NCBI GenBank assembly: GCA_043228905.1
Contig: JBHGNT010000012.1
Coordinates: forward strand, 8,246,001-8,310,000
Source of the DNA: Azolla caroliniana
Taxonomy: Eukaryota; Plantae; Polypodiophyta
Reading direction: 5' to 3'
Length of the DNA: 64,000 bases
Under the pieces are notes generated by a model. It was not told the DNA's origin. It saw only the letters and a program-made list of their open reading frames with translations, and did no database searches. The position numbers were made by a program, and so were the translations under genes. Shown piece after piece: positions 1-64,000 of the stretch; within the stretch, counting starts at the first letter, position 1; the number at the start of each line of letters is the position of its first letter.

Positions 1-614
1 CCCCTTAAGTAATCGGTGTTGAATTCTATGTAGCCTCATGTTCCCGATGTTATAGGGAATTTTAAAAGCAACTCAACAACTCTTCATAGTAAGTCAAAGG
101 TAATATTCCACTTGCTAAGAACATGACAATGCCAGATGGTCCTTAACAAGTTGCATATTGGCAATCAAGAATGCATCTTGTTTGTCGCCATTGAGACAAA
201 TACTTTAGTCACAACCCTCGCAAGTTTGCCTTTCCAAATTTTGATAGACAAAGGCTCCCACAACATACCTTGCATATATCAATTGCAATTTGGCGATCTG
301 AACACAAAAAATTATATTGTTTAACGCTCACTTGTCGAGGAACTCTTTGAAAATTTAGAGGCTTGTTGACACAGTCGTCGTCAACATTTTGATTCGTCAT
401 GATTTGTATCTACTTTAATATTTCTTATTTTACCTAAGTTAAAAGGCTCTATCGAAAAAAGTGGCGTCGAACTTTGCTCTCGATCATCGTTTGACTTTAT
501 ATGGCACCGTTTATTATTAACATGGTTATATTGCTCGATTAAGAATAACAAGTTATCAGATAATTTCAAAGGCTCAATACAAAATAGAGAATTTTTACTC
601 GAGTTCGAGGACAT
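1..614 (-). pseudogene. N-terminal region of a putative DNA transposase (Sola-like / DUF7869-type Cys-rich N-terminus), decayed, runs off the window start
   Basis: Joining minus-strand frames across frameshifts and stops gives MSSNSSK...CKVCCGSLCLSKFGKANLRGL*LKYLS/LNGDKQDAFLIANMQ...QVEYYL*LTMKSC*VAFKIPYNIGNMRLHRIQHRLLKG. This fits the CC-x3-CL-x2-F...R..Y.SL...QD.FL...Y...C..AF...Y.I...RL pattern I recall upstream of the catalytic core in Sola-type/DUF7869 proteins. The catalytic domain is not in the window. Confidence 0.5.
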
Positions 615-748
615 TTTGAGTAAGGGGAGCTAAGATCACAGGAGTTCAAAATAGGCTCAAGTTTGGTTCTATAATAAGCACCATGTCCAAAAGCTTCTTC
701 TTTTTTAATTTAAAAAAATTTAAAAATAATAAAAATAAAAAACAAAAC

Positions 749-755
749 TATATAA
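749..755 (+). promoter_or_regulatory. TATA-like box in the short divergent intergenic region
   Basis: TATATAA about 125 bp upstream of ATG 876, between two divergently oriented genes. Confidence 0.3.
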
Positions 756-875
756 GGGAAAGTCATCTTCTCATTGTCATTATCGCGTTCAAGCAACAGA
801 AGAGCACAGGAGCACGGAGGAACCAAGACTTCCAGTTTTCGCCTCCCCAATCAAGTTGACACCAACGTCAGCAAC

Positions 876-3800
876 ATGAACAAGGGAAAGAAGATTGTCG
901 GGTATGTTTTCCAAACTATATTTTTAGATTCTTCCAAGATTCCTCAAAGATCCCTTTTTGTGTTTTTTAATTTCTGCATCTAGAATTCGATGTTTTCGAT
1001 CGAGAACTCGATGCACATCGAGTTCTCGTTGAAAGTCCCCCTTTTCAACAGGAACTCCATGCATTGCATCGAGTTCTCATTGAAAGAGAACACCCCTTCA
1101 ACAGGAACTCGACGCAGTGCATCGAGTTCCCGTTGAAAGGGTGGAGAACTAGATGTTCCCTACATCGAGTTCTCGTTGAAAGGGGGGACTTTCATGATCA
1201 ATATACTAGAATTGGTCACTTTCTTGCTATTTTTGGGCATTTTTCTCAATTTTTTTTATGTAACATTACCACCCTAAACGGGTGATTTTCGCCTACTTTT
1301 GTGGAACTTTACCTTAGTTTTCAAGTTTACGTTATTTATTTTTAAGATTATCGATATATCATTGTGTTATTACTTGTTGTATTCAGTGAATCACGACAGA
1401 AGGTCCCATCCATCAAATTGAAGACTCCCTCCCCAACAAAAAAAACATCTCACACAATTCCCAAGCCTAACTCAGGGAGAGTTGATGATCACGCAAGCAA
1501 ACACACCACCAAAGTCTGCCAATAAATCAAAACCGAAACATAAAGTATAAGAAAAGGCAGCAACCTAAGGAGGATGAGCCCGAGGTACTCGAGTTCATGG
1601 AAGATAAGGAGGAAGATACCGAGCTCGAAGTTATTCCTCCAGGGTTCCACATTGCATCGGGAATGCTCACCTCAAGGCAGAATCGAATCAGAGAAAACAT
1701 TGTAAACACGAAGCTTGTCCGTAAAAGACAACTATTTCACTTGCTGGTCTCCTCTATTTAGAGGCCACCCATTGATCCCGAAACAGGAAGACGAGCTCTA
1801 GAAATAAGAGAGCCACATTCAGTGCATGTGCAAAACTTAAAAAGCAAAATGAAGATAAATCGACATGCCACTGTAGTGTCATTCTTAGTAATGGTAGACC
1901 CTGATCAATGCCCAACTGTTGCTGAGTTTAAGTACAGTTCGGCTAACGACGACACATACTACATGATTGGAGGATCCCACTTTGTTGAAGCTCGACGTCA
2001 ACTTGTGAAGGAGTATCCTCTTACCCCATTCTTCAAATATGCAGAATGTAAAGTGTACGTTGGCCTTACACATGAAGAAGCCAAGTTGCTTGCTTGGGAT
2101 CATAACAATGATAATGACTATAGACAGAAGATGTCATGTATCGAGCGCATCAGGTTCTTCCATCAAGAGTACCTTGATGCGTTGCAAAAATTTGGTCCTA
2201 GGCTGCATCTTGGATTGCGATGACAATGTCTGCTTGAAGTGGGGATAACAATTGACGAAAAGCATGAAGTCTGAAGGCCTGAGGAAATATGACTCATGGT
2301 TTCAACTTGTGTTCAGAACAGGGGAGGCGTGGGACCTCGAAGATCAATTTTTTAGCATGTGGGAGCGAAAAGAAATAAAGGGTCAAAGATCAAAGAAGGC
2401 TAAGCTCGACCCTTAAGTGGAGATAAAGTCTAAGTCACGTAAAAGTGACTTAGTAATTGAAGAATTAGCCTAGGATATGAAGCTACATCCTTGGCGGTCA
2501 TTGCAAGGAATCAAAGATGACAGATTATTAATATCTATATTATCAATAGTGGTCGCCAAGGAGTTCAGTCTTGATGAAATGGTCACAGAGTTTCAAAAGT
2601 GAGTATTCTATGTGATGACTTATTTTCATTGTATTGATTTGTTGATTTGCTCTTCATTCTAACCTTACTTTCTTTTAATTTTTAGCCATAAGGTTTATAT
2701 GAAGATACAAGCGCTGATGATGAAAAAGTTGTCCCTGCCTACGTTGGAAGAAGTGTAGCAATCGTGCCCAAAAACATCATCGTACAAGGCTCTTGAAGAA
2801 TTCTTCATCGTGTTTAGAGAATGGGTATTGTATGTTTTACAAATATTAATTGATTTTAGGATAATGGGTTTCTTCTTATAACATTTATAATTACAGAAAC
2901 CACCTTGTTCAAAGAAAATGTGTGACAGCAATGAAGGCATACCAAGTGCCTTCATCACCCATTTGGAACGAGCTAAATATGAGAAACGAATGACAAAAGG
3001 AAAGGAGCTCGAGGTGCCTGAGGACTCAAATACTGTGAAAAGCTTTTTGCACAAGGTTGATCCTTTCCGACAACTATATTATAGTTTATATAATGGTGAT
3101 GTGGCTAATATGCTTGACATATTACCCAAGCGACATTATACATTGCTCGTGGCAGATATACCGTATGGATTCCGAATAGCAGGCTCTACATACGACGATA
3201 TACCATACAAATATCCGCAAATAGAGAAGATGGTTAAAGACTTTGCAAAGCTGACCCTGGCTCCATTATGACGAATCGTTATATTTCATAGTATGGGTCA
3301 AGCTTTATCGGTCACTACTGCATTGAAGTCGAGATGCCATGCCACCGAGCACGTGCATTGGTAAGCTTTATGTTACTATATATTTAATGTATAGATTCCA
3401 TGGTGCTTACTACATATATATTAACTTGTTTCGATTGAATTATAAAATAGGGTTAAAACGAACATAACTCGTACCCCGGGTGATCGAATGGTGAGCGTTG
3501 TGGAGCATTTGTGTGTGGGCTATTACGATGCTATTTCTAAGAAGAAGGCTCGGGCACATGTTAATGAGCGGAACGTTGTCAACTATATCATGTGCCCAGC
3601 TATAATGAAGAAATTGTGCCACGTGTCTGGTGACAAGAGTCTTGTAAACCCATATCAAAAGCCCCAGCGATTGATTAATCGATTGGTCGAGTTGTTCTCA
3701 AACCTTGATGATTGGGTGCTCGACTTATTTTCTTGAACAAGTAATCTCATAAGTCTGATCAATTTTTCTTAAAATAAAATATTATTTCATGTCTTTGTTT

Positions 3801-4179
3801 TCTTACTTTTGCATGTGTGATTGTTTATTTAGGAACAACGACTTCGTGCGCTCTTAAATTGTTTAGGAACTGTGTCACATTAGAGAAGGACCCCGAGCAA
3901 GTCAATTTTATAAAGATGAGGATCCAAGGCATCTAGGATTGTCCCGACCAAGACCAAGAGGTTGGGGCAAGGCATATCAACGAAACTGAGATGTTTCAGC
4001 TGACCTCAAGAGAGCCGATGGAACCTATAGACGAGGAAGGAGGGGACCTTGTAGACCTTTAAGATGCACCAGGGTTTGATCAAATACAAGATTTAGCTCT
4101 GGAGACAAAACATGTAGATGCAACACAACTGTCAGTTGATCTTGGAGAGCAACCTGTTCCAGACCTCCTAATGGAGTGA
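876..4179 (+). pseudogene. Spliced ParB/Srx-like domain + beta-class N4C/N6A DNA methyltransferase fusion gene (decayed)
   Basis: Exons 876-901, 1387-2598, 2686-2824, 2897-3360, 3451-3740, 3833-4179 with phase-consistent GT-AG introns (exon 1 is the least certain). ParB-like part: IREPHSVHVQNLKSKM..FLVMVD..YYMIGGSHFVEARRQL..CKVYVGLTHEEAKLLAWDHN..KMSCIERI. MTase part: LYNGDVANMLDILP..YTLLVADIPYG (motif IV DPPY-like), WVKTN, EHLCVGY, NPYQKPQRLINRLVELFSNLDDWVLDLFS*T(R)TT (motifs X and I, FxGxG), RNCVTLEKDPEQVNFIKMRI. Several stops and frameshifts. Confidence 0.88.
995..1182. repeat. Array of four imperfect palindromes, consensus TTCAACGAGAACTCGATG-n-CATCGAGTTCTCGTTGAA
   Basis: Units at about 995-1035, 1043-1086, 1097-1139 and 1144-1182, inside predicted intron 1 of the methyltransferase gene. 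Confidence 0.85.
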
Positions 4180-5082
4180 TTGTATACTACTTTGTATTTG
4201 TAACTAAAAACTTGTAACATTAAACTTGTTTTGGAATATAAGATTTTTTCGTTTGAGTACCATTTCTTTACACTATCTGATTGGTGTGCAAACTTTAAGT
4301 GTCTATCATATATTTGTAAAGGTTGACTCGCAAAGTATGTGGTTAAGTATAATTTTCATTGAATAGATGATGATGAACTTATCGATTGTATGACAAATGT
4401 TGGTTATAATTGTTTCTTGATTAATATAATTGAATGTAGCTTTATTCTAGGATTTATGTTGTCTTTAATCTTGGTTATTTAGTTTCGAGTGAACGCAATA
4501 ATATTAAGTCAATGTTGTTGCTCACTTGATAATACATTCAGGTTGTTCATGTATGATTGGGATATAATGTTCGTAGTAGTTTTTGAGTATGTGTGGTATA
4601 TAATGTTTGTAGTAGTTTTTGGGCATGTGAATATGTTTCTAATTTTATCCAAAAATGTGATTTGCTAATTTAATATAACAATCTTTATAGGAGTTAGAGA
4701 CAAATATAGCAACAAAATTGTATTTCTAAAATTGTTAAGTTGGATTCAAATTCAACATTATGTAAAGTGAAGCATATTACAATTACAGTTGGAAGCATTC
4801 CCATAATCTACCCTAATATTAGGATAAATTTGTGTATGAATTGAGAAAATATAGGTTAAATTTGACATCGTCGTCACTGTCGTGGCGTGTTTCTTCTCTT
4901 TCTTTTCTTGACGTTGTCGAGTGCCGTTTTTCTTGGCGTGTCCATGGGTGGTTTCTTTTGGCGTGCTCATCGTGTGCTACATCGTCGCGTGCTACAAAAT
5001 GCCAATGTGACTGCGACGTACACACAAACTCGGCTAAGTCTCGAACCCATTTATTTTATCTTTTTTTCTTATTGACACCACA

Positions 5083-5895
5083 ATGACGTCTAAATGAACT
5101 AAGGAACATAAGGATATACAAGACGAGGGTATAAGTAAGGAGGACTTTTTAGATATGTTGAATCGTTTAACAAAAATAGAGATGGATATGAAAAAATGGG
5201 TGAAAGACGCCGAAACCCACAAGAAAAAAGATAGAGAGCAAAAAGACGCCCTCAAGGCCAAAATAGAAAAACTTAAAGTGGAAAACACCAACCTTAAAAA
5301 ACAACTTAATGACATCGAGGTATCTCGAGAGGACGGTGAAATATCCTCCATAGAGGATATAAAGGACGAGATTAAAAAAGTTAAAGAGGAAGTTAAAAAT
5401 AACATAGAGTTAGCTCAAACGGGTTGGGTAGACGTGGCTAAAAGAAACATTAAAAAAGAAATAAAAGATGAAAATATTGTTAATACCACCCTTGAAGAAG
5501 AGAAAATGTGTCACGCCCGACGCTTAAATGTACGTGTCACTGGGCTCAAGGAAGGTGCATCCCCATACGAGAATGCACAAACACTTGGGAAAATGTTAGG
5601 GTACATAGAGGCCCTACCTATCACCAAAGCATGGAGGGTCGGACGTGACACAACTAGGAAGAGAGCTTTAGTCCTTCAATTTAAAGACTTAGACTCTAGA
5701 ATCACTTTCTTTAAGAAGAGACCAATTCTTCGAGGATTGGGTGGGGACCCTATCTATCTCGCTGAAGACCTCACTAAGATGCAAATTGAGCATCGCAAGA
5801 GTTGTATGCCACGAGTTATGCAAGCTCATAAAGAAGGGCATCGCGTCTTTTACCAAGACGGGCGAGTGATCATAAACGATCGCACTACTAATTGA
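5083..5895 (+). pseudogene. LINE ORF1 (coiled coil + RRM-like + C-terminal domain)
   Basis: ATG 5083 is in frame with ORF 5155-5895 through one TGA. Coiled coil, then RRLNVRVTGLKE and IYLAEDLTKMQIEHRK...GRVIIND, typical of CR1/L2/RTEX ORF1. Confidence 0.8.
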
Positions 5896-5931
5896 CGGTG
5901 TGTGGCCTATGTGACAGAAAATGCACTTAGG

Positions 5932-8900
5932 ATGACCTTATGGAATTGTAACAGTGCACTCTGGACACACCCTGGCCGCCTAGAGGAGATATTAAAGGTA
6001 TCAGATATACTTTTCTTGGTAGGAACACACCAAAGCCCAAATAGAGGACTCCCACGGGTCGAAGGATTCCGTTAGGAGTTCGCTTTTAGACAGACCTCAC
6101 GTCGACACACTACTAGGGGATCTGGAGGTGTCGCGATATTGTTTCGTAGAGAGCTACATAATAAGATAGAAATATTGAGGACAGACCCAGAAGCTCGTTT
6201 TATGTGGGTGAAAGTTTCCACAAGCAAGGACCAGGCAATATTTTTCGCCATTTGTTACTTTCCCCCAAAAGGATCCCGTTATAATATTGTTGGCTTGGCA
6301 AGATTAGTCGATGAAGGAATGCCACATGGGCCTTCTCCATACGAACCTCTATTGGATGACATAATCCGATATCCTTCCCAAGGAGAAGTATTCCTTGTAG
6401 GAGACTTCAATGCGAGAACCCAATCCCGACAATGCACATTATTTCAGATGAATAGAAACCTAGAAATGGTAAATGTCGATCCTTTAGACATAGGCAGAAC
6501 ACGTAGATCAAAGGATCAAGGTGTGGACGCCACGAGCTTTGGCCATCATCTACTCAAACTTGGCAATCGGCACCGGATGGTCATATATAATGGTTTAGCC
6601 AAGTGACCGAGCTCAGAAGAGCTCACATGTTTCTCACATGGAGGAGGGGAAAGCACAGTTGATTATCTAATAGGACGCCCTGAAGCTACCCACATGATTA
6701 ACTCCTTCCGGGTGGCCCCATGCCCTATTGGCGCAGACCATAGTTTCTTATACTTTGAGCTAAAATGCGATATCTCTAAGGTCACCAACTCTAGTCAACC
6801 ACGTCATCACACCACAATACATTTCACACATGAGCTCTCTAACATATACTCTCAACATGTTCAGGCCCATGTCTCCTCCCTTGATCCCTCCCTACCTTTA
6901 GAAAGCCTTAGTACGAAACTCACACACATCCTTCACTCCGCAACAGCTAGTAGTTTCCCATATACAAAACACTCAAATCAAGGTAGATCAGGATCTATGC
7001 CACAAAATAAATGGTATGATGAGGATTGTAGGGACTTACATAGACAACTTACAGTATCACAACTCAATGGTAGTATTACCTCAATACAAGCTCGCAAAGA
7101 AATGCGCAAGATGACACGTCGTAAGAGACGAGCATGGCAGGCATCCCAATATTGGGAACTCTACCATATGCTCATGAGTAGCGATTGCGCCACGGCATCG
7201 AAGAGACTACGGGAGCCAAGACCATAAATACCCATCGAAGATCCCGAAACCTGGCACACATATACAAAGAGACTTTACCAAATCCCAAACCAACCACCCA
7301 TTCCAATGCCTTCCACACCCTGACCTACCACGGGGAGACTTTTCACAACCTCTAGGGCCGCGAAGGTCATAAAGAAATTACAACATAGGAAGTCCATGGA
7401 CCACACAGGATTGCGAGCATAACACATTATATATGTGAGAGAGTGCCTAGCTCCCTTGCTAACTCTAATCTTCAATCGTGCCCTTGCGGAGGGTTTTCCA
7501 CCACAGTGGACTATGAACACAATGGCCCCCATACATAAAGGGGGGGACCCCATGGACCAAAATACATATAGGACCATTATGATAGGTTATACCCTTGCTA
7601 AATTATATGGTGCAGTAATGGAAGTAGAGCTTAGTGATTATATGGAGACCCTAAAGCTTTGTGCACTTGAACAAGCTGGCTTTAGATGAGCCTTCTCCAC
7701 CATTGATCATATCTTCACACTTAGATGCTTAATTGACCAAACTAAGGCTCGCAAGAAGAAATTATATTGTTGTTTTGTGGACTTCTGCAAGGCCTTTGAC
7801 ACAGTCCCTAGAGAGCGGTTGTTTGATAGGCTTAAAAGCTTGAGGATACCAAATGACATGGTCTAGGCCATCTATGCACTATATGAACAAGTGTTCGGGT
7901 GTGTCTGATGCCCGAGTGGTCTATCCAATTGTTTCACTAGCACTATTGGTGTAAAACAAGGTTGCCCCCTATCACCGACACTTTTTGGGATCTACATTGA
8001 TGAGATCACAAATTTTATTACTCGTAAGGGAGGCAACGGAGTAGTCCTTAGGGATACGTAGGTTCGTATCTTGCTCTATGCGGATGACATAGTTTTGATC
8101 TCTGAATCCGAACACGACCTACAAAGGAACCTTAATGCCTTAGATGACTTTTGTGCACAACGAGGATTGGTAGTGAATCTAGGGAAAACTAAAGTCCTTA
8201 TCTTTCACACATCGGCCCAAGTTAGAGCTAAGTGTCACCTAACTGTCTCCCATAGCCCAGTTGAGGTGGTTGGATCATACATCTATCTCGGAGTCACTTT
8301 CAGTGCTCGCTCAGGTAAATTTTCGATGACACAGGCAGCGAAGGATAGCTTACGAGAGGACATGCACCCCTCTCACTCCTAGAGAGACAATGTCACCAAG
8401 CATACTTTCAAGAGCCACGGACTAAAGGGTGGCTCTTTGACTCATTAGTGACCCCCTCCCTCATGTATGCATCAGCGGTTTGGGCTCCAGGATTACCATC
8501 GTTCATGTGGACACAATTAGAGAGACCATTGGTGATGATGTTATCACGCCAACTCCGAAGCAAATCGACAGTACCACATGACATTATTAGGGTTGAGTTC
8601 ACGTTACCCCCAATGTTAGTAGAGGAACTTTTCCAACTTGTAGTCTTTATTCATAGGATACATAGCCAACCACATGATAGAATAGTTCATCAAGCCTTTA
8701 AGGCCTCTCAATCATTGTATGAGTCTGGCTATACTACCTCATGGTATGGCATGATGGTGAGTTGGCTTCTTGCGAATGGTCTAGACATTAATAACCTACC
8801 TCCCCTTAGGTACAACCACACGATTGATAACACTTTAATCTCTCATGAGGACCGCAATAAAGTAATACGCCAAGAAATATGGCAAAATTTACAGTCGGTA

Positions 8901-9624
8901 TAAATGGATCACCCCACGAGAGCCACTCCCATCTAAAATGTTGTACTATAAGGAACACTTCATGCACTTCTCTGAGTTAGGTTTTATCACACGGCCAAAA
9001 TATCTAGATGTATACTTACCACATGCACTAAGGGTTGCCATTGGACAACTTAGAATATCATCTCACCAACTTGAGATTGAGAATGGTCGTACTAATGGAG
9101 TCCCTAGGGAGGAAATAATATAATATAGGTTATGTCACATAGAGATAGAGGATGAGTATCACTTTACATGCAAGTGCCCAACCTACGCCGAGATAAGGGC
9201 AAAATACCAAGACATACTTGGTTCCTCTCCCACCCTCCCCAAACTATTAAATACTCTAGATATAAAGAAATTAGGCAAATACATTCTAGAGCTAAAACAA
9301 CATAGAGAGAATAAGTTACAAAATGTTGACAATAATGTTGCTAATGTTCACCAACATGTAACAAATGAAGTTTTTCAGGAACAGGGGGAGACAATGAATG
9401 TCGACACACCTGCACCACTCGGCCTTTCCCTTGATGAGGCAGAAAACCAAAGAAGAACCAGACGTCCTCGGGTGTTGGGTTTCAAAGCAACTCAACGTGG
9501 TGTGGAAGCAATAATGAAAATAAGGGAATGTGAGCTACACCGCCTAGAAGCCATGGCTAGGGCACTCTCTACATCAAAACCCTTTGACCCCCCACTTCTT
9601 TTCGAGAGGCTTAGGTGGAAATAA
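5932..9624 (+). pseudogene. LINE ORF2: AP endonuclease - reverse transcriptase - C-terminal CCHC finger
   Basis: TLWNCN, GSGGVAIL, CYFPP, VGDFNART, STVDY, ADHSFL; WYDEDC; EQAGFR, FVDFCKAFDTV, GVKQGCPLSPTLF, LYADDIVL; LRISSHQLEIENGR..LCH.EIEDEYHFTCKC. Many in-frame stops. Confidence 0.92.
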
Positions 9625-9814
9625 AATTAGGCTTAGTGTAAAGTCACTTCCTTTATCGAGTATACCACATATTGTACACTACTAGAACTATTTTAGCTTA
9701 AGTTCTATGTTTACTTTATTTTATTTTAGTTATGATGACTGGATAAATACTCATTTTGTTGTAAACCAATTGTCTCATGGGCCAATTTTGGCCTTAGAAG
9801 ACGTTTAAAATATA

Positions 9815-9895
<81 letters not shown>

Positions 9896-10016
9896 ATCTA
9901 TCTCTCTCTCTTTCGCGAGTCTGAGTATCACACTTTGATACAATGCTCTGCCTTTGATCATATTTGACCATGCTTTCCACATCTCTTCAACCGAGCCCAA
10001 TCTTTGCATGAATTCC

Positions 10017-10468
10017 ACGGTTTAAGTGATTTGGTTTAAAGGTTTATAGGTTTTTGGCTAACATTTTTTATCCCTTAAATGTTTATGTAATTTAATGGTT
10101 TTTATTGATTTAATTCACTTAACTTAAATGTTTATTTAATCTAATGGCTTAATTAATGCTTATTTATTTATTTAATTACTTCAACATAAATGCTTATTAA
10201 TTTAGTGTATTTCTATTTATTTAATTTTTTTATTAGTTTGGCTTAAATGTGATTAGGTTTAAAAATTTTATTAAATGACTCGGTTTGGTTTCAACTTTTC
10301 CCTAAACGGTTTTGGTTTACTTTTTCTTAAATGGTTTGGTTTAATGGCTTGAAAGCTCATAAACAGTTTGGTTTGGTTTTTGTTTTATATAAATGGTTTG
10401 GTTCAGTTCAATTTGGTTTCAAGGCAAAGAAACTGAACCAAACCAAAACCAAACCGGGTGCATTGCTA
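10017..10468. mobile_element. Fragment of a non-autonomous DNA transposon, probably hAT-like, with GGTTT/AAACC subterminal repeats
   Basis: AT-rich core and clustered GGTTTGGTT/AACCAAACC repeats ending AAACCGGGTGCATTGCTA (TAG-starting terminus on the minus strand). Only one end is seen. Confidence 0.4.
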
Positions 10469-10935
10469 GTTTTGTGAAAGCTTGTGTCTTTTTCTTCTTA
10501 GGTTTTTTGGTTTTCTTGTGTGTGGTATCAGAGTGAATATTAAGCCACTTCTCCTTCCTCGTCTTTGATTTATTTCATTAAGAGTTTCTTGCTTGGGTGA
10601 AGGTGGAAGTGACAAATAAAGGAGAATCTTCAAGAGGACATGAAAGAGGGTGTGGAAAGTAATGAGAAAAAAGGCTTGACAACCATTGCTTGTGAGGTCG
10701 GGCTACTGGAACTCCAGAGTTTCTTCTAGTTTGCTCCCTTCTTTTGCAACTTTTTTCCTTGTAAACATCTCTTATATTCCCCATTTGTAACTGTTTGTTT
10801 TATACCCTTTTCTTCTAGAGGGGAACATATTTTGTGAATGAATTAGTGGATGTTATCTTAATCATATTTGTTGTACTAATCAAGTTTATTTATACCTAAT
10901 CTTGTGATTAGCCACTTGAGCACTATTGTAGTAAG

Positions 10936-11199
10936 AGATAGATAGATTATATTATCGTCTTTGGAGGTCAAATATGACCTGTGAGACCAAAAATATTACA
11001 TTTCACGTGATACGTGTGAAAGTGAGTAGTGACTCTCGATGTTCAAGAACTTTACCAATGAATGTTGCAATCGGGCGTGTACATTGTGGTTGTGAGAGGA
11101 ATTCATGCAAAGATTGGGCTCGGTCGAAGAGATGTGGAAAGCATGGTCGAATATGATCAAAGGCAGAGCATTGTATCAAAGTGTGATACTCAGACTCGC

Positions 11200-11200
<1 letters not shown>
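10936..11200 (-). mobile_element. 3' fragment of RTEX-like LINE family B
   Basis: (GATA)n tail plus GGAGGTCAAATATGACCT hairpin; same sequence at 23197, 30271, 33066 and 60881. Confidence 0.85.
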
Positions 11201-11240
<40 letters not shown>

Positions 11241-11245
<5 letters not shown>

Positions 11246-11387
11246 TATATTTTAAACGTCTTCTAAGGCCAAAATTGGCCCATGAGACAATTGGTTTACA
11301 ACAAAATGAGTATTTATCCAGTTATCATAACTAAAATAAAATAAAGTAAACATAGAACTTAAGCTAAAATAGTTCTAGTAGTGTACA
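11241..11387 (-). mobile_element. 3' fragment of LINE family A
   Basis: Reverse complement of 9673-9819, next to (GA)n. Confidence 0.9.
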
Positions 11388-13269
11388 TCTTGATTTTATT
11401 TTTTCCCCTATTTCACTACATTTCTTTGGACACCCATATAACAACGGAACCTAAGCCCATGACAAATTTGACTGAACAAAAGTTCTCAAATTTATGACTT
11501 CAATGCTATGGTGTAAGGGAATGAGGAAAACAACCTCATAAATTATTAGGAAGCGTAGGCCCAACATTTAGTTGACATGTTGACATGTGGAACTTGAGCA
11601 CATGAGATTATCAACTACTCGACAATGTTTGGCCAAACCACAATATTACTAGGAGCCCAACAAGGTCAGAGCCCAATGAAATGGCAAATGAAGTAGCTCA
11701 CTTCGAGGATAACAAGGTTATTGCCTTGACGTGTGCTATATATATTTCATGCCCGAGAGCAAAAAATCTCCAAGCAAGGAGATGGAACAACCAAACGAAA
11801 TGAAGACCTCCAACACGAGCGCCTATGAGAAGGGACAAAACTAGGGTCACATGATGACCACATTCATTTCATCATCAAATTGAGACACTTGTTGAAAGGT
11901 TACTCACAAGGTCAAGCTCAATGTGCAAATGGGGCTCATAGCGGACAAAAAGTGATGGGGAGCGAAGATAACAAAAGAAGTGCTAAGATCAAAGGATATA
12001 AGAGATGCTAGAGATATGTGCATAATTTTTAAAGAGTTATTTATGCTCTTAAGAAATGTGAAGAAAACACCTTTCTAACTTTGGGAAATGTTCAAAAAAC
12101 AAAACAAATGGGTGAAACAGACTTGGTTAACTAGGTGGACTACCAAGCACAAACTCGACACTGAGTCTAGGCTTGCACATAAACATTCCCCCTTTCAAAC
12201 CTAACATATGAGCACGATTGGCTACAACTTCTACGACCAACAACTTGCATGCTTGGTAAAAAAAAAAATTAGTCCCCTTGCTACTAGCCCATCTTTTAAA
12301 GCACTTGATGAGAATCCCTGTCTCTAGCCTTCTAGGGAGATCAAAATATCATCTCTTTCATGTTTTTGAACCCCTAAAATTCTCACACCCCCCCCATTGA
12401 GTACAACATAATTGGTAATTGACATATTTGATGAATCATTACCACACAACCAACCATCACTTTTAATGAGATTACTGGAACGTAATAGTGTAAACTGCCA
12501 CGACGACAATCATTTCAATTTACAAAATCTCTTAACAAAATCATTTCAGTCTATGCTGAAATATATGTTCAAATACACCCAGCAATTGGACAATAAAAAC
12601 CTACTAATAGAATCTTGCTATTGAATCTCATTGCACTTCTGCTACACAAAAAGGTGTAGCCTAATAAATGAACTTGTGTTCTGCTAAGATAATTGTGTTC
12701 CTAAGAGGAATTAAATAGTGAAGTTGTGTGATTACATAGTTATTGACATGCATTAGATTACATTCAGATTTTACAGTAGTATAAAAATAAATCACTTCAG
12801 AAACCATTCAGTTAAAGAGTAATCAATAACAGAAACAACTGATGGATATTATATTGCATCATTTTAACATAGTTATTAGCTTTTATTCAGTAAATCATCT
12901 CTGGCTAGACTATAGCCGTTATAAAAAAACTTCCTGTATATATATTCACAATAGAAGAATGATACACAAAGATACTTTTATTTTAAATTGTTTGCTCCTA
13001 TTTATTCAATTAAGCCTCATTTGTTACACTTATAACAAAAGAAGGGGGATGTTATACAAAAGCATATACAAGCAAAATGATCATGAGTTGGGTTGATTTC
13101 TAGATTTGTACACAATACTCTGAACATATAACATACCAAAACTTGGAGCAGCCAATTTGTATCCATAAATATATGCCCAATGGGATGACGGCACACCTTG
13201 ACAATCATTAAGCTTCCATCTCAGATCTAGCATGACATGTGTGGAAACACGCATAGATAGTCCATTTCT

Positions 13270-13790
13270 TCATATAGGTATGTGATGGTGCCATGCCATT
13301 CGTCACCATCAAGATCGTTGAAAGAAGCAATGTCATGTCATTACTATTACCACCATGAAAGAAGGAAAGCCATGTAATCATCATCACCACCATTTAAAAA
13401 GAAGCAAGAAGGCCATGTTGACACCATTGAAAACAATAAGACCATGTCACCACCATTGAAAGTGACAAAACAATGCTATGCAATGATCATCACCATCTTT
13501 GAGAAAAACAACGCCCATTCAACGATACGATGTGAAGCCAAACACCATCATTACCATTGATAGAACAAGAGTCATACCACCATCATTGAAAGAAGCAGTC
13601 CCATGCCACCACTACCACCATTGAAACGAAACAATGTGATGTCTTCACCACCACTACTAAAAAAGCGGTGCCATGTCATTATAAACACCAAATGGTCACA
13701 TGCCATGTTGCAAACAAACTGCAACATGACATAGGGCACCAACACCAGAAAATTGCCATCATCATCAAAAAAAGGAATCGATGGCAACAA
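13270..13790. repeat. Degenerate tandem repeat region (CCATGTCACCACCATTGAAAGAAGCAA-like units)
   Basis: Recurrent CACCACCATTGAAA / CCATGTCA motifs at roughly 30-45 bp spacing directly after the BPS1-like stop codon. Confidence 0.5.
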
Positions 13791-13796
13791 GCCACG

Positions 13797-14891
13797 TCAT
13801 CGTGAGTGACTATATATATCGAGAAGGGCAATTCGGCTAGCAATCAAGACCTTGAAAACTTCCCCAACACTTGCTTCCAATGGATCAATCCCATTCCTTA
13901 ACTCTCTTCTCGCCATCTTGAGCGATTCCACCGCATCTCTAATCTCTCTCGCTTGCTCTTCACCAACAGGAAAACATCTCGAATTTAGCATACTCTCCAC
14001 CTTCCCATACAACAATCTCACTGCAATATCGGTCTTATCCAACTCTTCTAGCAATGCATTTGACCCTTTAGCTTTCTTTCTATCAATCTCTTCTTTGACT
14101 CTTTGTTGGAGACTAGTTAAAGAGAAAGTCCACGCAGATTGTCCACCAACCGAAATAGAAGAAAGAGGGCGCCTCGGCTTAAAAGACAGAGCACTAGCCA
14201 AGACCCCACAAATGAAAATAGTACTTACTTGAGCAGCATAAATAACCATGAAAAAATTACCTTTAGAAGCAGCTTCCATATTTAACTTCTCACCCATTCT
14301 TCTCAGCATAGAGCTACAATTCTCAAGCTTAGATCTTCTTTGACCCATTTGATTCATCTCCTCTTCTTTCCTTTTTAAGGCCTCAATACATCTAAGAAGA
14401 GAATTTTTAGATCGTCGCAGGTGGGGTTCATAACCAACTGTTTGTGGTGAGAAGCTATGTATAGCAAGATCAACATAAGAATCGTAGGTTTTTATATCTG
14501 AGATGGCATCTCGGAGAGTTCGGCAAATGTCAAGAAGTTTAACACTGTCATCTAAGTATTCATCTAACCATTTGAAATCACCTTCTGCAAGGGCCCGTTG
14601 AAGATCAGGGATAAATACTTCTGCATATCCATGTGTGGAAAGAACCACTTCTTCCATAGCTTGGCATAGCCATGGAATACTCAAATATCCACCTTCATCG
14701 GTTGACTTCAATCTCTCCAACTGCTGACAGAGATGTGATTCGAATGACTCCAAGCCCGGATTATTACTACTCCCTCGAGAAGAAGAAGATGTATTTGCTG
14801 TTGTCGGGCTTGAAGCTTTAAAAGAGAATCGTGGCGATGAAAAGCTCTGCAGAGCGGCGCCAAGCGATGAGAAGAGGGAAGAACTAGTCAT
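13797..14891 (-). CDS. BYPASS1/ROH1-like protein (DUF793 family), single coding exon, 364 aa
   Basis: Intact ORF from ATG 14891 (MTSSSLFS...). Motifs LESFESHL..L..LK, YLSIPWL, KWLDEYLDDSVKLLDIC, W..SL..LQ.RV.EEI, LLEEL, GIDPLE..V.EVF..LI.SR..LLD. Confidence 0.85.
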   Translation of the reverse strand: MTSSSLFSSLGAALQSFSSPRFSFKASSPTTANTSSSSRGSSNNPGLESFESHLCQQLERLKSTDEGGYLSIPWLCQAMEEVVLSTHGYAEVFIPDLQRALAEGDFKWLDEYLDDSVKLLDICRTLRDAISDIKTYDSYVDLAIHSFSPQTVGYEPHLRRSKNSLLRCIEALKRKEEEMNQMGQRRSKLENCSSMLRRMGEKLNMEAASKGNFFMVIYAAQVSTIFICGVLASALSFKPRRPLSSISVGGQSAWTFSLTSLQQRVKEEIDRKKAKGSNALLEELDKTDIAVRLLYGKVESMLNSRCFPVGEEQAREIRDAVESLKMARRELRNGIDPLEASVGEVFKVLIASRIALLDIYSHSR

Positions 14892-16674
14892 GGCGATGGA
14901 TCGTAGCAGAGAAAAAGCGAGATGGGTTTCCAAAGGAAGCAGCAAAAAATCGGATGAGAAATTCAATGTCTGTCTGTCTGTCTGTCTGTGATCGATGTTC
15001 TGTGATTTAGGGCTGCTTCTGTTATTTGTGAATTTTAGGGCAGAAATTCAATGAGCAGTGCAAGTATATATACATATATGATATACATACATATACAAGC
15101 CTTCGGATTTTTATTTTTATTTTTATTTTTTTTTTATTTTTTTTTTTTTTGTTTTTTTTTTTTTTTTTTTATTTTATTTTATTTTTGTTTATTTTTTTAT
15201 TTTTTTATTTTATTTTATTTTATTTTTCCATTAATTATTTATTTCTGTTTTGCTTTTTTTTTTATTTCTTTTTCAAACCTCCTCTCAAAATCTGCTTGTA
15301 CATGCATATTGACATCAGTTTTCACGCACCAAAATCTGCCTTCCATTCCCTCTATATACATAATACTATTCTTATTTCCAATTCTTTCACACACACACAC
15401 ACGGACGGACGGACGGACGGACGGAGGTGCTCTGCCTGCCTGCCTGCCTGCTCTGATCTCGCCTCAACTCTTCACGGAACGTGTGTCTCCGTTTACCTAT
15501 TATCTGCCTCTAGCCGACCGGAACTGATAACTATTCCCATCATCCCCTCAGTGTTACTGGCAATTAACACTGCTTTTCTACCAGCTCGACTCGATTGTTC
15601 TCACCACCCCCCCCCCCCCCCTTATCTATTGGATTGTAACAGTTCGGCTCTTGCTATGTATCATCATCATGTCACCTTTGTTTGTGTTGTAGTGGCGAGC
15701 CGAGAGATCATTCCCTCCCTTTATGCAAGCAATGGTAGTCGTTCACATGTGTAGCAGGTCTCGTATGTCCCTAGTTCAACAGTTATTCCCATTTGTTGGC
15801 ATGTCCCAAGGTAGCTGGCCACATTCCCCATCCCAACGAGCATTGTCTGGTTGTACCAAATCCCCCGTTTTGTGTGTTGGCGTGGTGTCATTAGGCATAC
15901 ATATTCTCTTATATTCGTTGTCACGATGTGGCACTTGCAAAGGTGAGAAGGCACGACAAAGTTAGGTTTCACACCTGTCTTTTTAATTTTCCATTGTTCT
16001 ATTCCCCCCCTCCCCCCTCTCTCCGCAACACGCATGCACGTTCCCTAGAAAAAAAGAAAATAGATTACCCAAAATACCCCTCAAGGCTCTCCCCTTATTT
16101 CCTAAAGTACGCTTCCTTTATTAACTAAAGTTCCCCTTACTATTCTACTCCCTTTTAATTTCATAAAGCCACCTACCCTTTTAAGCATAAAGTTTCCAAT
16201 TTACTCCCCCATTCTTTGGTATACTTTAAAATATACTCATTTAAACTCTTTCTCTCTTACACACACACACTGTATACATACTCCTACACATACGCGACTA
16301 CATTTACACACATACATGCCCTATACCACTTACACATACCAACTGCACATTCATGGACAAAATCAAATACCCACACATATATATTTGAATACATACACAA
16401 ACATCAAAACCCTATACACTCTTAGGCATATATATAATCACGCACACTTACACATATTTACACATTTTCATGCAACTTTATGTTTGAATAAATTGTCGCG
16501 GCCCGATAAAGCTCTAAGGTCACAAGCCAATTCATACATGACTTATTGATCGATTCTCAAGAAGATCAATACATTGTAGTTGATTCTCAAGAAGATCGAT
16601 TTGTGACAAATCAAACTTCTTCTTCTTGTGCAAGCACCACCATGCCAGACTCCATCACTGAGCTCGACCAAATC

Positions 16675-17160
16675 ATGGCAGTCCTTCAACAACTTTGACG
16701 AGAGAATAATGTTCTCCAAGAGTCCCTACATAAGCTTTGAAATTCACACATACGACATCAACTACTCACTTGGTGGAAATCCTAAAGCCTAAGATCAATG
16801 TTCCTGATAAATTTGACAACAATTGGAGCGGCCTTAGGGATTCCTAAATCAAAATTGAGTAGTCATCCGTGTATAACCACAACATATACTCCAACAATTT
16901 CAAATAACTCAAGCTTGTCAACTCCCTCTTGGACGATTCAATGCAAGCCTGGTTCGTGCCACTAATGAAAAAAATGGCGCTCCTTCTGGAAGATTTCCTA
17001 ATCATCACGTTTGACGCGACCTTTGGGAGTCTAACAAACATTGATCTTCAATGACCAAATATAAAGTGTACAACAATGATGTGGGGTGATGTCTATGTAT
17101 GCATCGAAGTTCTACCACCTGCCAGCAACATCAATTAGGATGACCATGATCTCCTTAACT
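16675..17160 (+). mobile_element. Highly decayed Gypsy gag remnant
   Basis: PKINVPDKFD..FLNQ..LVNSLL..QAWFVPLMKK parallels the gag at 34090-34290 (EPKFGLPMKFDG..FLNQV..LAWFAPLLEK). Confidence 0.6.
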
Positions 17161-17569
17161 TGCGTTGTCAAATAGAGCAAGATCGGAAAACTCCACAATA
17201 ACTCATACACTCAATAATTTGGACTAGTTCACAGTCAACTATAGGTTCTTACTCTAAAACAACAACATATATGTCCCAACAAATGATGTTCACTCTATGT
17301 CTTTACAATGTGCCACAACAATGAGATTTTGGGGCATTTGGGACAACAAAAACTCTCAAACTAACAATGTGGAACTACTAGTGTCAACGACAACCAGTTG
17401 ATAAGTTTATCGAATGACCCCGCACATCAAGAACCTGAGAGTTGGGCACAAGAGAGTTGGGACAGTCTGGTTGATGGCACAAAGATCCTCACCGAAGGTT
17501 TGGACCCATGCCAACGTAACCCAAGACAAGGATGAAGACAATGTGGAAATAGACAACTTGACGGACCCC

Positions 17570-17775
17570 CCCTTAAACACATCCAATGTGTTGAGGGGTT
17601 TCATGATTGGAACCACAATACCATCTTGACGGATTGAGGTGAGGGACTTTATCAATGGGTAGAAAAGGTGCCCATTGTAACACATCCTTTGCGTTGAGGG
17701 GTTCCATAATTGGAACCACAACACACCACCTCAACGGATTCAGGTGAGGGCCTTCTCGATAGGTAGAGAAGGCCA
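17570..17775. repeat. Two diverged tandem copies of an approximately 100-bp unit
   Basis: ACACATCC..GTTGAGGGGTT..ATTGGAACCACAA..ACGGATT.AGGTGAGGG..GGTAGA.AAGG occurs twice. Confidence 0.65.
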
Positions 17776-18027
17776 TGTGAGTCGTGGGCTTCTAAGTTTC
17801 TCGATGGATGGAGAAGACACCCATGACTCACAAGATATTGGAGGTTGGACAGAGAGCGGTTGGGTGGTATGTTCAACGAGTCCCAATTCTTCACCTAGTC
17901 ATCCTTCACGTAGTCCGCGTCCGATTGGAGATCCACCCTAATCACAAAATTTGGGTAGTGTGACCCTGCCCGCCTAGATACCACATTTGGCACATACTGA
18001 AGGATGTGTAGGTTTGGTAGGGGTGGA

Positions 18028-18689
18028 TGTCGTGATGCGGGGTGTGGGGTGTGCACAAGAGGATTTTAGTTAAACTAGGATTATTAGAAAGGTTGATTGG
18101 TAGATCGAAGATGTGAAGAGAAAGACATTTTGTGACTTTATTATTATTATTATTTAGGAAAGAAAAGGCATAACGTGTGGTAAAATAAAAAAGGGTAAAG
18201 ATAATGCAAACAAGGGGGAGAGGGAAGAGAGAGACACAGAAGCTCTATCGGATTGGGAGGCGAAGAAGCTAGGGTAGCAAATCAAGAGGGTGTGTAAGAC
18301 CAACATCAACAAGAGGTGATGTGGTCGTTGATCGTTGGGAGATTACACCAAAACTCGAGAATTTCCCCTTGAAGCTTCACTCTTATTCTTTTCTTCTTCA
18401 TCTTCTTCTCCACAATATACTTGCTATTTTAGGGTTTTATTTACATCCTTTTTTGCGAAATTTAGGGTTCTTAGCTCATGATTAATTCCTGAAAAATTTG
18501 CATCTTGTGATAAAAAAACTCCAAAATCTTGTAAACCCTATTTTATAAAGGGATTTTCTTTCATAATCCAACGTTTTTAGCCTACACAAAAGACTATCTA
18601 GACTTAATATTGTAAAATCCATTCATAATCTCAGATTCTTTGGGTTAATTACGTGAAAATCTTGGGCGTAACTCACTGTTCGAATCACA
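18028..18689 (+). mobile_element. Possible 3' LTR of another LTR retrotransposon
   Basis: Purine tract GGTAGGGGTGGA immediately before TGT, and the segment ends in TCACA. No partner LTR was found. Confidence 0.35.
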
Positions 18690-19212
18690 ACTACCTTCGA
18701 CTCTATAGAGCCTTCGGGTTTGACCTACATTCGACTTTGGCGATCTTTGGGCTCTTTAGAGGCTTCGAATTAGACGATCTTTCGGCTCTGTAGAGCCTTC
18801 GAGTTTGACGAATCATCTGACTCTTATGATCATTCGACACTAACGAGCCTTCGAGTCATCCATATGCTCTGGTTCAAGTCCCGGGTGGTCCCGCTCGAGT
18901 AGCACACCTATGCACACGTATTTTATTTACTCTGACTACCTACCTCTCTAAGGAAGAACTCTGTAGAGAGGAGACACATCAAGTGTTTTATTGCCACATG
19001 AAAAAAAGGTGTGTTTTTTGGATTGGGGGTATTCCAGTAAATACCCAAAAGTATAGGAAGGGGTATTTGGGCGATTTCCCAAAAACCCCAAAAGCTCTCT
19101 CTGTTCTTCTTCTTCTTCTTCTTCTTCTAGCAGTAGTGATCACAACCTCCTCTTCTTCTTCTTCTTCTTCTTTCAATCACAACCTCCTCTCTGTGTTTTT
19201 TTTGGCTTTACC

Positions 19213-22200
19213 ATGAATTTGGTTTCCATGAAAGCTTGGGGTCTCAGGAGCACCTTCTTCTCTTCTCCTTCTTCTTTAACTCTGAATAGCTTTCTTCTTC
19301 TTCGTAACAGACCCGGAAGGAGAATATGCAGATTCTCCACATCCTCCATCACAGCCTCCTTGCAGATTGATTTGGTAAGTTGGACTGCATGCTCATTACT
19401 GCCAAAATTTCTCTGCTAATAAGCTCTCTAGACCCGTAGCGTTATCGAATTTACTGTGATGGCATTATGCATATCCCCCCTCCCTGTGATAGAGGTCCTT
19501 TGAAGCGATTTCACGTATAACTGTACATGAAAAGTTTGATTGTTAATTTATATGTTTTGTCTTAACCATTTTTTGGATACTTGGTCGAGCATTCCTCCAA
19601 AATTTGACCTTCCATTTATATGCTTTAGCTTGAATTACTTTGACAGGTACCTTGCCTGAAGGATAACTATGCGTACCTGTTGTATGATACTGAAGAAGGT
19701 GTCAGTGGTGTAATAGATCCTTCTGAATATGGAACCGTTGCGAAGGCATTGACAAAAAAGAATCTTCATTTGGACTATATTCTTAATACGCATCATCATT
19801 GGGATCACACTGGAGGTAACATCGATCTGAAGAGCAAGTATAAAGCAAAGGTACAAAAGAATATTCCCACTGTCTACATACTTCCCTGTGTTCAAGACCT
19901 ATCCTTCTTACTGTTGAGTTTTCATGAATAAAACAAAAAAGTTGTAAGTTATAGTTGCAAAACATGTAGAAATACACTTTTGAGGGAGAATATAGACTCA
20001 ACCAATCTAAAAGAGAGACCATGCATCTGGAGAGAAGATGTATGAACCTCACCTTTTCTAGACAGTATCAATACTTCTTACCATAAAATATTCTGCTTTT
20101 CTAATTATATCCAGACGAAAGAGGAATGTTTAGTACAGATTGGAATCTACAGAAGTGCTTGCAGGGTGGGGGAGTGTCTTATCTTAAGCGTCTATAAAGG
20201 GAAATGTGCTCAACATTAGTCAAGTTACGCCATGCATCATGAAAAACTTTGCTAGCAAAATCAAGTTTTCCTCTTGCAATGGTGTTGAGCCTTTTTGCAT
20301 GTATCCTTTTCTTCTCATTCACACCAATTTAATATACAATGGTGTTATAGTTTGTTAAAATGCATGTAGGTGGTTGGCCCCGCTGCAGACCAAACGCGAA
20401 TCCCTGGGATTGATATCGCTTTACAAGATGGGGATACATGGATGTTTGGAAATCACAAGATGGTGGTTTTCGATACCCCAGGGCACACACGAGGTAAGTC
20501 TGTACTCATTATATACTATATAATAATGTATGTTATATATACTACGTAGGATAAATGCTAATAATATTCCTGATTCCATGAGATGCGATAATTTCTTATA
20601 TCATCAGTGAGCGATCAAAAGCCTTCCAATTTTCGCAAAGAGTCTTTATTTGGCCCTTTCCTTGTCAAATTATTATTGTTTTTGTCTTTTTATTATTATT
20701 TACATTTGGGCATTTTTTTTATTGTTTTCAACAGGACATGTAAGCTTCTATTTTCCAAGCTCGAATGCTATTTTCACTGGTGATACGTTATTCTCACTAT
20801 CGTGTGGAAAGCTCTTTGAAGGCACGCCTCAACAGGTAGGTAACACAAACCTTATTATAGTAGAACTAAACAACCCAACAATAACCATCTTCCATCTAAT
20901 CATATGTATTTTTTCTCACTGTAGAATCACAATGTATCAAGCAAATTATTTTATCTGTTACGATAATGTGTATCATGTTTGATTTTGTTAATTCATTTAT
21001 GGTAAAAACAAAACAAAATCGTCTTATGCTCTCAAGCATGTTAAAAAGCAGTATTCATATATTGTATGGAATTCCATATCTGAAGAGAGGAATTCCATAT
21101 GAAAAATCTGGGAAATTTTATTTCAGATGTGGAGCTCACTTTCAAAGATAATGGCCTTGCCAGACGAGACTTCAATATACTGTGGACATGAGTACACATT
21201 GGTAAGTTGTTTGGTTGCTCTTTTTTTAAGAAAAAGTTCTTCACAACATTGACTAATGCTCAATTAACCTCGATATATCGCTGGAATTGACCCTATTCTG
21301 TTTTTCTTTCTTTCACTTTTTTCTGTCCTTGAGAATATATCTATAAATTCTCAAATGCTAGTGAGAATTATGTAAAAGTGGCTCGGTTTTAGATACCTAG
21401 GAAATTGAGTAGCTAGCTTAACCGTGTCGAATATTTGCTGAATACCTAAGTCTAATGATTATAGAATGTTTTTGTTAGGATTTTCTTCTGTTCTTTTAAA
21501 AACTATAAATGAAGGTTTTATATATATCCTTCTAGTTTTGTGGTTGTACATACATTTTAACAATATTTGATTGTCATTGCTTCTGATTTGTGTTTAGCAA
21601 TGCTTCATGTTCTGATTGCTTTTGACCAAGAGAACTAATCATGAACTACTATATAAAATACACACAACAATGTAATATCCTTGTAATCAAGAGGTTACAT
21701 ATTGTAACATAGAACAGAGCTTACTTAAGATACACAACCTTAATTTCAAATCCATGCTCTGGCCGCAGTCGAATGCTGAATTCTCACTAACACTCGAGCC
21801 CAACAATGAAAACCTTAGGAACTACTATGACAAAATCAAGAAGCTTCGAGAAGCAAACCTTCCGACAGTAAGTAGAATATTTCATTATTGTCACAGTTTG
21901 TGTTTTCAATATCAAATCAAAATGATCCTAAATTTCTACCTCACCTAATGGAACGAGATCGCTGATTGGTTAATAATGCTTGTAAAATGCATTTCAAATC
22001 CAAGCGTTCTAATAAATTTAGTGGCGTTAGTGAGAATAAAGCTTCTAAATCTATTAGAACATGGAGAAACTTGTGTGGAACTACATTATTTGAATAGAGT
22101 TTTAGATTTTTGTTTGTATATAATGCTTCATTTTTTTTTGTTGCCAGATACCTACAAGTGTGAAAACAGAAAAAGCATGCAACCCGTTTCTTCGTGTATC

Positions 22201-22294
22201 TAGTGCCGAAATAAGAGCGTCTCTGAGGTTGCCTTCAGATGCTGATGAAGTGCAAACACTTGCTGCAGTGCGAGCTTCCAAGGACAAATGGTGA
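19213..22294 (+). CDS. GLX2: Glyoxalase II (hydroxyacylglutathione hydrolase), organelle-targeted, 303 aa, 7 exons
   Basis: Exons 19213-19374, 19647-19850, 20370-20493, 20735-20835, 21127-21201, 21769-21867, 22148-22294, all GT-AG and in frame. Motifs [61 protein letters not shown]. Ser/Arg-rich transit peptide. Confidence 0.96.
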
Positions 22295-23196
22295 CCAGTC
22301 GGATATTCTATAAATAGAAAGGAATCCTAAAGAAAGGAAAGATGTATTAACGTCCGAAAATGACCAAAATAGTGTGTGTGTACAGACAGACAGACCCAAC
22401 AAGATATTGAAAATGTTCTTGATGAAAAATTTGATATGAGTAATACGCCTATGTAGGCTTCCAAAAATATGTACTCAATCAATATTTAAAGGGATTTTTT
22501 TGGAATCATTTCAGTCCTCTTGATGAGCACTCACACATTGTAGAGTGACCACATCTGCGATGTAAAAATTTCTGACAATTCTTTCTCATGTTGGATGCAA
22601 AATTCCAAATTTTCATTAGTCTTGTTGAATGCCATGAGAAATTAATGAATACATTTCTTTAAATGCTGCTCAAAACAGAATCCTACCCTTGCATATTGAT
22701 AAATTTCACTAACATGAAATAGTCTTAGTTATATTTCAGGAGTCTATACAATGTTTATAAATTTAGCACACATGATGCAAACAACATGATCCTCATTTTT
22801 TGCTTAAACAATTATTGAGTTTTTCAAAGTTTCCCACATGCTCATAGGTGGTTGGATTTGATCCTCTTGAAAGGCTCTAAAAAGATTGTGAAGGATTATC
22901 CAACAACCATAACCACTTGTGATTTGAAACAACAATATATTACATCCAAAGCTTGATGTGATGTATTCATTACCTCTTATTTGTCTTGAGTAATGAGCCT
23001 ATAAAATGTCTTCATAATGTTAAATGACGATCGACGATTTGCTAGATGATAGATTTTGGAGTTGATCGAAAGATGCTAGCTTTTTCTTATATTTGACCAT
23101 TATCTTGAAATGCCAAATCTATCACAAGGATCCTACAAACAACTTTGCAAAATAGAAAAGCAATGGCAAGATGAAGACAACTTACAACACTTACAA

Positions 23197-23340
23197 GAGA
23201 TAGATAGATAGATTCTATTATCGTCTTCGAAGGTCAAATATGACCTATGAGACAAAAAATATTACATTTCACATGATACATGTGAAAGTTAGTAGTGACT
23301 TGCGATGTTCAAGAACTTTATCAATGAATGTTGCTATTGA
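23197..23340 (-). mobile_element. 3' fragment of LINE family B
   Basis: (GATA)n tail, hairpin AGGTCAAATATGACCT, truncated at (GA)n. Confidence 0.85.
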
Positions 23341-23369
23341 GAGAGAGAGAGAGAGAGAGATATGAAGTA

Positions 23370-23462
23370 TGTAATAGAGAGGTGAGATAATTGGGTTTCA
23401 AACCCAAGACATAGTGCTTATAGTGCTTGTAGTGTAGCAACTTATCACTAGGGTAAGGTACT
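23370..23462 (-). repeat. tRNA-like (A/B box) dispersed repeat, SINE head or LTR-start fragment
   Basis: Minus strand TACCCTAGTGATAAG...TCTTGGGTTTGAAACCCAATTATCTCACCTCT; homologous to 52244-52335 (+) and about 30210-30268 (-). Confidence 0.55.
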
Positions 23463-23479
23463 TAGAGAGAGAGAGAGAG

Positions 23480-24480
23480 AGAGATTAATGTTTTCTAAGG
23501 CCAGAATTTGGCCCATGAGACAATTGGTGTACAACAAATAGGGTGTCTACCCAATCATTGAAATAAAAATAAAAATAAAAATAGGACTTAAGCTAAAAGA
23601 GGTCTAGTATTTGTACAAAACATGTTATGGTGTAACCATAGATTGATCCATGCATAATATTCGTGGTATTCTACATCCGCAATATTCGCTATATTCCAGA
23701 ATATAAAACGGCCCCAAGAATATTATAAAACCATTCGTTTAGATGTATACATACATACATACATACATATATGATATATACATATATGATATATGTGTAT
23801 ACACACATATCACTCATATATGTATATACACAAATACATCAATAATTAATTAACTCACTAATATAATAATTAATTAGTTCACTAATACATTAATTGATTC
23901 ACTAATGCATTAATTGATTCAATAATACATTAATTGATTCACTAATACATTAATTAATTTACTAATACATATCTTAATTCATTCAAAAATATTAGTTATT
24001 AAGTTAATTAATTAATAATCAATTAATTAGGGCTTCTACTAAACTTAGGGTTTCAGTGAGAGCGTGAGTTGAGGACGTACGGTTTCAGTGAGAACAGGAT
24101 GTAGGATTAGAATAGAGCATGAGAGGGAGTTGAGGACGCGGGATCAAAAGAAAGTACTACTGTCTAAATTAGGTTTATGATAGAAATTAGGGTTTTCAAC
24201 CGAAACCCTAATTTTTTGGCCGAGAACAAGATGCAGAGGGAAACGAGGGCGGACAGGGAGTAGGGTGAGGCTTCCTCGCTCGTTGCTCGTTGTTTGTTCA
24301 CTCGCTCAGATGAAGAAAAACTGTTTTTTATTTTTTATTTAAAAAATTCAAAAAAAGAAGAAAACGAATATATTTATATGTATTCGTATTCCTATTCGTA
24401 TGGATTCGTGGGGTAGGCCCCACGAATGCGAATATTTCAATCTATGGGTGTAACATATTCGATAAAGGAAATGACTTTGT
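23480..24480 (-). mobile_element. 3' fragment of a family-A-related LINE, interrupted by a MITE
   Basis: 23480-23636 and 24455-24480 align to the reverse complement of 9640-9815. Confidence 0.75.
23637..24446. mobile_element. Non-autonomous hAT-type element (MITE), 810 bp
   Basis: TIRs CATAGATTGA / TCAATCTATG; perfect 8-bp TSD GGTGTAAC (23629-23636, 24447-24454); internal 20-bp tandem repeat TTCACTAATACATTAATTGA at about 23855-23970. Confidence 0.9.
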
Positions 24481-24549
24481 AGTAAGAAGAAAAAAAAAGC
24501 AAGAGTGGAGAGGGGAAGAAGAAGAAGTGAATTTGTTTTTGTTGCTGCA

Positions 24550-27500
24550 CTCTATCGGCAACGGAATTGGGCATAAAGACAAGTCTTAGAAAGCCCTTGA
24601 TTAGAGCTTCTTAATGAGATATAACAAGTTAAATTGGTGGTTTGTATAAGAAGCAACAATAGACATAAGAAATCTTGTGTTGTCAGCATCCACATACTCA
24701 ACACACATTGCGGGTTTCCAATTGTCTTCATCATTTTCGACCTCTTCAATCGGGTGAGTTCCGTTTGTCTCTGTTGTTCAATTGAAAATTGTTTTTATCC
24801 TAGATCGAAATCACATCAAGAATAATGGATATAAACATGAATTCCTCACAAATTGTGGGGGAGATCGATATGGAAACAATTGATCCAAAAAAGAGTAATG
24901 TGATGGTTGAATGTAATTGTGAAAGGGGAGACATTGGAAGCTCTAAGAGGTTTAAGGGTATTGAGGAAATTAATGAGAAAAAATTGACATATGCTGAAGT
25001 AATACATGTAGATGAGGTTGACAAGGATCATTATAATTGGGATAATTTATGGGGAATTGCCAATACCTTGTTGTCTGATATTGTGGAAGAAAATGAAAAT
25101 GAAGCAAAAGAATGCATTGATAGAAGTTGATGCTAAGGCAGTGTTGCAATCTTTTGATGTATTCTATGATCGTGCAGTTATATTCTTTTTTACCGGGAAA
25201 CTCACATACATTAATTGGATTAAACAATAGTTGAACACAATTGTGTTCAAAATTTATATGCAGGACCATGAGGGTTTTATGATGTAGTATTTCGTTCACC
25301 GGAACATCGAAGTGCATTATTGGCTAAAGTTCCTGTGTTTTTTGATAAACAATTGGTGCATTTAATGCAATGGTCCCCGTAGTGGACTATCATGCTTTGT
25401 TAAAACAAGAATTCCCTGTTTGGGTAACAGTGGATTGTAAGCATGCTTTTTTATGGCCACTTTTACCAGAGTTGATGAGTCAAATGGGTAAAGTGTTGGT
25501 ATCTCCACATACAAATGCGACAAATAAGTCCAGATTTTGTGTGTTATGGGATACAAGTCATAAGAGGCTAGGCTGGGTGTGTATGAACACACCTGGAATG
25601 AAAAGACTTTGTTTTAAATTGAAGTGGGAGACATTTGTAGGTCATTGTTTTGGATGTGGTGAATGGGGTCACTTTATGACGGAATGCCATCGTCATTGTC
25701 CCTCAACTATATAGGTTCCTAATGAAGGGAATGGTAAGGAAGGAGTTGGGAGAGATGTTGGTGTGTCAAATATTGTGGTTGTTATGGATGAAGGAACATC
25801 ATCTAGAGCAGGTTATAAAGAGGTCTCACTTCAAGGTTTGGGCCCTAAGAATAAGGGAACTCAATCTATGGATATCGAAAAACAAAGCTTAGTGGTTATA
25901 GATAAGCTTAGGGGAAAAAACCGTTGGATAGAGCTAGTAGTGATGTTGTTGTTGACAAAGATTGGCATCAGGTTAAGGGCAAGTCGAAGGGGAAATCAAT
26001 GAATATACAACGTAATAGTTTGCCCACTACTTGGGAGACTACTTGGCAAGGTAATTCAGGAACTAGGGAGGGTCCTCGAAAAGTTCCTTGGCAACAACAA
26101 TTTAGGGATAAGGGATTACCCCTTCACCTTCAATTTGATTCATTGTGATAGGTTGTAAATTCATCAAATTCTCGAGGTTTTCGTCAAGCGGGAGGACCTA
26201 AATAAAAAAGATTTCACTAGACAACCCTAAGGATGTGGTACATGAAAATCCATATGCAGCATTGGAACATGCTTTGACTAGTTTCATGACATCGGTTGCT
26301 CTAAAGGAGCAAGTGCACCCGTAACATTGTTGATTGAATAAAAGTGGTAACATGGAATGTGAGAGGGGCATGTTCTCCTCATAAGAAGTATATATTATGG
26401 GAAACTTTGTTAAGTAAAGAATGGGATGTATTATGTGCAGTTGAGCATAAGTGTCATGAGTTAGCAGGATCCACAGTTCATTTGTGTGGATATTCATCAT
26501 TCTATGCAGGACATCTTAATAATAATTAATTTCAGGTGTGGTATTAATCGTGCGGGATAAATATTATCCTCAAGTGGTGCATAATGATCCTTATGGTTGG
26601 TTTTTGGTTCTAGAAATCACATTTTTTGGCGAGGTTGTGTGGGTGGTTGGGATTTATGCCCTTAACCAAGCCACTCAACGTATTGCATTATGGGCCTCAC
26701 TCCTTCAAACCCTATGTGTGGGCCGTCCAGGATTACTTATGGGTGATTTTAACATGTGTGTTGATGCATCTCAATCGACGTCTGAACATTCAATCATGGA
26801 TGATCCTAAGCAACTTGCTTGGGATTCATTGGCTATGGAGGTTCTGAAGTTAGATGTTTGGACATGGTTGCATGGGAATGATCTAGGTTTTACTTTCCAA
26901 TCTGCTCAACATAGACAAACATGGAGTCGGTTAGATAGAATGTATGTGATGCATGATGATTCTTTTTTACCGACATCACTTCGTATGACAGTTCAACAAG
27001 ATGTAGGAACTTCAAATCACTTTCCTATTTGTTTGGAGGTTTGTAGTCATGCAATTGACATGTTTAAATCCTTACTTGGAAAGCCTCCATTATGCTTTAA
27101 CTCTTCTCTTTTGCTTCAACCTCACTTTGATTCTCACATGGAGAAAATTTTGGTAAATTTTTCACAAGAAATGAATCTTAAAGGAGTTAAAGCATAGGAT
27201 ATCACGTTAGGAAACATTAAAATCATTCATCGTATGTATGGAGTAACTAATGCTCAATGAAGAAGAGGTCTTCTTCGACAATTCTCACAAGTTCTCTCCA
27301 GGTGTAATGCATTATTGATACATGCACCATTAGATGAGGAGCTTTTGGATGTCCAAAGTCAATTGCAGGTTATTATTTCTCAGTTGCAATGCCAAAGTTA
27401 TCGTTATGGGAAGATGCATCAACTAAAGGATGGGCTCATAGATAATCAATGTCAATCTCATTTGTTTTTCTAAGCGTTATATCCTACTTATGCTCGATCT

Positions 27501-30115
27501 AATGTGGTACATGTGAAGCAAGGGGATGAATTGATAGTGGATCCTACTACAATAATTGACATATGTGTTCATTACTTTAAGGAGTTGATTGGCCCACAAT
27601 TGTTAATGACAAATGAGGTGAGTAGAGCACGTCATGAGTTTTATGATGTCGTTGGATGTATTGAGCATGACCTCATTAGTCATGAATTGGATGTGGATTT
27701 CACTGAGGATGAGGTGGACACGGTTTTAAGGAATCTTCCTAGTGGTAAGAGCACTGGTTGGGATGGCTTGACAAATGAAGTTTTTAACCGACATTTGAAC
27801 ATTTTAAAGGGGCCCTTAAATTTGATGTTTCAACATTCTTGGGGTTCTGGTTGTATGCCTCAAGCTTGGAAGGTTGGTCTAATTAAATTAGTTCCAAAGG
27901 TGACATCTCCTGAGTAATTTCATCAATGGAAACCTATTTCTTTGATGGGGGAGGGGTTATATAAGATATTTACAAAGCTCTTGGCAAATAGATTACAAAA
28001 GTATTTGCCAAAGTTGATACATCTTGTCCAATATGGTTTTATTGCAGGTAGGAATATATTGCATAATGTGTTGAATGTTCAAATGGCCATGGATTATGCT
28101 CAAAACATTAATCAAGAATTAATTATGGTACAATTAGATTTGGTGAATTTAGCTTATGAACATGTTAATTGGTCCTTTGTGTCTGGGTTAATGCATACAA
28201 TGGCTTTGGACCTTATATGTCTCGCCTCATATTTTTATTAGGACAAGATGCAGTGGCTCAAGTAATGCTTAATGGGGGAGTTACATCAGATATTGCTCTC
28301 ACAAGATCCACTTAGCCCATTGTTGTTTGCTATTGTTTGCATCAGAAGGGGGTGCTTGTATGGAACCAATTTGTATTGGCTTCTGGATTACATATCAATT
28401 GGAGGAAGTCTAGTCTCATATCATGTATTGAAAGGGATTCAAAATGTTTAGGATGGCTGAAGGATCAGTGGTTAAGAAAGGCTCTATTTTTCGACAATTG
28501 GGCTATCCATTACGAATGAATGTTACAAATGGTCAATTGATTGAATGGATGTCTAGTAAGTTGAGGGATAAGTTTGACATGTATTGGAAGTCACAATCTT
28601 GGCCATTTCCTGTACGCTTGAAGGTTGTACAATGTATTATGGAACCCATGATATTATATTACTTGCCATTGTTGCCATAGACAAAGAAGGCTTTGCATTA
28701 TGTTTTGCAACCTCTTCGATATTTGTTGTGGAAGAAGAGGGATAAGATGGGATTCACTTGGGTTGCATAGAATCATCTAGCAACACCTAAGCGCTTGGGG
28801 GGAGCTGGAATATTGAAGATATCTATGCATATGATGACTCATAGATTTTCATTATTACAAGAATGTGTTCAAACCTCACAACCATGGATAACTATTGTTC
28901 AATATTTCATTGAGAATAAGGGTTTAACACATGGGAGGACAACGATTAAGGCTTCATGGTGGCAATTACTGAATGGATGTATTTCACTTAGGATTTTGGG
29001 CTCTTCATGTGTTCAACATTTGGTTACCTCATGGCAAGAAGCACTTGTGTTATGTGTATGGAAACCATCACCTAGTAGAGAGCACTGTAATTCTTTGCAA
29101 AAAGAGTTACTTGTGTCTTCTCGGTTATTATGTTGGCCAAGAAAGGAGAGATTGCACGAGCTCAATTTAATCGTTTGTTTTGTTTGGGGGTCAAAGAGGT
29201 GGGAGATATAGTTGAGGTTCCATCTCAAAGAATTTTGGAGTTTGTTGAAGCACGACAATTATTACGCATCCTACCTAATTATGAGCGTATTTGGCAACAA
29301 CTACAAAATATTGCATTGGTGCAAAGTCGCTTACCGCTACAAACAGGAGAACAACCGTGAATTGATTGATGTTTACGAGGTCAAACATCATTGTTACAAG
29401 TGACTAATCTTTTGTATCATTGCTCTGTTGAGTCTCTTGGATGGTTATCATCTTAGGCTGAAGAAGAATGGAAAATACACAAATTTGATCATGGGTGGTG
29501 GCAGATCTTACAACTTTGTTGGCATTCTAAATTGCGACTTGTAGCAAAGGTCTTCATTTGGAGAGTTTTGATTGGAGGATTGTCTTTGGGATTAGCTCTA
29601 AAGCATTGTGGACTAGCAATGGGCAATTACTTCTTTGCACTGTTCAAATGGAAGATAGTACTCATCGATTTATACAATGTTCGATTGCTTGTTAGATTTG
29701 GAGCTACATTTCTCAAATTTGGCAAGTTTTATCACGGTGTTATTTGACACCTAGACAGTGGGTGTTTGCACAATTTAAACAAGTTGACTCAAAATCAGAG
29801 ATGGAGATCGTTTTTCTATTTTTGAGATATTGGGGATTGCATCATAATTGGAACATTTGCAATGCTTTTGTATTTGATGGTAGACATGGAGTGAAAGCAT
29901 ATCTACGAAAGTTGAAGAGAGTACTAATGTGACAATTTTCTTTATTGGAGCAAGTGGAAATTCTTTCATTAGTGGAGTGTTTGTCTTGCCTATTGGCAAT
30001 TCAACATGTTCCACTACCCATGTAGTGTAGTTAGTGGGTAACCATACTCCATTGCCACACCCATTGTAAGTAGTGTTTTTTACACACATTTTTTAATATA
30101 ATTGTGTGTTTTCAC

Positions 30116-30118
<3 letters not shown>
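24550..30118 (+). mobile_element. L1-clade LINE, decayed, RT core partly deleted
   Basis: ORF1 remnants with zinc knuckle CFGCGEWGHFMTEC. ORF2 VTWNVRG, MGDFN, SRLDRMY, SNHFPI, PSGKSTGWDGL, QYGFIAGRNI, KVFIWRVL. The YADD region is missing near 28340. Ends at (GA)n; 5' boundary approximate. Confidence 0.88.
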
Positions 30119-30154
<36 letters not shown>

Positions 30155-30270
30155 CATGGAGACTATGACGTCGTGGGTTCATCCCCTACATTTTGCAATG
30201 ACATTTAGTAAATTAAAACCCAAGACGTATTGTTAGTATCATAACAGCTTACCACTAGGGTAAGATAATT

Positions 30271-32040
30271 AGATAGATAGATTATATTATCATCTTTCGA
30301 GGTCAAATATGACCTAGGAGACCAAAAATATTACATTTCACGTGATACGTGTGAAAGTGAATAGTGACTCTCGATGTCCAAGAACTTTATCAATGAATTT
30401 TCCAATTGAGAGTGCACATTGTGGTTATGAGAGAAATTCGTGCAAGGATAGGGCTCGATCGAAGATGTGTGGAAAGCATGGTCGAATGTAATCAAAGGCA
30501 AAGCATTGTATCAAAGTGTGATACTCAGACTCTCGAACTTGTTTAGGGCAAAGTATGTATGGTTGACCACTCTCATCACTTGTGCCCTAGCGCCCCGGCT
30601 CACATCGCAATGCATGTGAGCTAAGGCGGATAGAAGCAATGGTTCAAATAGTAGACAACAGGATGAGCTCTAACATGTACCGATGTGTACGGTTTCCCCA
30701 TTTCACGAAGAATATGATTTGTGGAAAGCATGGTCGAATGTAATCAAAGGCAAAGCATTGTATCAAAGTGTGATACTCAGACTCTCGAACTTGTTTAGGG
30801 CAAAGTATGTATAGTTGACCACTCTCATCACTTGTGCCCTAACGCCCCAGCTCACATCGCAATGCATGTGAGCTAAGGCGGATAGAAGCAATGGTTCAAA
30901 TAGTAGACAACAGGATGAGCTCTAACATGTACCGATGTGTACGGTTTCCCCATTTCATGAAGAATATGATTTTGTGGTCAGGTGCAACATGTGTAGTATA
31001 ATGTGTGAAGTGTGAGCCTCCACATTTTTCCCATGTCATGATACATTGGCGTTGCAAAAATGCCTCATTTACAAAGGAATCTAGTAATGCATCATGAAGC
31101 AAATGTGTTGCATCCTATGTACCAAACCACTTTTTCATATATTGCATCCAACCAGAACACAAAATTTTGCTTTTATGCAACTTTTGGATCTTTTTTCTTG
31201 CTTCCCATGCAATTCTAGGACGTCAACGAGGGACTTTTTTGAACCTTAAGCATGTATTCAACAACCCTTTCCATGGCCATAATCTCAAAGGGAAATGATC
31301 CCATATCAAGGAGGAGGTGGATGTATGACATTTGTTTCTTAACTTGTAGAAACTTTGTAAGAAAATGTTTTTGGACATTTCAAACTCTGTCCAAGTAGAT
31401 TTAGAGATCTGCTACCACCTATACTTCCACCCCATAGAGAAGCGTCTGTATCACCAAAGTATCGAAAAGGTATTCCTTTAGGATCCAACACTTAATATCT
31501 CCATGATTGCATGTGTTCTCCAATGCATAGTATCGCTTTCCTGCCTCTAAGCGGCGTGTAGCACATTCATTCCATCTATGATTTGAGGGAACTTCAAGGC
31601 TAAGATATTTGAAGCTTTCCACACATTCAAGTGGCTCATCATTGTACATAATGCATGGCTTATCTTTTTTTTGGCTCTTCACAAGCATAATCTTTGTTTT
31701 AGAGCTATTGACAATTAATTTAGTATGCATGCAAATGTTTTTCAATGCCTTCTGTTCATAAGGGTTTGCACATCCCCTAAAGTCTTTGTAAAAAGCATTA
31801 TATCATATGCATATAACAAAATCATAAGACAACATTCCGAATGACAACTTCTTCAACACCTTTCTTTACAAACATAACAACCATTTCTTCAAATTCATCA
31901 ATGCATAGACCAAATAGAGTTGGTGAAAGTGGGCATCCTTGCTTAATACCAATAGTGCTATTGAAAAAATCTAAAAGTTTATTTCTCATACACACAACAT
32001 ATAACCTTCTCATATATTCGGGAGATTGCAAACATATATT
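30271..32040 (-). mobile_element. 5'-truncated RTEX-like LINE family B with internal 252-bp tandem duplication
   Basis: IGIKQGCPLSPTLFGLCIDE, FKYLSLE, LLYGVEV; duplicated unit 30469-30720 / 30721-30972; (GATA)n tail at 30271. Confidence 0.88.
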
Positions 32041-32049
32041 CACTTGGCA

Positions 32050-33062
32050 CCTCGAGTTCTTGGTTTAACACATGGGAGGACAACAATTAAGGCTTCTTGG
32101 AAAGAACAAATTGCCCTCTCAGTTTAATTGTTTGTTTCGTTTGGGGGTCAAAGAGGTGGGAGATATAGCTGAGACTCCATCTCAAAGAATTTTAGAGTTT
32201 GTTAAAGCGCGACAATTATTAAATATCTTGCTCAATTATGGGTTTATCTGGCAACAACTACGAAATATTGCATGGATGTAAGGTCCTTTACCTTTACAAA
32301 TAGAAGAGGAATCATAGATTGATTGGTGTTTACAGGGTTAGGCGTCATTTTTACAGGTGACTACTAATCTTTTGTATCATTGCTTAGTGGCGTCTATTTG
32401 ATGGCTATCATTAAAGTTGAAGAAAAATGGAAAATACATAACTCTAATCATGGATGGTGCCAGATTTTAAAATGTAGTTGGCATTCTAAATTGCCACTTG
32501 TAGCAAAGATCTTCATTTGGAGAGTTTTGATTGGGGATTTGCCTTTGGGATATGTTCGAAAGCAACGTGGACTAGCAACGGGTAATTGCTTTTACATTGT
32601 TCAAATGGAAGGTAATACTGTTTCATATAATGTTTGATTGCTTGTCAAATTTGGAAGTTACATTTCTCAAAATCGGCATGTTTTATCATGGTGTTATTTG
32701 ATGCCAAGATAGTGGGTGTTTGCATTATTCACATACATTGACCCAAAATCAAAATTGAAATTGTTTACCTATTTTTGAGGTATTGGGGATATGTGCAATG
32801 CTTTTGTATTTAATGGTAGGCATGGAGTCAAATCATATGTACCAAAGTTTAAGGGAGTACTAATGTGGCAATATCTTTATTGTAGCAAGTAGAAATTCTT
32901 TCTTCAATGGAGTGTTCATCTTGCGGCTTGCCTATTGGCAATTCTACATGTTCCATTACCCATGTAGTTAATTAGTGGGTGACCAGACTTCGTTGTGATA
33001 CCCATTGTAAGTAATGTTTTTCACACACATTTATTAATATAATTGTGTGTTTTCACCAAAAG
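32050..33062 (+). mobile_element. 3' fragment of the same L1-clade family as 24550-30118
   Basis: Aligns to 28920-30118 with an internal deletion; same 3' end CCCATTGTAAGT..TAATATAATTGTGTGTTTTCAC. Confidence 0.85.
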
Positions 33063-33065
33063 ACA

Positions 33066-33321
33066 AATAGATAGATTATATTATCATCTTTGGAGGTCAA
33101 ATATGACCTATGAGACCAAAAATATTACATTTCATGTGATACATGTGAAAGTGAGTAGTGACTCTTAATGTTCAAGAACTTACCAATGAATGTTGCAATC
33201 AAGAGTGCACATTATGGTTGTGACAGAAATTCATGCAAGGATTGGCCTTGGTTGAAGATATGTGGAAAGCATGGTCGAATGTAATCAAAGGCAAAGCATT
33301 GTATCAAAGTGTGATACTCAC
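33066..33321 (-). mobile_element. LINE family B 3' fragment split by the Gypsy insertion (continues at 39061-39182)
   Basis: GTGATACTCA|..|GACTCTCGAA rejoins to the uninterrupted sequence seen at 30518-30540. Confidence 0.85.
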
Positions 33322-33767
33322 TGTCATGATATGGCAAGACTCAAACCCATGACCTTATGTTACATGGGTTGAGCTTTTGACCATTAGACTATATGTTGTA
33401 ATACAAAGGATATTGTTTTCATTTAGGTTTTACTATAGAAAATTGATGTATATTCCAGATTTCTTTAGAACATTCTAGAAACTTTAGGAGTACTCCTGAG
33501 AACGCTATAAAAGGAAGCACAAGGCATTATTTCGAACCAAATCGGTTCCATGCCAGTCTTACGCCTCCTAGCTACTATTGTATATTCCCGTAACATAATA
33601 TATATCTTTTGTTATCCTCGATCTCTCTCTCACTCTCTCTCACTCTCTCCTTCTCTCAAGAGTTCTACACCTTCCTTAGTACTAATCCTCATCTTTTAGT
33701 ACTAGATCCTTCTCTGTTTTAGTACTGTTCCTGACAGTACTTCTCTGTCTTAGTACTGCTCCTGATA
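33322..33767 (+). repeat. 5' LTR
   Basis: TGTCA...TGATA, TATA at 33506; roughly 20-25 substitutions versus the 3' LTR by manual count. Confidence 0.93.
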
Positions 33768-33858
33768 GGTTGAACCGATTTTCTCTCCTTCTCTTCCTTT
33801 ATCTTCTTACTTCTCCCTCCCTTCATACTAATCTCTTATTCCTCTTTTCTCTCATACT

Positions 33859-35000
33859 ATGGCCATTGTTAGTGCTCAAGAATATCAATCCGTTTTCTCC
33901 GAGCTACAATGCTTGAAAGAGAAGTTCCTTGCTTTGGAAGAAGAAAATCAACGGTTGTTGGGGGATTTCAACAAATCTCCTTAGAAAAGCAGCAGACGCA
34001 ACAACATGGGGAACTAGTGGTGCGCGTGCAACAACTTGAAGCAACCTTAGTAGCGATACAACAACAAGGACCCAGTACGCAAGGGATTCATAAAGAACCC
34101 AAGTTCGGCCTTCCCATGAAATTCGATGGAATGTGATTGTAGTTTAGAGGATTCCTTAATCAAGTACGATTAGTCATTCAAATGCATCCTTCTTGATATC
34201 CCACCGATGCATCACGAGTGGGATTAGTAGGCACTCTACTTAGTGGCACGACTTTGGCATGGTTCGCCCCCTTGTTAGAAAAAAGCTCTCCCTTGTTAAA
34301 TAATTTCAAAGAGTTTATTACTGAGTTTAAAGCCTGTTTTGGAGATATCGACAGTGTTAGAACAACAATCAACAAAATCCGAAGATTGCGCCAAGGTGAG
34401 CGGCTGACCTCGGTTTATGTTGCGGATTTTCGTCTTCTCGCCACTGATATTCCCTGGAATGACCAGGCACTAATGGAGCAATTTCGTTTTGGCCTACGTA
34501 ATGATGTTAAAGATTTACTCTTAACTTTCCCCGAGGAGCCAAAGTCATTGATAGAAGCAATCAGTCGCGCGGTGCGATGCGATAATCGCCTCTTCGAACG
34601 ACATTTGGAAAGTCAGTTCCAAATGCCACGGACAAGATCGGAGCCCACCTACGCTTCAATCGTAGCAAAGCCTTTCCCAAGGGAGTCATTCAATACGCCT
34701 TCAACAAATACTCCGACTCCAATGGAAATTGACACCACACGTCGCCGTGGACCACTATTAGAAGAAGAAAAGCAGCGACACAAGGCAAATCGATTATGTC
34801 TTTATTGCGGTGGACCGAGGCATATTGCAGTGAACTACCCCCATCAACAAAAAAGGTAGGTAAATCAAATATTAACCGCTAGTACTAATAGTACTAAATC
34901 TGAGTCTATTCCTCTAGGTGTGTCTCATAGTCCTAATAGCCCAAACCTTTCAAACAAATTTGAAATCCTTAGTCAACTAGAAGAAGAGTTAAACGATTAA
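33859..35000 (+). pseudogene. Gypsy gag
   Basis: EPKFGLPMKFDG, LAWFAPLLE, LRQG..SVYVADFRLLA..WNDQAL..FRFGLRNDVKD, PMEID, LCLYCGGPRH. Confidence 0.9.
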
Positions 35001-35019
35001 GTCCAGCCAAAATAGGAGC

Positions 35020-38000
35020 CGTTTGGTTGGACAGCCCTAGATCTCTACAGCCCATTGGTGGTTCCATTTCCTCTAAGCAAGTTAGCAATGTGTTATTAGA
35101 TCAAGTAATGGTTAGTACTAAAAGTACTCCTCCAGTATATGTCTTAGCACTCTTAGATTCCGGATCCAACTCTTAGATAGGAATTTTGCCCAAGCTCATC
35201 AGATATCCCTAAAGAAACTCCCATGTCTAGCCTCTATAGTAGTCATTGATGGTCGTCCCATTGCTTTCGGGAATATTATAAAAGAGTCAAAACCCGTTAA
35301 TATTGTCCTAGATAACTTAGCGTGTGTAGTATCATTTAATATAATTAGTATCCCATAACATCCCATTGTTTTGGGATTACAATGGTTTGAATTACATAAC
35401 CCAGCCATAGATTGGAGAACAAGAGAAATACAATGTCAACAAACCCAAGGATCTACTCATAAGATTGCAACCATTTCGCTACATTACTTGCGTGCTTCCA
35501 TCAGTTGCGTGAGGAAGCATGGAAGGAAGAAATGTTTTTCTTCGCAATATTAGTAAACCCCTCCAGTATCAATAAAGAGGAGTCCACCGTTCAACTTCTA
35601 GAGAAGTATCGTCATTATGCCGATGTGTTCGATAAAGTACGAGCTAATACGCTTCCTCACCATCGACGGTATGATTGCCCCATTGATTTATAACCGGGAA
35701 AAGAACCACCATGGGGACCGATCTACAATTTGTCACCAATCGAGCTAGAAGTCCTTTGAGCCTATATAGAGGAGGATTTGGCAAATGGTTTCATTCGACA
35801 TTCGAAATATCCAACCGGCGCACCCATTTTCTTCGTCAAGAAAAAGGATGGATCACTTCGTCTCGTTGTAGATTACCGTGGGTTGAATAAAGTCACCATC
35901 AGGAATATGTATGCACTTCCCCTTATCTCAAGTCTTTTAGAATGGATCAATGGTGCACGGTACTTCACAAAGATCGACTTACGAGGAGCGTATAACCTCG
36001 TACGGATCCGACCAGGAGATGAATGGAAGACTGCGTTTCACACCAGATATGGGCACTTCGAGTATACGGTCATGCCATTCAGCCTCACTAATGCGCCAAC
36101 AGTCTTCCAACACATGGCAAATGATATATTCCAAGATCTCTTGGATGATTTTTTGATCATCTATTTGGATGATTTGCTGGTTTATTCGAAGACCTAAGAA
36201 GAGCATGATTCTCATGTATTGTTAATACTAAAACAACTTCGAGAACATGGTCTTTATGCAAAACTGGAAAAATGTAGTTTCGGGTGCAACCAGATAGAAT
36301 TTTTGGGCTATGTCATTTCCTCGGAAGGCATCTCCATGGATCCAGCTAAGGTCAAAACGGTGGTAGAGTGGCATACTCCACGTTCATTGCGAGATGTGCA
36401 ATGTTTTTTAGGCTTTGCCAATTTTTACCGCAAGTTCATACAGGATTACTCAAAGCTTGTTCTGCCTCTCACACAACTTACCAGGAAGGGAAAATCGTTC
36501 GTTTGGTCTGAAGAAGCGGACATTGCTTTTGAGAGTCTTAAGAAGGCATTTACATCAGCTCCTATTTTAGCTTATGTTGATCCAGAGAAGCCATTCATCA
36601 TTGAAGCAGACATGTCGGATTTCGCCTTGGGTAGCATTCTGTCTCAACAAGGCGATGATGAGAAGCTACATCTTGTGGCTTTCCATTCACGCAAGTGCCG
36701 TGGAAATCAACTATGAAATTAATGATAAGGAGCTATTAGCAATAGTGGACTCTTTTACGCAATTGAGGCATTTTCTAGAGGGGTCTTCTCATGAAGTCAT
36801 CGTATTCAGTGATCACAAAAACCTTGCCTACTTTCAGAATGCTCGTGTGTTAAATCGACGTCAAGCTTGGTGGGCCCAATTCCTCACTCATTTTGACTTT
36901 AAAATTACATATCATCTGGGGAAGCGACAAGGGAAGGAAAATGCATTATCACGAGATTCGTATCTAGCATCGCGTACCGGCGAGCCGGCTTTCGATAACC
37001 AAAAGCAAGTAATCTTGGGACCGACACGACTGCAAGCAACACAGGTCTTCAATATGCCCTTGAATTCCGACATTATCGATACCATACGTGAGGACTTGAA
37101 GACAGATGTTTTTGCTCAAGCCATTCTAGCACAAATTGATCCCTCTCGAGCATCTTGTTCACAGTCGCAACAACAACCAAGTACGGACTATCAACAATTC
37201 GAATGTCATGACGGATTACTATTCTTTAAGAAACTCTTGTATGTTCCTAATGGTACTTGTCGCCTTCAAGTAGTCCAATACATCTGGGCATTTGGGTAGT
37301 ACTAAAACACTAGATTTAGTACAACGATCCTTCTGGTGGTCCCATATGTGACAATTTGTCGAAGATTTTGTTTGGACTTGTGATACATGTTGCAGAGCAA
37401 AAATGTCAAGGCATTATCCATATGGTTTATTAGAACCATTACCAATTCCAAGCAAGCCATGGCAATCCATTGCCCTAGATTTCATCACAGATCTTCCGGT
37501 CTCTAAGGGATTCGATGCCATCTTAACAGTAGTAGATTGATATACGAAGATGGCCCATTTCCTACCATGTACTAAGGAAATCTCCAGTGAAGAAACTGCC
37601 GAAATTGTCATGCGTGAAGTATGTCGGCATCATGGCCTTCCCCATAGTATCATCAGCGACCGTGGACCCTAGTTCGTCTCGAAGTTCTGGAAGCACCTCT
37701 TTAAAATGCTTAAGGTCACTTGTAACCTCTCCTCCATCTACCACCCACAAACAGACGGCCAAGTAGAACGAACAAATCAAATGCTGGAGCAGTATCTTCG
37801 GTGCTTTTTAAGCTATCATCAAGATGACTGGGCGAATATTCTCCACTTCGCCAAATTTGCGTATAATAACTATGTCCACTCATCGACAAAGGTGACACCA
37901 TTTTATGCTTACACAGGTTGTCACCTTCGGTGGTGTGTATTTGAAACCCTAGAGTTACCTACAAAATCCTTGTGTAGAGGATCGTTTGGAGCGGCTACGT

Positions 38001-38618
38001 AAGATACAAGCGGATTTATCTACTCATCTACAACAAGCTCAACAAACACACAAGGTTTCTGCGGATCATCATCGGCCTCCATCCAGTTTTGACATTAGAG
38101 ATTGGGTGTGGCTACTACGACGACACATCAAGACTACTCGCCCATGCGAGAAGTTGGATTACCTGCGATTAGGTCGTTTTCGTATTATCAGAAAAATTAA
38201 TGATGTCGCTTTTCGTCTCGATCTACCTCCACAACTTCGGATACATCCGGTGTTTCATAGTTCTCTCCTCGAACCCTATCAAGACATCACCCTCCCAAGC
38301 CGTATTAAACAACCTCCACCCCCGATCGAGCTTGAAGATGGACCTGAGTACGAGGTTGCCGCCATCCTCGATTCCAAGATTGTTCGTAACAAGCTCTACT
38401 ATTTAGTCGATTGGCTAGGATATAGTCCCATGGAGCATACTTGGGAACCAATAGAGAATGTGACCAATGCTCATGCTCTTCTTGAAGACTTCCATTGTCA
38501 ATATCCAGACAAACTAGGTCCTCAATCCAAAACGACTCGTGACACTCGTAAATATCCAGACAAACTGGGTCCTCAATCCAAAACGACTCGTTGTTTTAAA
38601 GGGGGGATAGTGTCATGA
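35020..38618 (+). pseudogene. Gypsy pol (protease, RT, RNase H, integrase, chromodomain)
   Basis: ALLDSGS; [26 protein letters not shown]; EADMSDFALG, DKELLAI, SDHKNL; SDRGP, HPQTDGQVER; EYEVAAILDSK..YYLVDWLGY..TWEP. Frameshifts and stops; 51-bp tandem duplication at the 3' end. Confidence 0.95.
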
Positions 38619-39060
38619 TATGGCAAGACTCGAACCCACGACCTTATGTTACATGGGTCGAGCTCTTGACCATTAGACTATATGTTGTAATACGAAGGAT
38701 ATTATTTTCATTTAGGTTTTACTATAGAAAATTGATGTATATTCCAGATTTCTCTAGAACATTCTAGAAACTTTAGGAGTACTCATGAGAACACTATAAA
38801 AGGAGGCACAAGGCATTATTTCGAACCAAATCGGTTCAATGCCAGTCTTAAGCCTCCTAGCTACTATTGTATATTCCCTTAACATAATATATATCTTTTG
38901 TTATCCTCATTCTCTCTCTCTCTCTCACTCACTCACTCTCTCCTTCTCTCGAGAGTTCTATACCTTCCTTAGTACTAATCCTCATCTTTTAGTACTAATT
39001 CCTTCTCTGTTTTAGTATTGTTCCTGACAATACTTCTCTGTCTTAGTACTACTCCTGACA
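38611..39060 (+). repeat. 3' LTR
   Basis: TGTCA...TGACA, 450 bp. Confidence 0.95.
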
Positions 39061-39065
39061 CTAAG

Positions 39066-39328
39066 ACTCTCGAAATTGTTTAGGGCAAAGTGTGCATAGT
39101 CGACCACCCTCATCACTTGTGCTCCAATGCCTCGTCTTACATTGCAATGTATATGAGCTAAGTCACATGGAAGCAATGATTCGAATGGCAGATAATGGGA
39201 TGGGATCATTGCCTCCATGTGAGTTAGCTCACATGCATTGCAATGTGAGACGAGGCATTGGAGCGCAAGTGATGAGAGTGGTCGACTATGCACACTTTGC
39301 TCTAAACAAGTTTGAGAGTTTGAGTATC
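39066..39328. repeat. Fold-back inverted repeat made of LINE family B sequence
   Basis: Arms 39066-39182 and 39204-39319 with a loop of about 20 nt; the ORF track shows near-identical peptides on opposite strands. Confidence 0.9.
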
Positions 39329-39367
39329 CTAAACCCGCTAAACCCTAAACCCATGTATTGATGTGTA

Positions 39368-39430
<63 letters not shown>

Positions 39431-39636
39431 TAACACAACCCCTAAGGATGAAAGGGAAGTTGATTTAGCAATTTTTGCAACTATGTTATATGGGGATGTT
39501 TTCCTAAGAGGAGATAGAGGTATGTCATCTAGTTTTGCAACAATTTAGAGGTTTTCCTTTGTAGTATCACTACTAATGAAGTAGTGAAGATAACAAGGGT
39601 TGTATTATCATCTTGTTTTCATACAAACATCAATTT

Positions 39637-39681
<45 letters not shown>

Positions 39682-39842
39682 TACTCGTCATTTGAATTGG
39701 TGGGTAGGGTGGCATTGAGTTTGGTGTCGTAGTATTCTTTAGATCCCTAGATAGAAGGGTTCTATACTTTGTAGTAAGTTAGTCATGGTGGTGTTTTTTT
39801 CTTTTGTAATGAAAGCCATTATTTACGAAAAGAAAAGAAAAG

Positions 39843-39897
<55 letters not shown>

Positions 39898-40755
39898 CAA
39901 AACATTGGAGATTGTAGTTGTACGATTAATTGTAGTTACATTAGGATGTACAAGTGTTATCACTCACACTCCAAAAATGACTAGCCTCCTCCAAGCCATT
40001 GGTTTTGACTACATACATATACTTGCCCTTAGAGGGTTCACACTAGGCTAGCCTAATTGGCCATCCACTCTAGCATGTTCTTCTATACAACAACAATACA
40101 CCTTCAATAGTCTTGTACCTTGACTACATACTAATACTTAAGCATCAATTCCTCACGAAGGGCCAAATATGCCTAACTAATGCAAATAAGAAAATTTGCA
40201 TGAGACATCCATTTCAATGGAGAAGAGTTCCCCAAATGTATGCATTACGACATCTATGACATTCGATTTGGAGAATGCACTTCCCTAAGGGGGATATTGA
40301 GATGAACGACACATCATCTGAGCCCTTTTCCTTGGGTGGCCATACCTTATAAATGTCAAGCTTGATTCACATGAGACCCTTATAAAAACGACAATTTCTT
40401 AGCAATCTTGAGTGCACTATCTTTTTATATCCTTCCTTCCATTTGGGTGATGTGAAATTAGGCCCAAGAATAGCCGATGACACACAACCCTTTGATAACA
40501 AAGGCAACACACGTAACGCCAAACTTTTCTTCTTAGCAATGCATCATAATATCATCGGGGCAAATAAACCTCACTCAAATACACCCATCTACATCGGCAG
40601 TTTCCAGCCACATGTGTAGCGAACACATTCCTTCTCTAAAGCAAAACGCATTGCATTACCCTGCCCAGGAAGCATAACAAATCGTCGAGAAAACGGTCAG
40701 GCTCTTCGACACAACACTCACATTATACAAACATGTGTTTATAGAAATGCATAGA

Positions 40756-40827
<72 letters not shown>

Positions 40828-41557
40828 TTCTTCTTCCTTTAGTACTGCTACTTCTTTTTGACATGTAATGCTAGCAAAGGAATGGAAGGAGGAGTTAGGA
40901 AGGTAAGTATAATTGCATGGGATGGAGTGGGACATGTGGATGGCTCTCAGGACTGCCTTTCCTCCTCCAACAAAATTCCACTCTTTCAATCTTTGAGACA
41001 TACACACATACTCTCTTGTCTGTCTGTCTGTCTGTCTGTTTAAGCAGCAGCAGCAGCAGCTTTATTTTTAACCAGTGGTTTAGTAGTAGCAGAGGCCATG
41101 CTCTTTTCTCGGTCATCAAAAAATGTATATACATACTTAGGGATTAGGTATGGAGAGAGGGAGAGAGAAGGGAGTGGAGGAGGAGAAAGAGGAAGAAGAG
41201 GAGCAAGAACAGCAGAATCTGTAGCCTTTTCTTTTTCCCTCCTTTAATTTTCCATATCCCTAAATTACACATACCCTCCTGATTCATTATCCCCTTCTTC
41301 TTCTTCTTCTTCTTCTTCTTCTTCTTCTTCTTTCTGGGCTGAATTTAAAGCAGATTTCTTTTTCTCCTTCTTCTCTCTTTTTTCTTTCTCTTTTTCTTTC
41401 TCTATCTTTTGAACTCTCTCTCTCTCTCTCTCCCTCCCTCACACACTCACACACGCACGCACGCACAATTTCATTTCATTTGGAATGTCATTGTGCAGAC
41501 CTAATTAACTCAATATATCGGTTGCTCTGTTTCCCTGCTTTTGATATATACATATAC

Positions 41558-41588
<31 letters not shown>

Positions 41589-41929
41589 TGTATTTATTTA
41601 TTTATTTATTTACGTATATATATTTAAGTGTATATAGATAGTAATTTGGGTTGAATAAAACTAATTACATGTATTAATAACGATGTTTGAAGCAGAGTTG
41701 TCAAGAGTTCAGGGAAGCAGGGAGCAGAAGCATTAGCTAAGATGCTCAGCATATGCATAACTAACTGCATACTAACCTGCAATTAGTCAGAGAAACAGGG
41801 GAAGGATAAGTTAAGAAGCTCGGTGTACTAATTGTATATATTAATTACATCCTAAATACTTAGTTATTATAGGTGGCCTATTTATGAGAAGCCAGCTTCA
41901 GTTTTAGAAATAGATCCTCTTTTTCTGCA

Positions 41930-44900
41930 ATGTCAGATATTGATTCCTCACCTTTCCCTACATTCTTTATCTCATCAAATAATGATGACAACAACAATAA
42001 TAATAATAATAACATCAATGATCATAATAACACTAGCAATCCCGTTAGCAACCCTCAAAATCTCACCTTTGCAAATCTCAACAACATTCTAGATTTACCA
42101 AAATTTATGTCTTTAAACAATCATCGTTATGTCAAAGAATTAGAATTGGGATTAGAAGAAGAAGATGATGATGATGATGATGACCATCAGCATCATGACT
42201 TTGCAGATCATGATATTTTGTCATCCATGTTGGAAATTGAAACCCCTAACTGGCTGCGGGATGAACCTATGTGGCTTAGAGATCATGAGATTCTTCTCAA
42301 TTGCAAAAACACCATGGTGGACTGTCATGGGTCTAATGGCTTATCAATGAGATTCCCTGCCATAGATCACAGCACAGTATCTGAGAAGTGTTTCTCAGGT
42401 ACGCTGGGGTGCAAGGATAATACAATGGAAGTCAATGGTGAACCTCATGATTTCACATCACAAACAAGTTCATTCCAACAGGAGGGTTGTGATTTCAAAT
42501 CATGTCAAACAAGTTCATTTCACTTCGAGAGCTGTGATTTCACATCATGTCAAACATGTTCGTTCCAATATGAGAATTGTTCCAACACCCATGTCTTTAG
42601 TATTAATTTATGCAAGAATGATGTTGAGCCTCAACGTTTTACATCACAAAAAACCTCAAATTTCCATGAGAATTATAATCCCTTAGGTACTACTACTAAT
42701 GCTGCTGCTGCTTCTACTAATACTACAAGTACTGATATCCTATGCAAAGATGATCATAACAATTTCACATCACAGACAACCTCTAATCACCATGAGAATT
42801 GTGGTGTCTTGAGTATAAACTGCAAGGATGATGTTGAATCTCCTCTTGATTTCACATCACAAACTATTTCAATACCCCAGGAGTATTGTGGTGAATCAGA
42901 TGTTTATAAGGATTCTAGAGGAACGTGTGAGGATGGGTTCATGGCTTCCAAAATGGCACATGTAAATTTGGGCTCGAAACTTAGTAAGGACAAAGGTCTA
43001 ATTGCTGATAGCATTGATTGTGATGGTATTATGGAACTTCAACAAGATGTCAGGAGTGTAAATAATAGCCCAATGAGTAAAGATCAACAATGGTCCAACA
43101 ATGTTCAAGATCCAAATCTTGAGCAATCAACCAGAAATCTAATAGCAATTGATGAGACTTTCAATGACTGTTCAGTCGCCAGTAAGTTCACTTTATGTTT
43201 CATTTTTATTATGATAGTTTGGTTTTTAGTCTAGCTTTTGACCTTTACTTCAGATAAGGAATCAACCAAAAAGTATCTTCAGCAATTGCTTAAGACATCT
43301 TTTACTGTATAACAAGGCTTGTTTTTTTTAATATTTTATATTTACATTACAGAAGCATATCCAAATATATCAAGCATCTTTACCATGCAATTCTTTTCTA
43401 TATTTGATTTGAGTTATTTTTTATGCTGATTGCCTTCATTGTACAGAAGAAATCTAAAAACAATATCCTTTAAATAATATTAATAATCTGTTTCAAAATT
43501 ATTCTTTCATTTTTCATGTAAACAATGAAAAACAAAAAGCATTGTCTAGTAATACTGTAATTCGGATGTATTTTGAAGGTGTAGGAGACAATCATCCTAT
43601 TGAGGCATTAGTCGCAATTGATGACACATTCAAGGACTGTTTGGCTATTGGTAAGAAACTAAAAGTTTTCAAATGGTTATTCTCTGAATTCAGTTCCTGT
43701 CAATCAACCATTTTTTCCTTGCAAGTCTTGGTGTTCTGTTCTTTCATATAACAAGAATCTACATTATTCATGTATAGCCTTGTTTTCTTTGTAAGTATCC
43801 CTATTGTAATTCATAGTTTTCAAGTCACTTTTTCGTTGGATTTAATCAACAAAGTTCATAATTCATGAACACGTCACACAAAATGTTCTATGATCTCCAG
43901 AATTACAAGACTTGTCATCCTTCGACACTTTGAACCAAAATCTCAGCAATGTGAAAGCCAACGACTCTTCTCGAATTAATGATTCATGTGCCCCCACACT
44001 TGGGACACAATGTATATTCTCCAATTGCTTATCCTCAAATCTTGCCACATTCCCATCTCCAGGGGACGTGTATATTAACTATAACCAAAATGTGGTCGAT
44101 CATGGAAGACTACCACCACTTGTGTCTCTGAGTACACCTCGATTCAGCTTTCATCCACAACGTACTCGTGACTCTCACACTATGGGCACCCCGTTGTTTT
44201 GTCCAAGTCCAAGCCCACAATTGAGGATGACAACCCCCTTGATGCCATTGCCTTCCGAGGCAACATCATCACTTGCTAATAATATGTTCAAACAAGAAAC
44301 GATGGTGAATTACAAAGGCAATACAGTCCATAAGGATGATTGCATATCAAGCTCTTTCGTATCCAATGACCTGGGCAATTTACATTGGAGATCTCCCACT
44401 GCAAAAACACGTGCGGCTCGGAAGCGCCGAATAGCTGAAAACCGCCTTCCAATTCAGGAGGTTCCACGCGTACAACCAGCAAGAATTAAGGCATTGGATC
44501 GGACATTGGCATTACAGATGGTGGCTTCCCAAGAGAAACAAACACCGACGTCTGAGGAAAAGGTATTTTTTTCATTTTTATGTATTAATGAGTGTATAAT
44601 ATATTACATACATAAATATATGCATAATTGTGGGTACACACAGATATACATACATGTTGGTATGTATAACTCTTGTATCTTGATTTCTTAACATTAAGCA
44701 CCCACGGTAGTGTGTTGTTCTGTGTGAAATATCATAGGTTCATGATTATGAGTTATTGCAGAAGATGGGCATAGATACAAATTTGAGATTCTTGTTGCAG
44801 AAGGAGCTCAAACCCAGTGATGTTGGAACACTGGGAAGGATTGTGTTGCCCAAGGTAAGGGTTAATTCTTCCAGAGTTACTTTTTCTTGAAAAATATGGT

Positions 44901-47900
44901 CCATCATCTATGTTTTTCAATGTAGGTATATTTAATGCTAACAGCTATACATAATATAAACAGCCTCTAACGAAGTTATGGTCTCCAACATATGATATAT
45001 GATAGAAATAGTCACAAAAAAATTTCATCCATTAGGAGAGATTGATTGCTCAGCTGTATTTTACAAACAGAGTATTCAAGCCTTGAATGTCCAAACGAGA
45101 TTACATGAATCTTGCATTTAATGCCTACTTTAATTTTGTTGTCATCTTGATGGGTTTTAAAAATTGTTAAGAAATCTGTAACTCAGATTTTGTCTTTGAC
45201 CCCTCAGACTCAATAATCGGTAGCTCCTTGAGTTCCAGATAACGTTATACTTTTGTGTACCATATTAATTTGCATATGTCAAACTTTAACTCTCATAATT
45301 CTTAGCTATGTTTGTTTATAATACTGTGGTTATGTTTCAGTCATAAAACTGACCATGAAAGAAATGATAACTAAGAAAGAGGAATACCAATTATAGTGAT
45401 GAAGATATTCTATTAAAAATCTTTATTATTCTGATCTCAGTTGGAGTTCTTGACGGCATGCAAACAATCTCTCTTTTCTTCATAGAGCGCTCTACTTACT
45501 GAACTAATATTCTATAGATTGATTTGGTTCAAAATTATGCATTTGTTCCACTCTTTCATCAGACCATTGTTGTGATCCCAGCTATTTAAACCAACTCCGG
45601 GAGATATAGCGTTATTGACACAAATTCTCAATTCAACTCAGCCTGCCGTCAGTTTCTTCAACACTTATCTAGCGTTGGGATGCATCGAAGTTTTCTTAAT
45701 AAAACGTTTTAGTAGGATGTGCTATATTTATGTCTTTCTCATTTTAACTTTAACAAGCTTTCTAGATTCCCATATATTTCTACCTACTAGTCTGCAAAAT
45801 TTTTGAGCAATTGAGGATTGCTTTCTGATGTAAGAATAGGCAAGAGACTTCTACATAACCATAAGCTTATCATCTTTTACGTTTATGGTTTTTTATGATT
45901 GGATGCTTGGAATGCATCAGACTTCTACATAACCATAAGCTTATCATCTTTTACGTTTAGGGTTTTTTATGATTGGATGCTTGGAATGCATCAGACTTCT
46001 ACATAACCATAAGCTTATCATCTTTTAAGTTTAGGGTTTTTTATGATTGGATGCTTGTAATGCATCAAATTTCTTTTTAGCCAAGTTCCATATCAAATCT
46101 TTGAATCAGCTTCATAAGGTTCAGATTCAGCTTATTTGAGAGTGGATATGTATTATTCTCATCAAATATCAGAATTCTTTGTGCCTTATTCTCACAGATC
46201 TGTTACGCGTCTATTTCAAATTCTCAGCTTCCAATATATCTAACAATCTTTTATTGAATTCAGAAACAATATGGCCAGCAGCACAATATGATCAGGAAAC
46301 TCTATGCAGCCCAGGAATCTTACTAGTGTTTCTTCAGCTTATTCAGAGTTTTAGAGATGCATGAACCCTCTTTGAGGAGGGTTGTGCATCACATCCTTTT
46401 ACGAGTTATAGAAGTTACAGGAGCATTCTAATTCCATATTTTCTCACATTTCTCAAAGCCTTGCAAACTTTTGTGTAGTAGTGGTCAGATCCACTCACTT
46501 GGGAAATATAAAGAGACACTCTATAATCTGTTACAAAACTAGAATTAGAAGTACATTTGATGATGTCTTTATGGATGGAGATCCCATGCAATCATTTAAA
46601 ATTTCATTCCGAATCATTTTCTATCCAGATTTCATACAAACATGGTACACAAACCATGAAAATAATCTAAATTGGGGTACTCATCTCTGTATATGAGGTT
46701 ATGAGTGCACACTAGTAATGGACCGCAGCCTGCAAATGAAAGCTCCTAACCTTTGGTATGAATACGGAATTGAGTTCTTGTTATTTGTGAATGAAATTTT
46801 CACATGAGTTCAAATTAAAGTTCTACGATTTCTATTTAGTTGATTACCAAATTGCTCGGGCTCTAGTGAGATGTAGGGTTCAATAGCTTCTCTCACTTTC
46901 CTAAGAGTTAATGAAAGGTTTAAGAAAAAAGCATGATGGCATAAGTTATTAGGGATGAATAAAACGTGCAGAACTATGTGCTAAATATCGCAAACATTTG
47001 TCATGGTCCATTTGTGGTGGGTCTCTATATGTTTGAAGATGGTATTGCAGATCATTCATTAAAGATTATCATGAGTAGGTCTTAGACAAGGATGAGACCT
47101 TCCCCCTCCTTACGAAGTCTATCCCTTTGTGACATCCCCAGAAGTGTAATTTCTTCAATATCAAGTCTGTTTTGTTTGATTTCTTTTCTTTTCTTTCTTG
47201 ATACTCTTTGTTTTGTCCTACCATCACTTATCACTGTGTCAAAAGGCTAACTTACCTATACATGCTTTGAAGGAATAAGTACTTCATAAAGGTTATCTCA
47301 TCATCTTGTTTATGGTACTCAACCTATAATGTATTGGTCCTAACATGCAAATAAGTACCAAGTACACTGAATGCAAAACTCCTACTTAGGTTTTGATTTC
47401 AAACACCAAGTACCTCCCCTGATTAATATTTTTTTGTCAAATCTTATCATTTATTTCCTTCACTACAAATTTGGAGGCTAAGTAACATCTTAGGTTGATT
47501 GTGTGTTACTTCAATACCGTTTTCTACACCATCCACCAACATGTAGGCTTGTTGTTCAATTGAGTTCTCTGTTTTACTAAAACATCATTTATTTAAGAAA
47601 CTCTTTTCTTGTGTGTTGTCTGGTCCTTTCTTTCACTTTTATTTCCGTTTCCAGCTCCTCATGAAAATGCCCAACTTTCATGAGTTATTCTCAACCTATA
47701 CTCTGTTTCTCTATATTCCACTTCCCAAACTTCCCTTATATGTCAGTATTGTATTTTTGCAAGTTAGAAAATACAGTATCAAAGTCAATGACATTCACTA
47801 GCCATACTAAAGCTGACATGTCAACTACTTGTAACCAACGAGACGGGTACCCTCCTTGGGACTTTCCATCTGAACTACTCCACCATGGAGAGTTAATGAA

Positions 47901-50688
47901 TCTGCTTCATCCATGATTCATTGCAACAGGCCTTTGTACATCTGACGCTATCTGCTTCCTTTTGAACCTCTTCCCACAGTGGAAAGGGAAAAGATAAGGT
48001 CATGCATACAGGTCAAGCCTGTAACACTGATTACTATGTTTGTGACATTGCCCCATCACACATACAAACATTTTAACATACCATTTATCTATTGCCTGTG
48101 TGACGTAGGAAGCATATAGCTACTTATCCCATTATATTATTTAGCTATGTATGCGACCATTACTTTGCCTTTTGCTGCAGTTTGTGTCAACAACACCAGA
48201 TTTTAGCTCATCTGTTTTACCTTCATAACTTGTGATTGAAAGCCGTCACGCTTAGATTAATGTCCCTTTTTCTTAATAAAGGCACAGGGTCATGTTGTTC
48301 AAATGTAACAAGAAAAAAATACAGATGAAACAAAAGAAATGTTTCAGGTGAATCAAAAGAATTCCATTTGAACTGTTTCAGATGAAACAAAAGAAAAAAA
48401 TACAGATTCCATAAGATGAAACAAAGAAATGTATTAGGTGAAACGGTGAAAAATGAATTCCATTTGAATTGTTTCAGATGAAACAAAAGAAAAAAATACA
48501 GATTCCAGAAGATGAAAAAAGAAATTTTTCAGGGGAAACGGTGGATGAATCTAGAGTGATGGACGCTTTAACACTACCCAGAAAATACAATCCTATTTCT
48601 CTCCAGAACAACCCCAAAGGAATAGATTTATTTTTTGTGTTTAAAACTTTTGACTTTTTTTGCAAAACAAATCTCACTTTTTTGTTCAGATTTTTGTTTT
48701 CTATTATGTTCAAAAAAGTGTTCACCATTTTTCGTTCAGATTATTTTTGGGTTTCAAGACAAACTTTAATTTTTATGTTCAAAACAGATCCCTTTTACTG
48801 GTTCAAGCAAATTTTGGATTTTCTTCAGACTTTTAAGATTTTCTTAACTTTAGCCTCTCCTCCAAATTCTAGCCCAAGAAAAACTAGTTTGAGCAGCCAC
48901 AGCTAGATTTGTTTTGAAGTAATATATGGGTAAATGAAGGTGTATCTTCCATATTCTTTTAAAGCCTAAGCTATTAGTTATAAACTTTCACATCAGAGAA
49001 ACATGGGTGTATTACCTTGAGAAAAAAAAATCCATGAATAAAGTTAAATGGGTTTGCTACAGCAATTTTCTTGAGAGTTTCAAAGTATGTCTCTGAAAAT
49101 TTTATTTTACTATATGGTATTGAGCATTTACAGAGATTTTATTGTTCTATTTTAATAGAGGGATGCTGAAGCACACTTGCCAGATCTCACTACAAGGGAA
49201 GGCATAACTTTGTCTATGGAGGATATTGTCGATTCTCGAATTTGGTACTTACGATTTAGGTAAAAAGAATTGAAATTACGAGGACTTCAAATAATCCACG
49301 TCAACATGTTGCTGAGATATGAGTATGAACACTCAATAAATATAGTTGTTTCTTCTATGCAGATTTTGGCCGAATAACAAGAGTAGGATGTATTTGCTTG
49401 AAAATACTAGTATGTGCCCACACTTTCTCTATCTTGTATACATTTGGATTTTGAATATTTGGCACTAGGTTATGTATGCGTGATACACTAACAGACACGC
49501 ACACATGCATGCATTGTTATACTTAACATACAATACGTGTAGAATACGTATGCTAAGTATTCTACAAGTATTCTAACTTTTTAAAAAAAGTACTTAGAAT
49601 ACGTACTTTTGCGATAAAAGACATTAAATTCTTAGAATATGTGTAGAATACTTGTAAAATACATTAAATACTTCTTAAATTTTAATCATTTTTTTCAAAA
49701 TAGATCTTAAACTTTTTTGCAATGATAAATACTTGTTAAATACGTGAAAATTTGAAAAATGGCAGTTATAAAACATAGAATACATGTAGAATACTTCAGA
49801 GTATTCTAAACGTAGAATACACTTTTTTAACAACTATGCACACATGTATATATAGTGTTGAACATTGTTATTCACCATGGTTATTTGTTATACATATTAC
49901 AATTTCGTGTCATGCTTCTTCTAGTTATACCTTTTTCATTTGTTTTGGTAGGAGACTATGTAAAGACCCATAATCTTCAAGAAGGTGATTTCCTGATGCT
50001 TTATAAAGACGACCAGGCTGAAAAATATGTAAGTTGTTGGTCTCTTGAAAGTTGAAACAGTGCAGATGTATTGGAAAATTATATATGTAGTTTTACTTAT
50101 AGGAAACATTCCGAGAGATTCATCCCTGGGTTTTACTTTTATTTCCCAAAATACATCCCTGAGTTTTCATTAGATGACCCAAAATAGCACATATTATTGA
50201 GATAAATGACCCTATAACATGCCAAATGGTGCAAATAAATTGTATTTTGGGGGTTCACCAAGGCCACTTGGAGAATAAAAAACAATGACACAGATTTATC
50301 TCTTGGAGTTTTGTCCATAATTTATCACACCACCTTCGGAACCTAAACTTGTGAGTTCTCTTTATTTACTGTGTCTGAATATTAGGTAATACAAGCAAGG
50401 AAGGTCGCTCGGCTTGAAAATTCAACCACTGTAACTGGAAGAAAAGTACAACGGGCCAATGTCAGTGAGGGACGTAAGAGTGTATCACTTACCAAGAATC
50501 GGAAGGACAGGCATCGTACAGTATCAAGGAGGAATTCAACGGAAAAGAGTTCACAAAAGTCGCCAGTGAAAGAAGATCTGGTACAAGGATTTCAGGATGA
50601 TGTTTCAAGATTATTGCCTCAGCTGGAAAATGTCGACAAGATTGAGATTGATGACATGAACATCGAAGCAATTTTCGAGCTAAAATGA
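41930..50688 (+). CDS. LAV-family B3 transcription factor (ABI3/FUS3/LEC2 group), predicted 868 aa, 8 exons
   Basis: Exons 41930-43181, 43579-43650, 43901-44562, 44762-44854, 49159-49259, 49363-49409, 49952-50028, 50386-50688. B2-like [14 protein letters not shown]3: [78 protein letters not shown]. The N-terminal exon model is less certain than the B3 exons. Confidence 0.88.
45845..46066. repeat. Intronic tandem repeat, 3 x 74 bp
   Basis: AGACTTCTACATAACCATAAGC... starts at 45845, 45919 and 45993, near identical. Confidence 0.95.
48290..48900. repeat. Intronic repeat-rich insertion, possible degenerate MITE
   Basis: Repeated TTTCAGATGAAACAAAAGAAAAAAATACAGATTCC units; weak terminal inverted similarity (GTTGTTCAAA / TTTGAGCAGC). 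Confidence 0.4.
49508..49838. mobile_element. hAT-type MITE, 331 bp, in a B3 gene intron
   Basis: 8-bp TSD CACACATG (49500-49507, 49839-49846); imperfect TIRs CATGCATTGTTA / TAACAACTATG; internal TAGAATAC repeats in both orientations. Confidence 0.78.
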
Positions 50689-51764
50689 TCTTGGAAGAAT
50701 GTAGTAAAAAGAAAGGAAAGAAATAGAATTGACGTTGGGCCAAGATTTTTTATATCAATTTGAATACTCTCTCTATTGTATGATATCTAAAACTATTTGA
50801 TTGTTCTAGAAACAGAGAGAGTATTAGTTAAGACTGGGAAAACAAGAGGCTCAGTGTTTCCCAAATTGAGTTTTCGCAAGTTGCTTTTACTTGTTTGAGA
50901 AGATAGATTGATTATCTCTACTGTAATCAAAACAGTGAAGGGACTCTCTAATGGCATAAGTACCTAGTCTTCCAAACTAGGGAACTGAGAGAGATAAAAA
51001 AAAACCCATCTAACTTACTGTTCTCAAACTTGGGTTATGAGTGAAATACAGATACGCGCACACATGTGTGATTTCCAATCATTTTTCTCAATAAAGATAT
51101 TAAGTCTTTACTGCAGAGAGAATACTGATTTCCAAATCATTCTTGTTATAAAGTTGCAAAATCTTCCTTCTTTTCTTTCTTTCATCTAAGGAATTCAAAT
51201 AACCATGTTTTGCCACAATTTTAAGGCAGAACATTTCCGTCAATCATAGCCTCTCCCTCTATCTCTAACAAACACGTATAGATCTTCTTTTTGTCTACTA
51301 AGGTGTTGATGATAACTGAGAGTGCATTCTTTTTGTTTTTCCAGGAAGATAAAGTGAATTAACAAAAGATACAAGCAGACAATGCCTCTTTCTCTCTATG
51401 GAATAAATAGTAAACTGACCTGGAAAACATATATGTATGTATCAGTGAATCAATCAGATGAAGGAAGGAGAAGAAGATGATGATGATGATGATGATGGTG
51501 ATGGTGATGGTGAATGGAAAATGGCAAATGGCGATATGGTTAGGTTACGCAGAAACACTGAGATCTGATAAGATCGCAGATTTGATTGCCTAATTCACTT
51601 GCGAGAACAGCAGGGAACACAGAGAGAGAGAGAGGAGAGGGGTATGGCGCGTGAGATTACGGAAAACCAAAAGGAAAGATGGGAGGGTAGTGGTGTGGAA
51701 TTTCGCGAAATCATGAAAACTCTCTCTCTCAATCTCTTTTATCACAATTAACAATCGCAAGTGC

Positions 51765-52200
51765 GCGGCTTAACGGTTTAAACAGTTTGGTTTGGTTTGG
51801 TTCGGTTCGGTTCAAGTTCAGGTTTTAAAAAATGGTTCGGTTCGGTTCAAGTTCAAGTTCAGGTTTTAAAAAATGGTTCGGTTCGGTTCAATTTCAAGTT
51901 CGGGTTTTTTAAAACGGTTCGGTTCGGTTTTGGTTTGGTTAAAACTGTTAGAAACGGTTTTTTATTTTTTTTTCAATTTAAAAATTTAATATTTTCATTT
52001 TCAAGCCTTATTCTCACGTTTTAGGAAAATCTTTAAAATTTTAAAACAGTAAAATTTAAAATAATGAGATATTCCTAAGTTCAAAACCCGAAACCGAACT
52101 ATGTAACCACAGCTTTAACAGTTTGAATTTTTTTAAACGGTTCGATTTAACAATTTCATGGTTCGGTTCAATTTAGTTCAAGTTTCAAAAATTTTTAACA
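51765..52200. mobile_element. GGTTCGGTT-rich non-autonomous DNA element fragment
   Basis: Clusters of GGTTC/GGTTT and inverted AAACCGAAC, similar in style to 10017-10468; termini unresolved. Confidence 0.45.
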
Positions 52201-52243
52201 GGTTAATCGCAATTAGAGTAATTAATCTCTTTTATCGCAATTA

Positions 52244-52335
52244 GCTTAACTTAGTGGTAAATTGTTACACCACTACTACTAGTAACACTATCTCTTGGGT
52301 TCAAGGCCCAATTTTCTCACCTCTTTTACTCCATA
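52244..52335 (+). repeat. tRNA-like (A/B box) dispersed repeat
   Basis: TAACTTAGTGGTAA (A-box-like) ... GGGTTCAAGGCCC (B-box-like); homologous to 23370-23462. Confidence 0.55.
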
Positions 52336-52339
52336 GATA

Positions 52340-55300
52340 AACAACGGATTTTTGTAGCCTCGACTACCACGATACCGCTCCCCTTGCATATGTCATGATG
52401 TATTTGTACGTGGACCACCTGGTATCTACATTAGCCGACATGTCCAAATCCGTAAAGCCTTCCAGTAGGGGTTTACTTGAGCCGAATCGGAGGCACATGC
52501 TCGAGATGCCTTTTTGGTACAAAAGGATCCACTTGATGGCAGTCTTGCGCTCTCTTCCCATATTGATCATGAACCGGCTCACCACTCCGACTACATATCC
52601 GATGTTCGACCGGGTACACAACATTGCGTACATCAGGCTTCCGATGGCATAGGCATATTGTACCTTCATCATCTCAACTTTCTCCAACTTTGTCTTCGGG
52701 CTTTGTTTCGCGGACAACTTGTAGTTTGTCGGAAGTGTTGACCCGACCGACTTTGCATCCGCCATGTTGAACCTCTGGAGCACCTTTTTCACATACTTCT
52801 CCTATGATAGCCACAATAACTTCTTTGTCCAGTCCCGGACTATGTGCATCCCCAAGATTTGTCTCGCCAGACCCATATCTTTCATTGAGGACCTGCTAAA
52901 GGCCTTCTTCAGCGTCCCGATTTTGATATGGTCTCGTCCGACGATCAACATGTCATCCACGTGCAACAAGAGTATTAGGAGGTCTCCTCCGTCGAACTTC
53001 TTCACGAACACGCAGTGGTCGGCCTACGTCTTGTGATATCCTTGGTCGGTCATGAAGGAGTCGAACTTCCGGTACCATTGCCGAGGAGCTTGCTTCAATC
53101 CGTATAAGCGCTTCTTCAACCGGCATACCAGGTTCTCCTTCCCTTTCTTGATGAATCCTTCCGGTTGTTGCATATAGATCTCCTCTTCAAGGTCACCATG
53201 CAGGAATGTCATCTTGACATCTAGTTGCTTGACTTCGAGGTCCATGCTTGCCATTATGCTCAAAACTGTCTGGATGGATGTCATCTTCACTACTGGAGCA
53301 AAAATCTTGTCGAAATCCACTCTTTTCTTCTACTAGAAGCCCTTCACCACAATGCAGTCTTTGTACCCCGGTGGATTTCCGGCGTATCCTGGTTTCAACT
53401 TGTACACCCATTGATTTCAGAGCGCCCTCTTTCCTTTCGGCAGCTCCATCAAATTGTATGTGTGGTTGTCATGCAGGGAATCCATCTCATCCTGCATGGC
53501 ACTTAATCACTTGTGGTTGTGGGTGTCTTTCTTTGCTTCTTTGAAGCTCTCTGGCTCCCCCTCGTCATTAGCAAAACATGCTCTTCATCCGGAAATCTTC
53601 GAGGGGGCCTTCTCTCTATAAGAGGGTATCTTCTTCCTTGGTTTTCGGCCACTGGTTCTTCAGTTGGTTCTTCATTTGGATCTGATTCGGGGACTTGTCT
53701 AGTTTTGGTGTTCGGACCTTCGGTCATTCTAGTTCCCTGACTGAATCCAACTCCCGACTGGCTTCCGACTGTCAATTCGAATTCGATCGACTCTCCAAGT
53801 TCTTTGGTCGATTGTCGGCTTCCAACTGTTCGGGAGGATGTGGTCCTCTCCAACTCCTAGTCGACAATAGTCTTCTCCTCCATGAAGACTATGTATTGAC
53901 TCCAAATGACCTTCTTGTCGACTAAGTCCCATAGTTGGTGGCCGAATTCATCGTCGCCGTATCCAAGGAATATGCATCGTTGAGTCTTCGGGTTTAGTTT
54001 TCCCCGTTTTTCCTTTGTGATATGTACATAGGCAAGACAACTGAACACCTTCAGATGCTGGTACGAAATGTCTTTGCTAGTCCACACTATGTGTGGTACA
54101 TCTCCATCCAAGGATGCTGAGGGTGATCTATTTATCACATTCATTGATGTCATCAGCGCCTCAACCCAGAATGTCTTGGACAGATTGGCATGTGCAAGCA
54201 TACTCTAGACTCTCTCGATTACGGTCCGGTTCATTCTCTCAACCAGGACGTTAAGCTCCGGTGCCTTCGGCATGGTGTACTCGAGCCAAATTCCCTTCGA
54301 CCGAGAGTAATCCTCGAACTGCCTTCGATATTCACCTCTATTGTCCGCTCGGATTGCTTTCAGCTTCCAACCGTGGAGACCCACAACTTCTATTTGTGGT
54401 CATCTATGAAAGTCACGAAGTACTGCAATCTGACATGTGACTCACGGAGCATACATCGGTATGCACAAGTTCATGCGGTGCCTTCCGTCTCATCAGTGGT
54501 CTTGACTGAAAAGAGGTTTTTTTCTACTTGCCGGCCAAGCAATCAATGCACTTCTCAAGTTGCACGTTCTTCACCTCCGGAATGTGGTTATCTTCGATAA
54601 GTCTCTACATCCCCTTCTAGCTCATGTGACACAACCTCTTATGCCACAGCTCACTGGTAGTGTCAGATGCAATGTTCACTTCTTCCCGGCATATCCGGGC
54701 ATGCATCAGGTACAAGGTGTTGATCTTCTAGGCACATGCCACGATCAAGCTTCCTCTGCGAAATGTCATTGTGTCATTCCGGATGTTACTCGTGTAGCCT
54801 TCATCATCCAACCAATCGGCTGATGTCAGGTTCAGTCAAACCTCTGAAACATGTAAGACATCTTTCAACAACAGCTTGCACCCGGTTGATGTTGTCAACC
54901 ACACTCCTATGCCGACAATTTGGCATGATCCTTCATTCCCCATCCTTACATAGTCGTGATCTCCGGCTCTGTAAGGTGAGAAGCACTTCTAGTCAGAGGT
55001 CAGATGAAATGATGCTCGACAGTCGACCACCAACATCATTTCATCGTTGACAAGGTGTAGCTCACTCTCCTCAGTGATGAGCAGTAATTCCTCTTCACTT
55101 GTCGCAATTGTTGATGTTCCTCTTATTTTCAAAATCTTCTTCTGTTCAGATTTGTCAGCTCCCCTTTTTGCTTTTCAAAAGTGTCAATAGTTCTTTTGGA
55201 AATGCTATCCCGGTTTCCCACAATAGAAACAAGTAGGTTTCCCCCTCGACTTCGATCTCGTCCCTAACTTTTCCCGGTTCTAGGGACTTCTGTTCCGGCC

Positions 55301-55966
55301 TCTTCCCCAATTTGAGTCGGTTTTGGTAATTAAGGCCTTTGGGTTGGTTCTACCCTTCCGGTCTGGCATTGCCCATTGTGATGACCAACGTCTCCCAACT
55401 ATCCGGAAGGGATCCGAGCAACAACAATGCCAATACCTCGTTGGCTAGTGGTACTTCGAGCAAGGTAGTCTGGTTTATTAGTCCCTAGAAAGCATTCATA
55501 TGCTCTGCCATACTGGCACCTGAGCCTCACTATTTTCTGGAATACTGAGACTCGGTTCATAGCATTCTTGTTCTCTAACATAATGCCAATATTCTCCATC
55601 CTGATACCTGAGCCTCACTATTTTCCGGAATACCGAGACTCGATTCACAATATTCTTGTTCTCTAACATAATGCCAATATTCTCCCAAAGGATGTCATCC
55701 TTGTTCTCTTGAAGTTATTGTATAGGCTCATGTCAATGAAGCATCTTATGTATGTTGTCGTCTTCATATGCATTACTTCCTAGGTCATGGCATCAATCTT
55801 GTCTGGTCTTTTGTCTCCAAACTATACCGGTAGCCAGAGATCTTTAACCACCAACATGTCTCTCATCTTCGATTTCCAAACTGAGTAGTTAGAGCCGATG
55901 AGCTTGAACATGCCTCCGAATGAGTATTCCATTTTCTTTGAAGTTTACAACCTTGCTCTGATACCA
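52340..55966 (-). mobile_element. Ty1/Copia internal region, decayed, no LTRs visible
   Basis: PBS TGGTATCAGAGC at 55966-55955; gag remnants; integrase (FWVEAL..INRSPS, CIFLGYG); RT (FAPVVKMTS, QLDVKMTFLHG, LYGLKQAPRQW, HVDDML); start of RNase H (GFTDLD, GAVSW); tandem duplication at about 55518-55685. Confidence 0.92.
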
Positions 55967-55974
55967 ATTTGCGA

Positions 55975-57192
55975 TGGTAGTGCAAACCATCCAACCTCAT
56001 CATTACCCTATGCTCACATTTAGAGGTGAACATATACAATTTGTTTGAAACTTTAAATATCTTGGTATTGATGTACCCACCACAAATAAATGGAGTGCAT
56101 GCTTTGATTCTAGGCTCCAAGCTAGTTGGAGATCATATTACCTTTTAGAGAACCAATGCAACCAAAATGATACTTGTGGATGGGAAGTAAAACTAATGTT
56201 GTTCAATGCCATGGTAACTCAAGTATTGCTTTATGGAGTAGAAGTATGGGGTGGCACTATCTCCCTTAATGCATGGAATGAGATTGAGAAAATTCAAAAG
56301 ATGTTTTTAAGGAGGTAATTAGAAGTTAAATGCACTACCTCTTACCAAGTTATGCTCCTGGAAATAGGTGTTCGACCCATAGAAAGATTTGCACTACAAA
56401 GTGTATATAAATACATTACAAAAGTCAAGAATATGCCGAATCATCGATTACCACATCTTGCTTGGAATGTTGGATGTAAACTACAAAAGAATCATAAGAG
56501 TAAGATTCCCTCATCCTATTGGGTTGTTGACATAAGGAAATGGTTTAGAAGATGGGGTGTGGATGATCTTTTAAAGCTTTCGGGTGATGTTATGCATTAT
56601 GTAATGATTGAGGAAAGGTTGGTGGAATCATTAAGGATGAAGTGGGAAGATGCTAAGAGGACAAAGCTAGAATACTACATTGCAAATGTCAACCCTGAAT
56701 GTTAGTCTCAATATAAAGTAAGAATGCCTATTGATCTTATCCAATCTTATCTCATTACCAATATGAGTAGTAATGCTTGTAGAGCCCTTACACTACTTCA
56801 CACTCGATCTCACAAGTTAGGTATTGAAGTTGCATCATGGTATCAAAATGTAATGAATTTGAAGACATGTAAAGTATGCAATGAAGGCATGGTAGAGGAT
56901 GAAAGTCACTCGCACTTCACATGCTCGACATATAGTGCAATTCATTCAAGATATGTTGATATACTAAGAGGGAGTGATAACTTACGTGCCATACTTAAGA
57001 CACCACTCAGAAGGTCAAAATTGGTCTGTTTATGGACGATAAAAATTCTAATTCTAATTCTCGGCTTGGTGGTTTACACCCAAATTCGTTCCTTGCCATG
57101 GGCAGCTAGGCCACATGTCATAGCTTGCAACCGGTATCCCTTAGGATATTAAAAATTTGTCTATGTATGTATGGATGTTTATATCTATCTAT
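55975..57192 (+). mobile_element. 5'-truncated RTEX-like LINE (family D)
   Basis: FKYLGID, LLYGVEVWG, IEKIQK.FLR, HRLP, RSHKLGIE..CKVC..VEDESH.HFTCSTY; ends in TATG/TATC repeats. Confidence 0.82.
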
Positions 57193-57418
57193 CTTTGGAA
57201 ATAAAGAGAATCTCAGAGGGGTATTGCCAGGAAATAAAGAGAATCTGAGGGGGGGTATCCATCGAGAGCTGTTGTGTGAAATTAGAGAAGACATGGTGGT
57301 GCTGCTGGTGTTGTCAGGTGTCTAGTGCTTTTTTGTTTCTCAATTCCCAAGTCTTTTGTTTTCTTCTTTCTGAACAAGGAAGGAGGAAGACAGAAGAGGG
57401 AAGAAGAACATCGGAAAG

Positions 57419-60400
57419 ATGGATGAAATCCCAGCTGCAAGTGCTATGCAATGGAATCTAGACTTGGACCGAGGCTTAAGGTCTCAGAAAACAGGTAAAC
57501 CATTTCTTCTCTATATAAATACATATGCATATATGTCTACGGATATATGTATATGTATATGTCCTGTATTTCTTAAAAAGGAAGAGTGACAGAGATATCT
57601 TGCATTTGTATGTTGTAACAAATATGAGACCTAAAAATAGATGAAAATTGCTTTAGCTCCTCAAAAGATGAAGAAGAAAATTTTGTACGCACACATGCAT
57701 ACATGCATATGTATGCATATAATATGTAAACATGAGTAACTGGTACCAATCAGGAGATGTTCCTGCTCACTGGATAGAGGATCATAGATGTCTTTGGATT
57801 ATCCAAGAAACAATGATCTTCATTGAGCTCAATGGGGGTTGCATGCAGGGTGTCTCTTAGCATATCTGTGGTTGTGCCAACATTTCATATTATCTAGGAA
57901 ACAATGATCGGCATTGAGGGTGTCTTACATATTGCAAGCTATGCTAACACGTGATTGTTAATGTCAGCCATTGCTTCAAAGGAAATGTGCAAAACTATTG
58001 GAAATGCAGACTTCGTGACATGAACGTGTTAAAAATCAAAGAAGGTTGTTGGGGGCAGGGGAGAGAAAAATATATATTAATGTCTATTAGAGGCCAAAAT
58101 ATGCCTATGAGTCAAATCATTATTACAAATATGGGTGAATTCATGTTACCCATAACTGAAACAGAAATAAAAGATCTAGGTTTTGTAAAGCTCCATGGTC
58201 ATGATCTTAATTCAACTAGAGAAATGATTTTAGTGATGTTTGCATGCATGAAGTGCATAATTAATAGAATGAGCTGAGTAATGGTGACTGGACCTGATAT
58301 CCAAGGTTCTTGCAGTGCATCTGGGTGTGCTTTTGCGGATCAAACAACGGGAGCAATGATCTCCATGATCTGGAGATGTGCCTTATATCTTAGTAATCAC
58401 CATCCACGTTGTCGCTGGCTTTCTTGAGCTAGTAGAACCATGGACCTATGGAATAAATCAGTACAATGCGACAGTCATTGCTTCCCAAGTGCTAATATAA
58501 TGGTTGATTCTCTATGCTTTTGAAGTTTGAGTAAGTTTTAGCCAAAGTGTCGTGGGTCAGCCTCTCCATTATTTTTAAATGGTGGTGAAGTTGGCATAGA
58601 GAGTGGCATATTTCTTTTTTATGTGCTTTAAGTTCGCTACCTACGCAAAACAAATCCTCATGTTCAATCCCTCTCTCACATAATTTTCAAGAACTTTTGG
58701 CTATAGGTATGCAAAGTACTTGTCCTGTTTTAGTCTCGAGTTGGTGGGAGGAAACTCTAAGTTGGCCTATTACTTTACGAGAAGTATGTGGTATGTAGAC
58801 ATCCATGTATCTTGGTCTTTTTATGAATCATCCTCTAAGAACAGAAAATGATCTCTTCAATAGGCCATCTTTGGGGGAAGAGGTTCCCTTAGGGTGATCC
58901 AAGGCTTTTGGGTATAGAACTGCCATAGACCTTGCCACAATACTTTGTTTCATTTGTCACTTTTGAGAGAGAGAAAGAAGAAAGAAAGAAAGATATATTA
59001 ACATCTTTTAAGAGGCCAAAATGGCCTATAAGACCAAACAAGAGATTACATCTTAAGTGTTGTCTCATCTTTGAGAACAACAAATCAAAATAAAATAAAT
59101 ATTACACCATAAATATAAAAGTAAATAAGATAAAAAGAGACAAGGGAATCTGGTTTTCGGCACATGTGAGATTCTCAAGTTAGATATATTATAGCGTTTG
59201 TCTTCGAAAGATCTCTAGCATAGGTCGATCCAAAGAGAGAGAGAAAGAAAGAAAGATATATTAATGTCTTTTAAGAGGCCAAAATGGCCTATAAGACCAA
59301 ACAAGAGATTACATCTTAAGTGTTGTCTCGTCATTGAGAACATTTCAAAATAAAATAAATATTACACAGTAAATATAAAAGTAAATAAGATGAAAAGAAA
59401 AGAAACAAGGGAATCTGGTTTTTGGCACATGTGAGATTCTCAAGCTGATATATTTTAGCTTTTGTCTTTGAAAGATCTCTAGCATAGGTCAATCCAAAAT
59501 GGAAATGTCTCGGAAGCGAGGGAAGCACCTACGATGGCGGGAGATAATGGCTTTCATCTATCAATGGCAAGGGTGTCAGGGTCGTGGTCCATGGAGCCGG
59601 GGCTTTTAAGAAAGAAAGAAAGAAAGAAAGACATACTAACGTCTTTTAAGAGGCCAAAATGGCCTATAAGACAAGAGATTACATCTTAAGTGTTGTCGCG
59701 TCTTTGAGAACAACAAATCAAAATAAAATCAATATTGCGAGCTAAATATAAAAGTAAATAAGATAAAAAGAGACTACAGAATTTGGTTTTCGGCACACAT
59801 AAGATTCTCAAGTTAGATATATTATAACTTTTGTATTCGAAGGTCTCCATCATAGGTGGATCCAAAATGGAGAGGTCTCCGAAGCAAGGGAAGCACCTGC
59901 AATGGCAGGAGATAAATCATAACAGCCTTTATTTGTCGATGACAAGGGTGGTGAGCTTGTGGTCCATGGGGCCAGGGCCTACGTGCATGACAAATTGCTA
60001 TTGCTCGATCTATTGTAACCCCCCCTTTGTGTTATGTCTCGGTCAGGAGCCCATTTGTGTATCCCTTGATTGACTTGTAGCATTAGTAGGAGTGATGGGC
60101 CTAAAGAAAGTTGTGACTGTTCTTTGTGGATGAGCTGGTGTGGTACTATCGTCATTCAACAACTTTTCCCAATGTCTCTTGAGTTCTAGCAAGAAAAGTC
60201 CTAGGCACTGTTGGTTTGAATATTCCATTACCTTACATAGTGAGCCAAAGCCTTGTTTAAGGAGGCAATGGTATCTCCCTCTTATTTCATAGAAGACACT
60301 ATAGTGGCAAACCTAGTGTTCTTCGAATTCCACTTCTTGATGACACAATTGGCAAATTCTTTCTTGTAGAAGTATTTGTGTATATCTGCCTACCTCAGTC

Positions 60401-60932
60401 TGTAACTGTGTGATGAAGTTTGCAACTGCCCTATCACACTGCGCAACGCATAGGATAGGTGTATGTCCATATAAGATGACACTTTCGATCTTCATGACAT
60501 TCTTTATCAAACCTATTTTTTTTTAACTACATTTCTTGATGCATTTCCAAGATGTGTGTTTGGTCAAAAAGCTTTTGTTTGTGCATGAGAAAATTACTTT
60601 CTTAAAAGCTTCCCATTTGCATTCTAGTGTGGCACCATGTTAAATCTTTGTCATTTGTAGCATATCTTCAACCATCTTGGAATACATGGGCGCTTGTTCA
60701 AGGTTCATGCTCAAATACAATTGTTTATCATCTTCAAAGACCGTCTCACAATCAAACCTATTGATACATTTGAGGTCAATACTTAAAGTACTATGATTGG
60801 ATTCCGGTGTCCATTCACCAAGTTAGAATTCGTGTATGCAATCTAAAATAACTTTGGAAAGTAGCACATAGTCAATCACGAGAGATAGATAGATAGATAT
60901 ATTATATTATCGTCTTCGGAGGTCAAATATGA

Positions 60933-61005
<73 letters not shown>

Positions 61006-64000
61006 TTAACATCTTTTAAGAGGCCAAAATGGCCTAGAGAGAGAGAGAGAGAGAATTTAAATGTCAGGTTCTCAATATGAGGCTATTTTGAAGCTGGCTC
61101 TTCGGATTCAGCAATGGAGTAGAGAGCCTCCTGCATCACCAGTGATAGCTAGCCTATATAAATTGGAAATGGGACAAGAACAAGCATTCTTAAATGCTAT
61201 TATGATGCACCTTATGGAAGCTTTCAGAAGTGGTGACAACTTTACAAGGCTGTGCATATTGAAGGTTTTATTGCTAGAGATGAAAAGTCGGAAAAATGGT
61301 GGAAAAAATCTGCATGGGAAAGCCTTAATAACAAATGAGAGGATTTCAAATCATGCAGAGGTTCTAAAGCGTGTCAAGGCAATCATAACAAGTGGAGATC
61401 ATACAGCAAAAGCATTGGCATTGTTAGTAGTTGGTTGTTTGGCTGAACTTGCAAAAGATAGTGTAGACTTGCATAGACTTGTCTTTGAAGCTATAAACTC
61501 ACCATATGAATGTGAAGTAAGTACTTTGGTAGTTATATTTTTATTCTTTTGGTAGCCATAGCATCTGTTTCTGAATTCATTTAAACCTAAAACATATTTT
61601 TCACATCTTTCTGCAGGTTAGAGCTGCTTTATGTACGTTGGGTTGCTTTTGTGAAATTTCAGATCATTTTTCATTATTAGCATTGGATCGAATTAGTGAT
61701 ATTTTGAATGCTATGAACACGCCTACAAAAGTGAGAATCCAAACTATTTTTGTGCTTCCTCACATGCATGTTTCACAAGAAGTCTCTATGAAGGCCTTTG
61801 AGGTTAGCATTCCACAATATGCTTATTCATATTCCAAAGATGTTGTATCTATCAAAGAGATAATCCTTCGAAAATGTTTTTGTAAACAATTAAAAAAGGT
61901 ATTTCAGTACACAGCCTTTAAATAGTGTCTTTTTTTAAACATAACATGTTTCTTCCAGGTCGGAAAAGCTCTAATGCTTAGAATGCCAGTCGAGGATGTG
62001 GTGTTTCCTATGCTGGAATCACTTTCGAGGCTTGCTTCAAAATCTAGCATAATACTTGCAGAACAGGTTTTGCTCTTGTAACGTGTTGATTATTTTCATG
62101 TTTGTATATACTTAGTAGGTTGTTTAAGGATGTTCATTTTATCTCAAAGCAAAGAAAAATCTACAAGCCGGTTGTTGAGACTATCATGTGCACATTTAAA
62201 GGATTCTAATACCCTAAACCACATTACCCTTTCTTTTGTGTTTAATCCTTTCTGAAAGGGAACACGTCTGTTATGAATGCAAATGATATTCAAATGGAAA
62301 CCAATTCCTAAGTTCCTGAAGGAATGGAACAAATTGGCAATTTAACTGTTTGAAGCTTTATGATAATAAGGCCAGCATGGATTTGTTTCAAAGGAAGATG
62401 GTGAAATTTTGGAGGATATTTTTGATAATCATGCAGTAAAAATATATCACTTCGAGAAAATAGGCATAAAATAAATCTTGAATTTTTTTTATTCTACATA
62501 CCTTGTGTTACTGTATCACAATTTCTATTCATGTGCTGGAAATACAAACAATTTCCCACCCCACTTTTAATCTAATTATCCTATATATGCATGATTCTCA
62601 TGTTCTTTCCAAGAGACATCACTTCCAGAAAATAGGCATAGAATAAATCATGAATTTGTTTATTTTACATATCTTGTGTTACTGTATCACAATTCCTATT
62701 CATGTGCTGGAAATACACAATTTCCCACCCACTTTTAATCTAGTTATCCTATCTATGCATGATTCTCATGTTCTTTCCTTTAACAACTGTCTGAATTAGA
62801 AGAAAGGTAAGTGTAAGACAAGGATATCATCATCCAACAAAATTTAACTATATATTAAAATTCCTTTTGAAAGTATTTGCATGAGAAAAACAGTTCTGTT
62901 TTTTAAATTTGGACGTAAGTTCACTATACAATTCAGGTATCCACTTGTGCAGGTGGATTTACTATTAAAATATATCTGTTCAGATCCTCGTTCCACTGTA
63001 CATGTAGTTGCATTGAAATGCCTTGCAAGGCTTGCCAGAAAGTGTAGAGGGAGAATCAGAAATGGGGAAACAGTACCAATAATGCTTAGCATATTGGAAA
63101 ATCCTCAAAAACCATTTCACTTGAAGGCATTGTCACTGCAGACTTTGAAAGCGGTATAATCTTCAACAAATAAACCGTCTTTTCTTTCACTTGTTATTTT
63201 TGTGGAAATTATAAATGGTTTTTGGTATGTATGTTTCTTATTTTTTCAGTTGTTCCCTTTTGCCATCATGGCTGGTGATGCTGATCATTTAACAAGGTTA
63301 CTGTCTATTGCTGAACTTTCTGCAATGCGTTCTGATTGGCAACAAGTTAAACCTGTTCTTGGGCTTTTAGTGGATCTTATATATGATTTAAATAAGATGA
63401 GGCCAGAAGTTATACAAAAGGCAGATATACAAATGGGGCTTCATAAATTTTCCCTTTCTCAAGATGCTGATGTTGACATGATACCATCGACATCAAAGGC
63501 GAGTGATGCTATTTATGCACTAGATCTTCCAGCCCGATCTGCTCTATTGATTTGTGATCATTTAGCTCTATTAGCTAATTCATGGGATCAACAAGGACTC
63601 AAGAATGTGGAATTGGATGAATTATTAGAAAAAACTGCGTCAAATGGCACTGGGCTAGAAGAAAGATGCCAATATTTGTGTACACTTATGTTAAAATTAG
63701 CAAAGGGTTCTACTGGTACTGCTTATGTGATTGTTGATTGCCTTTGTGGAATGGTTGAAGCTTTTCTAAACGAGCTTCAGAAGTTGGAAAATAATCAAGG
63801 GAACAGGAACAATTCAATGCCAGAAGAACATGCAAAAGGATTAAATCCAGCTGAATCTGTTTCTAAGAAAAGTAGAACACAGTCCAAAGTACTTATCACC
63901 AGATCACCTCTTTTAAAAATCATGTGCCTTTGTATTAGAGATTGTGGGCTTGTATCCATGTTTGAAGAAGAGTGTTTAAGAAAGACTGTTAGAAGATTAA
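57419..64000 (+). CDS. INTS7: Integrator complex subunit 7, 5' part (runs off the window end)
   Basis: Exons 57419-57494, 61068-61516, 61617-61802, 61959-62066, 62953-63153, 63250->64000, all in frame. MDEIPAASAMQWNLDLDRGLRS..QYEAI..IQQWSREP..FLNAIMMHLMEAFRSGDNFTRLCILKV..N..EVLKRVK....GD..AKALAL matches plant INTS7 as I recall it. Confidence 0.88.
58965..60880 (-). mobile_element. Three stacked 3' fragments of RTEX-like LINE family C in INTS7 intron 1
   Basis: Copies start at about 58965, 59236 and 59608, each with a (GAAA)n tail plus AGGCCAAAATGGCCT. The third extends into ORF2 remnants (TEVGRYT..ERICQLCHQEVEFEEH) with a large internal deletion. Confidence 0.85.
60881..61053 (-). repeat. 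(GA)n tract with two ultra-short LINE tails (family B about 55 bp, family C about 35 bp)
   Basis: 60881-60938 and 61002-61036 contain only tail plus hairpin. Confidence 0.85.
62446..62778. repeat. Intronic tandem duplication, 2 x about 170 bp
   Basis: ATCACTTC.AGAAAATAGGCATA..ATTCTCATGTTCTTTCC starts at 62446 and 62618. Confidence 0.9.

Follow-up and report, generated by a model that had tools for sequence, protein, structure and literature searches.

Positions 1 to about 4800 of the window, by which we mean the entire 64,000-nucleotide stretch of Azolla caroliniana DNA that was analysed, probably derive from a cut-and-paste (TIR) DNA transposon with two genes, of which they preserve the right-hand portion in a dead and degraded state. 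In the family to which this copy likely belongs, one strand encodes a DUF7869-type transposase and the other bears a divergent, intron-containing gene, whose product joins a ParB/sulfiredoxin (Srx)-fold domain to a beta-class amino-DNA-methyltransferase. The window copy itself is a fossil, incapable of either methylation or transposition control, and serves as a pointer to its family. Its interpretation is settled by relatives from the liverwort Riccia and the fern Adiantum, because each of these holds the same divergent pair of genes inside one element.

The start codons of the two genes lie at 614 (minus strand) and 876 (plus strand), and the 261 bp between them (615-875) constitute a divergent intergenic region that we presume to be a bidirectional promoter. 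These coordinates agree with those of an earlier, sequence-only reading of the same DNA, which had also called both genes decayed. That description is correct because the right gene (876-4179, plus strand), although organized as a spliced gene, is dead: it carries nine in-frame stops (at 1759, 2221, 2414, 2471, 2756, 3269, 3734, 3934 and 4060) as well as two or more frameshifts, located near 1543 and 2262. The left gene is likewise interrupted, both by stops and by changes of frame. Within the 64-kb window, neither gene occurs a second time. Among the RNA runs searched, none contains the stretch.

The exons of the right gene, all on the plus strand, can be followed despite this damage. Exon 1 (876-901) encodes only MNKGKKIV before a GT donor at 902, and the same short exon and donor are present in a related ENA contig (L005). 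Intron 1 (902-1386) closes with AG at 1385-1386. Exon 2 (1387-2598) specifies a basic and then an acidic N-terminal stretch, the ParB/Srx-fold domain (1762-2220) with a GGSH loop at 1966-1983, and a linker; both frameshifts and the first four stops fall within it. The borders of the next three exons are approximate. Exon 3 (2685-2829) includes the stop at 2756, and exon 4 (2897-3360) carries the N-terminal half of the methyltransferase with motif IV (ADIPYGF, of which DIPYG occupies 3155-3169) and the stop at 3269. In exon 5 (3451-3740), PYQKP (3650-3664) is followed by LDLFS (3719-3733), the opening half of motif I, and then by a TGA at 3734 where relatives carry the Gly of FSGSG. An intron of roughly 90 nucleotides (about 3741-3831) thus lies inside motif I, and an intron is located at the same place in the Adiantum gene (L001, 12661-12748). 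The last exon (3832-4179) supplies the second half of motif I (GTTTS, at 3832), an acidic tail, the stops at 3934 and 4060, and finally the terminal stop at 4177-4179.

The ParB/Srx-fold domain precedes the methyltransferase, and within the latter motif IV lies N-terminal to motif I (3719-3846). This is the order of a beta-class enzyme, and it is found in the relatives as well. Together with the fold match described below, this order bears out the earlier assignment of the right gene as a fusion of a ParB-like domain and a beta-class methyltransferase. When the gene was searched as single uninterrupted pieces, the window piece scored 24.3 bits against N6_N4_Mtase (PF01555), for which the gathering cut-off is 26.7. 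Relatives exceed this cut-off, with scores of 65.7 bits for a Ginkgo protein (P0023), 39.9 for P0050 and 33.0 for P0037.

Copies from Chara, Riccia, Adiantum and Ginkgo, as well as the window copy, all retain the catalytic motif of the family, D-[IVAF]-P-[YH]-G. Relative to canonical DPPY or SPPY, its first Pro is replaced while the Asp, Pro and Tyr are retained, and one metagenomic relative (P0099) carries DPPYG. We count this conservation as a sign of selection on catalysis, with the activity itself being predicted. Because the first Pro of DPPY is replaced, both activity and base preference are uncertain. Nevertheless, Asp rather than Ser occupies the first position of motif IV in every family member read, and the nearest solved enzymes are M.RsrI, CcrM, M.MboIIA and DpnA (E values of 2e-7 to 1e-3), whereas N4-cytosine enzymes such as N4CMT and PvuII match the family only at E values of about 0.1. 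The predicted product is therefore more likely N6-methyladenine than N4-methylcytosine. The sequence-only reading had linked this gene to Marchantia DN4MT1 and rotifer N4CMT. This link is not supported, and we reject kinship with DN4MT1 on the basis of the motif: both of those proteins carry (T)SPPY, and the family is closest to N6-adenine enzymes.

A different product would be expected if the family is indeed a two-gene transposon, but one whose enzyme produces N4-methylcytosine or has RNA or protein as its substrate, and whose palindromes (see below) are sites for the transposase and not for the ParB domain. PF01555 includes N4-cytosine and N6-adenine enzymes alike, and the atypical motif IV (D-I/V/A/F-P-Y) makes base preference unreadable from sequence, both of which leave room for this reading. 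Weighing against its N4-cytosine version are the Asp at the first position, the N6-adenine specificity of the closest solved relatives, and the SPPY motif of the known eukaryotic N4-cytosine enzymes.

For the N-terminal part of the protein, the predicted model (pLDDT 87) was compared with 48,161 chains, and the eight best matches all have the ParB/Srx fold, with Z scores from 7.4 down to 4.2. These include PadC (7.4), KorB (5.5), sulfiredoxin (5.4), SerK (5.3) and pNOB8 ParB (5.2). The match is moderate, with a best Z of 7.4; Foldseek returned E values of 0.1-1 for the same part, which are not significant. Searching PDB sequences with a profile built from the ParB part brought up no relevant relative of solved structure. 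The family conserves a GG-x-H-x(3)-A-R loop in this domain, which resembles the GGCHR of Srx and the DGQHR of DndB; it is a candidate for the nucleotide-binding Box II (GxxR), which would bind CTP or ATP. Above-threshold Pfam membership in ParBc or a related ParB-fold family was not reached; the best matches are sub-threshold hits of ParB-part pieces to DUF6551 (E values of 0.003-0.006, with 0.006 for the window piece). DUF6551 is listed among the fusion partners in a survey of ParB-CTPases (bioRxiv 10.1101/2025.10.10.680097).

The left gene (1-614, minus strand) is the 5′ part of a DUF7869-type transposase pseudogene that is cut by the window edge. Approximately 200 codons of its broken N-terminus are visible, and the transposase core would fall to the left of base 1. 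When all six frames of the window were scanned, a hidden Markov model (HMM) built from the Adiantum and Riccia transposase N-termini matches positions 13-129 (minus strand) with an E value of 0.003, and its next best match has an E value above 1. A colinear CCxxxC segment at 173-289 (minus strand) scores weakly on its own. The match was obtained by profile search alone, as no significant similarity emerged when the fragment was compared pairwise by BLASTP with the transposase N-termini of Riccia and Adiantum. Word-indexed protein searches with the fern transposase N-terminus and with the family alignment yielded close relatives and nothing else. The resemblance to DUF7869-type transposases noted in the sequence-only reading is borne out by the HMM match, the only one of its kind in the window. 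In the transposases of the family, the DUF7869 core carries three invariant acidic motifs (DGMDQ, QLDN and GHTHDxxDQ); its predicted structure, with a pLDDT of 39 for three sequences, is too poor for fold comparison.

The proposal that the window holds one copy of a two-gene element is substantiated by whole elements from other species, each bounded by TIRs and a TSD and each containing both genes. The Riccia element (L002, 2883-13813) is 10.9 kb long, with a TIR matching at 19 of 24 positions and the TSD TAGA. The Adiantum element (L001, 4595-13711) spans 9.1 kb, with a TIR matching at 21 of 24 positions and the TSD CCAA. In both cases the AACA... inverted ends are the top-scoring end pair of the locus and the 4-bp duplication is exact, such that the search for TIRs and TSDs suggested by the sequence-only reading gave a positive outcome when run on these relatives. 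A 4-bp TSD is a Sola trait, yet TAGA and CCAA do not fit the Sola1 hallmark AWWT/AWDT (n = 2 sites, compared with Sola1 alone), and the Sola label given in the sequence-only reading is provisional. In the window copy neither a TIR nor a TSD is visible, and its right end is not fixed because its left end lies outside the window. Given that the Riccia and Adiantum elements end about 600 bp past the methyltransferase stop, the 3′ flank at 4180-5100 is expected to hold it.

Among 1.84 billion protein representatives, the family accounts for 156 matches. All of those with a named source are eukaryotic (Ginkgo, Adiantum, Riccia, Chara, Holothuria, Haliotis and Clastostelium), and no named prokaryotic protein occurs among the matches whose sources were looked up. 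The family is multi-copy in Ginkgo and Chara. The co-occurrence of the two genes in other genomes, which the sequence-only reading had anticipated, stands in part. A DUF7869 gene is found upstream on the opposite strand at four of six land-plant loci (L001 from Adiantum, L002 from Riccia, L004 and L018), but no divergent DUF7869 gene lies within 10 kb at the other two (L017 and L019), nor within 10 kb at the loci from Chara (L003 and L020), Holothuria (L015) and Haliotis (L016).

If some family members lack a nearby transposase, then might the methyltransferase gene be merely a passenger, captured by some DUF7869 transposons as Pack-type cargo that is useless to the element? Accessory genes of unknown use are common in large DNA transposons (PMC12477816), which is in keeping with this idea. 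However, the same divergent arrangement and catalytic motif persist in the liverwort and the fern, and also in the window to the extent that its copy is legible, and the intron inside motif I sits at the same place in the window and in Adiantum. Furthermore, the family copies cluster by host lineage, and useless cargo is not expected to be kept in this manner. We therefore regard the passenger explanation as improbable.

Another explanation is that the window gene is a pseudogene of a host (domesticated) methyltransferase that merely happens to have an unrelated transposon fragment as its neighbor. The family does include a domesticated member: the Haliotis relative is a conserved, intron-rich gene at a single locus beside an ordinary MFS gene, and this precedent is what the explanation has in its favor. 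The window gene, however, is heavily decayed, and its neighbor is on the expected strand and side and matches the N-terminus of the partner by HMM. In addition, the nearest relatives of the window copy also consist of multiple diverged fragments, and some of these are broken. ENA contigs L005 through L014, which have 67-83% DNA identity, begin within the methyltransferase 5′ region and stop short of the transposase. A chance neighbor of a host pseudogene is thus very improbable, and we retain the reading of the window copy as a piece of a two-gene transposon.

Intron 1 of the window gene contains an array (975-1194) in which an imperfect palindrome of roughly 40 bp recurs about four times at a spacing of about 50 bp; its units are like TTCAACGGGAACTCGATGCA/TGCATCGAGTTCCCGTTGAAAG. 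The array motif is also present in the related contig L005. Arrays of different sequence are located near the methyltransferase 5′ end in L001, L002, L004 and L019, and the private palindrome motifs recur within each element. By analogy with known systems, we tentatively propose that intact copies would direct the accessory protein to their own DNA, which it would recognize through the element-specific palindromes that cluster in the shared 5′ region as well as within introns and close to the ends. The protein would then methylate the DNA of its own element, more likely at N6 of adenine than at N4 of cytosine, and might thereby oppose host silencing or time transposition. Both kinds of effect have precedents. 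VANC of the Arabidopsis VANDAL (MuDR) elements is a transposon-encoded, sequence-specific anti-silencing factor that acts on the epigenetic state of its own family, and adenine methylation by the host enzyme Dam times the transposition of Tn10/IS10.

The alternative introduced above, with an N4-cytosine, RNA or protein target and with palindromes that serve the transposase, gains from the fact that subterminal repeated motifs commonly bind transposase. The inverted-repeat arrays beside a ParB-fusion gene of red-algal Plavaka elements have been proposed as ParB binding sites, which weighs against this view of the palindromes. On balance, we consider the alternative rather unlikely. Self-directed methylation through the palindromes can be placed in a wider scenario, wherein an adenine methyltransferase guided by ParB would have travelled with a lineage of cut-and-paste transposons throughout streptophyte evolution, from charophytes as far as ferns and Ginkgo. 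This enzyme would recognize the private palindromes of each subfamily and write N6-methyladenine (6mA) on the element itself for self-marking or anti-silencing, and the lineage would also have supplied domesticated ParB-domain genes such as that of abalone. In its entirety this scenario is speculative and rather unlikely.

If it is true, these elements would genuinely supply land-plant genomes with 6mA in a sequence-targeted way. The presence of enzyme-written 6mA or N4-methylcytosine (4mC) in land-plant DNA is disputed, and the family, known from liverworts, ferns, Ginkgo and charophytes, offers a concrete candidate writer for which element ends are defined and putative recognition palindromes are available. 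Plants would then have a second kind of transposon-encoded epigenetic factor, beside VANC of the VANDAL elements, which are cited in PMC12730594.

The sequence-only reading took the arrangement to be undescribed and a candidate new system. This is not so, because an element of the same two-gene design is already known from a brown alga. Specifically, the Ectocarpus element Sola1-1_Ec32 carries an opposite-strand gene for a ParB-like and DNA-methyltransferase protein, and the authors propose that this protein binds the transposon encoding it and modifies that DNA (Dinatale, Craig, Martinho, Drost, Coelho, 2025, Genome Biol 26:320; PMC12477816). Like the plant family, this is a cut-and-paste element with an accessory gene opposite the transposase strand, and the Riccia and Adiantum elements combine two such genes within a single pair of TIRs; the likeness to Sola1-1_Ec32 is one of described design. 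There are also differences. The host of Sola1-1_Ec32 is a brown alga, whereas the family examined here resides in land plants. The algal element is 21.5 kb long, compared with 9.1 and 10.9 kb for the delimited plant elements, and its accessory protein has 1104 amino acids, compared with about 670-700. It is labelled Sola1, with the hallmark target AWWT, from which the two plant TSDs differ. What is apparently unreported in the literature searched is the family in land plants and charophytes, together with its delimited elements, its conserved D-x-P-Y-G motif and the arrays of element-specific palindromes close to the methyltransferase 5′ end. Thus, a one-paragraph observation from a brown alga is extended to a broad, probably old family that includes land plants.

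A related theme appears in the red alga Bostrychia, where the Plavaka accessory genes PAG2 and PAG3 are transposon-borne and DNA-modifying (Petroll et al., 2025; bioRxiv 10.1101/2025.02.11.637652). PAG3 has an N-terminal ParB-like domain, and the adjacent tandem inverted-repeat arrays are read as self-binding sites (same source), just as palindrome arrays here occur close to the 5′ end of the gene for the ParB-methyltransferase. In contrast, the Plavaka/KDZ-like elements belong to another superfamily, in which ParB is joined to a 2OG oxygenase, while a separate gene encodes an N6-methylase fused to SET.

ParB-N6_N4 methyltransferase fusions of phages and prophages share the ParB-fold N-terminal domain and PF01555 with the family (bioRxiv 10.1101/2025.10.10.680097; Iyer et al., 2016, PMC4738411), and they are likely the ultimate source of its fusion. 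Whereas those genes are prokaryotic, intronless and situated in packaging or anti-restriction loci, the family has spliceosomal introns and is carried by eukaryotic TIR transposons.

Marchantia DN4MT1a/b and rotifer N4CMT resemble the family in being bacterial-type amino-methyltransferases in eukaryotes, with activity on DNA being predicted for the family. They are host genes with (T)SPPY, whereas the family is transposon-borne and combines D-x-P-Y-G with a ParB-fold domain. Finally, VANC is not such an enzyme, and Dam belongs to the host, such that both serve as analogies for mechanism alone.

The sequence-only reading described a decayed gene for a fusion of a ParB-like domain and a beta-class methyltransferase, divergent from a second gene on its left, and this arrangement is confirmed. 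The ParB-methyltransferase gene at 876-4179 is dead. Specifically, it begins on the + strand at the ATG at 876 with a 26-nt first exon whose GT donor lies at 902, and intron 1 runs from 902 to the AG at 1385-1386. The start at 876 is real and conserved because L005, a related metagenomic contig with 71% DNA identity over 1.3 kb, shares this short first exon together with its donor. Downstream of intron 1 the coding pieces, all on the + strand, switch frames: a ParB-like ORF (1762-2220) is succeeded by a linker, by methyltransferase motif IV (ADIPYGF, with DIPYG at 3155-3169), by PYQKP (3650-3664), by the two halves of motif I, LDLFS (3719-3733) and GTTTS (3832-3846), which an intron of about 90 nt separates, and by an acidic tail that runs to the terminal stop, 4177-4179. 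The placement of motif IV ahead of motif I is the beta-class order. Alignment of the pieces to relatives reveals nine in-frame stops (1759, 2221, 2414, 2471, 2756, 3269, 3734, 3934 and 4060) and frameshifts near 1543 and 2262.

Protein searches with this gene used single uninterrupted pieces, each alone, with exons unjoined and stops never read through. In Pfam, window pieces match N6_N4_Mtase at 24.3 bits, under the 26.7 cut-off, and DUF6551 at a sub-threshold E value of 0.006; DUF6551 is among the fusion partners in a survey of ParB-CTPases (bioRxiv 10.1101/2025.10.10.680097). A full HMMER scan with the ParB piece against 1.84 billion representatives retrieves 156 proteins at E <= 1e-3, a small family whose full-length members carry PF01555 above threshold. 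An AlphaFold model of the same piece (pLDDT 87, 21-row alignment) was compared with 48,161 solved chains, and its eight best structural matches all have the ParB/sulfiredoxin fold, with Z scores of 7.4 for PadC, 5.5 for KorB, 5.4 for Srx, 5.3 for SerK and 5.2 for pNOB8 ParB. Foldseek places the same proteins on top, yet with E values of 0.1-1. With moderate confidence, the predicted structure points to a ParB-like fold. The methyltransferase half of a Ginkgo relative is nearest to the N6-adenine enzymes M.RsrI, CcrM, M.MboIIA and DpnA (E 2e-7 to 1e-3), and its matches to N4-cytosine enzymes (rotifer N4CMT and PvuII among them) have E of about 0.1. Marchantia DN4MT1, which carries a TSPPY motif, is a distinct enzyme.

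The left gene opens with the ATG at 614 (-), in a broken reading frame that continues past the window edge. Pairwise BLAST of this fragment against the relatives' transposases gives no significant match. When all six frames of the 64-kb window are scanned with an HMM of transposase N-termini (those encoded beside the Adiantum and Riccia ParB-methyltransferase genes, together with five close homologs), window 13-129 (-) matches at E 0.003 and the runner-up has E > 1. Colinear with this match, in a different frame, is a CCxxxC-L-x2-F-G segment at 173-289. Because this is the sole HMM match below E 1 and the CCxxxC segment is colinear with it, the left fragment, already suspected to be a transposase, is most probably the N-terminal end of its partner transposase, whose catalytic core would fall left of base 1.

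The proposal of a two-gene transposon is well supported, since the divergent pair lies inside TIR/TSD-bounded elements of Riccia (L002) and Adiantum (L001). In the former, the ParB-methyltransferase gene (10001-13195, +) has as its opposite-strand neighbour a DUF7869 gene of 813 aa (4215-8109, -; Pfam E 7e-55). Unbiased end-to-end alignment yields the inverted ends AACACCCGCTACTTTAAAG... (left) and AACATCGCCTACTTTAAAC... (right), and the element (2883-13813) has an exact TAGA duplication on both flanks. In the Adiantum locus, the best end pair (21/24 matches, AACACTCGGTCATC..., with an exact CCAA duplication outside) bounds an element at 4595-13711 that contains DUF7869 ORFs (-) and the methyltransferase gene (+). 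In both loci the top-scoring end pair also has a perfect 4-bp TSD, with a chance of about 1 in 256 each. A divergent DUF7869 neighbour is also present at L004 (Riccia) and L018 (Adiantum), and none was found within 10 kb at two further land-plant loci (L017, L019) or near the family genes of Chara (L020 included), Holothuria and Haliotis. Because L001, L002, L004 and L018 carry both genes, they establish the pairing in land plants, and the window copy fits it. The L002 locus (Riccia sorocarpa) also holds a second DUF7869 gene (18064-22101, -, 759 aa), separated from the first element by about 5 kb, with 9-10 copies of a private palindrome, TCCATGA-NNN-TCATGGA; the locus ends before any partner methyltransferase gene could appear.

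Family members number six gene models in Ginkgo, at least five in Adiantum nelumboides, three in Riccia sorocarpa and at least ten in Chara braunii, and other named sources are Holothuria, four Haliotis species and the amoebozoan Clastostelium. The nearest relatives of the window copy are short fragments from plant-associated metagenome assemblies (59-85% identity). Copies from one host lineage group together in a tree of the ParB part (Chara 100, Adiantum 99, window plus ENA fragments 97, Riccia 94). The Chara braunii locus L020 carries two intronless copies in the same orientation, 26 kb apart (10007-12156 and 36067-38082), that are fused into a single 1825-aa gene model (P0007), with extra fragments at 44460-46226. 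In Haliotis rubra (L016), a 12.8-kb intron-rich, host-like gene adjoining an MFS transporter gene encodes P0133; this abalone protein (543-548 aa, at least 90% identity across species) has the family's ParB-like domain and lacks the methyltransferase motifs. The gene appears to be a domesticated derivative.

Chara, Riccia, Adiantum, Ginkgo and the window all retain motif IV in the form D-[IVAF]-P-[YH]-G-[FY], and the motif-I intron position is identical in the window and Adiantum. Such conservation argues for long-term selection on catalysis in the family. In addition, a short private palindrome recurs many times within every element examined, and in most loci a cluster of copies lies within or beside the methyltransferase gene's 5' end. 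The transposase and the ParB-like domain are both candidate binders of these palindromes. The L002 palindrome, TGTATGCGCGCATACA, occurs 12 times (subterminal, intronic and intergenic) and never beyond the element; that of L001, TGTATTC-NN-GAATACA, sits between both genes, and L004 and L019 have C[CT]CATGCG-N-CGCATG[GA]G and CATCGAT-N4-ATCGATG, respectively. Window intron 1 holds an array of ~40-bp palindromes in 50-bp phase (975-1194), common to L005. The intergenic palindromes of liverwort (L002:9153-9736) and fern (L001:8160-9369) share the core TGTAT(T/G)C..G(A/C)ATACA, which hints at a conserved recognition site as a candidate. In L005:1-1100, an ENA metagenome contig, the 5' intron, palindrome array and next exon are all duplicated (arrays near 225-300 and 821-1024), which suggests a tendency of the array region to expand.

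Just downstream of the methyltransferase-gene flank lies an intact, Lys/Glu-rich 246-aa ORF (5155-5895) with no Pfam match. By eye it resembles ORF1 of a non-LTR retrotransposon, with an endonuclease-like start then at about 5902, and the transposon's right end may either have been cut off by it or lie directly against it. Elsewhere, the window contains an endonuclease/exonuclease/phosphatase fragment (26538-27194), Ty3/gypsy chromovirus pieces (gag, RT-RNase H, integrase SH3 and chromodomain; 34218-38615, +) and an ordinary host gene of plant-specific families, an intact 389-aa ORF with ROH1-like, BPS1 and DUF677 domains (13800-14966, -). This gene and the chromovirus mark the host as a land plant.

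In the literature searched we found DUF7869 mentioned nowhere and neither examples from land plants or charophytes nor their termini or palindromes described, and no streptophyte ParB plus beta-class clade is listed in a 2016 survey of eukaryotic adenine methyltransferases (PMC4738411). ParB-N6_N4 fusions are common in phages (bioRxiv 10.1101/2025.10.10.680097). In Bostrychia, Plavaka elements carry accessory genes for an N6-methylase-SET protein and for a ParB-2OG-oxygenase protein, and tandem inverted-repeat arrays adjoin the second of these genes (bioRxiv 10.1101/2025.02.11.637652). The sequence-only reading knew of no such arrangement and proposed a new system. The findings do not support this claim, since Dinatale et al. 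(Genome Biol 2025;26:320, PMC12477816) have already described the kind in a brown alga: the Ectocarpus family Sola1-1_Ec32, 21.5 kb long, has an accessory gene for a ParB-like domain plus a DNA methyltransferase on the strand opposite the transposase. The 4-bp TSD of the plant elements agrees with the Sola superfamily in general, whereas the TSDs TAGA (Riccia) and CCAA (Adiantum) do not match the AWWT hallmark of Sola1, and the Sola label is provisional. The window copy is a truncated fossil of a land-plant member of this kind known in a brown alga.

Follow-up and report, generated by a model that had tools for sequence, protein, structure and literature searches.

A decayed and probable Sola1-type transposon accessory gene with a beta-class amino-methyltransferase half in the fern Azolla caroliniana

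Whether the DNA of land plants carries enzymatically written N6-methyladenine (6mA) or N4-methylcytosine (4mC), and which enzyme would be the writer, is a matter of dispute. In Marchantia, MpDN4MT1a/b are sperm-specific writers of 4mC with a TSPPY motif (bioRxiv 10.1101/2021.02.12.428880). A described system of another kind is the Ectocarpus transposon Sola1-1_Ec32, an element of 21.5 kb in which an accessory gene, placed opposite the transposase, encodes a protein of 1104 amino acids with a ParB-like and an N4/N6 methyltransferase domain (Genome Biol 2025, PMC12477816). The role proposed for this protein is self-marking, and similar proteins are cited for transposons of green and red algae (PMC12477816). 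In the literature that we searched, no land-plant occurrence of this algal type of accessory gene was found.

The window, by which we mean the whole 64-kb stretch of Azolla caroliniana DNA that was analysed, contains on its plus strand a gene spanning about 876–4179, the 3′ half of which is a methyltransferase domain (2897–3935). This is very probably the catalytic half of a decayed gene that joined a putative ParB-like domain to a beta-class methyltransferase and belonged, as an accessory, to a Sola1-type transposon.

A beta-class N4C/N6A methyltransferase domain had been recognised here in a preliminary description, and this is borne out by the order of the motifs, by profiles from Pfam and PHROG and by a homologue's fold. 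The motifs then listed (DIPY, WxK and EH, which read W/VKTN and VEH, and NPYQKP, LDLFS, RNCVTLEKD and IKMRI) are all in place on the plus strand, and motif IV (DIPY, 3155–3166) precedes the FxGxG remnant (3728–3840), which is the circular permutation of the beta class. When the exons were searched singly against PF01555, whose curated cut-off is 26.7 bits, the best was 3452–3733 with 23.9 bits (E 4.7e-5); full-length relatives collinear with the window scored 47.6–68.9 bits, above the cut-off. A phmmer search of 1.84 billion proteins with the same exon retrieved 62 at E ≤ 1e-3; the three results together are far beyond chance. The Ginkgo relative matched the phrog_67 DNA methyltransferase across the whole domain (E 1.5e-27). 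The fold was examined on this relative only, using a model with a mean pLDDT of 51 as a whole and about 80–90 in the domain core: every one of its 42 Foldseek matches at E ≤ 1e-3 was a DNA amino-methyltransferase, either beta-class or type III Mod (best E 2.8e-8), and structural comparison (VIA) aligned 182–201 residues with M.BceJIV, MboIIA, CcrM, RsrI and PvuII at Z scores of 15.1–12.2. As judged from sequence and modelled fold, the domain is a beta-class N6_N4 DNA amino-methyltransferase of bacterial or phage type.

Relatives occur in Chara, a liverwort (Riccia), several ferns and Ginkgo, with annotated gene models in Ginkgo, Adiantum, Riccia and Chara, and it is plausible that bacteria or phages were the source of the gene long ago. 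Motif IV reads DIPY in the window, in Riccia and in a diverged related copy (L005), DAPY in Adiantum, DFPY in Chara and DIPH in Ginkgo; the first proline of the canonical (D/N/S)PPY is replaced in every family member seen; retained are the aspartate, the second proline and an aromatic residue.

The window copy is collinear with Ginkgo proteins from 1528 to 4065 (tblastn, P0025/P0063; Ginkgo protein of 670 amino acids). Upstream of this, a putative first coding exon (876..901), read from the sequence, would start with the ATG at 876 and end at a GT donor at 902; because it is without homologue support, this exon is only inferred. Within the putative first intron lies an array of four palindromes with the core TCGATG..CATCGA (995..1182), a candidate protein-binding site. 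The array is the sole non-coding sequence common to the window copy and L005, which has at least five similar palindromes with a compensated arm change. The large exon (1387..2598), matched by the Ginkgo proteins over 1528–2599, encodes the N-terminal region and the putative ParB-like domain (about 1822–2220). Stops at 1523, 1759, 2221, 2414 and 2471 interrupt it, as does a frameshift around 2260–2266, where the tblastn frame changes (2262/2267). A small linker exon (2686..2824), drawn from its translation, carries an in-frame TAG (2756–2758), resembles by eye the linker of Riccia P0040 and lies inside a blastn match to L005.

The methyltransferase half begins with the exon 2897..3360, placed by its motifs and by comparison with related copies, which includes motif IV and a TGA (3269–3271) in place of a conserved tryptophan that is TGG in all four related copies. 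Intron 1 (3361..3450; 90 nt, GT-AG, phase 2, TG/GTAAGC...ATAG/G) splits the Trp codon preceding VKTN. The exon that follows (3451..3740), located by PF01555 and phmmer, contains WVKTN, VEH, NPYQKP (3647–3664) and LDLFS (3719–3733), and then a TGA (3734–3736) at the first glycine of FxGxG, where relatives have GGC/GGA or AGC. Intron 2 (3741..3832; 92 nt, GT-AG, phase 1, A/GTAATC...TTAG/G) falls within SAM-binding motif I, and the codon formed across its splice is AGA, giving arginine at the second glycine. The last exon (3833..4179), covered by tblastn with P0025 over 3832–4065, supplies the remainder of motif I, TTTSCALK..RNCVTLEKD..IKMRI and an acidic tail; an in-frame TAG (3934–3936; TGG in L005 and L002), at which the domain as first described ends, and a TAA at 4060 come before the terminal TGA (4177–4179).

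Altogether some ten in-frame stops and one or more frameshifts break the window copy; the stops in its linker and methyltransferase half are those at 2756, 3269, 3734, 3934 and 4060. The FxGxG glycines that the preliminary description had supplied in brackets do not stand, the first being a stop and the second arginine, so that motif I is not intact. In relatives the motif is FSGTG, FSGSG or FAGTG, and the window copy is therefore a descendant of the family, not a working member. It is a dead pseudogene that cannot make an enzyme, and the locus is a fossil, whose worth lies in its witness to the family and to its intron positions.

The reading frame is kept across both introns, as had been described. 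For intron 1, the donor TGGTAAG and the acceptor AG/G are invariant in five of five copies, with an interior that is 43–49% identical, and the genes of Adiantum and Riccia are also interrupted at this point. The GT donor of intron 2 is likewise kept in all five; this spot is interrupted in Adiantum and uninterrupted in Riccia, and three open reading frame fragments (P0005, P0006 and P0009) run through LDLFSGT or LDLFAGTG and then into unrelated sequence at the site. The splice sites are conserved in five of five copies. Compared with the closer copies (L001, L002 and L006), the exons show 69–77% identity and change at third codon positions, counts by codon position being for example 24/8/74 and 18/5/50; introns among the copies are 35–49% identical and unalignable. 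For the exon 2897..3360, identity is 72–77% to the closer copies and 59% to L005, and the 24/8/74 distribution is that of its comparison with L001. These are genuine spliceosomal introns at conserved positions, and the coding sequence was under purifying selection while the copies diverged.

The N-terminal half contains a conserved domain (IGGxH..EARR..GLT..WDHN.DN, 1822–2220) that is collinear with the Ginkgo proteins. Pfam DUF6551 matches it below threshold (E 0.0026–0.045; 0.0045 for the window), and look-alikes found with a language model score below 0.9, the nearest by features being phage clusters of ParB_N with PF01555, which we take as a lead only. A profile of the domain found nothing significant among PDB sequences (sulfiredoxin at E 2), tblastn against phages gave zero matches and a search of PHROGs gave nothing. 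The AlphaFold model of the domain was unusable (pLDDT 37), and matches in the whole-protein fold search were filled by the methyltransferase domain. A ParB-like identity is weakly suggested by the DUF6551 matches, the look-alikes and the literature.

The link to transposons comes from the relatives. In Riccia (L004) the methyltransferase gene is head-to-head with a gene for a DUF7869 DDE-type transposase (DUF7869 E 7.2e-55) and is flanked by such genes on both sides; in Adiantum (L003) a homologous transposase lies upstream on the opposite strand, again head-to-head. This is the layout published for Sola1-1_Ec32, and the family therefore probably extends the known kind to land plants. The window begins 875 nt upstream of the putative ATG (876); no DUF7869 homologue was found anywhere within it, and the expected site falls before position 1. 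Within the window we saw neither terminal inverted repeats nor target-site duplications, the left end of the element lying outside it, and no similarity to L005 was found 3′ of the stop codon, so that the 3′ end of the element is not placed. No second copy was found elsewhere within the 64 kb, and an Rfam search of the window gave zero matches.

Several other readings of the locus have to be weighed against a transposon accessory. Bacterial and phage enzymes provide the closest profiles and structures, as would be expected of contamination or of a recent insertion of bacterial DNA, yet the chance of either is negligible: conserved introns and genomic context already refute them, as the preliminary description had held. 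GT-AG introns stand at conserved sites, the GC content (38%) equals that of the flanks, a BPS1/ROH1-like fern host gene shares the 64-kb contig stretch with a chromovirus-type retroelement and LINE fragments, and the 781 phage records matched by tblastn are just 23–28% identical. It is also very improbable that the domain methylates RNA or protein, as a Trm11, RlmKL/UPF0020 or HemK-like enzyme would, instead of DNA. Some relatives do give weak secondary matches to UPF0020, TRM5 and Cons_hypoth95 (E 1e-4 to 1e-2), but we rejected this reading on profile and fold, since PF01555 is the best family every time by many orders of magnitude and all the top structural matches are DNA methyltransferases; the RNA enzymes METTL3/14 reach Z ≤ 8.5, and the proposed distinction from MT-A70 enzymes also holds. 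A domesticated host gene, that is, an old horizontal acquisition now serving the plant as MpDN4MT1a/b do in Marchantia, is improbable to a lesser degree. Eukaryotic introns, purifying selection among copies, the age of the family in streptophytes and the annotated gene models are all in its favour. On the other side, the window copy is riddled with stops and frameshifted, the family turns up as a large number of diverged fragments, in 20 clusters at E ≤ 1e-10, the Riccia gene sits between two transposase genes, and the D-x-P-Y of the family differs from the TSPPY of MpDN4MT1. Of the earlier view that an old acquisition had become a eukaryotic gene, the transfer (as plausible) and the introns are retained; a working host gene is rejected, given the stops and the transposase neighbours in Riccia and Adiantum.

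Within the assignment to a DNA enzyme, the alternative that the family writes 4mC rather than 6mA is a minor but serious possibility. DIPY alone does not decide the matter, as had been recognised, since PF01555 includes both kinds of enzyme, and in similarity to the homologue's fold the rotifer N4CMT (Z 12.7) and M.PvuII (Z 12.2) trail the best N6A enzymes by less than 3 units. Motif IV of N4C enzymes typically begins with serine (Bujnicki and Radlinska 1999, as cited in bioRxiv 10.1101/2021.02.12.428880). In this family it begins with aspartate, which argues against 4mC, as do the sequence matches, at E values of about 1e-6 for the N6A enzymes RsrI, CcrM and MboIIA against 0.2–0.5 for N4CMT and PvuII, and the best NCBIfam model, which is that for CcrM. 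The D-x-P-Y motif and the nearest solved relatives lean towards 6mA as the predicted product.

Returning to the transposon accessory, the window gene would have belonged to a Sola1-type cut-and-paste element, the transposase of which would lie immediately before position 1. The predicted role of the N-terminal domain in active copies is to guide the enzyme onto DNA, perhaps onto the palindromes in the 5′ region of the element. The C-terminal domain would then move a methyl group from SAM onto the exocyclic amino group of cytosine or, more likely, adenine, which would mark the element's own DNA. It is a speculative and rather unlikely extension that active members are self-marking land-plant transposons in which the ParB-like domain sits on the palindromes as ParB does on parS and 6mA (or 4mC) is written. 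If this were true, the mark on and around the element would alter silencing or transposition, and ferns and Ginkgo would possess an enzyme dedicated to writing an amino-methyl mark on DNA. As a family that is selected and intron-bearing, multi-copy in ferns and represented in Chara, liverworts and Ginkgo, it is a concrete candidate for a writer of 6mA or 4mC in land plants, the palindrome array suggests a candidate binding site, and the ParB-like/methyltransferase accessory gene of the algal Sola1 kind would reach deep into land plants.

In comparison with known systems, the family shares motif order and fold (Z 12.5–15.1) with M.RsrI, CcrM, M.MboIIA and M.BceJIV, and its NPxQKP/FxGxG region aligns with theirs at E about 1e-6. 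It differs from the bacterial and phage enzymes in identity (15–28%), in having D-x-P-Y where they have DPPY, and in its spliceosomal introns, long linker, acidic C-terminal tail and probable eukaryotic transposon setting. Like the prokaryote-derived MpDN4MT1a/b it is a beta-class amino-methyltransferase in a land plant, with a plausible prokaryotic origin of its own; by their published description those are host genes with TSPPY, whereas the window has ADIPY and a transposon link. The bdelloid rotifer N4CMT (PDB 8s9m/8s9n) is likewise beta-class and alike in fold, and was horizontally acquired by a eukaryote, but it is encoded by a host gene, has been proven to write 4mC and shows marginal sequence similarity (E 0.2). 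The closest likeness in layout is to Sola1-1_Ec32, with a two-domain protein in which a ParB-like domain (putative in the land-plant family) is followed by one of PF01555 type and, in Riccia and Adiantum, a gene opposite the transposase; the land-plant proteins are shorter, at about 590–790 amino acids against 1104, and the likeness is one of published description and layout.

The preliminary description of the methyltransferase motifs, three coding pieces and two introns proved accurate when 2897–3935 was re-read on the plus strand. The first methyltransferase exon (2897–3360) encodes ..LYNGD..LLVADIPYGF.., with DIPY at 3155–3166; the second (3451–3740) carries (W)VKTN, VEH, NPYQKP (3647–3664) and WVLDLFS; and the third, starting at 3833, encodes TTTSCALK..RNCVTLEKD..IKMRI. 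Two GT-AG introns separate these exons, one of 90 nt (3361–3450) and one of 92 nt (3741–3832); neither disrupts the reading frame, and the second lies inside the FxGxG motif. That motif is where it had been placed, but neither of the two glycines supplied for it is encoded: the first is a TGA stop (3734–3736) and the second an arginine codon formed across the splice. Translation reveals a further TGA at 3269–3271, between motif IV and intron 1.

Homologues were said to be needed to support these junctions, and they are provided by four diverged copies found in environmental assemblies (L001, L002, L005 and L006; DNA identity 67–73%), aligned here with the window. The donor (TGG|GTAAG) and acceptor of intron 1 are invariant in all five copies, as is the GT of the intron 2 donor. 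Exons of the window are 69–77% identical to the closer copies L001, L002 and L006 and 58–60% identical to L005, while the introns, at 35–49%, are essentially unalignable. Exon differences are dominated by third codon positions, with counts at the three positions of 24/8/74 and 18/5/50 against L001, and 29/14/80 and 17/3/50 against L006. Because splice sites are kept, introns have drifted beyond alignment and exon changes are mostly third-position, these comparisons show that the exon–intron model is correct and that purifying selection acted on the coding sequence during the divergence of the copies. The model is also supported by independent ORF fragments, which enter from unrelated sequence at (R/W)VKTN or leave LDLFSGT into unrelated sequence. 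The position of intron 1 is likewise interrupted in the fern Adiantum and the liverwort Riccia; that of intron 2 is interrupted in Adiantum and uninterrupted in Riccia.

For the family assignment, the spliced model was searched one exon at a time. The 94-residue exon at 3452–3733 alone matches PF01555 (N6_N4_Mtase) with E 4.7e-5 and 23.9 bits, slightly below the cut-off of 26.7. A phmmer search with this exon against 1.84 billion representatives returned 62 proteins at E≤1e-3, 20 of them at E≤1e-10, the named relatives coming from Chara braunii, Riccia, Adiantum, Ceratopteris and Ginkgo. All of the longer matches exceed the PF01555 threshold (47.6–68.9 bits), and one of them, from Adiantum, aligns with profile positions 6–218 of 221, a span that takes in the motif IV region. 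The Ginkgo relative Gb_37443 (P0025) matches the phage family phrog_67, ‘DNA methyltransferase’, over residues 337–582 (E 1.5e-27), and 781 phage records by tblastn at 23–28% identity. Its structure model has low overall confidence (mean pLDDT 51), with a methyltransferase core at about 80–90. Foldseek gave 42 matches for this model at E≤1e-3, every one a DNA amino-methyltransferase of the beta class or the type III Mod group. An independent all-against-all alignment gave Z scores of 15.1–12.2 against M.BceJIV, MboIIA, CcrM, M1.HpyAVI, TTHA0409, rotifer N4CMT, RsrI and PvuII, compared with ≤8.5 for MT-A70 enzymes, in agreement with the earlier placing of the domain in the beta class and apart from MT-A70.

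Since Ginkgo proteins are collinear with window 1528–4065 by tblastn, the methyltransferase domain is the 3′ half of one plus-strand gene at about 876–4179. Its predicted parts are, in order, a short putative first exon, an intron that contains an array of palindromes, a large exon, a small linker exon (2686–2824), the three methyltransferase exons and an acidic tail. The large exon contains a conserved N-terminal domain (1822–2220), called ParB-like in the literature. Four members match Pfam DUF6551 weakly here (E 0.0026–0.045), a profile search gave sulfiredoxin at E 2, and neither BLAST against phages nor PHROGs yielded a match. The nearest look-alikes by language-model features are phage clusters fusing ParB_N to PF01555, at similarities (0.88–0.89) below a trustworthy level, and the structure model of the domain is unusable (pLDDT 37). 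We retain ‘ParB-like’, weakly supported by these searches, purely as a label.

The palindrome array is the only sequence outside the coding exons common to the window and L005. The window has four palindromes at 995–1182 (core GAACTCGATG..CATCGAGTTC) and L005 five or more at 741–1022 (core GAAGTCGATGC..GCATCGACTTC); within the shared core TCGATG..CATCGA, a C/G change on one arm is matched by its complement on the other. At the Riccia sorocarpa locus (L004), two 42-bp palindromes of other sequence lie at 9569–9734, between the transposase gene and the methyltransferase gene. These arrays fit a role as candidate protein-binding sites, similar to parS and possibly for the N-terminal domain.

The window copy itself has decayed. 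Translation places stop codons in frame at 1759, 2221, 2414, 2471, 2756, 3269, 3734, 3934 and 4060, and together with tblastn it reveals a frame change near 2260–2266; a second frame change is probable near 1525. Where an alignment allows comparison, each of these stops is a sense codon in the relatives, 3269 and 3934 reading TGG and 3734 reading GGC/GGA or AGC. The locus is incapable of making an enzyme; it is a fossil, of value as a witness to the family and its intron positions. The surrounding DNA is that of a plant, and bacterial contamination is excluded, as had been argued. GC content is 38% throughout; pieces of a Ty3/chromovirus-type LTR retroelement (gag, RNase H, integrase SH3 domain and chromodomain) occupy 34218–38618 on the plus strand; and an intronless 389-aa ORF on the minus strand (13800–14966; PF05633, E 4.9e-31) is a BPS1/ROH1-like host gene whose best matches among named proteins come from ferns (Adiantum 71%, Ceratopteris 69%), which implies a fern distinct from these two as the origin of the window. 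A 246-aa ORF resembling LINE ORF1 by eye, without a Pfam match (5155–5895, plus strand), and an endonuclease/exonuclease/phosphatase fragment (26538–27197, plus strand; PF03372, E 3.1e-5) are probably LINE remnants adjoining the methyltransferase gene.

No transposase homologue was found anywhere in the window, which includes just 875 nt of sequence before the ATG of the gene. Linkage of the family to a transposase is established in two other plants. The Riccia homologue is arranged head-to-head with a gene that contains a 425-aa ORF matching DUF7869 (E 7.2e-55) and carrying DDE-like motifs; a second DUF7869-type gene lies downstream. Adiantum nelumboides has a homologue of the Riccia transposase (59–71% identity across the first 168 residues of the latter), encoded on the strand opposite the methyltransferase gene and upstream of it.

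Some features of these loci concern annotation and integrity. The annotated 720-aa Adiantum model spans 71 kb (L003 10001–81113, GCA_022343405.2) and is probably chimeric across transposon copies, because it joins unrelated upstream exons to the methyltransferase gene at 78734–81110. In the genomic sequence of Riccia, a stop falls in frame within the last methyltransferase exon (YIQ*RIRS, L004 12854–12946). The annotated Riccia protein P0040 also leaves out the motif IV exon; the DNA does contain this exon, at about L004 12114–12392.

Protein from active copies would bind DNA through its N-terminal domain and then methylate an exocyclic amino group. Judged from sequence, 6mA is somewhat the more likely product. 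The alternative, 4mC, is less likely: N4C enzymes typically have serine in motif IV, whereas every member seen opens this motif with aspartate (DIPY, DAPY, DFPY or DIPH). Sequence scores point the same way, with the N6A enzymes RsrI, CcrM and MboIIA at E of about 1e-6 against 0.2–0.5 for N4CMT and PvuII, and CcrM is the best NCBIfam model; fold scores for the P0025 model fail to separate the two groups. The 4mC writers of Marchantia, MpDN4MT1, have TSPPY as motif IV (bioRxiv 10.1101/2021.02.12.428880), with serine in place of the aspartate of the present family.

The occurrence of this family in ferns, Ginkgo and liverworts, its conserved introns and its palindrome arrays were not found in the literature searched. 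The family makes a good candidate for the enzyme that writes an amino-methyl mark on land-plant DNA. The kind of gene, a transposon accessory gene that joins a ParB-like domain and a PF01555 methyltransferase in one protein, is already known from algae: in Sola1-1_Ec32 of Ectocarpus, published in 2025 (PMC12477816), the methyltransferase gene lies opposite the transposase, the same arrangement as in Riccia and Adiantum.
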